64,000 nucleotides of DNA from Lama guanicoe (lineage: Eukaryota), in contig MU053588.1 of NCBI GenBank assembly GCA_013239625.1, forward strand, positions 1,265,988-1,329,987, in the 5' to 3' direction. Each line of letters opens with the position of its first letter. The first letter of the stretch is position 1. The notes under the pieces were generated by a model. That model made no database searches, had not been told where the DNA came from, and saw nothing but the letters and a program-made list of their open reading frames with translations. Positions 1 to 64,000 of the stretch are shown here, piece by piece. Made by a program: the position numbers and the translations under genes.

Positions 1-170
1 ACTTGGAGGTCCTCAGGCGATGGTGTGACATTAGGGTCCTGGGTGCCGTGCCTTGGTTGGAGATCTTTGGTGGGGTGTCTGGAGGATCCCAGAAGCCAGG
101 GGGCTCTGAGGGTCCCCTGTGGCCAGCTGGCTGCGACTTGGGTTGGCACTGGGGGGTTTGGGGTCCTTAC

Positions 171-1479
171 TTGGCATAGGCCTTCTCCAGGAGTGGGGCC
201 CAGAACTCGTTCCGCTGAGCTGAGCGCACGAACACCAGCTTCCCCTCACGCACAGGCAGCCTGTCATCCACCACGACGTCCACCCAGTGGCCAAACTGCC
301 AGAGCTGGTGGGAGAAGGGGTGGGGCCGGGCTCAGCTTCTCCTGACCTCCGACCCCGCCTGTGACCCTGACCCTGCTGTACCAGCCCAAGAATTACAGCC
401 CCAAGGAGACAGTGTCAACTGTGCAACCCGTGTCACCATGGGGGAAACCGAGGCTTGAACAGAGGAACTGTGCTTTACCTGGAAATGGAAGATACCTGCA
501 TAGCCACCTTGGAAACCCTGTCCTGGGGGGACAACCCGGCACAGGAGTCGGGGGTACAGAGTGAGGGAGGCAGCGGCGGCAAGAAACCAGCAGTTACCTG
601 GGAGGAAGAGCTAGGATGGGTGAGGATGGAAAGAGGGAGACAGAGGCGCGAGGAGAGAACAGACTGAGAGGGAGACAGAGGCAGGGACGGGGAGAGATTG
701 AGGGGCTGGGGGCGGGGCAGAGCGAGGCTGAGGGCAGGGCTGTCAGGGTCCCAGCTGCAACTTGCCGGACCCATGGGCTCAGCATGGGTTCAGTGGTCTC
801 ACCCAGGCTCCCCTGACACACGTCTGTCCGGCTCATGTCCTCACAGATGAACTGGGGCTCAGCACAAAACTCCTAGGAGTGATGGGGGATTCCAGGCCTC
901 AGCCAGGAAGGGGAGGGAAGAAGCAACTGGGAGGTCAGATGCCTGGGTCCCCTTCTGCCTTCAGTGCTCCGGAGTAATGAGTGCCTCCAACCACAGAAGA
1001 GGCTTGTAAAGCCTATGGACAGGTGTTTGGCCTCCCTGGTCCTCCCCTGACCCAGGATGGCTGAGCCTGCTCTGAGTCAGTCCCACAGAGACCTTTCCTC
1101 CCTCAGACCCAGGAGTCGGAACTCCCAGACCTTCCTCCTCAGATCCAAGCCTCCAGCCCCTTCCTCCCTCAGACCCGGGAGCCCAGCCCCCCAACCACAT
1201 CCTCCCTCAGACCCAGGAGCCCAGCCCCCATCCACACATTACATGCGGCCTCTTCCATTCCACCCCTTTGGCCTTCTTCGAGTTCGGTCCCAGCTGGTTA
1301 TAGCCAAGAGAATCAGGGCCAGCAGGGAAGTAGGGATCTTGGAACAGGATTCCCTCATCCAGGCAGGCTGCTCGGATTGCATTGTAGTTCTGGCCCCGAA
1401 AAAGCTTCGGGCCCCTGGTCCCAGGCCCTGCCTCCTCATTCACCAGCTGAATGGTGACCCTCCTGCTTCCACACGCCAT
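171..1479 (-). CDS. CAPN12: Calpain-12, first four coding exons (partial; gene continues off the left edge): join(1243..1479, 803..872, 479..597, 171..304)
   Basis: Spliced translation [16 protein letters not shown]...[43 protein letters not shown]...[21 protein letters not shown]...LLEKAYAK. Contains the calpain catalytic QGxLGNCW motif. Exon sizes 237/70/119/134 with GT-AG boundaries are typical of classical calpains. Synteny with LGALS7 fits. Confidence 0.95.
1092..1233 (+). repeat. Degenerate MSR1-like minisatellite (~4 units of ~30-38 bp, core CCTCCCTCAGACCCAGGAG) in CAPN12 intron 1
   Basis: TCCTCCCTCAGACCC(A/G)GGAG-like units recur at ~1096, 1132, 1162 and 1200, matching the recalled MSR1 consensus. 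Confidence 0.7.
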
Positions 1480-2062
1480 CAGGACACTGGCTCCCAGGCT
1501 GGTTCCAGGCCCTTTAACCTCCTGAGTCATAGGGGTGGGGCCATCCCCTCCATCAGAGCCCAGGTGGGGGGTCTTTAGTGAGGAGCCTTCCCTCGTTAAT
1601 ACTAATTGACGGTTTGTGGTGCTGGATAGCAGGGACGCCTCTTTAGTGGTTTCCTCCCCAGGGCGTGAGGCCTTCAACTGTGCCAGGGTAGCAGCTTAAT
1701 GGGCTTGGCCAGCAGCAGGAGGGAAGGAGGACAGAGCTGAAGGAGGACCGGCTGCCGCTGTGGGAGTGCCTAGAAGGAGGTCAGTAGGGGGTGGGTCACT
1801 GCCAGCTTGGACCTGTGTGTCTTCCTCTGGGGGGCCAAGGAGGGCAGGGATGGTGAGGGAGGCATGTTTACCTCTGTGTCTGTATCTCTCTGTCTCTTCA
1901 CTAACAGTTTCTCTGCCTGCCATTGTATCTCTCTTCCCCATCTTGGCCTCATAATCTCTGTCCACCTCTCTTGTCTCCTTTGGTCTTTCTCCTTTTTTTG
2001 TTTGTATCTTCATATCTGTCTGTGTCTCTCTCTGCATCTCCCTCTGTTTCCATCCCTCTCTC

Positions 2063-2617
2063 TTTTTTTTAAATTGAAGTATTGTCAGTTTACAATGTTA
2101 TGTTAATTTCTGATGTACAGCATAGTGATTCAGTTACACATATATATATTCCTTTTCATATTCTTTTTCATTACAGGCTATTACAAAATACTGAATATAG
2201 TTCCATATGCTCTACAGTAGGACCTTGTTGTTTATCTATTTTATCTATTTTATATAGTAGTTAGTACCTGCAAATCCCAAACTCCCAATTTATCCCTCCA
2301 CCTTGCCCCCATAACCGTAAGTTTGTTTTCTATGTCTATGAGTCTGTTTCTGTTTTGAAAATAAGTTCATTGTGTTATTTTTTTAGATGCCACATATATG
2401 TGAGATCATACAGTATTTTTCTTTCTCTTTTTGGCTTATTTCATTTAGGATGATGATCTCCAGGCCCATCCCTGTTGCTGCCAATGGCATTATCTTATTC
2501 TTTTTTATGGCTGAGTAATATTCCATTGTATGCATATACCACAGCTTCTTTATCCAGGCGTATGCCAATGGGCATTTAGGTTGCTTCCATGTTTTGGTTA
2601 TTGTCAATGGTGCTGCC
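2063..2617 (-). mobile_element. L1 3' end (lineage-specific cetartiodactyl-type), 5'-truncated
   Basis: Poly-T start, L1 3'UTR and ORF2 C-terminus on the minus strand (KTWKQPKCP...EYYSAIKKNKIMP, ORF 2383..2685). Confidence 0.85.
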
Positions 2618-3244
2618 ATCCCTCTCTCTTTATATCTCTTCCAATGTCTCTTTTTCTTGCTGCATCTGTCTTGTACATGCCTCACTGTCTGTCCCTCTCC
2701 ATTTTCCTCCCTGTCCTTGTAACTCCTCAGTCACCCACCACGGGACTCTGAGCCATCAGGACCCCTGTCTCTCTGCTCCCTGACAAAGCAGATCTCAGCC
2801 TGGTCGCCCCAGGCAGGGCTTCTCATGGAGGCGCTGCTCTGCACCTACCTGCACCTACCTGCCCTAGGCTGGAAGGCGGGCCCATTAGTGACCATGACAC
2901 CCCACCCTGCCTACCTGTGGCTCAGGATTCGGTGGAGCAGTATTTCCCCCAAAGGACACTGCAGCCATTGAAAGATATGGGAGAAATAGATTTCAGGAGG
3001 CCAGAAACTCACCAGTTTTCTTCCCAGCCAAACTTCCACACTCAGCAGGGGCATCTCCTGCCCTGGCAGAGCCCTGTCTCCTCTGTGGCACCTTGATGAC
3101 CCTCAGCCCTTTGGGATCCTTCCCTCCAAATGGACCAATGGATATTGTCTCTGTCCGCTGCTATGTGGCTACCAAAGTGGGGTTATAAACAGGTTTTCTT
3201 CCTATAGAATTGCTAAGACCAACTCCCCCACCCCTGTACCATGT

Positions 3245-3480
3245 GAGGCAGATGACAGGGTTAGGAGCCAGAGGGCCTGGGTTCAAATCCCAGCTCTGCC
3301 ACTTAGAACTGTGTGTCCTGGGCAAGGCACTTAAACCTCTCTGTGCCTCAGTTCTTCATCTCTACAACGGGGGTAATAATAAGACCTACCTTGGAGGGTT
3401 GTTGTGACAAGCAAATGAGATAGTACATGGGACATGTGCAGAGCAGTACCTGACATGCAGTAAGTGCTCAGTGAAGACTA
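3245..3480 (+). mobile_element. MIR SINE
   Basis: MIR core GGGTTCAAATCCCAGCTCTGCCACTT...CTCTGTGCCTCAGTT...CATCT. Confidence 0.8.
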
Positions 3481-5139
3481 GATGTTCTGACTACCTTCTG
3501 CATCCACGTCACTTATCACCTCTGGCTCTGGCTGCTGTCTCTGCCATTTCCACGGTCACTTCCACTATCTGTGCTCCACATTCTCAACCCGCAGGGTCAC
3601 AGCCCTCTCCCCTTTATTGGCTCCCAAAGCACCACTAACTGTAGGAGAAAGCTTTTAGTAAAACCTGGCTGACATCTTGCAATGATGTGAAAACCCTGTC
3701 CCATCCGCCGGCCTCCTTCCTGCCCCTTCCCAGCCCCTCCTGCAGGCCCCTCCTGGCTGCTGCTCCTCCTGGCTCTCACCTGGCTGCCACACTGCAGGGT
3801 TCTGCTCACATCCCACAGTCAAGAGTTCTCTGGATTATCATTCCCCAGATCTCCCCCTTCTCCTTGCATCCAGGGTCCCAAATACTCTTTCCCCAGCCAA
3901 GGTAAGAAAAACACATGGATGTCACTATAGTGGATGTATGTTGCTTTGTGAGCCCAGCACCCCCTACTGCTCTCTGGAGTCAGTATCCCCCTTATGTTTT
4001 GGGGACCCCACAAATAAGGGACTTATTCTCAGGTCACAAGTCTCTCTTAGGGCTGGCCCCTCCCACCAGCTCCAGAGAAGGGCATGTGACCTAGACCAGC
4101 CAATCAGAGCAGGGCAGCCCTGGCCACGCCCCTAGCCTCACCTCTGTGCAGATAGTAAGGGCGGGGATTCTCTCGCCCTGGGGCCACTAGGCTGGCAGGA
4201 TGTAAGCCCCGAGTGGCCCCGGGCTCTACCTTGGCTGCGTCTCCCGGAGACCCTGCCTGAGGAAGGGCGTTGCTGAGCGAAGCAGAGCTAGGCATGGGCA
4301 GAGAGAAAAGATTCCCCCACATGATACCTGGAATGTGATATAAAGGGACACTTCCTCTTATTTGCTGCTTAGTTGCCGTGAGGCACAGTTCATAAAAGAA
4401 AGACCAGGTACTTCCTTGATTCTTTCTCTTTATTTACCACTTTTCAGAGCAACACTAGTTTATTAAATATCTGTATATGGGTCAGAATTCCTTTTGAGAG
4501 CTTTCACTGTAACAGATCACCTAGTAGTGAGGTTGTGTTGGGGAAAGGCTTTCCTTCAATACTTGGCAGCTACTGTTACCTGTCCAAAAGAGTTGATACC
4601 TGAGGCAAGGCGTCTGTATCCCAGTACCATCCAGTCATTAGCATGGACCACCACCTGGGAGGGTCCTAATGATGGGTGAGACAGTTCCCTGAGACAGAGG
4701 GCACTTCCCAGTGAGGAACACAGCTGTGAGATGCCAGGAGCCCAAAGTCCTAGCACATCCTAGGTCTGTCCACTGAGAGAGGCTGTCTGGGGAGCTTTTC
4801 TGCAAATTTGTGGTTATTTTAAAAGCAGAACAAATGCTATCTAAAAATGACTGAAATGGTTATTAAAAATGATTCTGCAGGCAAAGCTGGTCTTTGTCGT
4901 CTCCATGCTGCTTGGGTGGCCTCATAGAGGCCCCACATGCTGGGGCAGTGGGATCAAAGAATAAAAATAAAACTCTCAATTGTATCAACAGAAAGTGAAA
5001 TGAGTTACTCGGAAGAAAAAATAACTATATTATCTTCATATTACTTGTGGAGAGTTAACAGCTAACATTGAATTCTTGACATTGATAATTAAGTAACCCT
5101 AGGTTCAAGTATGAGCTTAAAAAAAAATCTATCATTAGT

Positions 5140-5270
5140 GGGGAGAGTAAGGCTCAGTGGTAGAGCATGTGCTAGCATGCACAGGTCCTGGGTTCAATCC
5201 CCAGCCCACCGTTAAAAATAAATAAACCTAGTAAATAAATAAATAAATGAACCTAATTACCCTACCCCCC
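5140..5270 (+). mobile_element. tRNA-Ala-derived SINE (Vic-1-like)
   Basis: GGGGAG..GCTCAGTGGTAGAGC..GCATGCACAGGTCCTGGGTTCAATCCCCAG head with A/B boxes, then an AAATAAATAAACCTAATTACC tail. Confidence 0.85.
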
Positions 5271-5935
5271 AAATCTATCTCTAATCATGAATAGAGTAAG
5301 AACAAATCAATAGGACAGCTTAAAAAGAAAAAAGAAGAAAAGCTAATCCATTTGGCAAAGGCCAAAAAACAAAGGGAAAATGCAGGGACTCATAAAAATG
5401 AAAACAGAAAGTATGAGAAAATGACCAAAGTAAAGCCAAACACAATAGTTTTAACACTATTTAGCAAATGTGTGAAACTTGCGAGTAAGTAAAAAAAGAA
5501 CTAACTGTAGTGATGTTTGCACAACCCAGTAAGTATACAACAAAACGTTGAACTGTACACTTTAAATGGGTGAATTGTATGGTATGCAAACTATATCTCA
5601 ACAAAGCTGTTATTTTTTAAAATCCAATGGCATTGGGGTTTGGGGAAAAGAAGGAAAGTTGAAACATTCATTCTAAAGTGTCTCTGAAGGAAAACTTATT
5701 ATTTAGGACTTACCTACTAAATAGTTAACATGTCTTATGAAACTGAAATAAATAATGTTACAGTAACACAAAAATAGAACAATGGAAAAAAAAGAGTCTA
5801 GAAATATACCTATCACATGTTAAAATTTGATGTATAATTGAGATGTCAATTCACATCTCAAGGTGACAAAGCAACCAACAAATTGGTCATTTAACACTTA
5901 GAAAAAAGATATAGCAACTCTACTGGGCTTGTTTT

Positions 5936-6031
5936 CTTTTTTCTTTTTTCACTTAATGGAGGTTCTGGGGATTGAACCCAGGATCTTCTACATGCTAGGC
6001 ATGTGCTGTACCACTGAGCTATACCCACCCC
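5936..6031 (-). mobile_element. tRNA-derived SINE (Vic-1-like)
   Basis: Reverse complement of the same head (CTGGGGATTGAACCCAGG...CCACTGAGCTATACCC). Confidence 0.8.
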
Positions 6032-6150
6032 CTCAAAAGTATATCAACTCTAGATGGACTAAAGAATAACATTTGAAAGTTACAAAGAAACTAAAATGTC
6101 TTACCTCAAAGTTTAAAAGAATTATATAAGCATAATAACAATGTGGAGGT

Positions 6151-6280
6151 GGGGAGGGCATAGTTCAAGTGGTAGAGCATATGTTTAGGATACACAAGGT
6201 CCTGGGTTCGATCCCCAGTACCTCCTCCAAAAATAAATAAGTAAGCAAACCTAATTACCCCCCCAAATAATAATAATAAT
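6151..6280 (+). mobile_element. tRNA-derived SINE (Vic-1-like)
   Basis: GGGGAGGGCATAGTTCAAGTGGTAGAGC...GGTCCTGGGTTCGATCCCCAGTACCTCC plus tail. Confidence 0.85.
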
Positions 6281-6623
6281 AAAGCAACATATGGAATTGC
6301 AAGGGAAAATCAGTAAATCTGATTATGTAAAAATCAAAAGCTTCTACACATCAGAAAAGCATTGAAATAATGTTTAAACTCAAGACACAATAGGAAATGA
6401 GGAAATATGTACATCATACTTGTGATATATGTGACAGAAAAGAGTTTAGTGTCCTTCATTAATAAAGAGTTCCGACAAATAAATACTCAAAATTATACAA
6501 TAATAAAATGAACATATACAAAAGCAATGAATTGATCAAAATGTGAAAAAAAACACATAATAAGAAAACTCAAAATAAAATGACAGTGACATATTTTTGG
6601 CTACAATATTCAAAATTAATGAG

Positions 6624-7210
6624 TGTGTTAATCAGGGTTCCCCAGGGAAACAGAATCTCTCTCTATTCCTATCCCTATCCCTATGTCTATGTCTATCTCT
6701 ACCTATATCTATATAGAGAGATTTATTATAGCAATTGGCCTACACTATTATAGAGATTGACAAGTCCTACAATCTACTATCTGCAAGTTGGAGACCCAGG
6801 ACCTAGGATATAACTCAGTCTGAGTCTGAAGGCCTGAGAAGCAGGGCAGCAGACAGTGAAACTCCCAGTCTAAGACTGAAGGCCTGAGAAACATAGGGTA
6901 GGGGGATGGTGCTGGTGTAAGTCCCAAGAACTAGAAACTCAGATGTCAAAGGGCAGGAGAAGATGGATGTCCCAGCTCAAGAAGAGAGAGAAAGAGAACT
7001 TCCCCCTTCCTTTGACTATTTGTTCTATTCAAGCCCTCAAAGGATTGGATGATGTCCACATTGGTGAGGGTGGGTCTTTTTCACACTGTCTGCTGATTCA
7101 AATGCTAATCTCTTTTAGAACATCCTCACAGTCACACCCAGAAATTATGTCTTACCAGCTATCTGGGCATCCCTTAGTCCAGTTAAGTTGACACAAAATT
7201 AACTATCACA
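6624..7210 (-). mobile_element. MLT2-family (ERVL) solo LTR
   Basis: TG...CA termini and recognisable MLT2 blocks (CAGGGTTCCCCAGGGAAACAGAA...GATTCAAATGCTAATCTC...GTTAAGTTGACACAAAATTAACTATCACA). Confidence 0.75.
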
Positions 7211-7244
7211 ACATAGTTTGCCAACTCCTCTTTCACATGACTGC

Positions 7245-7417
7245 AACTCCACTGACGGTTTGACTATAACTTCATGAGAAATCTTGAGCCACAACCAACC
7301 CAGGTAAGCCAGCCCCAGACTCCTAACTTCAGAAACTGGGTACGATAATAAATACTTGTTGTTTCATGGTGCTAAGTTTGAGAGTAAGTTGTTATGCAGC
7401 AATACATAACTAATACA
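7245..7417 (+). mobile_element. MLT1 (MaLR) LTR 3' fragment
   Basis: AATAAATACTTGTTGTTT...GTTGTTATGCAGCAATACATAACTAATACA terminus. Confidence 0.7.
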
Positions 7418-10400
7418 TTGTCAGACTGGATAAAAAAGCAAGATCCAACTACATGCTGTCTACAAAAGACACAATCTAGATCTAAAGAGACAAATAAGTT
7501 GAAAGTAAAATGTTGGGAAAATATACATATTGCAAACAGTAACTAAAAGAGAGTTTGAAGGACAACATTTATATCAGACACAATAGATGTTAAAAGAAAT
7601 TTTACTAGAGATGAAGAGGGACTTTTAACATTAAAATGGTCAATACATCAGATGTATATAGAAAGTATAAAAGTGTACTATAATAGAGCCCCCAAAAACA
7701 TGACAGAATGAAAGGATAAACAATAATTTTAGTTGTAGATGTCAATACCCCTCTTTCAGCAATTGACAGAACAACCAACATAAATGATTAAGGATGTAGA
7801 AGACATAAACACTGTTAATCAGTTTAACCTAATGCTTAACACTCCACCTTAGCAAAAGCAGAATATACTTTCCTTTCAAGCACACTTGGAAAATTTTGCA
7901 GAGTAGACAGACCATTTGCAAGGCCATAACATAAGTCTCAATAACTTTACACAAATTGAAGTCATACAAAGTATGTTCTCCAACCATAATGGAATTAAGG
8001 TAGGACTCAATCCATAAAAAGAAATCTAGGAGTCTCTAAATATGTGGAAATTAAACAGCACCCTTCTAGATGACCTATGTGTCACAGAAAAAATCAAAAG
8101 AGAATTAGGTAATACCTTGAGCTGAATAAAAGCAAAATCACAACATAACAAAATGTAACATGTAGCTACAGTAGTACACAGAGGAAAATTTATAACTTTA
8201 AATACTTATTAGAACAGAAGAAAGACCTAAAATAAATCCAAACTTCAACCTCAAAAACTAGAAAAAGAAGAGTAAATCAAAATCAAAGTGAATAGAAAGA
8301 AATGCTAAAGATCAGAGTAAATCAATGAAATAGAAAACATAAAAGCAATAGATAAAATCAGTGAACCCAAAAGGTGGCTCTTTAGAAAAATCAACAAAAT
8401 TAATAAACTTTAGCTAGACTGAACAAGAAATAAAAAAGAAAAAAATAACCAAAATCAAGAACAAAGGAAAGAACATGACTAACAACCCTATAGAAATTAA
8501 AAAAAAAATTATATGGGAACATTATGAATAGCTTTAGGACAACAAATTAGGCAACTTAGATGAAATGGACATATTCCCAGAAAGGGACAAATTACCAAAA
8601 CTGACTCAAAAAGAAACTGGAAATATGAATAGGCCTATAGCAAATATGAAAACTGAATAAGTAATTTAAAAATATCTCCACAAAGAAGAGCCAAGGCCCA
8701 GATGGTTTCTCTGGTAAATTCTATCAAATATTAAAGGAAAAATAATACAAATTTTCAGAAATACTGAAATTTCTGAATTTCAGAAATACTGAGGCAGGCA
8801 GAACACTTCCCAAATCATTTTGTGAGGTGGCTATTACCCTAATACCAAAACCAAACAAATGTATCAAAAGAAAAGAAAACTACAGATCAATATCTCTCAT
8901 GAACATAGATGTAAAAATCCTTAAAATACTAGGAAATTGAATCTATTCTATACATAAAAATTATTATATGAAGTGAGATTTATACCAGGAATGCAAGGTT
9001 GGTTTAACAGCAGAAAATCAAATCATTTCATAAAAACAAAATGACATGAAAATTTCAACAGACACAGAAGAAGCACTTAACAAAATCCAACACCCATTTA
9101 TGATAAAAGAAAAGAAAAGCAAAGCTATCAACACACTAGCAATAGAAAGGAATGTCTTCAATGAGATAAAGGGCATCTGCAGAAAACCTACAGCCAATTA
9201 TCATACTTCATGGTGAAAAGTTAAATGCTTTCCCACTAACACTGGTTATAAGGCAAAGATGTCTTTCTACCACATTCATTCAGCATAGTACTGGAGGGTC
9301 TAACCAGTGCAATCAGACAAGTGAAAGAAATGAAAGGCATAAAGACTGGAAAGCAAGAGATAAATATGTTTTTATTAACACAGGTCATGATTATGTACCT
9401 TAGAGATTTTTTAAGGAATTTACAGAAAAAGCTGTACGAACCTAGCAAGGTTGCAGGCTATAACATTGATAAACAAAAAAACAAAACAAACAAATAAAAA
9501 ACAAAACAGCAGTATTTTCATGGCAGCAATAAACTGGAAATTGAAATTTGAAAACAATGCCACTTACAAAAGCATCCAAAAACATATAAGCTTAGATATA
9601 ATTTAATAAAATGCTTACAAGACCTCTACAGTGAAACCTATGAAACACTGATGAAAGAATTTCAAAGATGTAAGTAAAGGGATTGATAAACCATATTCAT
9701 AGATGAGAAGATTAATATTGTTAAGATGTCAGTTCTTCTCAAATTGATTTATGCAATCAAAATCCCAAGAGATTTTTTTTGTAAAAATGCTGATGAAATT
9801 TTTAAATGTATATGAAAACAAAAAAGACCTACAATAACCAAAATAATTTTGAAAAGAGGAACAAAATTGCAAGACTTATACTCTGTGATTTTAAGACTTA
9901 CTGTAAAGCTACAGTAATCAGGAGTATCATATTGGCCTAAAGATAGACAGAAAGACCAATGAGTCAGAAGGCTGAAGGCCAGAAATGAACTCTGGTCACA
10001 GATATGGTCAATTAATTTTGGACAAAATTGCCAAGGTAATTCAATGGGAAAAAAGGCAGTCTTTTCAACAAATGGTGTTGAAACAGCTGGAAGTCCACAT
10101 GGTAAGAAATGAACCTCAACCCTTACATCATACCATACAAAAATAACTAAATAATGGATCATAGACCTAAGCATAAATGCTAACACTATAAAACAGCTAG
10201 AAGGAAACATTTCTAAAAATTGTGACTGTAGATAGGGAAATATTTCTTAAATAGGACACAAAGGCACAAACCATAACAGAAAACAATGATAGTGTAGAAT
10301 TCAATTAAACACTTCTGCTCTAAGAAAGACAATTAAAAAATGAAAAGAGAAAACTCAGAGGAGGAAATATTCACAATACATATATTTGGCAAAGGTCTCT

Positions 10401-11240
10401 ATCCAGAAAATATAAATAATTCTTATAACTAAATAATAAGAAAACAATCTAATTAAAATGGGCAAATGATTTGAACAGACAATTCTCAAAATAGAATATA
10501 CAAATGGCCACTAAGCACATGAAAGGAGGCTCAACGTCAGTAGTTACAGGAAAATGCAAATTAAAACCACAGTAAGATACCAATACACGCCCACTGGAAT
10601 GGCTAAAATGAGAACGAACAAACAAAAACCTGACAATACCACGTATTGATGAAGATGTGACATACTGTAACTTCTACATATTGCAGGAAGAAACGTAGAT
10701 GGGTAGAAGTACATCGGAAAACAATTTGACAGTTTCTCTTAAAGTTAAGCGGACAAGGATCATATGACCCAGAAACTTAACTACTGAGAATTTAACATAT
10801 GTCCACACAAAGATTTGTTCATACCATCCTAATTCATAATCACCAACAGTGGAAATAACTCAAATGTCCATCAACAGGTGAATGGATGAACAAACTGTAG
10901 TGTGGTCATGCGATGGATTACCACTCAGACAAAAAGAATGAATTACTACTCTATGCAAATATCTGAATGAACCGCAAAACCATCATGCTGAATGAAAGTA
11001 GCCAGATTTTAGCCAGACAGAAAAAAAAATGTTTTACACTGTTAACACCAAGTTTTAGAGCATGAAAGACTAATTGAGGATGATAGTGAGCAGACCAGCA
11101 GTTGCCAGTTGCCAAGGGTGCTTGTAAAGAGGTGATGGAAATATCCCGTGCCTTGACTGTGGTTCTGGTCCCCAAACCATATGGATTTGTCAAAATTCAT
11201 GGAGCTGCACACTTGGAAAGGGTGAATTTTATTGTACATT
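7418..11240 (+). mobile_element. Old decayed L1 (L1M-type): ORF2 from the endonuclease region through the 3' end
   Basis: A-rich. Starts GACTGGATAAAAAAGCAAGATCCAACTACATGCTGTCTACAA (EN domain) and has RT-region blocks (GGCCCAGATGGTTT, CCAGGAATGCAAGGTTGGTTTAAC) and an L1M 3' end. Many stops and no long sense ORF. Confidence 0.9.
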
Positions 11241-11694
11241 CCCAAGCTGTGGAATCATATTCACCTGGCTCTGGTCCCTGCTCTACCACCTACATGATGT
11301 GTGACCTTGAACATACATCAGATGCCTCATTTGCAAAATAAGAACAATAAGAGTCTCTACCTCAGAGGATCGTTTTAAAGATTGAAAGAATGATTAGCAC
11401 AATGACTAACATACAGCAGAGACTCAGGAAATGTTACCTAAATAGGTATATAAATAAATACTCCAATTTTCCTCAACAAGTACACTGTAGATAAATTATT
11501 ATAGAAAAATGACTAGGAAAAATCACACTAATATACCAAGAGTGATAATTTCAGAGTGATAAAATTGTACATGATTTCAAAATTCTTGTTCAAAACCACA
11601 AGTAAGTATGCATATGTTTTATAATCAGAACAGAGTTTATTTTAAAAAAAGGTAGAAATCTATCAACATCTTAAAAATACTATGTAAAAGCTAT

Positions 11695-12200
11695 CAACAT
11701 CTTAAAAATGTTAAGTCTTCCAATCCATGAACATGGGATGTTTCCATTTATTTATATATTAGTTAATTTCTTTCAGCAATGTTTTATAGCTTTCCTTGAA
11801 TGTGCCTTTCACCTCCTTGGTTTATTCCTAAGTAGTTTATTTTTTTGATGCTATTGTATATGGGTATTCTTTTTTTTTTTTAATCTAGGGGGCAGGTCAT
11901 TAAGTTCATTTATTTATTTACTTACTTAAAGGAGGTACTGGGGATTAAACTCAGAACCTCGGGCATGCTAAGCATGCACTCTACCAATTGAGCTATACCC
12001 TCCCCCCAGACATTTTTTCTTAACGTCCACTTTTTATTGTTTCTTGTTAATGTACGGAAATGCAACTGATTTTTGTGTGTTGACTATGTGTGCTGTTACT
12101 TTGCTGAACTCATGTGCTAACTAGTTTTTGGGTTTTGTTCTAACATTTGGAGGAGGGGAATCTTTAGGGAATTCTACATATAAGGGCATATCATACATGT
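11695..12200 (-). mobile_element. Antisense L1 ORF2 fragment interrupted by a SINE
   Basis: TCTTCCAATCCATGAACATGGGATG..TTCCATTTATTT and GAAATGCAACTGATTTTTGTGTGTTGA blocks. Confidence 0.7.
11871..12007 (-). mobile_element. tRNA-derived SINE (Vic-1-like)
   Basis: GGAGGTACTGGGGATTAAACTCAG...CATGCTAAGCATGCACTCTACC..GAGCTATACCCTCCCC. Confidence 0.85.
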
Positions 12201-12839
12201 ATGATATAGATCATGTGTATATATTTTTTGAAATGACAGAAAGTTTTAAGTACAATACAAACTTCGTTTTATCCTGAGCCATTTATGAATACTTTACTCT
12301 GTATTTTATACAAATAAGAACATTCTTCACTATACGTACAGTAAGACAGAGGTGAAAGCCAGGAAGTCAACACGGATGAATCACTGCCATCTAACGGAAG
12401 AACCCAACCATCTTTACCAGTTGTGCCAATAATGCCTTACTTTTCACCTTGTTTTTTGAAAGTTGTACCGCTTTGATATATTACCTTTACAACTATTTTT
12501 AATGTTCAAAAACTACATGGCACACACAACTAAAATACAAATTACTTCATTTAACAGTGAGCCCTGGAGTGCCAATGAATGCTGTATTTTCTCAGGTCTC
12601 TGACAGGCAGAGGAGGACCTCTCACTAAACACTAGAAGGGCCAGGCATGGGGAAGGGTAACTATAGGTGGAGGTTTACAAAGTGACGGAAAAGTCTGGGA
12701 CCTGGGTATCCAGGCTGGGTGGTTCCACAGGATTTTGCACCCCTCTTCAGGCTAAACAAAGGATAACAGACCCTAGATCCTGGACCGATTGCTAGGATTG
12801 TAATATTGGGAGTGGCCACGAGGGAGCGACATGTCACTG

Positions 12840-13700
12840 GCTTCCCAAGGTTCCCAGACGGAAGGAAGCCCCGGACACAACCCTCCAGGGACACAGCTCC
12901 GGACTTTCCCGGACTCAGGACGCAATCCGCTGTGAGCTGCTGGCACCCAGCCACTCGCCGGGCTCCGTCTACAGCTGGGAACCACCGCCGCTACGAGCGC
13001 CTCGCCGAGGGTGCGGAGCCGGGGAACTCTCTCGTAGCCTCGGCTCCTCTCCCCGCCTAACGCGCCATTCAGGGGCGACCGGGCGACCCCCCTGAAACAA
13101 GAAAATCCCCAGCCCCTGGCATTCGGGGGTGCCTGGGCGTCTGTTTGTAGCCCCGCTCGCCCTTCCCCCCTGGAACCCCTCTGACAGGGCCAGGGTCTCC
13201 CGGCCATCGGGTGAGCACAGGTGGAAGAAACTCCGAACGGCCTTCTTGACAGCAGCTGGGCCCAAAGAGCTAGAGCCTTCGCGTCGAGGTTATTTCCACC
13301 GGGCAGCTGCCGCTGGAGTGCGCGTCTGCCCCGGGGCGCGAACTGGCGGGGCCTGCCCCAACTTGGGGACAGGTGGGAGGGAGGCGACGCCCCGACCCAC
13401 TTCCCAGAAACTCCCAGAGCTAACCGTCTGCAGCCTTGGGGAGGCCCAGATAGTGGGGGAAGGCGAGATGAAGGTAAAGGCAGTGCAGGAACCCTGAGAT
13501 TCACGCACCATCTCCGCGAAGCTGGGGTCTCCAAGGGACCTGTTTGGAGACCAACCAATTGGGAGGCGCCCCCTGCGGAGCGGGTGCCAAGGGAGGACTT
13601 GGCTTGGGCTTTTCCAAACTGCCTCAGGTCACCCGACCCCGTTACAACCTGGCTGCTTTGCCGAATGCTGCAGGAAGGCGAGCCAAAGCCCCACCCCTAC
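12840..13700. repeat. Diverged outer part of the left inverted-repeat arm (homologous to ~31750-32580, CpG-rich)
   Basis: Shared blocks with the reverse complement of 31750-32580, e.g. CCAAACAGGTCCCTTGGAGACCCCAGC, GCTGTAGA(C/T)GGAGCC and AAAGTCCGGAGC, separated by many mismatches and indels. Confidence 0.8.
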
Positions 13701-13887
13701 TAGATCGCGACCCTCCTGTGGCCTCCCGAGACAGAAATGGCCCAGAGAGATCCACGCCCGGATCCCGCCCCGCTGCGGAATCGCTGTGTGACTCTTAGTC
13801 AGTGTCTTAACTGCTTTGAACCTACTTTCCTCATCCATATGAAGGAGCCACAGACACACACGAGGCGCACAGATAAGCGGCTAAGAC

Positions 13888-13893
13888 TTTATT
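13888..13893 (-). terminator. Polyadenylation signal AATAAA of the minus-strand LGALS7
   Basis: TTTATT on the plus strand, 50 nt downstream of the stop codon. Confidence 0.8.
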
Positions 13894-13943
13894 TGCCATC
13901 CAAGACCCCTGCGCCCCACCCCCACCCGCGCTCCTGGAAGGGC

Positions 13944-16260
13944 TCAGAAGATCTTCACCAGCTCCAGCTGCAGGTCCCCGCCCACCTCCAACGCGCGCAC
14001 GCGCGCCGGCGGGATGCGGTAGCGGAAGTGGTGGTATTCCGAGTCCCCGACCACAGCCTGCACAGGAGAGGGGACATGGCTTATGGGTCCCGAGGCCACT
14101 GCCAGGTTATTCCCAACTTGGACTCACGCTGCGTGACCTGGGCACCCACGGACCCCTTCGGTCCCCAGGCCCCATTGGGCAAATACTGTTCATCCTAACC
14201 CCTTGCCGTGAGGATTAAATGAGCTCATTGTTGACACGTGAGTGCTTTTTAAGCATTGGAGGTGGATGTTGTGACCACGATCCCTGCATTCACCACCTGA
14301 CTCCTGATGCGCAGATTGAAAGTGAAGAATAGCCTGTGTGATGAAGGGTCTGCAGCGACCATTCCCTGCTGAACCTTGTTTCTGGGTCCTGTCTCCCAAC
14401 CCATCCATGCTCCTGCTCCTGAGCCTCCACCACAGACTCAAGCAGACAGGCAATAGGGTCGGGGATGAAAGTCTGGGCCACGTCTCACTCCCCTCCTCCC
14501 TGACGCCCTCCCCTGACACCTACCCTTTGGTCACTTGGCTCTTGCTCTCTCGCCTTGCCACGGCCACACACCTGCCCTCAGGCACTAGTGCGCTTGCGCC
14601 AGAGATTAGTGCGCTTGCACCAGGGGAGGTGAGGGCCTGGGGACGCCCTGCCCAGCCTGGGCCGCACCTTTGCTCTCCACCTCGCCCCAAGGGCCTTCCT
14701 GGCCTTCCCAAGGGAAGAGACCTGGGTGCTGGCACCCACCCCTGTGGCAGAGACGCACCTTGAAGCCCTCTTCGGTGGCGATGAGGAGCACGTCGAAGGG
14801 CTGCCCACGCTGGAAGGGAATGCCCGAGCCCCGCTCCTCTTGGCCCCAGGCGCCGCGCTCCAGGGTGTTGAAGACCACGGTGGACTCATCCAGCCGAGGA
14901 TTGAAATGCAGGGCGGCCTCACCGCCCGGCTCCTCACTGCACAGCAGGTTTACATAGAACCTGGTAGGTGATGGGGGAAGAGGACGCCTTGGAAAGAGGT
15001 TCTGGACCAGCACACCAGGACTTAACCTTTTTCCAGAGCACGAACAAATTTACAGGGACCTGGACTGTCACACACACCAGTGAAGGACGGGTTGTAGACT
15101 GGAAGCCAGGGAGCCCAGATTCCAGGCCATCCAAAAACCGATTAGGGGCCTGCACACACATCTGCTAGGCGAGGGTGACTAAGCTGTGGCCTGGGTCCCC
15201 CTCATTTCCAGAGTCTGGAGTTGCCAAGGAATCAAGCTCCTGAAGACCAGGGTGCTCCCGATTCCCAAGGCATCCTCAGTTCCCAGAGGGCTAGGACGCA
15301 TACCAGGGACCCCAGTATGCCCAGGCAGCCTAGACTCCCAGAAATCCTGAAGATCCCGACCCAGGAAGTCATATGATTGATTGGCTAGGCTGCCATTTAC
15401 CCAGCCTCTGGCCTGCCCAGCATGTGCAAGAGGCCAGGGATCTCAGGGCACCTCCAATTCACAGGACAATTCCAGAATTCCTGAGAACTCAGACTGAAAC
15501 TCACAGGACTCTAGGTAGGAACCGTGGGTTCCTCTGGGACCTGCAATTTCTTAGAATAACGTCGACTCCAGGCACACAGTCGTGGGACAGGTAAGTGAGG
15601 ACATCAAATTCCAGGTCAGAAGTAACTCAGGGATTCCAAGACCCACGTGGGCAAAGTTAGCCTGGGGCCCTGTGTTCTGGGCTGGAAGAAGTGGGATCAG
15701 CTGAGCCTGGAGACCTCCCCCCACCCTCCCACACCGAGCCCGGGGCTCTCACCTGCCAGCCTTGTCCGGGACAACGCCACGAATTCTCAACACGGTACCG
15801 ACTCGGATGCCCTCGGGCAGAGAGGTCTTGTGGGGCACGTTCTGCAGCAACAGGGGTGTGGGGGCCAAGGTGAATCAGGGAGGCGGAGGAGAGACCCAGA
15901 TGGGTCAGCTCCAGGGGGAGAGTGACCGGGACCCAGACCAGCAGAATCCGAGAGAAGAAAGGGCACAGAGACAAAGGAATGAGAGCCAAGGAAGGGAAAG
16001 AGTTGGAGAGAGGAACACAAAGTCAACAGAAAAATGTCCTAAGAGCTAGAAGGCAAAAGGAAACCAGCCAAGGGGGAGATGGGAGCATGGGGACGGGTTG
16101 GGTCAACCCAGAAACCACAGCCCAGAACTCCATAGCACAGCCTAGCACCCACTTTCTCTGCTGAAACAGCCTGGTCCCCCCTCCCCGGGTCTGGGCAGCC
16201 TTGGGTCCACCCCCCACAAACATCCAGGGCCCCTGAAGCACTCACGAAGCTCCCTGCCAT
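13944..16260 (-). CDS. LGALS7: Galectin-7 (139 aa): join(16246..16260, 15753..15841, 14759..14960, 13944..14057)
   Basis: MAGSF|NVPHKTSLPEGIRVGTVLRIRGVVPDKAG|RFYVNLLCSEEPGGEAALHFNPRLDESTVVFNTLERGAWGQEERG...EGFK|AVVGDSEYHHFRYRIP...VKIF*. Galectin motif HxNPR..VxN..WGxEER is intact. GT-AG exons of 15/89/202/114 nt. Confidence 0.96.
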
Positions 16261-16914
16261 GGCTGGGACAGCGGGACGGGCCGGGTGGCGGCGCTGCCAG
16301 GGATGGCTGCTGGGGCCTTAAGCAAAAGCAGGGCGCGGCTGGCCCTGTTGACTCACCCTCACCCCTTTCCACACCCACCGCCCACACCTGGCACCGACCC
16401 TGGCCCTGGGGCCATGCTGGCCCCCCGCACCCTCTGTCTAAGGCCTCTGACACTCCGGCAGTCCCTGAGGATTCCCAGGTGTGCTGCCCTCCTCTTTTGA
16501 GCTAATAATGGTAGGAACAGTTCATAATAATAAAAATGTCAACAACGTAGGAGGCTCATGGAGCCCCCATCCTACCAGCCCTTCCTTCCTGCTGCCCGGT
16601 GGCGAGAAGACTCTCAGGCCCATCTCATCATGGAAAACTTGAGTCCCGCGAGGCTAAGCTGTGGGCTGGAACTCGGGACCCCTCTCTCTCCCAGGTTAGG
16701 ACCTGCTGCCCAGGGCTAAGGATGTGTCTCCACCAAAATTCCAGTTTATGCTTCTGAAATATAATAACCATGGCAACAGTGGTAATAATAGAAAAGGGAG
16801 CGCAGAGGGGCAGGCTAGTTTGCTGATGGTCAAGGCTGTGTGCCTGGTGCCTGGTGCAGTGCCCGGCCCACAGCAAGTGCTCAGTAAATATGGGTGAAGG
16901 AGGGAATCCAAAAT

Positions 16915-17075
16915 GACAATAGCTGCCTTTTACCAGCCTCTGGCCTGCCCGGCGTGTGCAAGAGAGCAGTGATCTCATACAGCCATTGAGGGAGAGGCAT
17001 CGATCACCCTTATTTGGACAGGTAGGAAACTGAGGCTCAGAAAGGAGAAGCAATTTGCCCCCAAAACACATCTGT
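16915..17075 (+). mobile_element. Degenerate MIR upstream of LGALS7 (mirrored at ~28398-28558)
   Basis: MIR core GGAAACTGAGGCTCAGAAAGG...AATTTGCCC. Confidence 0.65.
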
Positions 17076-19856
17076 GCGATACCATGGGGACCGTGGCTCT
17101 GGCTTCTTCATCTCTGGAAGTTCCTGTCTGCTTTTTTCTGTTTCTGTAAATGCCCTAGTCTGTCTCTCTGTCTCCTCCATCTCTGACTCTCTGTCCCATG
17201 AGTTCCTGCCTGTTTCTCTCCTTTATGTCTCCGTCTCTCCTTCCACCTCCCAGAACCTCCTTCCTCTGTCCCACCTGGTGTTCAGGACAAGGGGGTAGAG
17301 TGGAGGGGTGTCCTAGGACCCAACACCACCCAGACCAAGGAAGAGGGAAAAGTGGGACCCCCGCCAGGCCCATTTGCAGTCCCCATAGCCCAAGACTCCA
17401 GAAGAGGCATCCAGGTGTGAAGGGTGGGGCCCGACGGGGAACGCTGACAGGGGGTTCTGGAAAGCAGGGAACAGGGGAGGTGGGGGAGCTGGGCAGAGAC
17501 CCAGCCTACAGCCCACCTCTCCCTCTCCTCCTCCCCACCCCATTGGGGCCGCACCCGCAGAGGGAGAAGAGGCCGGGGGCAGAGCCAGGAATGGAAACTT
17601 TGGGTGGAGACAACCAGACTCAGACCTGATCCACCTCCCACAGCCTCTCAGGCTTCCCAGACTCCCTCCAGCCCCCTCGCCGCACAGTTGGTGCAGTTGG
17701 GGGAGGAAGCGCCTCAGAGAGGGAGGCTGGGCAGCTGCATTTGGGTGGGGGCCGCGGGCGCCCCCATTTTGCAGAGGAGAAAACAGGCTGAGAGAGGGCC
17801 AGTCTCTCAGCCAAGGCCTCCCAGCAAGGAAGGGACCAGGGCCCGGGCTGGAGCCCCCTCTGTGTGCCAAGGGCACCTCCTGGGGATTTTAAGTAGAGGG
17901 GACAGCGGGGTTTGAGGTCCTAACTCCAACAACTCGGGTGGAGAGTTTCCCGGAGCAGGGGGCTCTGGTACTCTGATCAGGAAGGGTGCCTTCGCCAGCC
18001 TCATTCCGCGTGTCCCTGCTGCGCCCGGGAGCCCATCTCTTCCCTGATCTCCTCATTGTGCCCGGATAGTTCTTCACATGCTGCCAACCTGCAAGTCCAG
18101 ACTTGACTTTCGGGTCTGGTGAAATGATTGCATCAATCTGTTATCAGTTTGATTGCGGGTTCATTTCTCATAACTCCGGTGTGAGCATCCTGGATGGATT
18201 CTTATTCGGTTGAGTTGATTATCTTCTATCAGTTCTTGAGTAATGTCTTCAGGTCTTTTTTTTTTTTTTTTCATTTCCAAGTAAGTGGTGTTTGTACTTG
18301 TTTCCCACTATGTTTTGGCTTTCTCCAGCTGTCTGTCCTATTCGTGACTCGTCCAGATTTTAACAGAATACTTCTCCAAGTCTTGACAATAGACAGGCCA
18401 GGGCAACCACCACCCCCATCAAGTTCCTCCCAGGCCCCTGAAACAGCCAGCCCCCCTCCACCTGCCCCAGGACACGCGGTCACTCCTCAGCGTTTAAGAG
18501 CCACCACGTTCATTTGCCATGCAAACAAGGGAGAGGGGTGGGCAGCGGGCTACGTTTGCTGCCCTTCCCCCTCGTTCAGAAGCAGTGAGGGCGAGAAGTA
18601 CTGAGCTCCCCCTCGGTGGGTGTGGGAGTGGAAAATCGCAGGCTCTGTCAGTGTCAGCTTCGTGGTGACCTTGGGCTGGTTTTCATATGCAGTGAGACAA
18701 TTCAGGGGCTGCTTTGGTTTTGCAAATTAAGTTACAAATGAGGAAAATGACACGTCTGAAAATCTGACTTTTTCTTAAGTTTTGAAGTCCATGGAAAACC
18801 CTCAGTTCTAGTTATAAATACAGTAAATTGTACCAATCCAGTCACTTGTTAAGGGGAGCATTTTCTGTCATAGTTGGTTCCCAACGGAGTTCATTAAGCT
18901 CCCTTAAATATTGTCACCTGAAGGTGGGATTTGGGCATGTGTGAAGTTTTGTCTAGTAGACTGTCCAGGCCCTAAGTCATCTTGTACGTTTCCATCTTGG
19001 ATTGTGGACACACTGACTTGCTCTTTCTCTTCTTCCTTCCTGCCTTTCCTTCCTGTGCTGAGCAGTTGGGTCCTGCAGCCAGTAGGCAGGTGATTAAGTG
19101 CTGCCCGTGGGGGTGGGGAGGTCATGGGGTGGGGGAGGGGCTGAGCGGGCAGAGGAGGCTCTGCTCCCCCAGGGCTGGGTCAGCTGGGGTGTCAGAGGGA
19201 GCCGGTGAGGAGGGTGCTCAGCTGAGACTGGCCCTCAGGCCTCGGGTAAGGAGAACAGGGGGACAATGGGGAGCCCAGCCCCCACATGGGAGGAGGCGTC
19301 TGTGGAGGGGTGAGGGTCACCGAGAGGTGCTGGAGCGTATTGGGGCGAGGACGGTATCCCCTGGGGGAGGAAACTGGGTGTGGGTGTCAGGGATGGAAGG
19401 GAGTCCAGTGCCCCTCTCCCACTCTCAGTGGAGGGAGGTATAGATGTGGAAAAAAAACATGGACTGTGAGCCTGTGATGTTGCCCGGGAATTGGAGGTGT
19501 CACATGAACAAATGATTTCACGATCAAATTTATATTAATGGTTTAGGTGTTTTGTATTGTGGTTATAAAGGAGAATGAAGCCTCAAAAATGCACACTGAT
19601 GTATGTAGGGTGAAGTGGCTTGCCTTCCAATGGTTCACGGAGAGAAACAGCAGATGTTGCAACATGTGAACACACCTGAGAGCCTGGGTGAATCCTTGCA
19701 GGGCTTCGGTACTATTGTGCTAACTTTTCTAGAGGTGTGAAAATTTTCAACATTTTCAAATAGTTGGCAGAAGAAATCAAACATGAGGTCTGATTTTACA
19801 GATTCAGGACTTCTGCCGTCCCCAAGGGAGCACCCTCTTCAATATCCCCACCCCCC

Positions 19857-19980
19857 GGGGCAGGGTATAGCTCAGTGGTAGAGTCCGTGCTTAGCATGCA
19901 TAATGTCCTGTACAAGGTCCCCAGTACCTCCGTTAAAAAAAATTAAAATAAATAAATACGTAAATAAATCTAATTACCCC
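19857..19980 (+). mobile_element. tRNA-derived SINE (Vic-1-like)
   Basis: GGGGCAGGGTATAGCTCAGTGGTAGAG...CTTAGCATGC...CCCCAGTACCTCC plus tail. Confidence 0.85.
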
Positions 19981-20569
19981 TGAAAAGCAATCAAACAAGA
20001 AAACCATTCCCACCCCCATATGGGCAGTGGAGACAAGAATGAACCTCCCTGGCTATTTTCACATGGTTGGAGGGTACAGAGTGGATCTTGGAGGAGGGGT
20101 GGCTGCTGGGCCTCCAAGGGAACCAACCAGGTGTAACCATCCACAGCCTCCAGTCTCCTGATCTCGGGGTTTTCATCTCTGGTTAATTGTTGGCAGAAAG
20201 CAGAATTTGAATGGACCAGGAAGAATACAGGATTGGTAAAAAATTGGTCTGGAGCCCTGTGTGCCCCAGGGCAGTGAGCAGGTTGATTGCAGCCTGATCT
20301 TCTTGCCCTCAGCTTGGTTCTGTCTGTCTTGTAACAGGAGTTTTTCAGTCTGTGGAGTGGGAATGCAAGGCCTCTTGAAGAAGACTCTGTGCTTTCCTGG
20401 GAAAGCATGACAGTTCTGGTGAATCAGCCCCACAAGGTTGTGTAACACGTGTGTCCAGAGCTGAAAAGCTGGTGGCTGTTTTGAAGAATCAAGAATTATT
20501 ATATTATTAAACTTTGGTAAAATTTTCTAACTTAAAGCCTTCCTATCTGGACAAAGACAATAAAATGCT

Positions 20570-20697
20570 AGAAAGAAAGAAAGAAAGGATGGATGGAAGG
20601 AGAGAGGGAAGGAAGGATGAAAGGAAGAAAGAAGGGAAAGAAAGGAAAGGAAGAAAGGAAAGGAAGGAAGGAAAGGAAGGAAGGAAGGACGGACGGA
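20570..20697 (+). repeat. (GGAA/GAAA)n purine-rich simple repeat
   Basis: Directly visible. Confidence 0.9.
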
Positions 20698-20906
20698 CCT
20701 CCCTGGAGGCAGAATCAGAACCAGATTTTCATGTCCCGTGCACTTGATCTTTGCTATGGGCCAGTATCTGCTGAGTGTTTCCATGTTTCCCCTTTTCTGA
20801 ATAAGTTTATTGGGTGTCCTGGGCCAGCCATGGCTGGGCCCCAGTGAAGAGGACTATGTCTTCCTCCAAAATCCTGGACTCTGGGCTGTACACAGTAAGC
20901 AGATGG

Positions 20907-21410
20907 TGTTGAGTCCAAACTTGTTCTGCTCACTGCATGACAGGCCAAATAATTCGGAGATGAGGTGTTGGGGCAAGGAATAGCTATTTTATTCAGAATG
21001 CCGGCAGACTGAAAAGACGGCGGACTAATTTCCTGGAGAACCATGGATTCCCCAAGTCAGAATTCAGGTTCCTATTATACTAAAAGGGGTATGCTTGGTT
21101 GTTGTAAGCTTCTTAGTGTTGGAATCCTTTGTTCTTGCAGCTGTCCACAGGGGTCAGATCATGATGTCCCTGTAAACCTCCAACAAAACAAACATTATTT
21201 TCTATTATTCACTGTTATGTTTATATGAATGGAAAAGTGTTAATATCCTTAACAGTGAGAGCCTTGAGAATGGGCTGTCCTCTATATTTCAGGCAACATT
21301 CTTTTACAAAAGGTGCAGAACCAGCAAGACTAAGCCTAGGAAGCAGAGCACAGGGTTAAAGTCAGCAAAACGGATCTAATATGGAGTCAGATTTGTTCTT
21401 TCCCTTTACA
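20907..21410 (-). mobile_element. ERV1-class solo LTR with 4-bp TSD (ATGG)
   Basis: TGTT...TACA termini flanked by ATGG at 20903-20906 and 21411-21414. TTTATT (minus-strand AATAAA) near 20988. Confidence 0.75.
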
Positions 21411-22119
21411 ATGGGAGCTTAAGGCTGTCTCCATTGGAAGACAAGGTGAGTGCAGTCCAGGCGGGGAAGAAGAGTATATTTAAATATTATTGTAGCCAAA
21501 GGGATGGAGTAACAGGGAGCACTGGCTGACCATCCAATACACACTTACCTCTTTCTTTCTTAATCAAAGGCTCCTGACTCAGTCCCAGATGGCACTGTGG
21601 CTATTGCATTTCCCAGGATTCGAATTGCTTTTGTGGTGAAACAAATTACCCCAAAGCTTTGCAGGTGAAGACGGCCTTTGTGTGTATGTGGGTGTGCGTG
21701 TGTGTGCGCGCGCACTCATGGCTTCTGTGGTCAAGAATTTGGATGGAGCACAGTGGGAACATCTGGTCTTTGTTCCATGATGTCTGGGAAAGCTCTGGCC
21801 TAGGGACTGGGCTCATCTGGGGGACCTGCACGTGGCTTCCCTAGGAAGCCTGGGTGTCCTCAGAGTAGCTGGACTTCTTCCAGGGCAGCTCAGGGCTCCG
21901 AAAGCAAAGGCCCCTTCAGCTCACTAGGTGAAAGCTGCCTCATCCTTTCCCTTCTAGTCTGGGGAGTCGTGCCGAATTCCTTGACGCCACATTCTATTTG
22001 TTATGAAGGACTGAGGGCTCCACCTCGCCCTCCTCATGGTAGTAGGAGTGCCAAAGAATTGGTGGCTGTATTTTATTTATTTTATTTTTATTATTGGTGG
22101 ATGTATTTATTGACTTTTC

Positions 22120-22404
22120 TTTTTTTAATTTTTAATTTTTTAATTTTTATTTTTAGGTGAGGGGGAGGTAATTAGGTTTACTTATTTATTTTAATGGAGG
22201 TACTAGGGATTGAACCCAGGACCTCATGCATGCTAAGCAGGCACTCTACCACTGAGCTATACCTTCCCCCACTTACTGACTTTTCTTTTTTTTAATTTTT
22301 TTATATTTTATTTTAATTTTTTTCCCCTGGGGCACTGAGGCTTGAACCCAGGACCTCATGCATGCCAAGCACGCAGCCTACCACTGAGCTGTATCTCTAC
22401 CCCC
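22120..22404 (-). mobile_element. Two adjacent tRNA-derived SINEs (Vic-1-like; ~22120-22270 and ~22280-22404)
   Basis: Two copies of TTGAACCCAGGACCTCATGCATGC...TACCACTGAGCT. Confidence 0.85.
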
Positions 22405-24029
22405 ACTGGATGTATTTTAAAACGTCCACATCCACCCTTCTTTGCAACCGCAGGCAGCCAGGGGCGTGGAAGTGGATATTCTATGTGGGGCTTCTGGAAA
22501 GTTCTTTGCAGGAAACTGACCCAGCAGAGGAAGTGCCATTTGACCCTCCACCGTACTCATCCTTCCTGTCTGGAACATCCTATGATCAGAAATTTTGGTC
22601 AGGAAGTAAAACCTGAACCTGTACCTGCAGTCATCAGAACAGTGTCCCTCATGACCCAGAGGTTGTGCTGAGCCAAACTTTTTCGCTCCAGTTTTAATAT
22701 GGCCCAAAATATACATGCATAACGTTTTTTAAACACACCATTTTACAAAGCTTATGGTGAAAAACAGTCGCTTTCTCCCCACCCCACCTCCTCCTGCGCC
22801 TTCCCTTTGCAGCTGTAAATCATCTACTTATTGCTACTTCTGGGTTTTTCTGTTTGGGTCATTACCTGTTGTTGACTCCCAGGAAAGAGGAAGAGGATGT
22901 AGCTTTCTTTCATTTCTTCACCTCCTCCCTCCCGCTTACTGTTTAACTGACAGAGTTATAAAGTCATTTTGGTTACATCAATGTTCAGTGTTTCCACCCC
23001 TGTGACTACGTTCACATCTTTCTCCACCCAGCCACAGGGTCTATCTGTGAAGGGTTCTCCTTTCTCACACAACTTTATCTTTTCCCTGGAGTGAATCATC
23101 ATCCTGTTTTGTGTTTGTTTAGTTTTCTTGATGAGTCTTATGAATTGGAATCCTGAGTTATCTATCCCTTGATGAAATCTCCCAATACATTCAGATGCAT
23201 CCAGCCTACTGTCAGTTTCATTTTCTTGGAGATTTGGCCTCCTAGCTGTTCTTTATGCACACCCTCCCTTTCCTGCCCAGTGGTTGAAGCCCTCGGGTAG
23301 CTGCCACCATGCACCACCGTCACCTCTCAGCCTCCCTTTAGCACCTGGTGCCATGGATTCCTGAGTGTGTTTGGGGATCTGAATTCAGTGAGTTTCCTCT
23401 ATACTCTGAGATCATTTTTTGGTTCTGCATTTCCTGACTACATGATCTGAAGACTCTTTTCTCTTTATGTCAGTAAAACAGGAACACAGTAGTCTATTAG
23501 ATTAGATTAGATTAGATTAGAATGAGTAACTAAAGGGTGAATGTTAATAAAGTGCCTAGAGCATTTTCATGGGAGTGGCTACTGTTAGTGGGTTTTAGGG
23601 AAGGGAATGACATTACAGGCTACTGCTTCTTAACACATTACTCCCAACCTAGAAGCTGAAAATAAACATTTTATTTTGCTCCGAGATCCTATAGATTAGG
23701 AATTCAAATAGGGTGTGGTTGTGGCGGGGGTGGGGGGGTTTGTTTCTGCTTCTCAGTGTCTGGGAAGACCTCAGCTGGGAAGACTCAATGGTTGGGGGTG
23801 ATGTAAACGCCTGAGTCTAGATCATCTGGAGGCTTATCCCCTCAGGAGTCCATCTGCAAGTCAGTGCTGGCAGCTGGCTGGGATCTCAGCCGTGTGGACC
23901 TGTGGACAGGAGCACTCTCCACATGGCTTCGGCTTCTTCACAATATTGCCGCTTCAGGGTACCCAGACTGCTCCCGTGGCGGCTCAGGGCTCACAGGGCA
24001 GCAGCCTCTTCTGACACAGTATCACTTCT

Positions 24030-24965
24030 GCTGCAGTGGTGAAATAAAATTCACATTGTATGTCAAGACAAGAAAAATTTAAGCATAAAAAAATTTCTCT
24101 CCTCTTTGGCCTCCCCTCTCCCCAGACCATGCATTGTGTATCTGCATTATACATTGACCAAGTAACCTCCATCAGCGGAAATACCTACTCAGCCACAAAG
24201 AGGAACATTCTTCTAGCACCAATAAGACAACTGCTTAAAGATGACATTCCTTTTTTTTTAACCAATGGATTTTATTTATTTTATTTTATTTAAAAATTTT
24301 TAACACATTTATTATGGTATGATTCCTGTACAGTAAGCTACACATATTTCAGATGAACAATTTGATGAATTTTGATAGATGTATTTATACCAGTGAAACC
24401 ACCACCACAGGATAGCTAATGATTCCATCATCCCCCGAGAGGTGCAATTTTTAAATTCCCAATTTATCCCTTCCCACATGCTTTGGCCCCTGGTAACCAT
24501 AAGTTTGTTCTCTATGTCTATGAGTCTGTTTCTATTTTGTAGATAAGTTCATTTGTGTCTTTTTTTTTCAGATTCCACATCTAAGTGATATCATATGGTA
24601 TTTTTCTTTCTCTTTCTGACTTACTTCACTTAGAATGACAATCTCCAGATCCATCCATGTTGCTGCAAATGGCATTATTTTATTATTTTTATGGCTAAGT
24701 AGTATTCCATTGTATAAATATACCACAGCTTCTTTATCGAGATGACATTCCTTTTTGATCTTGTAAGGGGCCATGCACGATGATGCTTGCATCTGGATTG
24801 TGTAGACTGTCAATAACGTCATTATTAACAGCCCTCTGTCTCAAAAAAACTTATATAACTGTGCCAGCTTTCTGAGATGCTGGTCCCAGGTTATAATCCT
24901 CAATTTGACTCGAATAAAATTTTCCGTTTCTTTCTTAGACCACTTGATTAATTTTTCATGGAAGC
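24030..24965 (+). mobile_element. Probable ERV LTR split by an L1 insertion, itself lying within MLT1 remnants
   Basis: TATA-like TATATAA at ~24852 and AATAAA at ~24913. The two halves rejoin across a 17-bp TSD. Family not identified. Confidence 0.5.
24256..24739 (-). mobile_element. 5'-truncated L1 insertion with 17-bp TSD AGATGACATTCCTTTTT
   Basis: TSD at 24239-24255 and 24740-24756. ORF2 C-terminal IMPFAATWMDLEIVILSEVSQKEKEKYHMISL on the minus strand. Confidence 0.85.
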
Positions 24966-27900
24966 ATTCTATTGGTTATCAATGTGTCAGAAGCCCACCC
25001 TGATTCAAACAAAGGTGCCATAGGATACCACCCCCACCCCTGCCAACCATAGGAAAAGGGGCAAAGTCGCATCATAGAAGAGCCGTGGGACAGGAGATAC
25101 TAGTGTGGGCATCTTTGGAAATTACAATTGGCCACATTTGTTAAAACCTTCTGGATGAAGCCCAGAGTCTTCAAGTCTATCTCTAGCCCACATCCCTTGG
25201 ATTCAGATGACACCTTCTCATGTTGGGTATGTCTGCTACATCCATTCAGATGACTTCTTTGCCTGACCAATATACCAACTTGATCAAGTGTTTTGTCTAG
25301 CTGAATTTCTTTCCTATTACCTGGCAGGACCACGATACCTGTGGATATTCAAATCATAGCTGATTAGGGTCTGCACATCTCTTGTCCTTCCTGGCTTTGT
25401 GGTCAGACTTGTGCCACACACTTTGTTCTAATTGGGAACATTTTTCCTCAGTTAATTGTTCCTATCTGTACATTTTTTTTTCTTATGAAGAATATCCAAC
25501 ATGTACAAAAGTAGACAGAACCTAGAAAAGTGAATCCCTCTGCACTTCTTACCCATCACAACACCTGGCAAAATCTGACCCAATCTGCATACCCACCCAT
25601 CTTCAACCTATGAAAGGTAATATTCTTTTTTTTTTAATTCACTATTTCTTATTTGTTTGGGGGTTTTTTTTGAGGGGAGCCAGGTCTATAAGAGTTCCTT
25701 TAGTAGGGAAAGATACGGTCTGTAGGAACCAAAATCTGCGTGCAGGTGTGCTCACTGCAATTCAGGTGTCTCTGCTCCCAGGCCCTCTGGGGGACAGGGT
25801 AGGGGATATAATAAGACAGATGTATGTCTACACATGGTAGGGGAGGGAAATTTTTACCTCTGCCCTCCTAGGATTTTTCATCAGGACCTGAGGAGTAAAT
25901 TGACATATCAAACAAACAGATTAACAGCAGAAATGCATACATACTTATATGTCTTCCGGGGTCCTGGCACCATATAAGGAAATAAACTCAAAGAAATGGC
26001 TAAACCTACAAGCTAAGAACAATATAGGCAGTTGTGGAAAAGTAAACTAATACATGGGCGGCTAAAGGAAGATAAGAATGATTTTAACAGGGCCTGTTTT
26101 TATAGAACGCTCTAGGTCTCAACTTGCTGATAAAAATGTTACATCTCTTTGGTACAAGTAGGACATCTTTCACGTGGCAGTTTATATCTCTTGTTTTCAG
26201 GAGAAAAGAGATTACAATGTCCTTACCCCTGGGCCTGAGGGCCAGTCTCAGCTGAGCACCCTCCTCACCGGCTCCCTCTGACACCCCAGCTGACCCAGCC
26301 CTGGGGGAGCAGAGCCTCCTCTGCCCGCTCAGCCCCTGCCCCACCCCGTGACCTCCCCACCCCCACGGGCAGCACTTAATCACCTGCCTACTGGCTGCAG
26401 GACCCAACTGCTCAGCACAGGAAGGAAAGGCAGGAAGGAAGAAGAGAAAGAGCAAGTCAGTGTGTCCACAGTCCAAGATGGAAACGTACAAGATGACTTA
26501 GGGCCTGGACAGTCTACTAGACAAAACTTCACACATGCCCAAATCCCACCTTCAGGTGACAATATTTAAGGGAGCTTAATGAACTCCGTTGGGAACCAAC
26601 TATGACAGAAAATGCTCCCCTTAACAAGTGACTGGATTGGTACAATTTACTGTATTTATAACTAGAACTGAGGGTTTTCCATGGACTTCAAAACTTAAGA
26701 AAAAGTCAGATTTTCAGACGTGTCATTTTCCTCATTTGTAACTTAATTTGCAAAACCAAAGCAGCCCCTGAATTGTCTCACTGCATATGAAAACCAGCCC
26801 AAGGTCACCACGAAGCTGACACTGACAGAGCCTGCGATTTTCCACTCCCACACCCACCGCGGGGGAGCTCAGTACTTCTCGCCCTCACTGCTTCTGAACG
26901 AGGGGGAAGGGCAGCAAACGTAGCCCGCTGCCCACCCCTCTCCCTTGTTTGCATGGCAAATGAACGTGGTGGCTCTTAAACGCTGAGGAGTGACCGCGTG
27001 TCCTGGGGCAGGTGGAGGGGGGCTGGCTGTTTCAGGGGCCTGGGAGGAACTTGATGGGGGTGGTGGTTGCCCTGGCCTGTCTATTGTCAAGACTTGGAGA
27101 AGTATTCTGTTAAAATCTGGACGAGTCACGAATAGGACAGACAGCTGGAGAAAGCCAAAACATAGTGGGAAACAAGTACAAACACCACTTACTTGGAAAT
27201 GAAAAAAAAAAAAAAAGGTCCTGAAGACATTACTCAAGAACTGATAGAAGATAATCAACTCAACCGAATAAGAATCCATCCAGGATGCTCACACCGGAGT
27301 TATGAGAAATGAACCCGCAATCAAACTGATAACAGATTGATGCAATCATTTCACCAGACCCGAAAGTCAAGTCTGGACTTGCAGGTTGGCAGCATGTGAA
27401 GAACTATCCGGGCACAATGAGGAGATCAGGGAAGAGATGGGCTCCCGGGCGCAGCAGGGACACGCGGAATGAGGCTGGCGAAGGCACCCTTCCTGATCAG
27501 AGTACCAGAGCCCCCTGCTCCGGGAAACTCTCCACCCGAGTTGTTGGAGTTAGGACCTCAAACCCCGCTGTCCCCTCTACTTAAAATCCCCAGGAGGTGC
27601 CCTTGGCACACAGAGGGGGCTCCAGCCCGGGCCCTGGTCCCTTCCTTGCTGGGAGGCCTTGGCTGAGAGACTGGCCCTCTCTCAGCCTGTTTTCTCCTCT
27701 GCAAAATGGGGGCGCCCGCGGCCCCCACCCAAATGCAGCTGCCCAGCCTCCCTCTCTGAGGCGCTTCCTCCCCCAACTGCACCAACTGTGCGGCGAGGGG
27801 GCTGGAGGGAGTCTGGGAAGCCTGAGAGGCTGTGGGAGGTGGATCAGGTCTGAGTCTGGTTGTCTCCACCCAAAGTTTCCATTCCTGGCTCTGCCCCCGG

Positions 27901-29082
27901 CCTCTTCTCCCTCTGCGGGTGCGGCCCCAATGGGGTGGGGAGGAGGAGAGGGAGAGGTGGGCTGTAGGCTGGGTCTCTGCCCAGCTCCCCCACCTCCCCT
28001 GTTCCCTGCCTTCCAGAACCCCCTGTCAGCGTTCCCCGTCGGGCCCCACCCTTCACACCTGGATGCCTCTTCTGGAGTCTTGGGCTATGGGGACTGCAAA
28101 TGGGCCTGGCGGGGGTCCCACTTTTCCCTCTTCCTTGGTCTGGGTGGTGTTGGGTCCTAGGACACCCCTCCACTCTACCCCCTTGTCCTGAACACCAGGT
28201 GGGACAGAGGAAGGAGGTTCTGGGAGGTGGAAGGAGAGACGGAGACATAAAGGAGAGAAACAGGCAGGAACTCATGGGACAGAGAGTCAGAGATGGAGGA
28301 GACAGAGAGACAGACTAGGGCATTTACAGAAACAGAAAAAAGCAGACAGGAACTTCCAGAGATGAAGAAGCCAGAGCCACGGTCCCCATGGTATCGCACA
28401 GATGTGTTTTGGGGGCAAATTGCTTCTCCTTTCTGAGCCTCAGTTTCCTACCTGTCCAAATAAGGGTGATCGATGCCTCTCCCTCAATGGCTGTATGAGA
28501 TCACTGCTCTCTTGCACACGCCGGGCAGGCCAGAGGCTGGTAAAAGGCAGCTATTGTCATTTTGGATTCCCTCCTTCACCCATATTTACTGAGCACTTGC
28601 TGTGGGCCGGGCACTGCACCAGGCACCAGGCACACAGCCTTGACCATCAGCAAACTAGCCTGCCCCTCTGCGCTCCCTTTTCTATTATTACCACTGTTGC
28701 CATGGTTATTATATTTCAGAAGCATAAACTGGAATTTTGGTGGAGACACATCCTTAGCCCTGGGCAGCAGGTCCTAACCTGGGAGAGAGAGGGGTCCCGA
28801 GTTCCAGCCCACAGCTTAGCCTCGCGGGACTCAAGTTTTCCATGATGAGATGGGCCTGAGAGTCTTCTCGCCACCGGGCAGCAGGAAGGAAGGGCTGGTA
28901 GGATGGGGGCTCCATGAGCCTCCTACGTTGTTGACATTTTTATTATTATGAACTGTTCCTACCATTATTAGCTCAAAAGAGGAGGGCAGCACACCTGGGA
29001 ATCCTCAGGGACTGCCGGAGTGTCAGAGGCCTTAGACAGAGGGTGCGGGGGGCCAGCATGGCCCCAGGGCCAGGGTCGGTGC

Positions 29083-29156
29083 CAGGTGTGGGCGGTGGGT
29101 GTGGAAAGGGGTGAGGGTGAGTCAACAGGGCCAGCCGCGCCCTGCTTTTGCTTAAG
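29083..29156 (+). promoter_or_regulatory. Candidate LGALS7 proximal promoter: E-box CAGGTG (29083), KLF/CACCC GGGTGTGG (29097), AP-1 TGAGTCA (29118) and a weak TATA-like CTTAAG (29151); mirrored at 16317-16390
   Basis: Exact motif matches 60-130 nt upstream of the ATG. Function not demonstrated. Confidence 0.5.
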
Positions 29157-29212
29157 GCCCCAGCAGCCATCCCTGGCAGCGCCGCCACCCGGCCCGTCCC
29201 GCTGTCCCAGCC

Positions 29213-31508
29213 ATGGCAGGGAGCTTCGTGAGTGCTTCAGGGGCCCTGGATGTTTGTGGGGGGTGGACCCAAGGCTGCCCAGACCCGGGGAGGGGGGACC
29301 AGGCTGTTTCAGCGGAGAAAGTGGGTGCTAGGCTGTGCTATGGAGTTCTGGGCTGTGGTTTCTGGGTTGACCCAACCCGTCCCCATGCTCCCATCTCCCC
29401 CTTGGCTGGTTTCCTTTTGCCTTCTAGCTCTTAGGACATTTTTCTGTTGACTTTGTGTTCCTCTCTCCAACTCTTTCCCTTCCTTGGCTCTCATTCCTTT
29501 GTCTCTGTGCCCTTTCTTCTCTCGGATTCTGCTGGTCTGGGTCCCGGTCACTCTCCCCCTGGAGCTGACCCATCTGGGTCTCTCCTCCGCCTCCCTGATT
29601 CACCTTGGCCCCCACACCCCTGTTGCTGCAGAACGTGCCCCACAAGACCTCTCTGCCCGAGGGCATCCGAGTCGGTACCGTGTTGAGAATTCGTGGCGTT
29701 GTCCCGGACAAGGCTGGCAGGTGAGAGCCCCGGGCTCGGTGTGGGAGGGTGGGGGGAGGTCTCCAGGCTCAGCTGATCCCACTTCTTCCAGCCCAGAACA
29801 CAGGGCCCCAGGCTAACTTTGCCCACGTGGGTCTTGGAATCCCTGAGTTACTTCTGACCTGGAATTTGATGTCCTCACTTACCTGTCCCACGACTGTGTG
29901 CCTGGAGTCGACGTTATTCTAAGAAATTGCAGGTCCCAGAGGAACCCACGGTTCCTACCTAGAGTCCTGTGAGTTTCAGTCTGAGTTCTCAGGAATTCTG
30001 GAATTGTCCTGTGAATTGGAGGTGCCCTGAGATCCCTGGCCTCTTGCACATGCTGGGCAGGCCAGAGGCTGGGTAAATGGCAGCCTAGCCAATCAATCAT
30101 ATGACTTCCTGGGTCGGGATCTTCAGGATTTCTGGGAGTCTAGGCTGCCTGGGCATACTGGGGTCCCTGGTATGCGTCCTAGCCCTCTGGGAACTGAGGA
30201 TGCCTTGGGAATCGGGAGCACCCTGGTCTTCAGGAGCTTGATTCCTTGGCAACTCCAGACTCTGGAAATGAGGGGGACCCAGGCCACAGCTTAGTCACCC
30301 TCGCCTAGCAGATGTGTGTGCAGGCCCCTAATCGGTTTTTGGATGGCCTGGAATCTGGGCTCCCTGGCTTCCAGTCTACAACCCGTCCTTCACTGGTGTG
30401 TGTGACAGTCCAGGTCCCTGTAAATTTGTTCGTGCTCTGGAAAAAGGTTAAGTCCTGGTGTGCTGGTCCAGAACCTCTTTCCAAGGCGTCCTCTTCCCCC
30501 ATCACCTACCAGGTTCTATGTAAACCTGCTGTGCAGTGAGGAGCCGGGCGGTGAGGCCGCCCTGCATTTCAATCCTCGGCTGGATGAGTCCACCGTGGTC
30601 TTCAACACCCTGGAGCGCGGCGCCTGGGGCCAAGAGGAGCGGGGCTCGGGCATTCCCTTCCAGCGTGGGCAGCCCTTCGACGTGCTCCTCATCGCCACCG
30701 AAGAGGGCTTCAAGGTGCGTCTCTGCCACAGGGGTGGGTGCCAGCACCCAGGTCTCTTCCCTTGGGAAGGCCAGGAAGGCCCTTGGGGGGACGAGGAGAG
30801 CAAAGGCGCGGCCCAGGCTGGGCAGGGCGTCCCCAGGCCCTCACCTCCCCTGGTGCAAGCGCACTAGTGCCTGAGGGCAGGTGTGTGGCCGTGGCAAGGC
30901 GAGAGAGCAAGAGCCAAGTGACCAAAGGGTAGGTGTCAGGGGAGGGCGTCAGGGAGGAGGGGAGTGAGACGTGGCCCAGACTTTCATCCCCGACCCTATT
31001 GCCTGTCTGCTTGAGTCTGTGGTGGAGGCTCAGGGGCAGGAGCATGGATGGGTTGGGAGACAGGACCCAGAAACAAGGTTCAGCAGGGAATGGTCGCTGC
31101 AGACCCTTCATCACACAGGCTATTCTTCACTTTCAATCTGCGCATCAGGAGTCAGGTGGTGAATGCAGGGATCGTGGTCACAACATCCACCTCCAATGCT
31201 TAAAAAGCACTCACGTGTCAACAATGAGCTCATTTAATCCTCACGGCAAGGGGTTAGGATGAACAGTATTTGCCCAATGGGGCCTGGGGACCGAAGGGGT
31301 CCGTGGGTGCCCAGGTCACGCAGCGTGAGTCCAAGTTGGGAATAACCTGGCAGTGGCCTCGGGACCCATAAGCCATGTCCCCTCTCCTGTGCAGGCTGTG
31401 GTCGGGGACTCGGAATACCACCACTTCCGCTACCGCATCCCGCCGGCGCGCGTGCGCGCGTTGGAGGTGGGCGGGGACCTGCAGCTGGAGCTGGTGAAGA
31501 TCTTCTGA
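29213..31508 (+). CDS. LGALS7B: Galectin-7, second copy (139 aa, same protein as the minus copy): join(29213..29227, 29632..29720, 30513..30714, 31395..31508)
   Basis: Same spliced translation and GT-AG exon structure as the minus copy. Named B by position and orientation relative to the human locus. Confidence 0.94.
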
Positions 31509-31558
31509 GCCCTTCCAGGAGCGCGGGTGGGGGTGGGGCGCAGAGGTCTTGGGTGGCA

Positions 31559-31564
31559 AATAAA
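31559..31564 (+). terminator. Polyadenylation signal AATAAA of the plus-strand LGALS7
   Basis: AATAAA 50 nt after the TGA. Confidence 0.8.
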
Positions 31565-31749
31565 GTCTTAGCCGCTTATCTGTGCGCCTCGTGTGTGTCT
31601 GTGGCTCCTTCATATGGATGAGGAAAGTAGGTTCAAAGCAGTTAAGACACTGACTAAGAGTCACACAGCGATTCCGCAGCGGGGCGGGATCCGGGCGTGG
31701 ATCTCTCTGGGCCATTTCTGTCTCGGGAGGCCACAGGAGGGTCGCGGTC

Positions 31750-32580
31750 TGGTAGGGGTGGGGCTTTGGCTCGCCTTCCTGCAGCATTCGGCAAAGCAGC
31801 TAGGTTGAAACGGGGTGCGGTGACCTGAGGCAGTTTGGAGGGGCCCAAGTCCTCCCTTGGCGCCCCCTCCGCAAGTGTAAAGGGCCTTCCAATCGATCCA
31901 AACAGGTCCCTTGGAGACCCCAGCCTCGCGGAGATGGTATTTGAATCTCAGGCACCCTGCGCCACCTCTGCCCTCTTGTCGCCTCTCTCCTGCTCCCGGG
32001 GCGTCCGACATCTGCCCAGTGCTCGCGCGGGGAGGGCCTGGGAAGCCGATCCGAGAGTCGTCTGCCTCCCATCAATCTCCAAGTCGGGACAGGTCTCGCC
32101 AGTTCGCGCCTAGGGGCAGACGCGTACTGCAGTGGCAGTCGCCCGGCAGAGGGGACGCGAAGGGCAGAGCTCCTGGGTCCCCGCTCTGTTAAGAGTGTGG
32201 TTCGGCCTTACTTCCTCCTGGGTTTACTCAATGGCCCAGAGACCCCGGCCCTACGGGAAGGGCCCCAGGGGGAAGGGGGGGCGAGGATACAAGCAGACAC
32301 CCAGTCACCCCTGACCGTCAGGGGGGATTTTCTGGTACAGAGGGGTCGCTGGGTCGCTCTTGAAAGTGGGTGTATAGGGGGCGCGGGAGCACGCGGGCGC
32401 CCTCTCCTGGCCACCCTCAGCAAGGACCCCTGCAGCAGCCGTGGTTCTCGGCTGTAGATGGAGCCAGGCGGGTGGCTACATGCCAGCGGCGCATATTGAT
32501 TTGGGTCCCAGGTATCGAAAAGTCCGGAGCCGCACACCTGGACGGATGTACCGCACGGTTCCACCCCAAACCTCGGGCAA
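31750..32580. repeat. Diverged outer part of the right inverted-repeat arm (CpG-rich)
   Basis: Patchy homology to the reverse complement of ~12840-13700. Confidence 0.8.
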
Positions 32581-32919
32581 ACACCCTTCTTTCCTTGGGC
32601 CGCTGCAGTCGTTGCGGTTTAGAAACAGAGGCTCAGCAAGCTAGTGCTGGACCTGAAACAGCGGGTTAGGAAGATCACGCCTTGCCCCAAGGCTTGAGCT
32701 TTTCCTACCCGCTTTGCTGCCCCGTGAGACTCTTTAGCTGAAGCCAACCCACCCCACGCCTAACTCTTAACAGTTTCTCTCTGGCTGGGCATTTGAATTA
32801 AGAGTTCCCCGTCCTAGGGAAGGACCTCTGAATTCTTCTGGTCCCCCAGAGCTCATTGTTTTTAATTTTATTTGCTTGTTCAAGTGTGTGTGTATATATA
32901 CATACATTATATATCTTAT

Positions 32920-33037
32920 GAGGGGGAAGTAGTTAGGTTTATTCATTTATCTATCTTTGGTGGAGATACTGGGGATTGAACTGGGACCTCCTGCATGCTA
33001 AGCATATGCTCTACCACTTGAGATAGACCCTTCCCCC
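32920..33037 (-). mobile_element. tRNA-derived SINE (Vic-1-like)
   Basis: ACTGGGGATTGAACTGGGACCTCCTGCATGCTAAGCATATGCTCTACCACTTGAG. Confidence 0.8.
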
Positions 33038-33683
33038 TATTTTTTTTTTAATTTAAAGATATACCTACAGTACAAATTTCACAGTTTGCAGTGGAAAGTA
33101 TATTTATTGGCTATTGACAGAACTGGTAAACGTGGTTGGGGTCCTCAGATTAGATGGCAGTTATCTATCCCTGTAAATTTCCTGATTTTCACTGTTGCCT
33201 TACAGCAGATCTGCAAGAGAGCGTTTTGTTTGTAGAAAATACACAATAAAGCATTTGAAGGTGATCAGGACGCATGTTGGCAACTTATTCTCAAGTGAGG
33301 GCGGGGGGAAAATGTACTGTTCTTACAACTTTCTGTGTTCATCATTTCAAAATTTAAAAATTTAGAAGTATATAAAAATATATATGAAAGTCCTCCATTA
33401 TGAGAGTAAACAGCTGTTAACCATGTCTTGATTTCTTGTGTATCTTTCCAAAACTCTATGCACTTCTAAACACATGCATAGGCAGTTTTTTCCCTCTTTG
33501 CATTGAAATGAGCATCCTTCATCTACTCACCTTGTTTTCGTCACTTAGCAATATACATATGTGTTCAACTTCACTCACTTTGCTGGCTGTCCAGGACTCT
33601 CTTGCAAGGGGGAACACAGTGACAGTCACGAGCCCTCCTGGATGTGTACTGCTGTCACATCATCCACTACAGCCAAACAACGC

Positions 33684-34359
33684 TGCTGCGTCCAGTGCAG
33701 CTCATGACCGTGTCTGAGGACAGGCGACGCAAGACTTAAGAAACAAAGAGCGAAGATGGGACCAGGGGACTCAAGATCTCATGGATCCAGAGTGCCAAAA
33801 GCCTGGTCAACATCATATTTATTAGGAGTATACACCTCAGAAAAAAATGCGATCAAAGAGGTGAGGCTTTAGATAATCCATGTGATAAGCACTAAATTCT
33901 GCTTGCTGGTTAACTGATTAATTCCAGGCCTATCCCTTCCAGGAACAATCACCCTCCTCGGGGTATGCAAAATTTCTAAATTTATCCTGTTATTGCCTCT
34001 GGGACATCTCAAGATAGCAAGTATTTCCCCTGGGCTTAACCGTGTGCTTCCAGGCCAGAACAAAGTTCTGTTAATGGATGATCTGCCTTCCAAGACCGTC
34101 CATTGTTTCACCCTAAGGAAATATCTACCCTCCTTCGTGCCCTTATGGTCAGTCTCAGGATTGCTCACCACAAATTTTCTTTAGCATAATACGTGCTGTA
34201 GGTCATCTACTGTGTAAAACATTAAAACAAAGCAAGCATGTGCGTTTTAAGCAAGCAAATGTGAATCTAATATTTTAAGCTCATGGAAATTTAGGTGCGG
34301 CTTGTTTTCCAGCTGTTCATTTTCCAGCAGCTTGTTTTCCAGTGGCTTGTTCCCCAGTA
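33684..34359 (-). mobile_element. ERV solo LTR (probably ERV2/ERVK class) with 6-bp TSD CAACGC
   Basis: Termini TGCTG...CAGTA flanked by CAACGC at 33678-33683 and 34360-34365. Minus-strand AATAAA at 33818-33823. Confidence 0.7.
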
Positions 34360-35244
34360 CAACGCCTTAGTATGTGTCCTTGAACCTGGGTCAGCCAGTA
34401 CTTTTAACCTTTATAATGATCTCCATTCTGATTATAAAATGTATGCATGCTTATTCCCAAATTTTGAATAACAAATTTAAAACCACCCACAATTTCATGA
34501 TCCAGATATAATCACTATAAGCATATTAATGTTTTTCCGTCTAGACTTTTTTCTATAATAGTTTATATGCACTATACTTTTTTCTTTTTCTTTTTTCCCT
34601 CTGTTTGCAAAGCCTTTATTTGAGTTGAAGTGTTAAAGATTCTTTGCTAACCTGATCTTTGGTGCCAAAAGCTGGGCTACTTAAACTGAGCTGAGGGGCT
34701 TCTGTCCCTCCTAACCCCTGTGCCCTGTACAGTGTCTGGGACACAACAGGCTCCCAACAAAGTGAACAGAACAGACGCACATATGAACAAAAGAGTGACT
34801 GACCACGGCCACATGTGTCACATTAACTCAGTAGATACACTATACATTTTGGGAGGAATTGGAATATAAATATTTGGAAATATACTGGTAATATTTTCCA
34901 AATATTAGAAAACTGAAATATATATCATGTACATTTCCATATAAATAGCTAACATTTCCTGAGTCTCTACTATGTACTTTCAACTTAATTGAGTCTTAGA
35001 TCTAAAGTATATCTTTTGGAGACAGCATATACTTAGATCTTGTTTTCTTAAGCAGTCTGACAATGTATTATTATCTATTGTATTATAACAAATTATCCCA
35101 TAACATCATAAAATACCATATATTCATTATCTTTTACAGTTTCTGAAGTTAGGAATCCAGGAGTGGCTTAACTAGGTGGTTGTGGCTCTGAGTTTTCATG
35201 AAGTTACAGTCAAACCATCAGTGGAGGTGCAGTTATCTCAAAGA

Positions 35245-35576
35245 AGTTTTGGCAAACGATGGCTCTGGCCCAAACCCACCCACTGCCTGTTTTAGTAAGG
35301 CTCACAATCTAAGAATGATTTTTGCATTTTAAAATAGCTGAAAAAAAATGAAAAGAAGAATAATTTCATAACACTGAAAATTATATGGAATTCAAATGTC
35401 AGTGTCCATAAATAAAGTTTTCTTGGGACACAGCCATGCTTTTTCATTTCTGAGTCACCCCATGGCTACTTTTGTGCATTGTCAGTGTCATGCAGTAGTT
35501 GTGGCAGAGACTGGATCACCCATGATGCCTAACATATTTGCTCTGTGGCCATTATAGAAAAAGTTTGCAACCCCTG
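35245..35576. mobile_element. MER58B-like hAT/Charlie DNA transposon
   Basis: TGGCAAAC...CTAAGAATGATTTTT...GTGTCCATAAATAAAGTTTT...GAAAAAGTTTGCAACCCCTG. Confidence 0.75.
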
Positions 35577-35618
35577 TTCTAAAAGCTTGACTGGGATTGG
35601 AGGAGCTTCTTCCAAGTA

Positions 35619-35773
35619 GGGGGAGTGTATACCTCAATGGTTAGAGCACATGCTTAGCATGCACGAGGTCCTGGGTTCAATCCCCAGTACCTCCATTAAA
35701 ATAACTAACTAAATAAATAAACCTAATTACCTCCCCCACCCAAAAAAGACCAAGAAGCAAAAAAAAAAAAAAA
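35619..35773 (+). mobile_element. tRNA-derived SINE (Vic-1-like)
   Basis: ATGCTTAGCATGCACGAGGTCCTGGGTTCAATCCCCAGTACCTCC plus A-rich tail. Confidence 0.85.
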
Positions 35774-35924
35774 AGAAGACTCTCATCCATGGTTGTTGGC
35801 AGGACTTTTCAGTTTCTTGTCACATGGACACTTACATAGGACTGTTAAAAAACTTACTAAGTTGTTATATATATGTTATATATATATATAATATATAATA
35901 TGTTATACACATATACACACACAC

Positions 35925-36437
35925 AATGGAATACTACTCGGCCATAAAAAAGAAAATGCCATTTGCAGCAACATAGATGGACCTGGAGATTGTCATTCTA
36001 AGTGAAGTAAGCAAGAAAGAGAAAGAAGAATACCATATGATATAATTTATATGTGGAATCTAAAAAAAAGACACAAATGAACTTATCTACAAAACAGAAA
36101 CAGACTCACAGATATGGAAAACAAACTCATGGTTACCAGGTAGGGAAAGGAGTAGGGAGAGGAATAAATTGGGAGTTCAAGATTTGCATATACTACTATA
36201 TATGAAATAGCTAAACAACAAGTTTCCAATGTACAGCACAGGGAACTATATTCAGTATCTTGCAGTAACCTATAATGAAAAAGAATATGAAAAGGAATGT
36301 ATGTATGTATATGTATGACTGAAATATTATGCCGTACACCAGAAATTGACACAACATTGTAAACTAACTACACTTCAATAAAAACAAAACAAAACAAAAA
36401 GAACAAAAAAAAAACTGAGAAAAAAAAAGGAAAAAAA
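35925..36437 (+). mobile_element. L1 3' end (lineage-specific) with long A tail, preceded by a (TA/CA)n repeat
   Basis: ATGGAATACTACTCGGCCATAAAAAAG...CACTTCAATAAAAAC plus poly-A. Confidence 0.85.
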
Positions 36438-36869
36438 GTTACTGACTCCTCCCAGCGGAGTGATCCAATAGTGAGAAACCAAGAGAGGAAGCCGAGACAG
36501 AAGCTGTCTCTAATAAACCCAGTCTGAGAAGTGACATACCATCACTTTGCCATATTCTCTTAGTCACACTGATCAATCGTGGTACAATTTGGGAGGGGTT
36601 CACATGAGGGTGTGAATACCATGGGAGGCCACTTTGAGGACTGATTACAATCTCTGACTTTTGATCAGAATGTTTATTGCATTCACATTTGATGTAGTTA
36701 TGGATAGAGCTGGTTTTATGGCTGCCATTTTGCTATTTGTTTTTCCTGTTACTCCTTCGCTACCTGCTTTTGTATTAGACAGTTTTTGTGTACCATGTAA
36801 ATTCCTCTGTTGATTTTTCAGAACTGTATATTTTGAAAGCTGGTTTTTAAATAGTCACTCTGAATGGAC

Positions 36870-37360
36870 ATATCAAGGACAAAATGGAGGGATAGATGTG
36901 CTGGAAGACAGAGAATTGCATGGAAAAATGGAGGAATGAAGTAATGAATGGATTAATAAAAGTTGGATGTAAGGATGGCTGAATGGATAGAAATATGGAC
37001 TAGTAATAAATAAACGGTTAGGTATTTGAATGGATGGATGGTCATACGAATGGGTGAAAGGTTGTATGATGAATAGATGGACAAACAGCTGGATAAATGA
37101 AGAACTAGATGGACTGCTGAGTGGATGGATATTAGGATATTTAGACAGATGGATGAACATATGCTTGAATGAATGTTTGGAGAGACTGGTGGATGAAGAG
37201 ATAAATGGGTGGAGAGATGAATGGATGGGATGGGTGGATGAACAAGCATTTGGATGAAAAGATGATTGGATAGATGGATTGGTGAGTGACTAGATGGTTT
37301 GATGTTTGATGAATAGATGTATGGACTTTTAGTTGGATGGATGCATGGATGGATGGAACA
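36870..37360 (+). repeat. Degenerate (TGGA)n low-complexity tract
   Basis: Repeated GATGGATG/GAATG units. Confidence 0.8.
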
Positions 37361-37674
37361 ACAGGCAATATAGTGGCTGAGTGTGTAGCCCTGGGAGCCA
37401 GACCACCTCGATTTGAATCCTGGTTCTGCCATTTATGGGCTCTGTGACCTCGGGCAATATATTTTATTTTTCTTTGCCTGCTTCCTCATCATTTACACAG
37501 AATAATAATAGTTCCTACCTCCTGGCATTGTGAAGAGTGAATGAGTTGATACACATAAAGCCCTGGATTTATTATGATGAGAGGATGGATGGACAGTGCA
37601 TCACTGAACTGGAAGGAAGGAACAGTGAGGGAGGTGAATGGGGTCATGCATACCCACAAGACACTGTTAGACAT

Positions 37675-37680
37675 TTTATT
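37675..37680 (-). terminator. Polyadenylation signal AATAAA of LGALS4
   Basis: TTTATT on the plus strand, 56 nt downstream of the stop. Confidence 0.8.
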
Positions 37681-37736
37681 AGGGTCTTTAAAGGATCTTC
37701 CTCTGTGTTCCCAATGGTTATGGCCCCAGGAATAGA

Positions 37737-40700
37737 TCAGATCTGGACGTAGGACAAAGTGACATCACCCTGGATCTCCACCATGTCCACTGTCTGGAAG
37801 GTGGAAAGGCGATGGGAAAAGTCGAAGAGGTGCTGACCATTGGCGTAAACCTTGAAGCGATCCATGCCACAGCGAATAGACAGCTGCAGAGAGAGGGGCG
37901 GGCATGAGGCCAGAGCTAGGACAGAGGCTTTGGAGGGAAGCAGGGAAAGAGACCTGAGACTTACATCAAAGAACTGTCCAGGACCGAATGGGTTGTAGGA
38001 AAGTTTCCTCTCCTCTGGTCCCCACGAGCCTTTCAGGCGGCTGTTCCGAACCACGATGCCCTCCGTCAGGCGGGGGTTAATGTGCAGAGCCAGGTCCCCC
38101 GAAGATCCCACCTTGAAGTTGATGACAAAGCTGGGGCAGAGAGGGAGTTAGGAGTAAGAGTTGGGAGCTGGGGGAGGTGGAGTGGGGAGCTCCCTCCCCA
38201 AGGAAGGGCGCCTGGACTCCGGGGTCTCCAATGGAGGAGGGGGCTGGAAGGCTCAGACCCCCAGGTCTGAGGGATAAGGGGGACTGAGGAGTCACACCTC
38301 TATCTAGATTCTGTACCTCTTGCCTGTGGGGGGTACATAGCCCTTGACTATGATGGTTCTTCGGGGTGTAAGCCCGCCTTGCAGTCTCCCCATAAATGGC
38401 ACGGGCTGTGGGAAGAGAACATGGTGTCCCATCATCTCTCAGGTCACCAGAAGCAAGATGCAGGGACAAATTTTCAGAGCGAGGAGCTCACTTGTCCTGG
38501 GAAACATCCCCGACCCCATCTCCTCCCCCACCCCCCAATTCCACCCTCTCCCCACCCACATCCCACCCCAAACACCCTCTGCCCTCTATTTCCTACCTTC
38601 TCACGGCTCCCTGTGGTTCAGGACCCCCCTACCCACCACCAGTTCTGTTTTCCCACAAATAGCCCACCGCAGAACCCTGAACTCCTGAAGGATACCATAC
38701 CGGGTTGAAGGTTGGGGGTCCTTCCATGGTCTGTGAAATAAGGAAGAGATATTATTCTATAACTTTTGACAAACCTTGGGGGCACATCTAAGGCATATCT
38801 CTAGGTGTTGGATTAGTACAACTGGGGATCCGACCTCTCTGACCATCCCCCTTCCCACCAAATGACCACCCAACCCTCCCACTTACAGGCAGGCTTCTTG
38901 ATTGTTGGTGGTACTGGCCAGGACCCTACATGGACGGACAGAAGGCATGAATGGTGGAGAGGTTGGGGGGGTCCTCTGGCTGACCCAGGACCTCCTCAGC
39001 CACTGACCCCCCATTTCAAGGGGATGACCATCACACACCAGCAGGTACTTACTGGGTACGCCGGATTAGGCATGGGTGGCTGTGGGCACAGAAGAAAGAG
39101 GCAATGAGGGGGACTCCAAACTAGGGCCTGGAGTTGTAAACGATTCCTGTCCCTTGACTCCGGGGTCAAAGGGTGGCACCCAGATAACTCATTCATGGAG
39201 AGGAGCTCGCCGTGTTTAGCCATCTCCAGGGCATCGTGAATCTCAACCCACCCCTCTAGAACAAGCCGGGTAAATTCTCTTTTTGCATCTTGCTATCCCA
39301 GGACCTTCCTCCACCCCTCTCCTGCCCCCTCCACCCAGGAGCCGTATGATAAAGTATGCACGCTCAGAACATCCTCCCAGGTCCACCTGATACCCTGCTC
39401 ACCTCACCTCCAACCAGGATTGGCCCCTCACTCTATGCGCTCACCCCTGGGGCGAGCCGGGGTACTTGGAAGCAGCTAAGTTCCTGTCTGAGGCTCTCTC
39501 AGTCCAAGTGTGTCTCTCTTTGTCTCTGTTTCTCAGTCTCTGTTCCTCTCTCGCAGCCTCAATGTTTCTCACAAGTGATTCCTTCTTCCTGAAACACCTT
39601 ACGGCTCCCAGACAACTTTTATTCACCCTTACCCTCTGTTTCCTCCTCTAACGAACTCCTTTCTGCTTTGACTTCTGTTTTAAGCCAGCTAGTCTGAAGG
39701 CCCTGGAAAAAATAGCTTTATTGTCATTTTTTTTTTAATGCACTGATGAAGCACGAAGTTAAGATGAACTGCCGTGGGCCTGTGGCTGCCTTACGATAAG
39801 ACATTTCCTTATCAGAGAGGTAGAGGGGTGGTTTGATCTGTGCCTCTGCTGCTTACAAATGCCATGATCCACAGCAAGTTACTTAAGCTCTCCGTGCCTC
39901 AGTTCCCATATCTGTAAAATGGGGTTATGAGGTCCTGGGTTCAATCCCCAGTACCTCCATTAAAAAAGAAAAAAAAATGAGGCTGATGGTCATCAGAGTA
40001 CTTTCCTCGGGGAGGTGCTGGGGAACCTACAGGCTGGGAAGGGGAGAGTCCTCAGCTGAAGGGCATAGGGGTCTGGAGTTTGGGTTTCTCTAAGCAGTAC
40101 TGCTGTGAGTATTCCAGTGTATGTGTTTTGGTGGCCAGTGGTTCACTGTGGACCTGGGAGTGGAGTTTCATGGTCATCGGGTGTATGTCTGTTCAGCAAC
40201 CATAGACACTGCCCTGTCATCTTGCAAGTTATGGGAGTGTTGGCCAGTCCACAGCCTCATCAACAACTGGTACTATGTGCCTTTCTCATTACAGCCCTTC
40301 TGGCGGGTGTGTAGTGGTGGCTCCCTGTGATTTTCAGTGAGTTTCCAGCTGACTAATGATGTCAGGCAACTTCTCAGGAACATGTTTGCTACTCCTGTGG
40401 TTTTTGTTCCTGTGTATCTTCATTTCCTGACTCAGCTTAGACACCCACTTCTCCTCCAGAAAGCCCTTCCTTAAGACCTCCTGTGTGTCCCCCATGCCTG
40501 CACTGACGACCTGTGGCCAATACCATCTGGCAACACATCCATCTTCCCAGTGGACTGTCTTGGTCACCGCTGGGTTCATGGCATCACCCAGCAAAGGGAT
40601 GGGCACAGAGCAGGTGCTCAGGAAATAAATGACTGTGGGGATGAATTAAGGAAGAAAGCAAACAAATAAGAGAGGGAAATGCCACACACCTGGAATGGGG

Positions 40701-43700
40701 CAGGGTGGCCCCCGATGAAGTTGATTGATTGGAGTTCCAGGTCCCCATCCACTTGCAGGTGGGTGACCGTCTGCACTGGGAGCCGGTGCCCAAACTCATA
40801 GAAGGGGTTCCCATTCACCACCACCTGGAGGGCAGAGGTAAGGTCAGAGTCAGCAACCATGACCTTGGGAAGGTAGAAAGAGGAAATGGGAAACAGGGAC
40901 TTGGGGTCAAAAGTCTTGAGGGTGAGCTGGGATAACCTCAGAGTCAGGAATCTGGAATCCCCTGGTCAGTGGTCAAGCTGAGGGTAAAAAGTCAGCTCAC
41001 AGACTGGTGACTGGGAAAGAAGAGAGAATTTAGTCTGGAGATGGAGACTGAGAGAGAATCGAGTCAGAGTCCTGGTTTTAGCACCAAATGAGTTGGGTTT
41101 GAGGTCTTGTTCTGACGTATCTTGGCTGTGTGACCTCAGGTAAGTTATTCACTTCTCTGAGCCTTTGTTTCTGCATCTGTAAAATGGGGGCTTGCTCTGG
41201 GATTGTGGAGAAGGTGTGTCAAAATCCTGGGTAGAGCCTTGCCTTGTTATCACATCTCAGCCTACTTTAAGCCAGCACGGTTCTATTTATAATGCTAAGC
41301 AGTGAGCATGGGGCTGAAAGCCAGCTCCACTGGATCACAAGCTTCCTACAACAGCTCCGTGAGGCAAGACAAGGCACTGTCTCTATTGTTCAAAAAAGCA
41401 GGTTCCAGGCCCTAGAGTGACAAGTTCAAGGTCACACAGGGGGAGTGGCAAAGCCCAGACTTGAACCTGACTGTGCCCAGCTCAAGCCATGATGTTAACC
41501 TCTGGTGATGAGGTCAGAAACCGCGTACCCATATGAGGGCAGGTAATGTCCAGGTAGGTTCTCCCACCCTGCAATTTCCCTCCAGGAGATTCCTCTCGCC
41601 TGGGCTGGTGGGCGGGGTGGGGCGGGGTGGGGAGATGAATGTGCACAGGGTTTCCGCTGCAGTGTCATTTGTGCGGAGCCGGAAGTGGGGGATGGAGAGA
41701 TCTTGGAGCACGGACACAGGGAGTCCCCCATAGGCATCAGAAGGGCCAGACCAAATGTGACAGCACAACACGGGGGCTCTAACATAGACAATGTGCATGG
41801 GAAAAACAGAAGGTACAGCATGAAGAACACACATACCTAAAAAAACACAGGCACAGAAACAGAGCCAGAACAACAGATAAGGATAAAGGCCACCCCTGGG
41901 GCTGGAGGGACTGGGAGGGCCATGAGGGGGCTTCTGGGGCTAGAGGGGTTCTGTTTCTGGATCTAGGAGCTGGCTACCCAGTGCGTTCTCACTGTGAAAA
42001 AAACGGAAGTTGTGGATGCATGGCGGGCACTTTTCTGTACTTGGGTCACACTCCAGTAACACATCTGGGGGAAGGTAAAGCTCAGCGGTAGAGCGCGGGC
42101 TTAGCATGCACAAGGCCTTGGGTTCAACTCCCAGTACCTTTATTAAAATAAAAAAAATAATAAATCTAATTACCTTTCCCTCCAAAAAACAAAAATAAAA
42201 AAGTATATGGAAATGTAAATGACCTAAAATAGCGAAAACAATTTTTAAAAATAAAAATTAATAAATAAACCTAACTACCTCCCATCCACCACCCCAAAAA
42301 AGATGGACATTAAAAAAAAATAATAACACATCCCAAATCCTCCCATAATAGTAATCAATTACACTGTGTGAGTCTTTTCTGGACCCTGATTCAAACACAC
42401 AAATTGTGAAAACAACTAAGATTATGGCATTTGTGATATGCCTGGATCGCTGACTGGGTGTGTGAAGGTGCTAAGACCTGTTCATTGTTTAGGTCTGAGC
42501 CTGGCATCGTGACTGTGTTCTTAAAAACGGAAATATTTTGTGAATGAAATGATTTGATATCTGGGATTTGCTTTTAACTAACACGGGAGGGGCAGTGGGA
42601 GGTGGACAGGCCGAGGAGCTGAGGGCTTCTCAGGACTCTGTACTTCCCTGTGTGTTTAGAGTTTTTGGCAAAAAAGAGCAAAAATACGCATTTCGCAAGA
42701 ACACGGAGTAATGAGATGATATATGTGAAATGTATTAGTAGGCTCTCCCCGGTGGAGGAATGGGAATGAGAAAAAGGCATGGGAGAATTTTTTCACTAGG
42801 CAGGAGAGGAGGAAAAGAAAAGAAAAAAGTGAGGCAGGGAGGGAGGAGGGCAGGGTGAGGAGGAGGCAGCGGGAGGGATGGGGCGGGGGAGGGGAGAGGG
42901 AGGAGGGAGGCCCCGCCCTCGCGGCTCCGACCTTGTAGTGCTCCGGCAGGATCATGAACACCAGCTCGAAGGCGGCGCCCTTGCTGAAGGGCATGCTCAT
43001 TTTTCTCTCCTCCTTGCCCCACTTGCCGTCCTGCTGCGTGTTGAAGACCACCTTGTCCCAGCCATCAAAGCGGGGGTTGAAGTGGAAGGCCACGTCCGCC
43101 CCAGGGCCCTGGCCCACCACGAAGTTCACGAAGAACCTGGCGGGACACGAAGGGCTGTTCTCCTGCCTCCCACTCCCCCGCAAGCGCCAGCTTCCTCTGG
43201 GAAGCCCTCTGTGTCCCCACCTGTTCCCAAGATGTGACCTTGGCACTATTGACCCGAGAGTGGAGGAGTAAATTGTGCCCCTTAGACCAGGCAGCAGATT
43301 CCCAGCACCACCCCTTCTCTCACTCTCTTTCCAATAAGGGACCCCCTCCCCACACCCAACTTCAGACAGGACTACTATTGGACTCCTGTGTTTATCCCAA
43401 CTAGACATTTATCAGTTCAGGTCTCTCTGCCCGCCCCCCAGGCTCCTGCAGGCCATTCCCCATGTGCAGCCAGAGGGACCTTGTGAAAACCCAAATCAGA
43501 CCACTGTCCTCACACCAACATCCCCCAAATCCTTGGGGCAGGCACACACCTGCCTCAGGGCCTTTGCACTGACTGTTCTTTTGGCCTAGAATCCCCTTCC
43601 CTCAAATACACCCCAGGCTTCCTCCCTCACCTCCTTCAGGTCTTTGCGAAAATTTCCCTTCCCTTCCCGGGAACCTTTACCTGGCCACCTTATTTAAAGG

Positions 43701-44873
43701 GACAATGCCACATTTCCTCGACCCCCATCGACTCCCTATTTCCCTTCCCTCCTTATTAATCTCCAGAGTATTTAGCATCATCTGACATATTATATATTTG
43801 ACGTATTTATTTTTTTATCTGTCTCCTCTACTAGGATGTCAGCTCCACAAGGGCAGGGATCTTTGTCCTGTTGACTGCTCTGTCCCCCGTGTCTAGGCAC
43901 AGAGTCGGAGCTCAGTGGGCAAAGAAGCAATGGACAAAGAAACAACAGTCCTATGCAGTCAGTTCAATTATTATCACCATTTTAAGATCATAAAAAGCTA
44001 AGCGTTATTATACCACTTACTTGAGGGCTCTACATGTTTTACACACTGAATCCTCAAAACAATCCCATTTTACAGATTACAAACTAAAGCACGATGAGCT
44101 TTCCATCACACAGTGGGTAAGTGACAGAGCTAGGTTGTGAACTCAGGCAGACTAGCTCTGAGCCTGTGATCTTCATTCATGCTATCACACCTATCAGTCC
44201 AATCCAGTGTCTCACCTCTGGGGTCATATATCATGGTGCATCTCCCTGACACCTCCCAGCTCCCAGGGCCTCCACTCCTAATCTAGTCACCAGGCCCCGG
44301 ACTGCCCAGACCAGGTCTCTGACAAACTAGGGTGGAGGGAGGGAAGAAGGCTTCCTACACAAGGGTTGGAAGCCCCCTGTTTGTAGCCCCCTCCCAGCCT
44401 AGCCTGGTGTGGGGGAGAGTCTTACCTCTTCATGTGCTGGCTAGCCATTCCTTGGATGTAAACAGACATTCCGACCCTGAGACCACCTGGGATGGGGTTG
44501 TGGTACGGCAGCGTCTGCAGAAGGGGCCAGGTGAGGGGCCTCGAAGGCCATTGCAGCCTTCACTGCTCATCCAGAAGCCCCTCCGCCCCAACTCCCTTAA
44601 TCAAGGGAGAGGAAGCCAAGGGGTGAGGGATCAGCATGCAGATGAAGAGGGGGGAGTTAGATACAGACATTAAGTAGCCTGAGCATCAGGATGGGAGTAA
44701 GTCAAGCCCCAGGGCCAGTACTGGGTAAATCACGCCAAGGGTTGGGTGGGCGCCTCTGAGAATCAGGGTGAGGGTAAATTGTGCCTAGGGATCAGGGTGG
44801 AGCTAAGTCAGGTCCTAGGGTATCTCACCGGGTTGTAGGTGGGCTGGTAGCCCGGTGCAGGGACAAAGGCCAT
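37737..44873 (-). CDS. LGALS4: Galectin-4 (323 aa, two CRDs): join(44829..44873, 44426..44514, 42932..43136, 40690..40824, 39053..39079, 38887..38925, 38701..38730, 38317..38405, 37965..38130, 37737..37883)
   Basis: [19 protein letters not shown]...|[32 protein letters not shown]...WGKEER...; C-terminal [19 protein letters not shown]...WGPEER...LSYVQI*. Ten GT-AG exons sum to 972 nt. Confidence 0.96.
42067..42320 (+). mobile_element. tRNA-derived SINE (Vic-1-like) with extended, duplicated tail
   Basis: GGGGGAAGGTAAAGCTCAGCGGTAGAGCGCGGGCTTAGCATGCACAAGG...CCCAGTACC. Confidence 0.8.
43440..43920. mobile_element. L2 LINE fragment
   Basis: CCTGCCTCAGGGCCTTTGCACTG...AGCTCCACAAGGGCAGGGA...GGCACAGAG blocks typical of the L2 3' region. 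Confidence 0.65.
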
Positions 44874-44956
44874 CTCGAGAGGCTGGGCTGGTGGCTCCTC
44901 CTGTGAGAACAGCTGCAGGAGTGGAGAATGATGGCTGATGGCAAGTGGTAGGTGGC

Positions 44957-44963
44957 TTTTATA
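44957..44963 (-). promoter_or_regulatory. TATA box (TATAAAA) of LGALS4
   Basis: TTTTATA on the plus strand, ~85 nt upstream of the ATG. Confidence 0.75.
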
Positions 44964-46074
44964 CCTGAGGATAAGGGAGTGGCTGGCAGGGCAGGATTTA
45001 TGGGGTCCCTCTTCTGGGCATCCCCGGCTCACATCTTCTAGGGCATCTCGTCTCCCTTCTCTTCTCAGCCTTACTGGTAACCAGCCAGAACCCAGATGAT
45101 CTGGGCCAGGCCTGGGGGACTCAACTCAGAGCCCCCTCCTCTAAGCCCTTCTGCAAAGAGGAAGTGCTGGCAAACTTTGGACCTTCCAGGGCCTTATCAG
45201 AGCCTATAAATGCCTGCTTGACCTTTGTTAGCAGAGGGAGGGTGAAGCCAGGAGGGTTGGGCAGGGCAAGGCTAAAAGGAGTGGTTCAGACAGATGGGCA
45301 ATGGAAGAAAGTGAAATCAGGGAGGAACTGGGAGCTCTTGATACTCCCAGAAACTGAAAGGACCTAAATTTATTGCATGCCTACTACATGCCTCTACTAC
45401 GTGCATTATATTGTATATATAGTGGTTTAAATCACTGATCTCTGAGGCCAGAGGTTTTGGGTTCCTTCCTCTGCCACTCCTCCGCTGTTTGATACTGAAT
45501 CAGTGCCTAAACCTCAGTTTACCCATTTGCCCATCTGTAAAATGAAGATATTAATAGTTATCAACCCCACAGGGTCCTTGAAAGGAATCATCCAGTCAAG
45601 AAATACCCAGAACAGGACTGGCATATAGAAGACACAAAGGTAATGTTTGGTCTCTTGCCCTTATTCCAAACATAAATCCAGGAGGTTGGGATTACACATG
45701 GGTAAGAAAACCCAAAGCTTAAAGAAATGAGGCAGTTAGCCCAGACTGGGTAGCAATGGAACTGTAGCCAGACTCCAGCACTGGATCCCAGGTGCCAGGT
45801 GGGGGAGAGTGAACACCGCCCTCAAGCCTACAGAAGGCAGGGAGACCATCTGTAGCCTTACAGCCCAGAAGGAGCCATGTGACTTTCTATTGACCCTGAC
45901 CTACCCACTGCCATTCTGAAGGGTCATCACCTGCATGGCTCCTATTCCTATCAGTCAAATCTCTATCCCCAATCTTCAGCACAACTGTGGTCCTTGGAGC
46001 CCCCAGGTGCATCATGTTACCCCCTTTCTGCCTCTCCTCCCTCTCCAATAAGGACACCAGGTTCTTAACATTGA

Positions 46075-46080
46075 TTTATT
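46075..46080 (-). terminator. Polyadenylation signal AATAAA of ECH1
   Basis: TTTATT on the plus strand, ~160 nt downstream of the stop. Confidence 0.75.
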
Positions 46081-46240
46081 GCTAGTGCGGCGAAGACAAG
46101 GTGGGAGGAAATCAATATCATTAAGTTATAAACTGGGAGGAGAAAACAGCGAGGTGACCATGTTCACTAATCCTCTCCGTGAATGAGGAAACAGCGGCAC
46201 GAGGTCAGACCCTGGGTGAAGACCTGGGACGAGAGGCCTC

Positions 46241-49200
46241 TCAGAGATTGGAGAAGGTGACGGTCTTCAGGTCCTTCTTCTCCAATGCGGCCTGAACAGA
46301 CTTAATGATGTCCTCTGTTTGCAGCATGCTCATGTTCCAGGATTTCTGGATAAAGAGAGCAGCGGGTAATAGAATGGATGCAGGAAGATTTTAATTAGGC
46401 CAATGGGAAAATGGGAGGGAAATAGCAGCACACCAGTCAGAAGACAAGGGCCACAGAGAGCCACTGTGCCCTGATTGGTCGCTCTGGGATCAGAGAAGGG
46501 CTGTGATTGGTCGGATGAAGAGCCTCACCATGAAGTTGAGGCCTTCTGTCACGGAATGGTCGCGGGAGTAGATCAGGTTGATTTTGGTGCCCTGCACCGC
46601 CACGGGGCTCCTGCTGGAAATCTCAGATGCCAGGGCGAAGGCTGCATCAAGCATGACCTCCTTGTCCGAGAAGACCCGACTAGAAATGAAAGGAATTAGG
46701 AATCGGGCCATCTGAGAAGGGCCCTCTCCTTCCTCCCATGGATGAAGAAGTGGCCAATCACAGTAGCAAGCGGAAGACACTCCAGTGAAATGGCCCAATC
46801 AGAGCAGGGCATTAGACTGTAGCCCACCCAGAGAGAGGAGCCCACTTGAAATCTTGAGTGACCTATATGGGGATTTAGAGAGCCTCACTCAGGTCTGGCT
46901 GCCCCTGAACTCTTACCCAGAGCAGAACTCAGCCCTTACCTGACCAACCCACTGTCCAGGGCCTCGTCAGCCATCATCATGCGGGCAGTGAAGGCCAGCT
47001 CGTTGACCAGGCTGCAAGAGGGCAGGGCGTGTCAGGGGACTGCAGTCATCCCAGGCCCTGGAGATGCTCTGCGGTCCCCTCACCCAGGATCCCCTCGTCT
47101 ACCTCTGGTTCCCGATGACTCTGGGCAGTCGCTGCAGGGTTCCTACATCCGCTGCCAAACCAAGGTCCACCTCCTGGGGAGAGCAATCTTGTCAGTGCTT
47201 GGTTTCTGCCCAATATTGCCCCCATGCAAACCTAATGCCAGAGAGAGTCTACACTTACTACAGAGGTCCCACTCCACACCCACCTCAGAGACTCCTTCCC
47301 ACGCCAAACACCCTGTTTCATTCCTATCCACATACTTTTGCCCATGTAGGTTTCTTTGGTCTAGAATAGAGCCCACCCTCCAATTCCTCTGCCCTCCCAA
47401 TTATTTGAAGTCAGCCACGTCTACCTCCAGATGGAAGCCTGCCCCAACGCCCCTCCCTCCATGAGCTCCATCCTACCTCCCGCCTGTACTCCAGCACTGA
47501 CCCCAGCAGCACCCTCAGCCTCATCCCTGCCCCCAGACCTTTACTCACTCCTCACTTCACCTGGACTGCATGGCCCACCCTTGACTTCCTGTATAGCCAC
47601 GTGTTACTATTTAAGGTTCAATTCTGACCAACTCTTCCATGAAGCCCTCCAGGGTCCCTCCAACTGCCTTAGCTTGCTCTTTCCCTGCTCTACCCCTGCT
47701 CCCACCTGGCTCTGCCACTCATTTCCCAGCTCTAAGCAGGACCCCAGGAAGCAGGAGTTTGGGAGGGTGACTCACCTTCACCTGGAAGAAGGCATCCTGG
47801 GCACAGTACCGGATGTCACAGGCAGTGATGAGATCCACGCCTGGGAGGTAGAGGTCAGGGACACTAACCACAAGGACCAACTCCTCCTCCCAGGCCATGG
47901 GGGTGCACCTTGGGGCAAAGTCTAACTAGCAACAGATCTGAGGCTGGGAGCCATTGGCTGGATGGGTGATGGGTGGCAGCAGACTCACCTCCACCAATGC
48001 AGCCCCCGTGGATGGCAGCAATCACTGGCTTAGGGCACTGGAGGGGGGACAGGAGGAGCAGGGTCAAGGCTGGTCCAGGAGCGGCGGGCAGGAGGGATGC
48101 CCTGCAACCCCCGTAGAGTCACCTTCTCAATGACACTGAAAGTCTCTTGGTATCTGGTGATGAGGCTACGGAGCTGCCAGCTGGTGCGGGCCACATCAGT
48201 TCTTTGCGGTTTAAAGAATTCTGAAGCCAAGTCCGTGAGATCGATCCCTGGTGGGGCGACATGAGGAGGGTCACCTAGTCTCCCGGGTCCCACCTACTGC
48301 CGCAACTAGAGGTCAGAGCCCAGGCAAACCACCAGTGGAGAAAGCAACTCACACAAGACTTCTGGAGGGATCGCTTATGGGGTGTGAAGTCAAAACAAGC
48401 TGACAGGTGTTGAGTCATCCCTTACTGTAGCCTCACGATGACTCTGAGGTAGGTCCTGTTACTATCTCCGTTTACCCCAGGAGAAATCGAGGCCCACAGA
48501 GCTTAAGTCACTTGCTCAAGGTCACACTGGTTTGTGAGTAATGGAACTGTGATTTCAAACCCAGAATCACATAGCTGGCTCCTGGGGCCATGCTTTTCCA
48601 GATGGTACCAGATGGCCTGCAGGTCAAGGTTTTGGTATGAGCAACTGTGTCAAAGGTGGTCATGTTTCCAGAGGCAGGAAGACCAGAAATTGAGCCATTT
48701 TCGCAGCTCCTGCTTCAAGACAATCCCAAATCTGACCTTTCCTCCACTAATCATTCTCCATGACCCCTAGTCTGGCTACCACCACCTCTTCCAGTCTCCC
48801 CGCTCCATCCTCTGCCCTCAGTCTGTTCCCCACACGCGGCCTCAGGGCCCTCTCCTCTTCCCTCCCATCCCTCTTACTTAGAAAAAAGTACAAGGTTTTC
48901 TTTTGCCAAGACCTTACCAGCCCTGCAGGAGCACAATTTCCATCAGGCACACAGGCCTCCAACAGCTGTTCCAACAACACAACACATTCCCTTCCCAGGG
49001 CCTTTAGTGCCTACTGCTCCCTCTGCCTAGAACAGTCCTTCCCAGTGATGGACTCCATCACACTGTTCAGGCCACAGTCCAGTGGTCGCCGCCAGCTCTG
49101 GCCGCCCCGGCTAAATAGCAGCCCATCACCCTCCAGCTCCTTCCTCTGCCTTATCTCCTCCACAGCCCTCTTGTTATCACATAATTGTGAACTTATCTCA

Positions 49201-52200
49201 TTTAGTGCCTTTCTGGGATATGAGCTCCATGGGGGGGGAGCAGTTTTTACCTTTTTTGCCCATCACTGTATCCCCAGTGCCTAACAGGGCCTAGTACACA
49301 GTAGGCGCTCAATAAGCGAACAATACAGACGACAATCCCTGTCCCCATGGAGCTGCCCTTCTGTGGGGGAAACAAATGAATAAGAAATTATATTCTGTCA
49401 GGTGGTGATAAGTACTGAAAGAGAGGGAGGTGGAATGGAGTGCGTGTGTGTGTGTGTGTGTGCACGCGTGTACACAGTAGAAGGCTGTTGCCATATTAAC
49501 TGGGGGGTCAGGGACCCTCTCACTGAAAAAGTGACATTTGAGTAAAGAAGGATGAGAGGGAGGGAGCTGTAGGGAGTATCTGGGATGAGGGTTCTAAATG
49601 TCAGGAACAGCCAGCTCAAAGGCCCTGCTGTAGGAACGCCCCAGGTCTGTGTGAGGACCAAGGACGAGGTGCCAGAGGGGAGTGAGCAGGGGGATGGGGA
49701 GGGAAGGAGGAAGAGCCAAGTTTAGAGAGGTGACAGAGGCAGACCCTTGTGGGGCCTTGTGGGCCAAGAGGAGGATTTTGGCTCTGACTTTGAGTGAGAT
49801 GGAGCTACGGAATGGTTCTGAGCAGAATTTTCTTCCTCCTGAGGTTAATCATTCTCATTTCAACGCTGAAAAATCAAACCTGAAAAATGATTCCTCTGTT
49901 TGGCCACACCCCTGACTCTCTGAGGCTTTGTTTCCTCCACAGTTTGTTTAAATGAATGAGACCGGAGGAGTGTTGACTCAGGGTAGAGCCGAATTTGTGC
50001 AAGTTAAATATGTATAAGACGGAACTTCCTTGTGTGACCTTGGCCAGGTCACTCCATCCTCTGGATCTTGGGCTTCTGCTCTGAAAAACCCTCCCGAGAG
50101 CTGATGGGGCTGCAAAGACTCAAGGACACGGAGCCCAGAGGTGCTGTGAGCAGTGCCTGGCAGGTGACGGCATCACAACAGCTACTATTATGATATACTC
50201 CATCTTAGCATAGACTAGAACCTCCTGCATCAGCCTGCGGGCATCTGCTGGCTTCCACAACAGGTCTGAGCAGCTTGGATGACTCATTGGGAGCCCTGCT
50301 TACTCCCAGAACAAGCCCAGCTTGGCAACTTGCGACACTTCCTCCCACTGGCTTTTCTGGTTTATCCGCCCTACCTGGATCCGCAGACATTGGTGTCTGC
50401 AACCCCTTTGAATGGAAAGCCCCAGCCCATGGTACAGGGTGTCCCCTTCCAGAGTCAGAACTCATTCCAGAGAAGTCCCCTTAGTACCCTATGAACCTCT
50501 GAAGGTTTTAGATGTCATTCATAATCGCAATTAAGTTCTTCATAATCATAAAAAATAACAGCTCCATTAATAAAAGTTTCACCCGAACTAATGTTCTGTG
50601 CGTATTAACTCGTTTAATCCTCATGGCTACCTGATGAGGTGGGTGCAAACATCCCAGCTGTGAGGACTGGGTAAGTTTCTTCCTCTCTCTGGGTCTGTTT
50701 CCTCACGTAGCCAATAGGGATGATGACTGAACTTGTCTCCCAGGGTTGTGGTGAGAATTAATTAATATGTGTGAGGTGCTCAGACCCTCGGCATATGTTG
50801 GTAAGTGTGGGCTAGTTCTTTTTTTTTTTAATTAGTAGTTTCATTCTATCATTGACACTACTAATTAAATTGAGACTCTTCTTTCTGGCCTTCCGGTCAA
50901 AAATGGGATGAGACAGTCACAATCAGCTGGAAGCTGAAAGAGGGTCCCAGGCTTGGCACAGCTACCCAGGAACCCTCATTTGCACTTCCTGAGGGCGAGG
51001 GGTCAGAAACAGGGGCTGCTTCCTGTTTCTGGGTCCGTGGCACCCCGGGAGGGGGCTGGCACTGGAGTGACCTCACTGAGTGTGGAAGGAATGAAGAAAG
51101 GAATGAAGGAGAGAGAGAGTCATAGAAAGAACACAAGGGACATGGGAAGATGTTAACAGAAAGAAGCATATTGTTTACTGTCTTCCCCACTGAGTGGGGG
51201 GCTTTCTCAGTCACCACTGGGTCCCCAGCACTGGCTGGGCCCTATGCAGAAATCAGTGTATGTGACCTTTTACTTCTGTAGGGACTCTGCTATGGATGAC
51301 AACTATGTGCTCTGATTGGACAAGATCCAATGAGCTGAAGGCACCTGGCAGATTCTGGAAGGGACCAGCACCACTTGAGTTACCTGTTAGCCCAAGGGCA
51401 GGCTGAAGAAGTGCTTGAAAAATCAGAGGACAGACTCCCTAGGGGGATTTCAGCTGCTGGAAAGTAAGAGTGGAAAATTCCAGAAAGCAGAGAGCCAGAG
51501 ATGGGAGTCCAAATTCTGTGTATGAACTCTGTCTGCCCAAATCTCTCACTGACCCATTAACCATCCAAGCAGCCCAGCAAAAGATTTCAAAACTGATTCC
51601 AACTGCTAAAACAGAAATGCAACACTCTGGAATTACATAATGGGATCCAGAGTTTCCACATCTTCCTCTCATATCCCAATATCCAGGATACAGTCCAAAG
51701 TTGCTCCAAAAACAAGGAAACAGGAAAATGAGACCCATTTTTATCTCAAGAGAAAAGATGATAAACAGAGATTGACCCCAAAGTGACCCAGATGCTGGAA
51801 TTGAGACAAAGATTTTAAAGCAGCCATTATAACTATACTAGTGGGGGGAAGGTGTAGCTCAAGTGGTACAGCACATGCTTAACATGCACAAGGTCCTGGG
51901 TTCAATCCCCAGTACCTCCTCTAAAAATAAATAAGTAAACCTAATTACCCCCACAAATAAATAAAATAAAATAATTTAAAAAAAACCCTACTCTAATGAC
52001 ACAAAGAAAAATGATAAAAAGATATAAAACTTCAGCAGAGAAATGGAAAATATAAAAAAGAGCCAAACAGAAATTTGAGAACTGAAAACTACAATACAGG
52101 CACACCTCATTTTATTGTGCTTCGCAGACACTGCAGGTTTTTGTTTTGTTGTTTTACAAATGGAAGGTTTGTGGCCATTCTGTATTGTCAGATGGTTAAC

Positions 52201-54626
52201 ATTTTTTTAGCAATAAAGTATTTTTAAATTAAGGTATGTACTTTCTTTGACATAATGCTATTTCACACTTAATAGACTACAGCATAGTGTAAACGTAACT
52301 TTTATATGCAATGGGAAACAAAAAAAAATTCATGGGACTTGCTTTATTGTGATAATTGCTTTACTGCGGTGTTCTGGAACTGAACCCCACAATATCTTCA
52401 AGGTGTGCCGGTATCTGAAATTTTAAAAAATCACTGGATGGGCTTAACAGCAGGATAAAGATGACAATGAATCTAGTCAATGGAAAGTATCCAGTCTGAA
52501 GAACAGAACTGTGGGACAATGAAAAGATCTAACAGAGATGTAACTGGAAATCAGTTCACATGTGTTGAATGAACTGTATGAAAGCATGATTATTATGACA
52601 CACCTGACTAACACACCAAAAAACCCCCAAAAACAAAAAACAGACTCTGAGCGGTTAAGGGCCTTGGACAAGGACATACATTCAGGATGAAAACCTAGAA
52701 TTCAGAGCCCATCATCCTGTCATGTTCTGCTGGATTAATTTCTGTATTTGAAAATGATTAAAGTGGAAGTTAGAAGCTGCTTAAAATCCTAATTACGAAG
52801 CATCGCTCTAATCCCAGGAGCAGGGGAGACTGGCAGAGGTGCCTGTGAAGGGGAGTAGGACCCTGTGCCCGCCCTCACTCTTGTTTATAGAAAAGCTGAA
52901 GTCTCTCAGGCCTCCCTGAGTCAGAAGAGCAGGCTGAAGCAGTTGATTAGGACAAGCCTGCAGGCAATGGGGGCTGTCAATGATTCTGACCACCTATCTC
53001 AACGATTAACTAAGATTATTCCTTCATTTCCCTTTAAAAGTTTCATGGCTGAACAGAACTTTTGGAGATGGTTTTTGGAGAGGGGAAGACTGGGTCCACT
53101 AGATTGCATGCATTCTGATTAAAAGCAACTTTCCTTTTGTTACCAAGGCTATAGCCCCCCAGGATCATACCCCTGCCCCTCCCTAGAATAGAAACCAATT
53201 ACTCTTATCTAAGTCTCAGGAGGCAGCTACAGAGAAGAAACAAGAACTGGTTAGAACCCACCCAGTCCAAGGTGGTGGAGGATCTGACTTCCAGTGGACC
53301 TGGAGCCTCATTAAATACATTTACTGTAATATATTAGAATGCTAAATGACACACCCACCAGTGCCATAACAGTTGACGATTGCCATGACAACAACTGAAA
53401 AAGCCCATACAAGGACTGATTGGCTCCATCACACCTGAAAGAAGGACATGATGGCAGAAGCCTCCCATAAAAATCCACGTGACCCCCACCCAGGCTGGAG
53501 GTGTGTCTACTGCACATCTTGGCTGACAGCTCCCTGCTCCTTGCTCCTCACTCGAGCGCCCCTTCTTTGCTCAAGTGCTTTTTTTTACCTTCTCCCTGCT
53601 AGAGCACCTTCCTTCCATTTCCCCTTCTGAGCAATAAAGCAGCTGTTCACTTCGTCCCTCTGCCTCTGCTGTGCAAATTCTTCCACAGCCAGCGGCAAGA
53701 ACCCACACTTTGGTGGGCTTCCTAATTTAGGGGTCCCTCCATCTGGTAACAGGTGTGGAGAGCATCTGGTACCTGCAGTGAACATTCTTCCTGCGCCAGA
53801 GATCACCACGGCCCGACAGTCATCGTCGTCCACAATCTTGTTGAAACAAACCACCATCTCCCTATGGAGGGAAAAGGGGGGAAGGGCTGTGTCTGGGGTA
53901 GGAATCTTCTCCCCTCAGGTCCAACCCTGCCCAATCCCTCAACCCCTGCCTCCTCTGGCACTCAGGCCTCCAGGATCTGCAGGCCAGACCTCCAGAAAGC
54001 CTTGTTCATGGCATTTCTCTTCTCTGGCCGGTTTAATTGCACATGCAGAATGTGTTTCTGGGGAGCAGTCACCCGAAGGGACTCATAGCTGTGGTCTAGG
54101 GCTTCATTGAGAGCTGCTCTGGAGGCCTCATCTTGTGCAGAGGAGCCCATGAGACGAAGGCTAGGGCTGAGACCCAGGCGGTTAAGGCCTGTCAATCCTG
54201 GGGAGACAAAGGAAGACGCTTTGATGACCCCAGATTGGGGGCACAACACCTTCAAAAGCAGAGAGTACACATCTCACGTCAGTTACACTACACTGGGTAA
54301 CAGGCCTGTTACAGGGCTCGGTTTAGGGAGATACAGACTTTAGGATTAGTGTGTACTTATCAGTGGCCTCAGTATGAGGACCACTTCAGACCTGTGATCG
54401 TGGGCCTGACCGCGGATTGGGGACACTGAACCATCAGCGACCTGACTGTAAGACACTTTGGATGGGAGCACATAGAACCCCGAGTTAATTAGGGATCGAA
54501 CCCTGCCCCGTCCTGCGGTCGCTTTGACAGCACGACAGCTCCAGCAACCCCCCGGAGGTCAAGAGGTGACTCACGCCGGGTCAGCAGGTCGCGGAATCTC
54601 CGAGGTGCCACAATCGCTGCCTCCAT
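46241..54626 (-). CDS. ECH1: Delta(3,5)-delta(2,4)-dienoyl-CoA isomerase (328 aa): join(54575..54626, 53990..54197, 53773..53861, 48123..48247, 47989..48037, 47776..47840, 47103..47173, 46940..47011, 46529..46679, 46241..46345)
   Basis: Crotonase-fold motifs [38 protein letters not shown] and KEVDLGLAADVGTLQRL (catalytic acidic residues retained). Ten GT-AG exons sum to 987 nt. C-terminus is TVTFSNL*. Confidence 0.96.
51844..51985 (+). mobile_element. tRNA-derived SINE (Vic-1-like)
   Basis: GGGGGAAGGTGTAGCTCAAGTGGTAC...GGTCCTGGGTTCAATCCCCAGTACCTCC plus tail. Confidence 0.85.
52097..52411. mobile_element. Tigger1-derived non-autonomous DNA transposon
   Basis: Terminal inverted repeats CAGGCACACCT...AGGTGTGCCGG flanked by TA duplications (52095-96 and 52412-13). 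Confidence 0.8.
53138..53751 (+). mobile_element. Probable ERV solo LTR in ECH1 intron 3 (antisense to ECH1)
   Basis: Inverted termini TGTTACCA...TGGTAACA and AATAAA at 53633-53638. No TSD found. Confidence 0.55.
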
Positions 54627-54629
54627 CGC

Positions 54630-54800
54630 GAGTCGTTCGTTACCAGTAACCGGAACAGAAGAAGCTAAGGGGGCGGGCACCAAAGACCGCCATGTTAGAT
54701 GAGGGCATTGTAGCTTTAGCCCGACAGCGGTGACATCCCGATTCCCACCATCTTTACTAAGGGCAACCGGAAATAGCCTTCCTGTTTCGCAGGGCGTGGC
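54630..54800 (-). promoter_or_regulatory. ECH1 CpG-rich TATA-less promoter: ETS CCGGAA (54650, 54767), GC box (54669-54677), YY1 CCGCCATGTT (54687-54696)
   Basis: Motif matches immediately upstream of the ATG, in CpG-rich sequence. Confidence 0.6.
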
Positions 54801-56324
54801 AGTAACTTCAGTGCACAAGGGCCCTTTCGCCGAGTGGGAACATGGCCTAATCCACTGTTGAACATTCCTGTACAGCGTTCACCATAGCCGTTTTAAAATG
54901 GTGGAGAAGTTGGATCTAGCCGAGTATCCAAGGGCATATTGGCAGAATAACTGCAGCCCTGCAAGTTTGTAATCAAGCACTTGCACCGTATTAACTAAAA
55001 AGAAAACTAGTTACAAAGTTTATCCATGTAAGGGAGTGAAAATATAGACTGGCTAAAACTAAGCACTCACGGTATAATCTGAATCCTCACACCACCGCGG
55101 GGTCACACTATTTTCCCTTGTACGAAGAAGGAAACTACTGGGGAGCATAAGCCTAGTTCAAGGTCTGTGACCTTCAGGAGTATTTGTGTCCCTTGCACGT
55201 TTTTAAAATAATTTTTCAAAAACAAAATCACTTTAGAAAAAGCCAGTTAGCCCAAGGGTGTAAATAGTGCTGTAGAACTGCTTAAGTATGCTCTTTAGGG
55301 AAATGTTCAAGCACTGGGATTGTAGGGAATGAATACCTTGCCTTCTTAATGTGTCAGATGGGTAGGCTCTTTTGGAAAACAGAATCAGTGACTCAACAGA
55401 GAACCGGTTATCTACACAATGGGAAACTCTTGAAACCACTGTGTAGGTACCAAGATATGAAAAAAAAATTAAAGACGTAAAACATTAAATTTGGTTGGTG
55501 CAAAAGGGCTGTAGATTGCTCTATGTACAGAGTACTGGATATGCATAGTTTCTGGAAGGAGACTCATAACTCAAAGGATGAAAACTGGATGCTGGGAGAC
55601 CGAGGAGAGTAATTAACTTTTCACCCCTTAACTTTAAAACAAATCCTAGATTTAAGTTTATGGCTGTAAGGTGACTAGTTTCTTCTTGTCCAGAGGTTGT
55701 TTGCAGCATCCCCTTAAGCAGTTTCATCTGATAAATGCCTTTGACTTTAGTAGACTGGTTAATGTTTGGAAACTTCATAGGGAATTCTCAAGGTGTTTTT
55801 TTTTTTTTTCAAAGCACACATACACAAGGCACCAGACTTTGTAACTTCTCTCTGCAGGCTCTCTTCCCTCCAGTGAGTCAAGATCCTTAAGGCAGGTTCC
55901 CTACCAGAATGTTGTTCTGCCCACGCCCAGCTCCAACCACAGAAGTTCCCATCTTCCAAGGCTGGGGAATAGCTATCATGCTGTAATTAACTATATCCTT
56001 TAATCCACCAATTCCACTGCTAGTAATTTACCCCCACATCAGTAATCAGGGAAGCTGGCTAACACATTTCTATCAAGATATGCACCAGTAGTACTGTTTG
56101 CAGCAGGCAAATAACTGGAAATTACCTTCAGAACCAAGTAAATTATGACACATCCACAGGAGATATTCGAAGTAAAGATAAAGAGGTTGCCCTGTATGAT
56201 ATGATAGACCTCATACAGTACAAAGCATTTTGTTAAAAAACACACAATCCAGATAGAACTTCCCTTATAGGGGTGGGGGGAGTCACCAGAATTTGTTTTG
56301 AAGGTACTGGGGAGATTCTTTTTT

Positions 56325-56445
56325 TTTTTTGGTTTTATTTTATTTAAACATTTTTTATTGATTTATAATCATTTTACAATGTTGTGTCAAATTCCAGTGT
56401 TCAGCACAATTTTTCAGTCATTCATGGACATATATACACTCATTC
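56325..56445 (-). mobile_element. Short L1 3'-end fragment
   Basis: Poly-T then TTTTTATTGATTTATAATCATTTTACAATGTTGTGTCAAATTCCAGTGT. Confidence 0.65.
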
Positions 56446-56760
56446 ATTTTTACCTGAGATTTTTCCAACCTTAGAAAGGCAGGTTATTTACTTTGGAAGA
56501 TTAAGGCACTCTTTTTTTTTTGATCTCTTGAATTTTTTTATTTTTCAACACTGTTTAAACATTATTTACTTTCAAAAAGTGACTCTCCACAGATTTTCCT
56601 TAGGACTGCTTAATTCCTAGCATCATTCCTAGTAGGCAGCCCCTGGCCCACCCTGCTCCTCTCAGGGCTAGGTCTGCCATGGTGTCCTGGCCTGCCTGCC
56701 TCTCTTCAGAAGACTGAGTGGGAGGGAAGCAGACACACCCTGGAATCCCAGAAAGTGCTA

Positions 56761-56783
56761 TTTATTTTCCAAACAATTTTATT
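56761..56783 (-). terminator. Two tandem AATAAA polyadenylation signals of HNRNPL (56778-56783 and 56761-56766)
   Basis: TTTATT twice on the plus strand, ~290-310 nt after the stop. Confidence 0.7.
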
Positions 56784-57074
56784 GAAATGTGCCAAGAGTA
56801 CATGGGCAGCACAAATATATGAACAGGAAAAAAAAATCACATGTACAGTAATTTTTAAAAAGTGAAGGTTAATCTTGGGAGATGCCAGTTCCCCTTCCCC
56901 TCCCCCTTCAGACTTCCAGGATTTCCATTATGGTTAAGCTTCTACTAACCTAGCATTAAAAAAAGGAATACAGGAATATTTGCAAAAAAAAAAAAAAAAA
57001 AAAAAAGGGAAAAAAACAGCATAAAGGAAAGAAAATGTTTTCCTGCTCAGATGGGACTCTTCATAGGCACCTAA

Positions 57075-60000
57075 TTAGGAGGCGTGCTGAGCGGTGGAGA
57101 AACACAACTTCAGGGTGTAAGGGTATGGCCCATCTGCAAAAGAGGAGAGAGGTGTGATTGGGCCCCTCACTGGAGGTTCCCCCCACCCAGTTCCTCTGGT
57201 TTTGCCCAGCTCCGTTTTTCCGCAGTTCAACTGCAAGGGGGTAACTGGTCACTGCCAGTTTTGTTTCGAGATTCAAAACCAAGCCAAATACACAAGGCTT
57301 TTCTCCTTCTCTTCCTCTGGTCCCCCCGGAGGATCCCATTTAGGCCTGCCCAGGAACTGGGTGGGCAAGTGTTACCTGCTGGCCAGTACAGCCCCCTTCC
57401 TGGGTACTATGTGAGCCGGCCTCTGACGCACAGAGAATGTCAGCTCCCGGGAGAACAAGCCTGAGCAACTCCCAAGCTGGCAGAGTGGGTGGCACAAGCA
57501 GCCAGCCTGGCCCTCCCATGGGGAACAAACATCAGGCTGCTCTCCTGGCGACCAGGTCCCACCTGCCTGTGTCAGCTACAATGAGAAAACCTCTGGGGCC
57601 CTATCTTGATGGCAGGAAGGATGGCTCTAGCTTAAAGCAAGCCAACCTATCAGGCCACAACGGGGGTGACCGCAGGACACACAGATACTCACTTGGGTTT
57701 TTCATCTGGTAATGGTTCAGGAAGCCCAGAGTCTCCAGGGCATCGCTCTTGGACTCCCACTCCAGCAGCCCAGAAGAGCTGCGCTCACCTGATGGGAAAA
57801 CAAAGGTTTTAGATTGATCTGGGCAGGAACCAGGGAGCCGCCCATCTATAATTCAGGAATAGGGGAGGAGGGCAGGGAAGCTGACTGCTCACTTTTGCCT
57901 GTGAACACTTTCACAGAAGATGGCCGCTTCACTCCCAGCTCATCGCAGATCTGCAACACAGACAATGAATGAGTGCCGCATGGCGGAATGCAGACTACAA
58001 CTGAGTGGGTTTTTCTGGACAGCTTGTAAACTTTTATCACACACTCTAAGGTGTCCCTGTGACCCCCCAGAAGGTTGAGAAGCATCACTTGTAACTATTA
58101 TATTGTCAAAACCCAGGAAACTGCTTTTTACATTTCTTCCGCTGTTATTTGGGAGCTGTGTTGGCCCTGGGTAAATGTTTACTGAACCCAGGAGCAACAT
58201 CTCAGGTCAGACTAAGGCCCAAAGTCCAACTCTGCAGTCAGACTTCCTCCCTACCCCCAGGCTGCCCTGGTTCCCTCCAATAGCACCTTAACAGGACCCT
58301 CCCTTCTGATGTTATCTAGGCACAAGAGGGCTTGACAGCACTGATGCTTTGAGACTGGACTCCAATTACCATTCTATCACCAAGACAGAGAGGAGGAAAT
58401 CTTCCACAACAAATGAGCAGCCATTCTAGCTTGTCAAAAATGCAGGCTGCATGGCAAATGCCACTGCTGCTAGAAGCGCGGGGCCATTCTGAGCCTGTCT
58501 CGATCCCTGCTGTGTCCCTAGCACCCAGCTCAGGGCTAGCAGAGCAGACACTCAATAGCTATTTCTTACAAACTAAACTGAATGGCTTCCTCAGATGGCT
58601 GTGCTGAGGGAGGGACTCCATGGCACTTACCTCGAAGAAATTCTCTTCAGTCACCTCCAGAGGGGCGTTGAAGAAGTGCAGCACGTTGCTAGGGTGCTGG
58701 ATGCGGTTCTTGGCTGCCTGCTCTGGAGTGGAGAACCGGTTGTTCCTCGATTCACTGAAGTCTTTGTAACTGGAGGACCCGTCTTCTAGCCCGTATGACT
58801 GACCGGGCATGATGGCTGGTTGCTTGGAGACACTGTAGGAGGGAAGGAGAGCCCTCCATCAGACCTCCAGCTGTCCCCCACACCATGGTGGCCTCCTCTC
58901 TTGATAGCACTATAGGCCTCGGGGAGGGGAGCATCTGCTCCACAGCTGAGGACAGACTGACACTTTCTCCCACTGCTTCAGAAAAGCACCAGGGAGCACA
59001 CCCACCACACCCAACACCAGCCTGGACAAGCACCTGGCTGCACTGTGCTCCTCTGCTGAAACCTGTCCTAAGTGGGCCCCCTTCCCCTCGCCTTCTCTCC
59101 TCAGTCCCTCTCCAACCCACCCGAGCCCACAGAGACCGGGCACCTACCAGACATTCAGCCTCTGCCCAAACATGAAGTTGTTGTTGAGGTGGGTGATGGC
59201 CCGGTCCACAGCATAGCCGTCAGCCATCTCCACCATGGCGGCCCCCGGCTTGCTTTTCATGAATTTCACCTTGAGGAGAGCAGCCGTGGTCAGTATCACT
59301 GCCCAGCTGCCAGAGACCTCTCCTCCTGCCCCTTCTAAGTGAGTTAAAAGCAAGTGAACTCCTGCTCTGCATCTAGGTTTCCATGTCCTCACTTCTGAAT
59401 AGGGAATCAGGAGAAAAGAGAAGCTTGCATGGCTCACAGCAAGTGCTCAGCCCACGTCGGGCAGCAGAGATGAGGTACTGCTTTCCTAACTAAGACATTA
59501 TCTACGAGAGGGTCATTTAATGAAGCACAACAGAAAAGCAGGTATAGTGGGGGATAAAAGCAGCTATTTCTATCAATGTCTGTTACAGACATATGTACAG
59601 ATTCTGAGTCACGATCACATGGGTTGTTATAAAAATATTAAAAAGGAGTGTCGGCTCTGATGTAACTCTGAGTCCTGCTTCCATATAAAGGCATGCGAGC
59701 CTGGCAGAGTTACCTGCTCCCCACCATGCTTTCATTTCCCCTGCTTATCTCAAGGATTCTTCCAATAATTAAACAATTTACAACATGTAAAGTGCTTTTA
59801 ACAGTGTCTGGCAGAGGAAGAACCCCTGACATGTACAAGCTGCTACTATTATTGAGCCAAGCCAGGGGCTGCAAACTCAAAGGCTTCCAGGATCCAGATG
59901 GGTATGACAGAAGTAAGAATCACCCAGTCTGAGGTGGACAATCACCAGGCAGCCCCATCCCCAAGCAAGGCAGGAAGGCCCAGTGTTGCCAAACCAATGC

Positions 60001-60796
60001 AAGTGTTCCAGAAAAAACCCTTACACATATTTTACTAAGATGGGTAAATTTTATAAGTCATAATGCTTATGTTCAGTATCAGTACCTATGTGATAGTCTT
60101 GGCTCTTAAACATGGAAAATTTAAAAAACAAATCAAACAACCACACATACAGTGAAGACCAAACAAAATCTGTCTGCAGCCAGTCATCTAATTAAGCAAG
60201 TTACCCTCTCTTGACCAGCCTGCTCCTAAAGAGGCTCCTTTCCCATCCTGGCTCACTGGGGGCCAGAAGGTCAAGGCGTCCCCTGGGCCTGCCAGGTCTA
60301 CAAGGAAAGCAGTGGACCTAGCGGCAGCTCACCTTCTCCACATTGCCATATAAGCAGAAGACATTGAAGACCCGGTCACAGTTCATCTTAGATTGATCCA
60401 GGCCATAGACCATGAGCACAGGGCTGTCGGCGTGGGGGCCATACTCGGGTGGTGGGGGAGGGGGGGGGGGGTGCCCATACTGGGGGCCGTAGCGACTTGG
60501 GCCCCGGCGGTGACCCCCCACTGGTGGGCCCATCCTTCTCCCTTCGTAGTGAGGTGGGGGGGGGCCGTAGCCCTCATCATGGTAATGGCTGTGGTACCCA
60601 CCGTGGGGCCCTCCTGGGGGGTGGGAAGGAAAGAGAGGGAGGACGGGTGAGAATTTGCGCGTCGGACGGCGGGCAGGGGCACATGAGCCACGGGAGTCCA
60701 CGGAGGGGAACCCCCTGCCCTCACCATATTCTGCGGGGTGATCTCCCAGGAGAGGGGGCTGCCTCTGGCGTTTGTTAGGGTTGCTGCCAGGGTCAC
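57075..60796 (-). CDS. HNRNPL: hnRNP L, exons 7-13 (partial; 5' exons lie beyond the right edge): join(60725..60796, 60333..60613, 59148..59269, 58631..58832, 57893..57950, 57693..57788, 57075..57133)
   Basis: DPGSNPNKRQRQPPLLGDHPAEY|GGPHGGYHSHYHDEGYGPPPP...SPVLMVYGLDQSKMNCDRVFNVFCLYGNVEK|VKFMKSKPGAAMVEM...|...LKLCFSTAQHAS* (Pro-rich linker, RRM3, RRM4), with GT-AG boundaries. Confidence 0.97.
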
Positions 60797-61499
60797 CTGT
60801 AGACAGAGAATATAGTTAGAGCCTAGCCTGGAAAAAGGGGCATCTCTCTCCCTCCTGACTAGAAGCTAACCTCAATGTCCCTCAACTCCTGCAAGCCCAG
60901 GAACTGGCCCTTCCTTCCTCACGAGGGCTGCTGGGGCCTCCTTCCTGTGGCCAGACCCAGGGTGGGCATGAAGCCCAAGCTTCAAGGCTGGAATTTCCTG
61001 GTCTCCCCCCACCCATTCCAAACAGGCTGCTTTCTGTTCTCTGAAGGATGAGGCCTGATTCTGGGCCTCTCACCTTGGCTAGGCTCTGGCAGGAATCCCA
61101 GCTCTTGGGCGCTTTGGGCAACTTGCAACTACTATGGAAGCTGATATGGGTACCAGGGACAGCTTTCTAAAATAACTCCCAATGAAAGGAGAGGATTTAA
61201 CAGGCAGAAAGTGACCTCGGGAAGGGCAGAAAGATAAAACTGGGTCCACGAAGCCCCAAGGTTCTAGGAAGTCTAGGCCCTACTCTCTAGGTCTCTTCTT
61301 TCTCAGTCCCGGTCCCAATCACCCTCCACCCAGACGTCCAACCCGAGAAGAGGGACTGTAGGAGAGGACAAACAGGGCAACATCAGAATCCGTTCAAATG
61401 AGCAGTCATGTACAAGGCATCAACATTCTCAGACCCGGACAATGGCGCAGATCCACCCCCGCCCCGACCCCAGCTGCAGTGCAGAAATCACTACCATTA

Positions 61500-61740
61500 A
61501 CTTAGCACTTGAGTGGCAGACACTGTGCTAAGCACTTTACAGACAGACATCACCGGTTCTTAAAATTCCTCACAACAACCCTATGAGGTAGGTACTATTT
61601 CACCCCGTTTTACAGATAAGAAAACTGAACAGTTAACTTTTAACTGAGCCGTTAAAAGACACTTTGGCCCAAGGTCACAGAGCAAGTTAGCGGCTGAGCC
61701 GAGATTTGAACCCAGGCCTGGCTGACTCCAAAACTCAGGG
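61500..61740 (-). mobile_element. MIR SINE in HNRNPL intron 6
   Basis: CCTCACAACAACCCTATGAGGTAGG...TTTTACAGATAAGAAAACTGA...CCCAAGGTCACAG...GATTTGAACCCAGG. Confidence 0.8.
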
Positions 61741-61884
61741 CTCAGGAACAATGCCCTTTCCTGCCACCCGGCCTGGGTTTTGTTTTTCAACAGTCATTAC
61801 AAAGATGGAAAAGGGCTACTTACAGCAGAAGTACAGAGTACAATGTCCATTTGTCACAAAAAACAAATCTGTATTTTCTCTTAC

Positions 61885-61954
61885 CATTGGACGCTTCAAC
61901 AGTGAGTTAGCACAGTTCTGAAAGATGGCGTCCCATCAAACATACACTGCGACC
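61885..61954 (-). other. HNRNPL: HNRNPL poison cassette exon 6A (70 nt, in-frame TGA at 61898-61896)
   Basis: Minus strand TGCAG|GGTCGCAGTG...CGTCCAATG|GTAAGA. Length is exactly 70 nt. In phase 1 it reads GSQCMFDGTPSFRTVLTHC*. Matches the established autoregulatory exon. Confidence 0.88.
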
Positions 61955-62099
61955 CTGCATCACATGGTTTTACAGTCATAAATACAAGTCACGGTACACA
62001 TCCGCTACAACTTTTTTTTTAATTGCTTTAAAAGTCAATGCTTTGATTAAATCAAAATGGCTCACAGATGTTCTGTCCTCAGAAGATATCAGAAAAGTG

Positions 62100-62900
62100 G
62101 AAAATAAACATGTATGCAGTGGGTAGTGTCCCTCCGTGTTGTCACCTCCTCACATTGTGTGCTGCAGTGCGGTGCTTCTGGCTGTGTAGCGCTCCGTGTG
62201 CGTGTCTCCTGGTTATGAGGTGTGCCAGTGGCCCCACTATGCCCGCGCTTTTGGCCTTGGGAGCGCGCCCAGTTACCCGCCAGCCGGTAACTGTGTACCT
62301 CTGAGCTGTTTGGCTGTCTGGTTTTAGGTCTGTTTTGGTTTTTTGATTTTGTTGTTGTTGTTGCTGTGGTTTTGTTTTGGTTTTTTTTTTTTTGGTTTTT
62401 GATCTCCAGTTACAGATTATGTTGGCAGCCGGTGACTGCAGAAAAAATAAAAATATCAAAACAGAAAAAAAAAGGCCCTCCCCAAAGCAAAGGACTTAAA
62501 AACAAAGAACAAAAAAACCAAACCCACATGGCGAGGAATGGAGAGGATCCTATTGTCTTGGAGGCCCATGGAATCTACTTCAGTCTATGAAACGTTCTCC
62601 GAAAAGAGCGCCGCTGGCTGGCTGGGAGAGCTCTGTTCTCTGTGTTTCCTACTTCTGTGTACATTTTCGGGTTCAAGTTTGCTTGGATTTTGACTTTTTT
62701 TTTTAATGTTTAATAAGAAAGCAGTGTCTGCTGCCATGTTGCGTCTCTTTCTCTCTTTGTCTCTGTCTGTCTCTGTCTCTGTGCTTGTAGTTGTTCCTTG
62801 GAGCGCGGTGTGGTGTTCTTGATGTAGTGAGCTCAAGTCTGCGGCTGTTTCTGGGGACGTGGTGGAGGCTGCATGTTCTGTTCTCTCCAGGAAGAGCTAG
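62100..62900 (-). promoter_or_regulatory. CA-rich intronic cluster (hnRNP L binding sites; splicing enhancer for exon 6A)
   Basis: Dense TG/GT tracts on the plus strand (CA/ACA/CACA on the transcript) 150-950 nt upstream of exon 6A. Confidence 0.75.
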
Positions 62901-64000
62901 TGGTTTCTACCCTGTGTGTTGGTGACCAATGTGCAGAGGCAGAGCCGCTGAAGTCTGGTTCCCAAGGGGGTGGCGAAGCACCGCCCTCACTCCAGGTCAC
63001 CTCATCAGCTCTCGTTTTTTGACCCCCAGCCCGGGGGCGGCCAAAGCTGAGAGGCATCAAAACCAATGCATAGCCAGCCCCTGCACTAGCCCCTGCCGGT
63101 CTGCACATCTTCTATTTATGTTCCTTGGAGAAGAAATGGTTGGTTGCCATGTTTCTGTTAGCAGTCATGTAATGCCATTGCCCGCTCTGGTACATTCACT
63201 GGTCACCAATTTGCCTCTGACCTCTGGAGGGGGCAGCCAGCCCCACAGCGCCCATTTTGAGGGTCCTGGGTAAGAGTCTAGCCCACCCTGCCCACTGCTT
63301 CCCAGCTGCAAGGGTGAGCAAGACAGGCCTGCCTAGGAACGAGAGGCCTCTGGCTTCCCAGGGCCTGTGAGATGTCATCAACCAGCCTCCTCCCTCAGCC
63401 CATGGCCTAGTCCGACGTATCAGACCAAGACAGAAACAGAGATGGACGGTCTTGCTGAGGGGGTGCCGCCGTTTTTCAAAGGCAATCCTCCACCTCTCCC
63501 TCCTATCCAAGGCAAACCATTCTTGACAGGTTCTAGGAAGAGGGCTGTCCGTTTGGGCCCCCTGCAGAGATGATGCATCCCCTCTACAAGTGAGGTGAGG
63601 CTTGTCCGCCCTGTCGCAATCCAGGGTGTCTCACCTCCACAAGGTCAGCTTGCTCAAAGGCTCTGCTGCAAGGGCCCGGGAGCCCTCATCACCTCCCCAA
63701 CCTGTCCCCGCAAACAAGCAGCCCCTCTCAATAGTGGAGAGCAAACGGACCACACCTGGCCCAGTGAGAACGGAGAGTCAGTGACCCTAAGCAGGCTCCT
63801 AGAAGGGAAGCAGCAAAACCCTTCTGGGAGCTGCTACTGGTTTAGAAGCCATCGCCACGCCCTGTGCTCAGTGAGGCCCGGCTCCCCACCCTGCCCAGAC
63901 CTCTGCCTTGATGGTGCACCCTCGGCCGCAAAGGGGGCCACAAGCAGCAGCTGGGACCTACTGAGGCCCCTCATTCACCCTCTCCCACTGGAGTGTCTTT

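What the first reader, a model, noticed from the sequence alone, without database searches (positions are those of the whole stretch)
13700..31750. Galectin-7 gene palindrome: 5.5-kb near-identical inverted arms encoding identical proteins
Seen: two head-to-head LGALS7 genes in mirror arms (13700-19241 and 26232-31750). By eye I find about 15 substitutions and one 21-bp indel (not an exhaustive count), none in coding exons. The identity extends over introns and ~3 kb of upstream sequence. Established: human also carries LGALS7/LGALS7B head-to-head between CAPN12 and LGALS4. Inference: the same architecture in a primate and a probable camelid, with very high within-species identity, points to an ancient duplication maintained by arm-to-arm gene conversion (an autosomal palindrome) rather than independent recent duplications.
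Basis: partly seen in the sequence, partly recalled or inferred. Interest (0 to 1): 0.75.

Follow-up and report, generated by a model that had tools for sequence, protein, structure and literature searches.

The report
Ancient galectin-7 palindrome kept identical
In a camelid genome the two mirror-image copies of the epithelial lectin gene galectin-7 are 99.7% identical although the DNA just outside them shows that the duplication is tens of millions of years old, so the copies are most likely kept alike by copying onto each other; the gene pair was already known and the process is a known one, but this looks like an unusually old example on an ordinary chromosome.

Summary
Confirmed. Inverted arms (13652-19241, 26232-31800) differ by 17 substitutions and one 21-bp indel in 5590 columns. 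Both carry an intact, identical LGALS7, whose protein equals an alpaca record.

Outside the core, inverted homology continues in five colinear blocks at 75% identity (K2P 0.31, about 100 times the core's 0.003). So the duplication is old (at least 57-79 Myr at a recalled rate) and only the core is homogenised.

Across mammals, 36 of 39 putative same-species protein pairs (22 families, 8 orders) are closer to each other than to any other order's protein. Two horseshoe bats show a conversion mosaic.

Best reading: an old duplication held by arm-to-arm gene conversion (0.88). A single boreoeutherian origin is about 0.7, because breakpoints could not be compared across species. No read-level check was obtained.

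The gene pair is published for human, cow and dog. Ten library searches found no paper on its concerted evolution, but the key 2013 paper was unreadable. The scan has noted this kind of structure on other DNA, not on LGALS7. New member of a known kind.

The parts
13652..19241 (-). Arm A, near-identical core (upstream DNA, LGALS7 copy A, 292 bp past the stop)
26232..31800 (+). Arm B, near-identical core (2981 bp upstream, LGALS7 copy B, 292 bp past the stop)
13944..16260 (-). LGALS7 copy A coding span; exons 16260-16246, 15841-15753, 14960-14759, 14057-13944; 139 aa
29213..31508 (+). LGALS7 copy B coding span; exons 29213-29227, 29632-29720, 30513-30714, 31395-31508; 139 aa, CDS identical to copy A
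   Evidence: identity as galectin-7
19242..26231 (.). Spacer, 6990 bp, GC 44%; its two halves show no clear inverted homology (best local scores 1554-2076 against shuffle maxima 1529-2062)
14598..14618 (-). 21-bp extra sequence in intron 3 of copy A, an imperfect tandem duplication; next to a cluster of 4 substitutions
12877..13651 (-). Old outer flank, block 1 in A (CpG-rich, GC 66%), partner of 31801-32549
   Evidence: 740 aligned sites, 74% identity, score 34603 against shuffle maximum 2058
31801..32549 (+). Old outer flank, block 1 in B; first 150 bp 88% identical to A, the rest 69-75%
12230..12489 (-). Old outer flank, block 2 in A, partner of 33054-33348 (74%, K2P 0.33)
33054..33348 (+). 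Old outer flank, block 2 in B
11408..11654 (-). Old outer flank, blocks 3 and 3b in A, partners of 34399-34582 (72%) and 34908-34978 (75%)
34399..34978 (+). Old outer flank, blocks 3 (34399-34582) and 3b (34908-34978) in B
7212..7518 (-). Old outer flank, block 4 in A, partner of 34964-35261 (80%, K2P 0.24); outermost homology found; seems to span shared junctions between old repeat fragments (repeat names recalled, not tested)
   Evidence: sequence
34964..35261 (+). Old outer flank, block 4 in B; directly follows block 3b, so about 3.9 kb present in A (7519-11407) is missing here
32893..33053 (-). tRNA-like SINE copy present only in the B flank, between two aligned blocks that are 31 bp apart in A: inserted after the duplication
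   Evidence: block ends A12521/B32892 and A12489/B33054; family likeness to tRNA from the copy at 35623-35695; a global alignment across it was not clean
25835..26216 (.). TG...CA-bounded, LTR-like segment ending 3 bp before the inner end of homology in B; LTR likeness is recalled, no target-site duplication seen by eye
   Evidence: sequence; not tested against a repeat library

Best explanation
An inverted duplication of at least 12 kb (A 7212-19253; B 26220-35261) arose long ago, probably in the common ancestor of Laurasiatheria and Euarchontoglires. Its outer parts were broken up by insertions and deletions, fell out of reach of recombination and drifted apart to about 75% identity. The 5.6-kb part that carries the whole galectin-7 transcription unit is still homogenised by recurrent non-allelic gene conversion between the arms (repair of a break in one arm using the other, 7 kb away, as template), so new mutations are either erased or copied to both genes. 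Shown: the two divergence levels, their sharp border, the excess of differences at the core's ends, within-lineage clustering of putative pairs. Inferred: conversion as the mechanism; an age of at least 57-79 Myr (recalled rate); one origin for all lineages (about 0.7); selection for a double dose of an unchanged protein as the reason both copies and the core persist (about 0.5); occasional crossover that would flip the spacer (untested).
For: (1) Core distance 0.00305 against pooled flank K2P 0.312 (bootstrap 0.275-0.346; 1533 sites in 5 blocks; 0.28 without CpG-prone sites), ratio 102. (2) The flank blocks are colinear, antiparallel, block 1 is contiguous with the core, and the four largest had no second partner in the window; scores far exceed shuffles. 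(3) Flank distance exceeds the median distance among 10 SINE copies in the window (0.225, 45 pairs) and is two thirds of the camelid-mouse intron distance (0.44-0.47). (4) Only 2 of 17 substitutions lie in the inner half of the core (p 0.001; as clustered events 2 of 11, p 0.03) and the first 150 bp outside are intermediate (88%); a single recent duplication predicts an even spread. (5) 36 of 39 putative same-species pairs are closer to each other than to any protein of another order, 29 of 39 closer than to any other family; median distance 0.023; a tree of 123 rows shows no clade of one copy spanning orders. (6) Rhinolophus ferrumequinum / R. sinicus: 5 sites group by copy (positions 37-60) and 7 group by species (70-125), one switch, p 0.0024. 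(7) Several pairs have adjacent locus tags or accessions (Ovis 13245/13246, Capra 15593/15594, Rangifer, Nyctereutes).
Against: No read-level check of copy number or junctions (laid nothing). No flank DNA of other two-copy species was available, so shared breakpoints are untested. Pairs were chosen by me from names, accessions and contig lengths, not gene coordinates; some may be alleles, isoforms or old and new models, and members of one 90% cluster are alike by construction; large clusters were listed only in part (15 of 36, 16, 33, 57 and 17). 3 of 39 pairs (Equus asinus, Hipposideros, Tupaia) fail the other-order test and 10 of 39 the other-family test. The tree is a quick one on 133 columns with 54 of 114 inner branches open. 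The Rhinolophus quartet was noticed by eye first; of 25 quartets 9 had both site types and only this one had p under 0.05 (about 0.02 after correcting for 9). Much of the old flank looks repeat-derived. A passage on human duplicates says conversion usually slows and the copies escape (10.1101/135152), so very long persistence is not the default. Mouse, rat and squirrel clusters showed one gene, which needs losses under a single origin.
Confidence: 0.88

Rival explanations
1. Old duplication, but the core was made identical by one recent long overwrite (re-duplication of one arm over the other) rather than by recurrent conversion.
For: Both core borders are fairly sharp; 0.003 corresponds to about 0.7 Myr at a recalled rate; one genome cannot separate one long event from many short ones.
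Against: Differences pile up at the core's ends and an intermediate 150-bp step lies outside it; near-identical pairs recur in many lineages, which would need such an overwrite in each.
Confidence: 0.05
2. Independent duplications of LGALS7 at a duplication-prone site: recent ones in each lineage, or at least separate old ones in Laurasiatheria and Euarchontoglires.
For: Within-lineage clustering of proteins alone cannot tell conversion from independent duplication (the same ambiguity is stated for another galectin cluster in PMC6751361); single genes listed for mouse, rat and squirrels; orientation is documented only for this window and human.
Against: A recent origin is excluded for this genome by the 75% flanks; pairs occur in 22 families; copy-specific residues are shared across species in rhinos, horses, Mustela, cats and bats. 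The weaker form (two old origins) is not excluded and I give it about 0.25 within the best explanation.
Confidence: 0.03
3. Assembly artefact: a false duplication, or two real but more diverged copies made alike by consensus polishing.
For: 0.003 is about the level of allelic difference in a mammal (recalled); no reads could be laid.
Against: Each arm runs into its own version of an old paralogous flank, which a haplotype or fold-back artefact would not create; an alpaca record lists two accessions for this exact protein; 20 runs of 8 studies and 6 organism labels hold 0.88-0.97 of the sampled words of arm B plus its outer flank (presence only, not copy number).
Confidence: 0.03
4. Old duplication kept identical by purifying selection alone.
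For: Galectin-7 is conserved (about 90% between camelid and carnivores).
Against: Synonymous sites, introns and 3 kb upstream are identical too, while the orthologous intron is only 66% identical to mouse.
Confidence: 0.01

Closest known systems
Human LGALS7/LGALS7B and the two-gene state in cow and dog (Kaltner et al. 2013, doi 10.1093/glycob/cwt052; not held; known here only through passages of the reviews PMC5751359, and PMC8715898)
   Same: Two adjacent genes in opposite orientation next to LGALS4, encoding identical galectin-7.
   Different: The reviews report different promoter sites in the human copies; here the 1.2 kb next to the ATG are identical and 3 kb differ at 7 positions. The passages read speak of copy-number variation and give no age and no conversion.
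Primate X-chromosome palindromes with arm-to-arm conversion (Jackson et al. 2021, PMC8327919; passages)
   Same: Gene-bearing inverted arms over 99% identical around a spacer without symmetry; old structure with young-looking arms.
   Different: Arms there are 8-140 kb, on a sex chromosome, mostly testis-biased, and traced to 25 Myr; here 5.6 kb, in a block syntenic with human chromosome 19, an epithelial lectin, and at least twice as old by flank divergence. That paper says such deep conservation has few parallels.
FLNA-EMD inverted repeats of eutherians (Caceres et al. 2007; seen only as cited in PMC8327919)
   Same: Inverted repeats at one locus in many mammals, proposed to be about 100 Myr old.
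   Different: There the genes lie in the spacer and the repeats are not orthologous in all species, so independent origins stay open; here the gene lies in the arms and relic flanks date the duplication inside one genome.
Non-allelic gene conversion in human duplicates (bioRxiv 10.1101/135152; passages)
   Same: Mechanism proposed here; mean tract about 250 bp.
   Different: Typical rate about ten times mutation, with eventual escape; this core would need a few hundred times mutation (2/d = 655, ignoring allelic diversity) and has not escaped in most lineages sampled, though horse, tree shrew, Hipposideros and baleen whale pairs are partly diverged.

Membership tests
Galectin-7 (LGALS7) | Single galectin domain closest to galectin-7 | tested here: met
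   Pfam PF00337; best solved-structure hits are galectin-7 at E 1e-30, next family 8e-24; identical to a Vicugna pacos galectin-7-like record
Galectin-7 (LGALS7) | Sugar-binding residues H49, N51, R53, N62, W69, E72, R74 (human numbering, legend in PMC5751359) | tested here: met
   H53, N55, R57, N66, W73, E76, R78 present and invariant in 18 aligned proteins
Galectin-7 (LGALS7) | Intact four-exon reading frame beside LGALS4 | tested here: met
Galectin-7 (LGALS7) | Expression of both copies in stratified epithelia | not tested
   no RNA data examined; identical coding exons would not separate the copies
Duplicates under concerted evolution by gene conversion | Copies within a species more alike than orthologues between lineages | tested here: met
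   36 of 39 putative pairs against other orders, 29 of 39 against other families; protein level only
Duplicates under concerted evolution by gene conversion | Duplication older than the similarity of the copies | tested here: met
   flank K2P 0.31 against core 0.003; copy-specific residues shared between species
Duplicates under concerted evolution by gene conversion | Mosaic tracts that switch between grouping by copy and grouping by species | tested here: met
   1 clear case among 9 quartets with both site types, 25 tested (Rhinolophus, p 0.0024 uncorrected); not testable in camelid DNA itself
Duplicates under concerted evolution by gene conversion | Orthologous duplication breakpoints across lineages | not testable with these tools
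   no whole genome held; the metagenome scan gave only a 1-kb mouse fragment and one distant hit
Duplicates under concerted evolution by gene conversion | GC-biased fixation in converted DNA | tested here: inconclusive
   core GC 57%, adjacent old flank 64-66%, spacer 44%; changes cannot be polarised without an outgroup
Large mammalian palindromes (sex-chromosome type) | Inverted arms over 99% identical with a spacer | tested here: met
   99.69%, spacer 6990 bp
Large mammalian palindromes (sex-chromosome type) | Arm length of 8-10 kb or more (PMC8327919 passage; abstract start of 10.1101/800185) | tested here: not met
   core arms 5590 and 5569 bp; the old duplicated unit reached at least 12 kb in A
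Large mammalian palindromes (sex-chromosome type) | Sex-chromosome location and testis-biased genes | tested here: inconclusive
   gene order matches the human chromosome 19 block (chromosome), so autosomal by inference; expression not tested

The most novel reading that the evidence does not exclude
One inverted duplication in the boreoeutherian ancestor (about 90 Myr, recalled date) has stayed locked by conversion in most descendant orders, which would make it one of the oldest dated gene-bearing palindromes on a mammalian autosome; and in bats, mustelids, rhinos and horses selection holds one residue of the sugar-specificity loop L4 different between the copies against that homogenisation (Glu or Gln at position 60; horse has one copy of each published loop type), giving two galectin-7 proteins with different glycan preferences. 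The first half has about 0.7; the second is a lead only, since the order-level permutation was not significant.
Probability: 0.2. Interest if true: 0.7.

Novelty: new member of a known kind. Interest (0 to 1): 0.5.

Why it matters
How long gene conversion can hold two copies together, and what ends it, is an open question: one study of human duplicates finds that copies usually escape, and a study of X palindromes Myr of conservation rare. This locus is small, autosomal by synteny, seems to be present in many sequenced mammals, and carries its own clock in the relic flanks. It shows locked (camelid), mosaic (horseshoe bats) and largely escaped (horse, tree shrew) states, so the question can be tested directly on existing assemblies. 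Practically, species trees, selection scans and orthology calls that treat LGALS7 and LGALS7B as independent or as recent duplicates would be misled, and the apparently single-copy mouse may not model the gene dose of two-copy species.

Tried and rejected
Whole-genome search: no genome held. Reads: laid nothing, so copy number and junctions stay unchecked; one search shows presence only. Inner flanks: no convincing inverted homology within the spacer (4 comparisons, best scores at or just above shuffle maxima). Two further flank candidates were rejected (A 12259-12226, 34 bp; A 6592-6509, within shuffles) and one weak block (A 12706-12521, score 1804 against 1636) was left out of the pooled distance. 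The inverted match 2059-2538 / 35914-36393 was left out because further copies of that repeat lie at 24443-24741 and 56351-56450. Site-60 enrichment: differs in 9 of 28 lineages (6 of them bats) but reaches 3 of 6 order groups with chance 0.058 for that site and 0.82 for any site: not support. No structured RNA in 26232-36500 except a tRNA-like SINE head and a sub-threshold microRNA match. 36 stop-to-stop frames upstream of gene B were listed and not searched further. Metagenome scan: 2 loci from 175 pattern matches, one a mouse Lgals7 fragment used for calibration, one a 31% hit not followed. The careful tree did not finish; the quick tree is reported. Literature: searches gave no paper joining galectin-7 with gene conversion or concerted evolution (0 papers; 21 papers, none on this by title or abstract start). 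LGALS7 was not found in the searched supplements of PMC11890787 (4 files, one scan unread), PMC3790853 (11 files, two scans unread) and PMC13629690 (3 files), nor linked to conversion in passages of PMC10343441, PMC6751361, PMC8615947, PMC2394760. Subscription papers, among them Kaltner 2013, and bioRxiv supplements could not be seen and may already state part of this.
Full report
Observation. Self-comparison of the window gives one long inverted match, 26220-32549 against 19252-12877. A global alignment resolves it into a near-identical core, B 26232-31800 against A 19241-13652, with 17 substitutions and one 21-bp indel in 5590 columns (99.69%), and a diverged outer part. The core holds 2981 bp upstream of the start codon, a four-exon gene and 292 bp after the stop. 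The coding exons are identical between arms, the introns are GT-AG and the product is 139 aa. Exon 3 hits galectin-7 structures first and is 100% identical to a Camelus bactrianus protein; the full protein equals a Vicugna pacos record with two accessions. Neighbours are a calpain, a two-domain galectin, an enoyl-CoA hydratase family gene and an RRM gene, the order recalled for human CAPN12, LGALS7, LGALS7B, LGALS4, ECH1, HNRNPL.

The relic flanks date the duplication. Beyond the outer end of the core the inverted homology goes on in five colinear blocks, out to A 7212 and B 35261. Their local scores (2669-34603) exceed the maxima of 100 shuffles (1414-2058), block 1 is contiguous with the core, and the four largest had no second partner in the window. 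Pooled over 1533 sites identity is 74.9% and K2P 0.312 (bootstrap 0.275-0.346; 0.28 without CpG-prone sites), 102 times the core distance. For scale, 10 SINE copies in the window differ by a median 0.225, one of them sits between two flank blocks in B only, and the orthologous camelid-mouse introns differ by 0.44-0.47 in their alignable parts. At a recalled rate of 2.2e-9 per site and year the flanks give 57-79 Myr and the core 0.7 Myr. The flank figure is a minimum, because it times escape from conversion, not the duplication. The two halves of the spacer show no clear homology; in B the inner end abuts an LTR-like segment (by eye and recall), which may have set that border.

The shape of the core fits recurrent conversion. 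Only 2 of 17 substitutions lie in its inner half (p 0.001; 2 of 11 clustered events, p 0.03), and the first 150 bp outside are 88% identical before the drop to 69-75%. The 21-bp indel is an imperfect tandem duplication in A beside four substitutions, as expected if an indel locally hinders conversion (inference). If the core is at mutation-conversion balance, conversion runs at a few hundred times mutation (2/d = 655); allelic diversity is ignored in that figure.

Other mammals, protein level. Two homologue searches (120 of 135 and 120 of 143 hits listed) and 30 cluster look-ups gave 39 putative same-species pairs from 22 families and 8 orders of Laurasiatheria and Euarchontoglires. In 36 of 39 each copy is closer to its partner than to any protein of another order; 29 of 39 are closer than any other family; the median distance is 0.023. 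A quick tree of 123 rows places pairs inside their own families and shows no clade of one copy spanning orders, with 54 of 114 inner branches open. At shallow depth copies group by position across species (horses 21 sites, Mustela 5, Saccopteryx 4), so these pairs predate those splits, while both horse copies share 14 residues against both rhino copies with none grouping by copy. Rhinolophus ferrumequinum and R. sinicus give the classic mosaic: 5 copy-type sites at 37-60, then 7 species-type sites at 70-125 (p 0.0024; noticed by eye first; 9 of 25 quartets had both types and no other reached 0.05). Limits: pairs were picked from names, accessions and contig lengths, some may be alleles or isoforms, members of one 90% cluster are alike by construction, and five large clusters were listed only in part. 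No second gene was evident in the listings for mouse, rat, squirrels, Afrotheria, Xenarthra or marsupials; this is weak evidence, but with the flank date it points to an origin near the boreoeutherian root and later losses.

Artefact check. Read-level evidence was not obtained (laid nothing). 20 of 24 listed runs, from 8 studies and 6 organism labels, hold 0.88-0.97 of the sampled words of arm B and its outer flank, which shows presence only. The structure itself argues against a false duplication: each arm continues into its own old version of the flank.

How it most likely works. Shown: two intact genes, two divergence levels, a border effect, lineage-wise clustering. Inferred: breaks in one arm are repaired from the other, homogenising promoter, introns and exons; indels and insertions in the flanks cut these off long ago; selection for two working copies probably keeps the gene-bearing part; rare crossovers should flip the spacer. 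With identical proximal upstream DNA the camelid copies are probably co-regulated and act as a double dose, unlike the promoter differences reported for human (PMC5751359, passage).

A side lead. Position 60 in loop L4 is Glu in one copy and Gln in the other in most bat pairs, Mustela and rhinos, and the horse copies carry the acidic residue at 62 and at 60 respectively. PMC4422656 (passages) ties this loop's Glu to type 1 versus type 2 LacNAc preference, describes two mammalian loop groups and leaves the second group's preference open. My order-level permutation did not show enrichment (0.058 for this site, 0.82 for any site), so this is a hypothesis only.

Comparison with what is known. The inverted pair is published for human, with two genes also in cow and dog (Kaltner 2013, seen only through reviews). 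Conversion-maintained palindromes are a known kind (PMC8327919, passages; 10.1101/135152, passages). It works like a sex-chromosome palindrome but fails that class's size criterion. Ten searches and three supplement searches found no statement of concerted evolution or age for LGALS7/LGALS7B; subscription papers were out of reach. The scan's notes hold similar structures on other DNA and none on LGALS7.

Verdict. Real; old duplication with a converted core (0.88); single boreoeutherian origin about 0.7; new member of a known kind; interest 0.5.

Noticed in passing
window 28496-28551 and 30028-30084 (mirrored in arm A at 16977-16922 and 15445-15389): A 57-bp element occurs twice in each arm, upstream and in intron 2, 88% alike; the intronic copy contains a CATG core that recalls a p53/p63 half-site (recalled motif).
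   Followed up: no
window 27365-27384 and 18089-18108: A 20-mer with 3 mismatches to a recalled p53 consensus lies in both arms about 1.8 kb upstream of the ATG; no chance control was run.
   Followed up: partly
window 32143 (+) and 32410 (-): Two matches to a recalled CTCF-like motif in the CpG-rich old flank of arm B, with no match at one mismatch in the A counterpart or elsewhere in the window.
   Followed up: partly
window 26421-27480 (and mirror in arm A): A 1-kb stretch inside the arms with GC 48% against 59-69% on either side and a long A run near 27200; origin unknown.
   Followed up: partly
protein P0142: One identical Camelus protein carries three evenly spaced dromedary accessions, which may mean three gene models or isoforms; it has Val2 where this window has Ala2.
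   Followed up: no
proteins P0082/P0104, P0094/P0110, P0057/P0272, P0322/P0278: Horse, tree shrew, Hipposideros and gray whale pairs are 16-20% diverged, horse almost only in the N-terminal half (19 of 61 against 4 of 72): candidate escapes from conversion.
   Followed up: partly
window 7519-11407: About 3.9 kb of AT-rich, L1-like DNA (recalled likeness) present in the A flank and missing between the matching blocks of the B flank.
   Followed up: partly
window 42930-43140: An exon of the neighbouring two-domain galectin matches LGALS7 exon 3 at 64% DNA identity, in line with the proposed origin of LGALS7 from the LGALS4 N-terminal domain (PMC10343441, passage).
   Followed up: no
L002:422-802: An uninterrupted galectin-like frame, 31% identical over 122 residues, in a 1.1-kb metagenome contig.
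   Followed up: no
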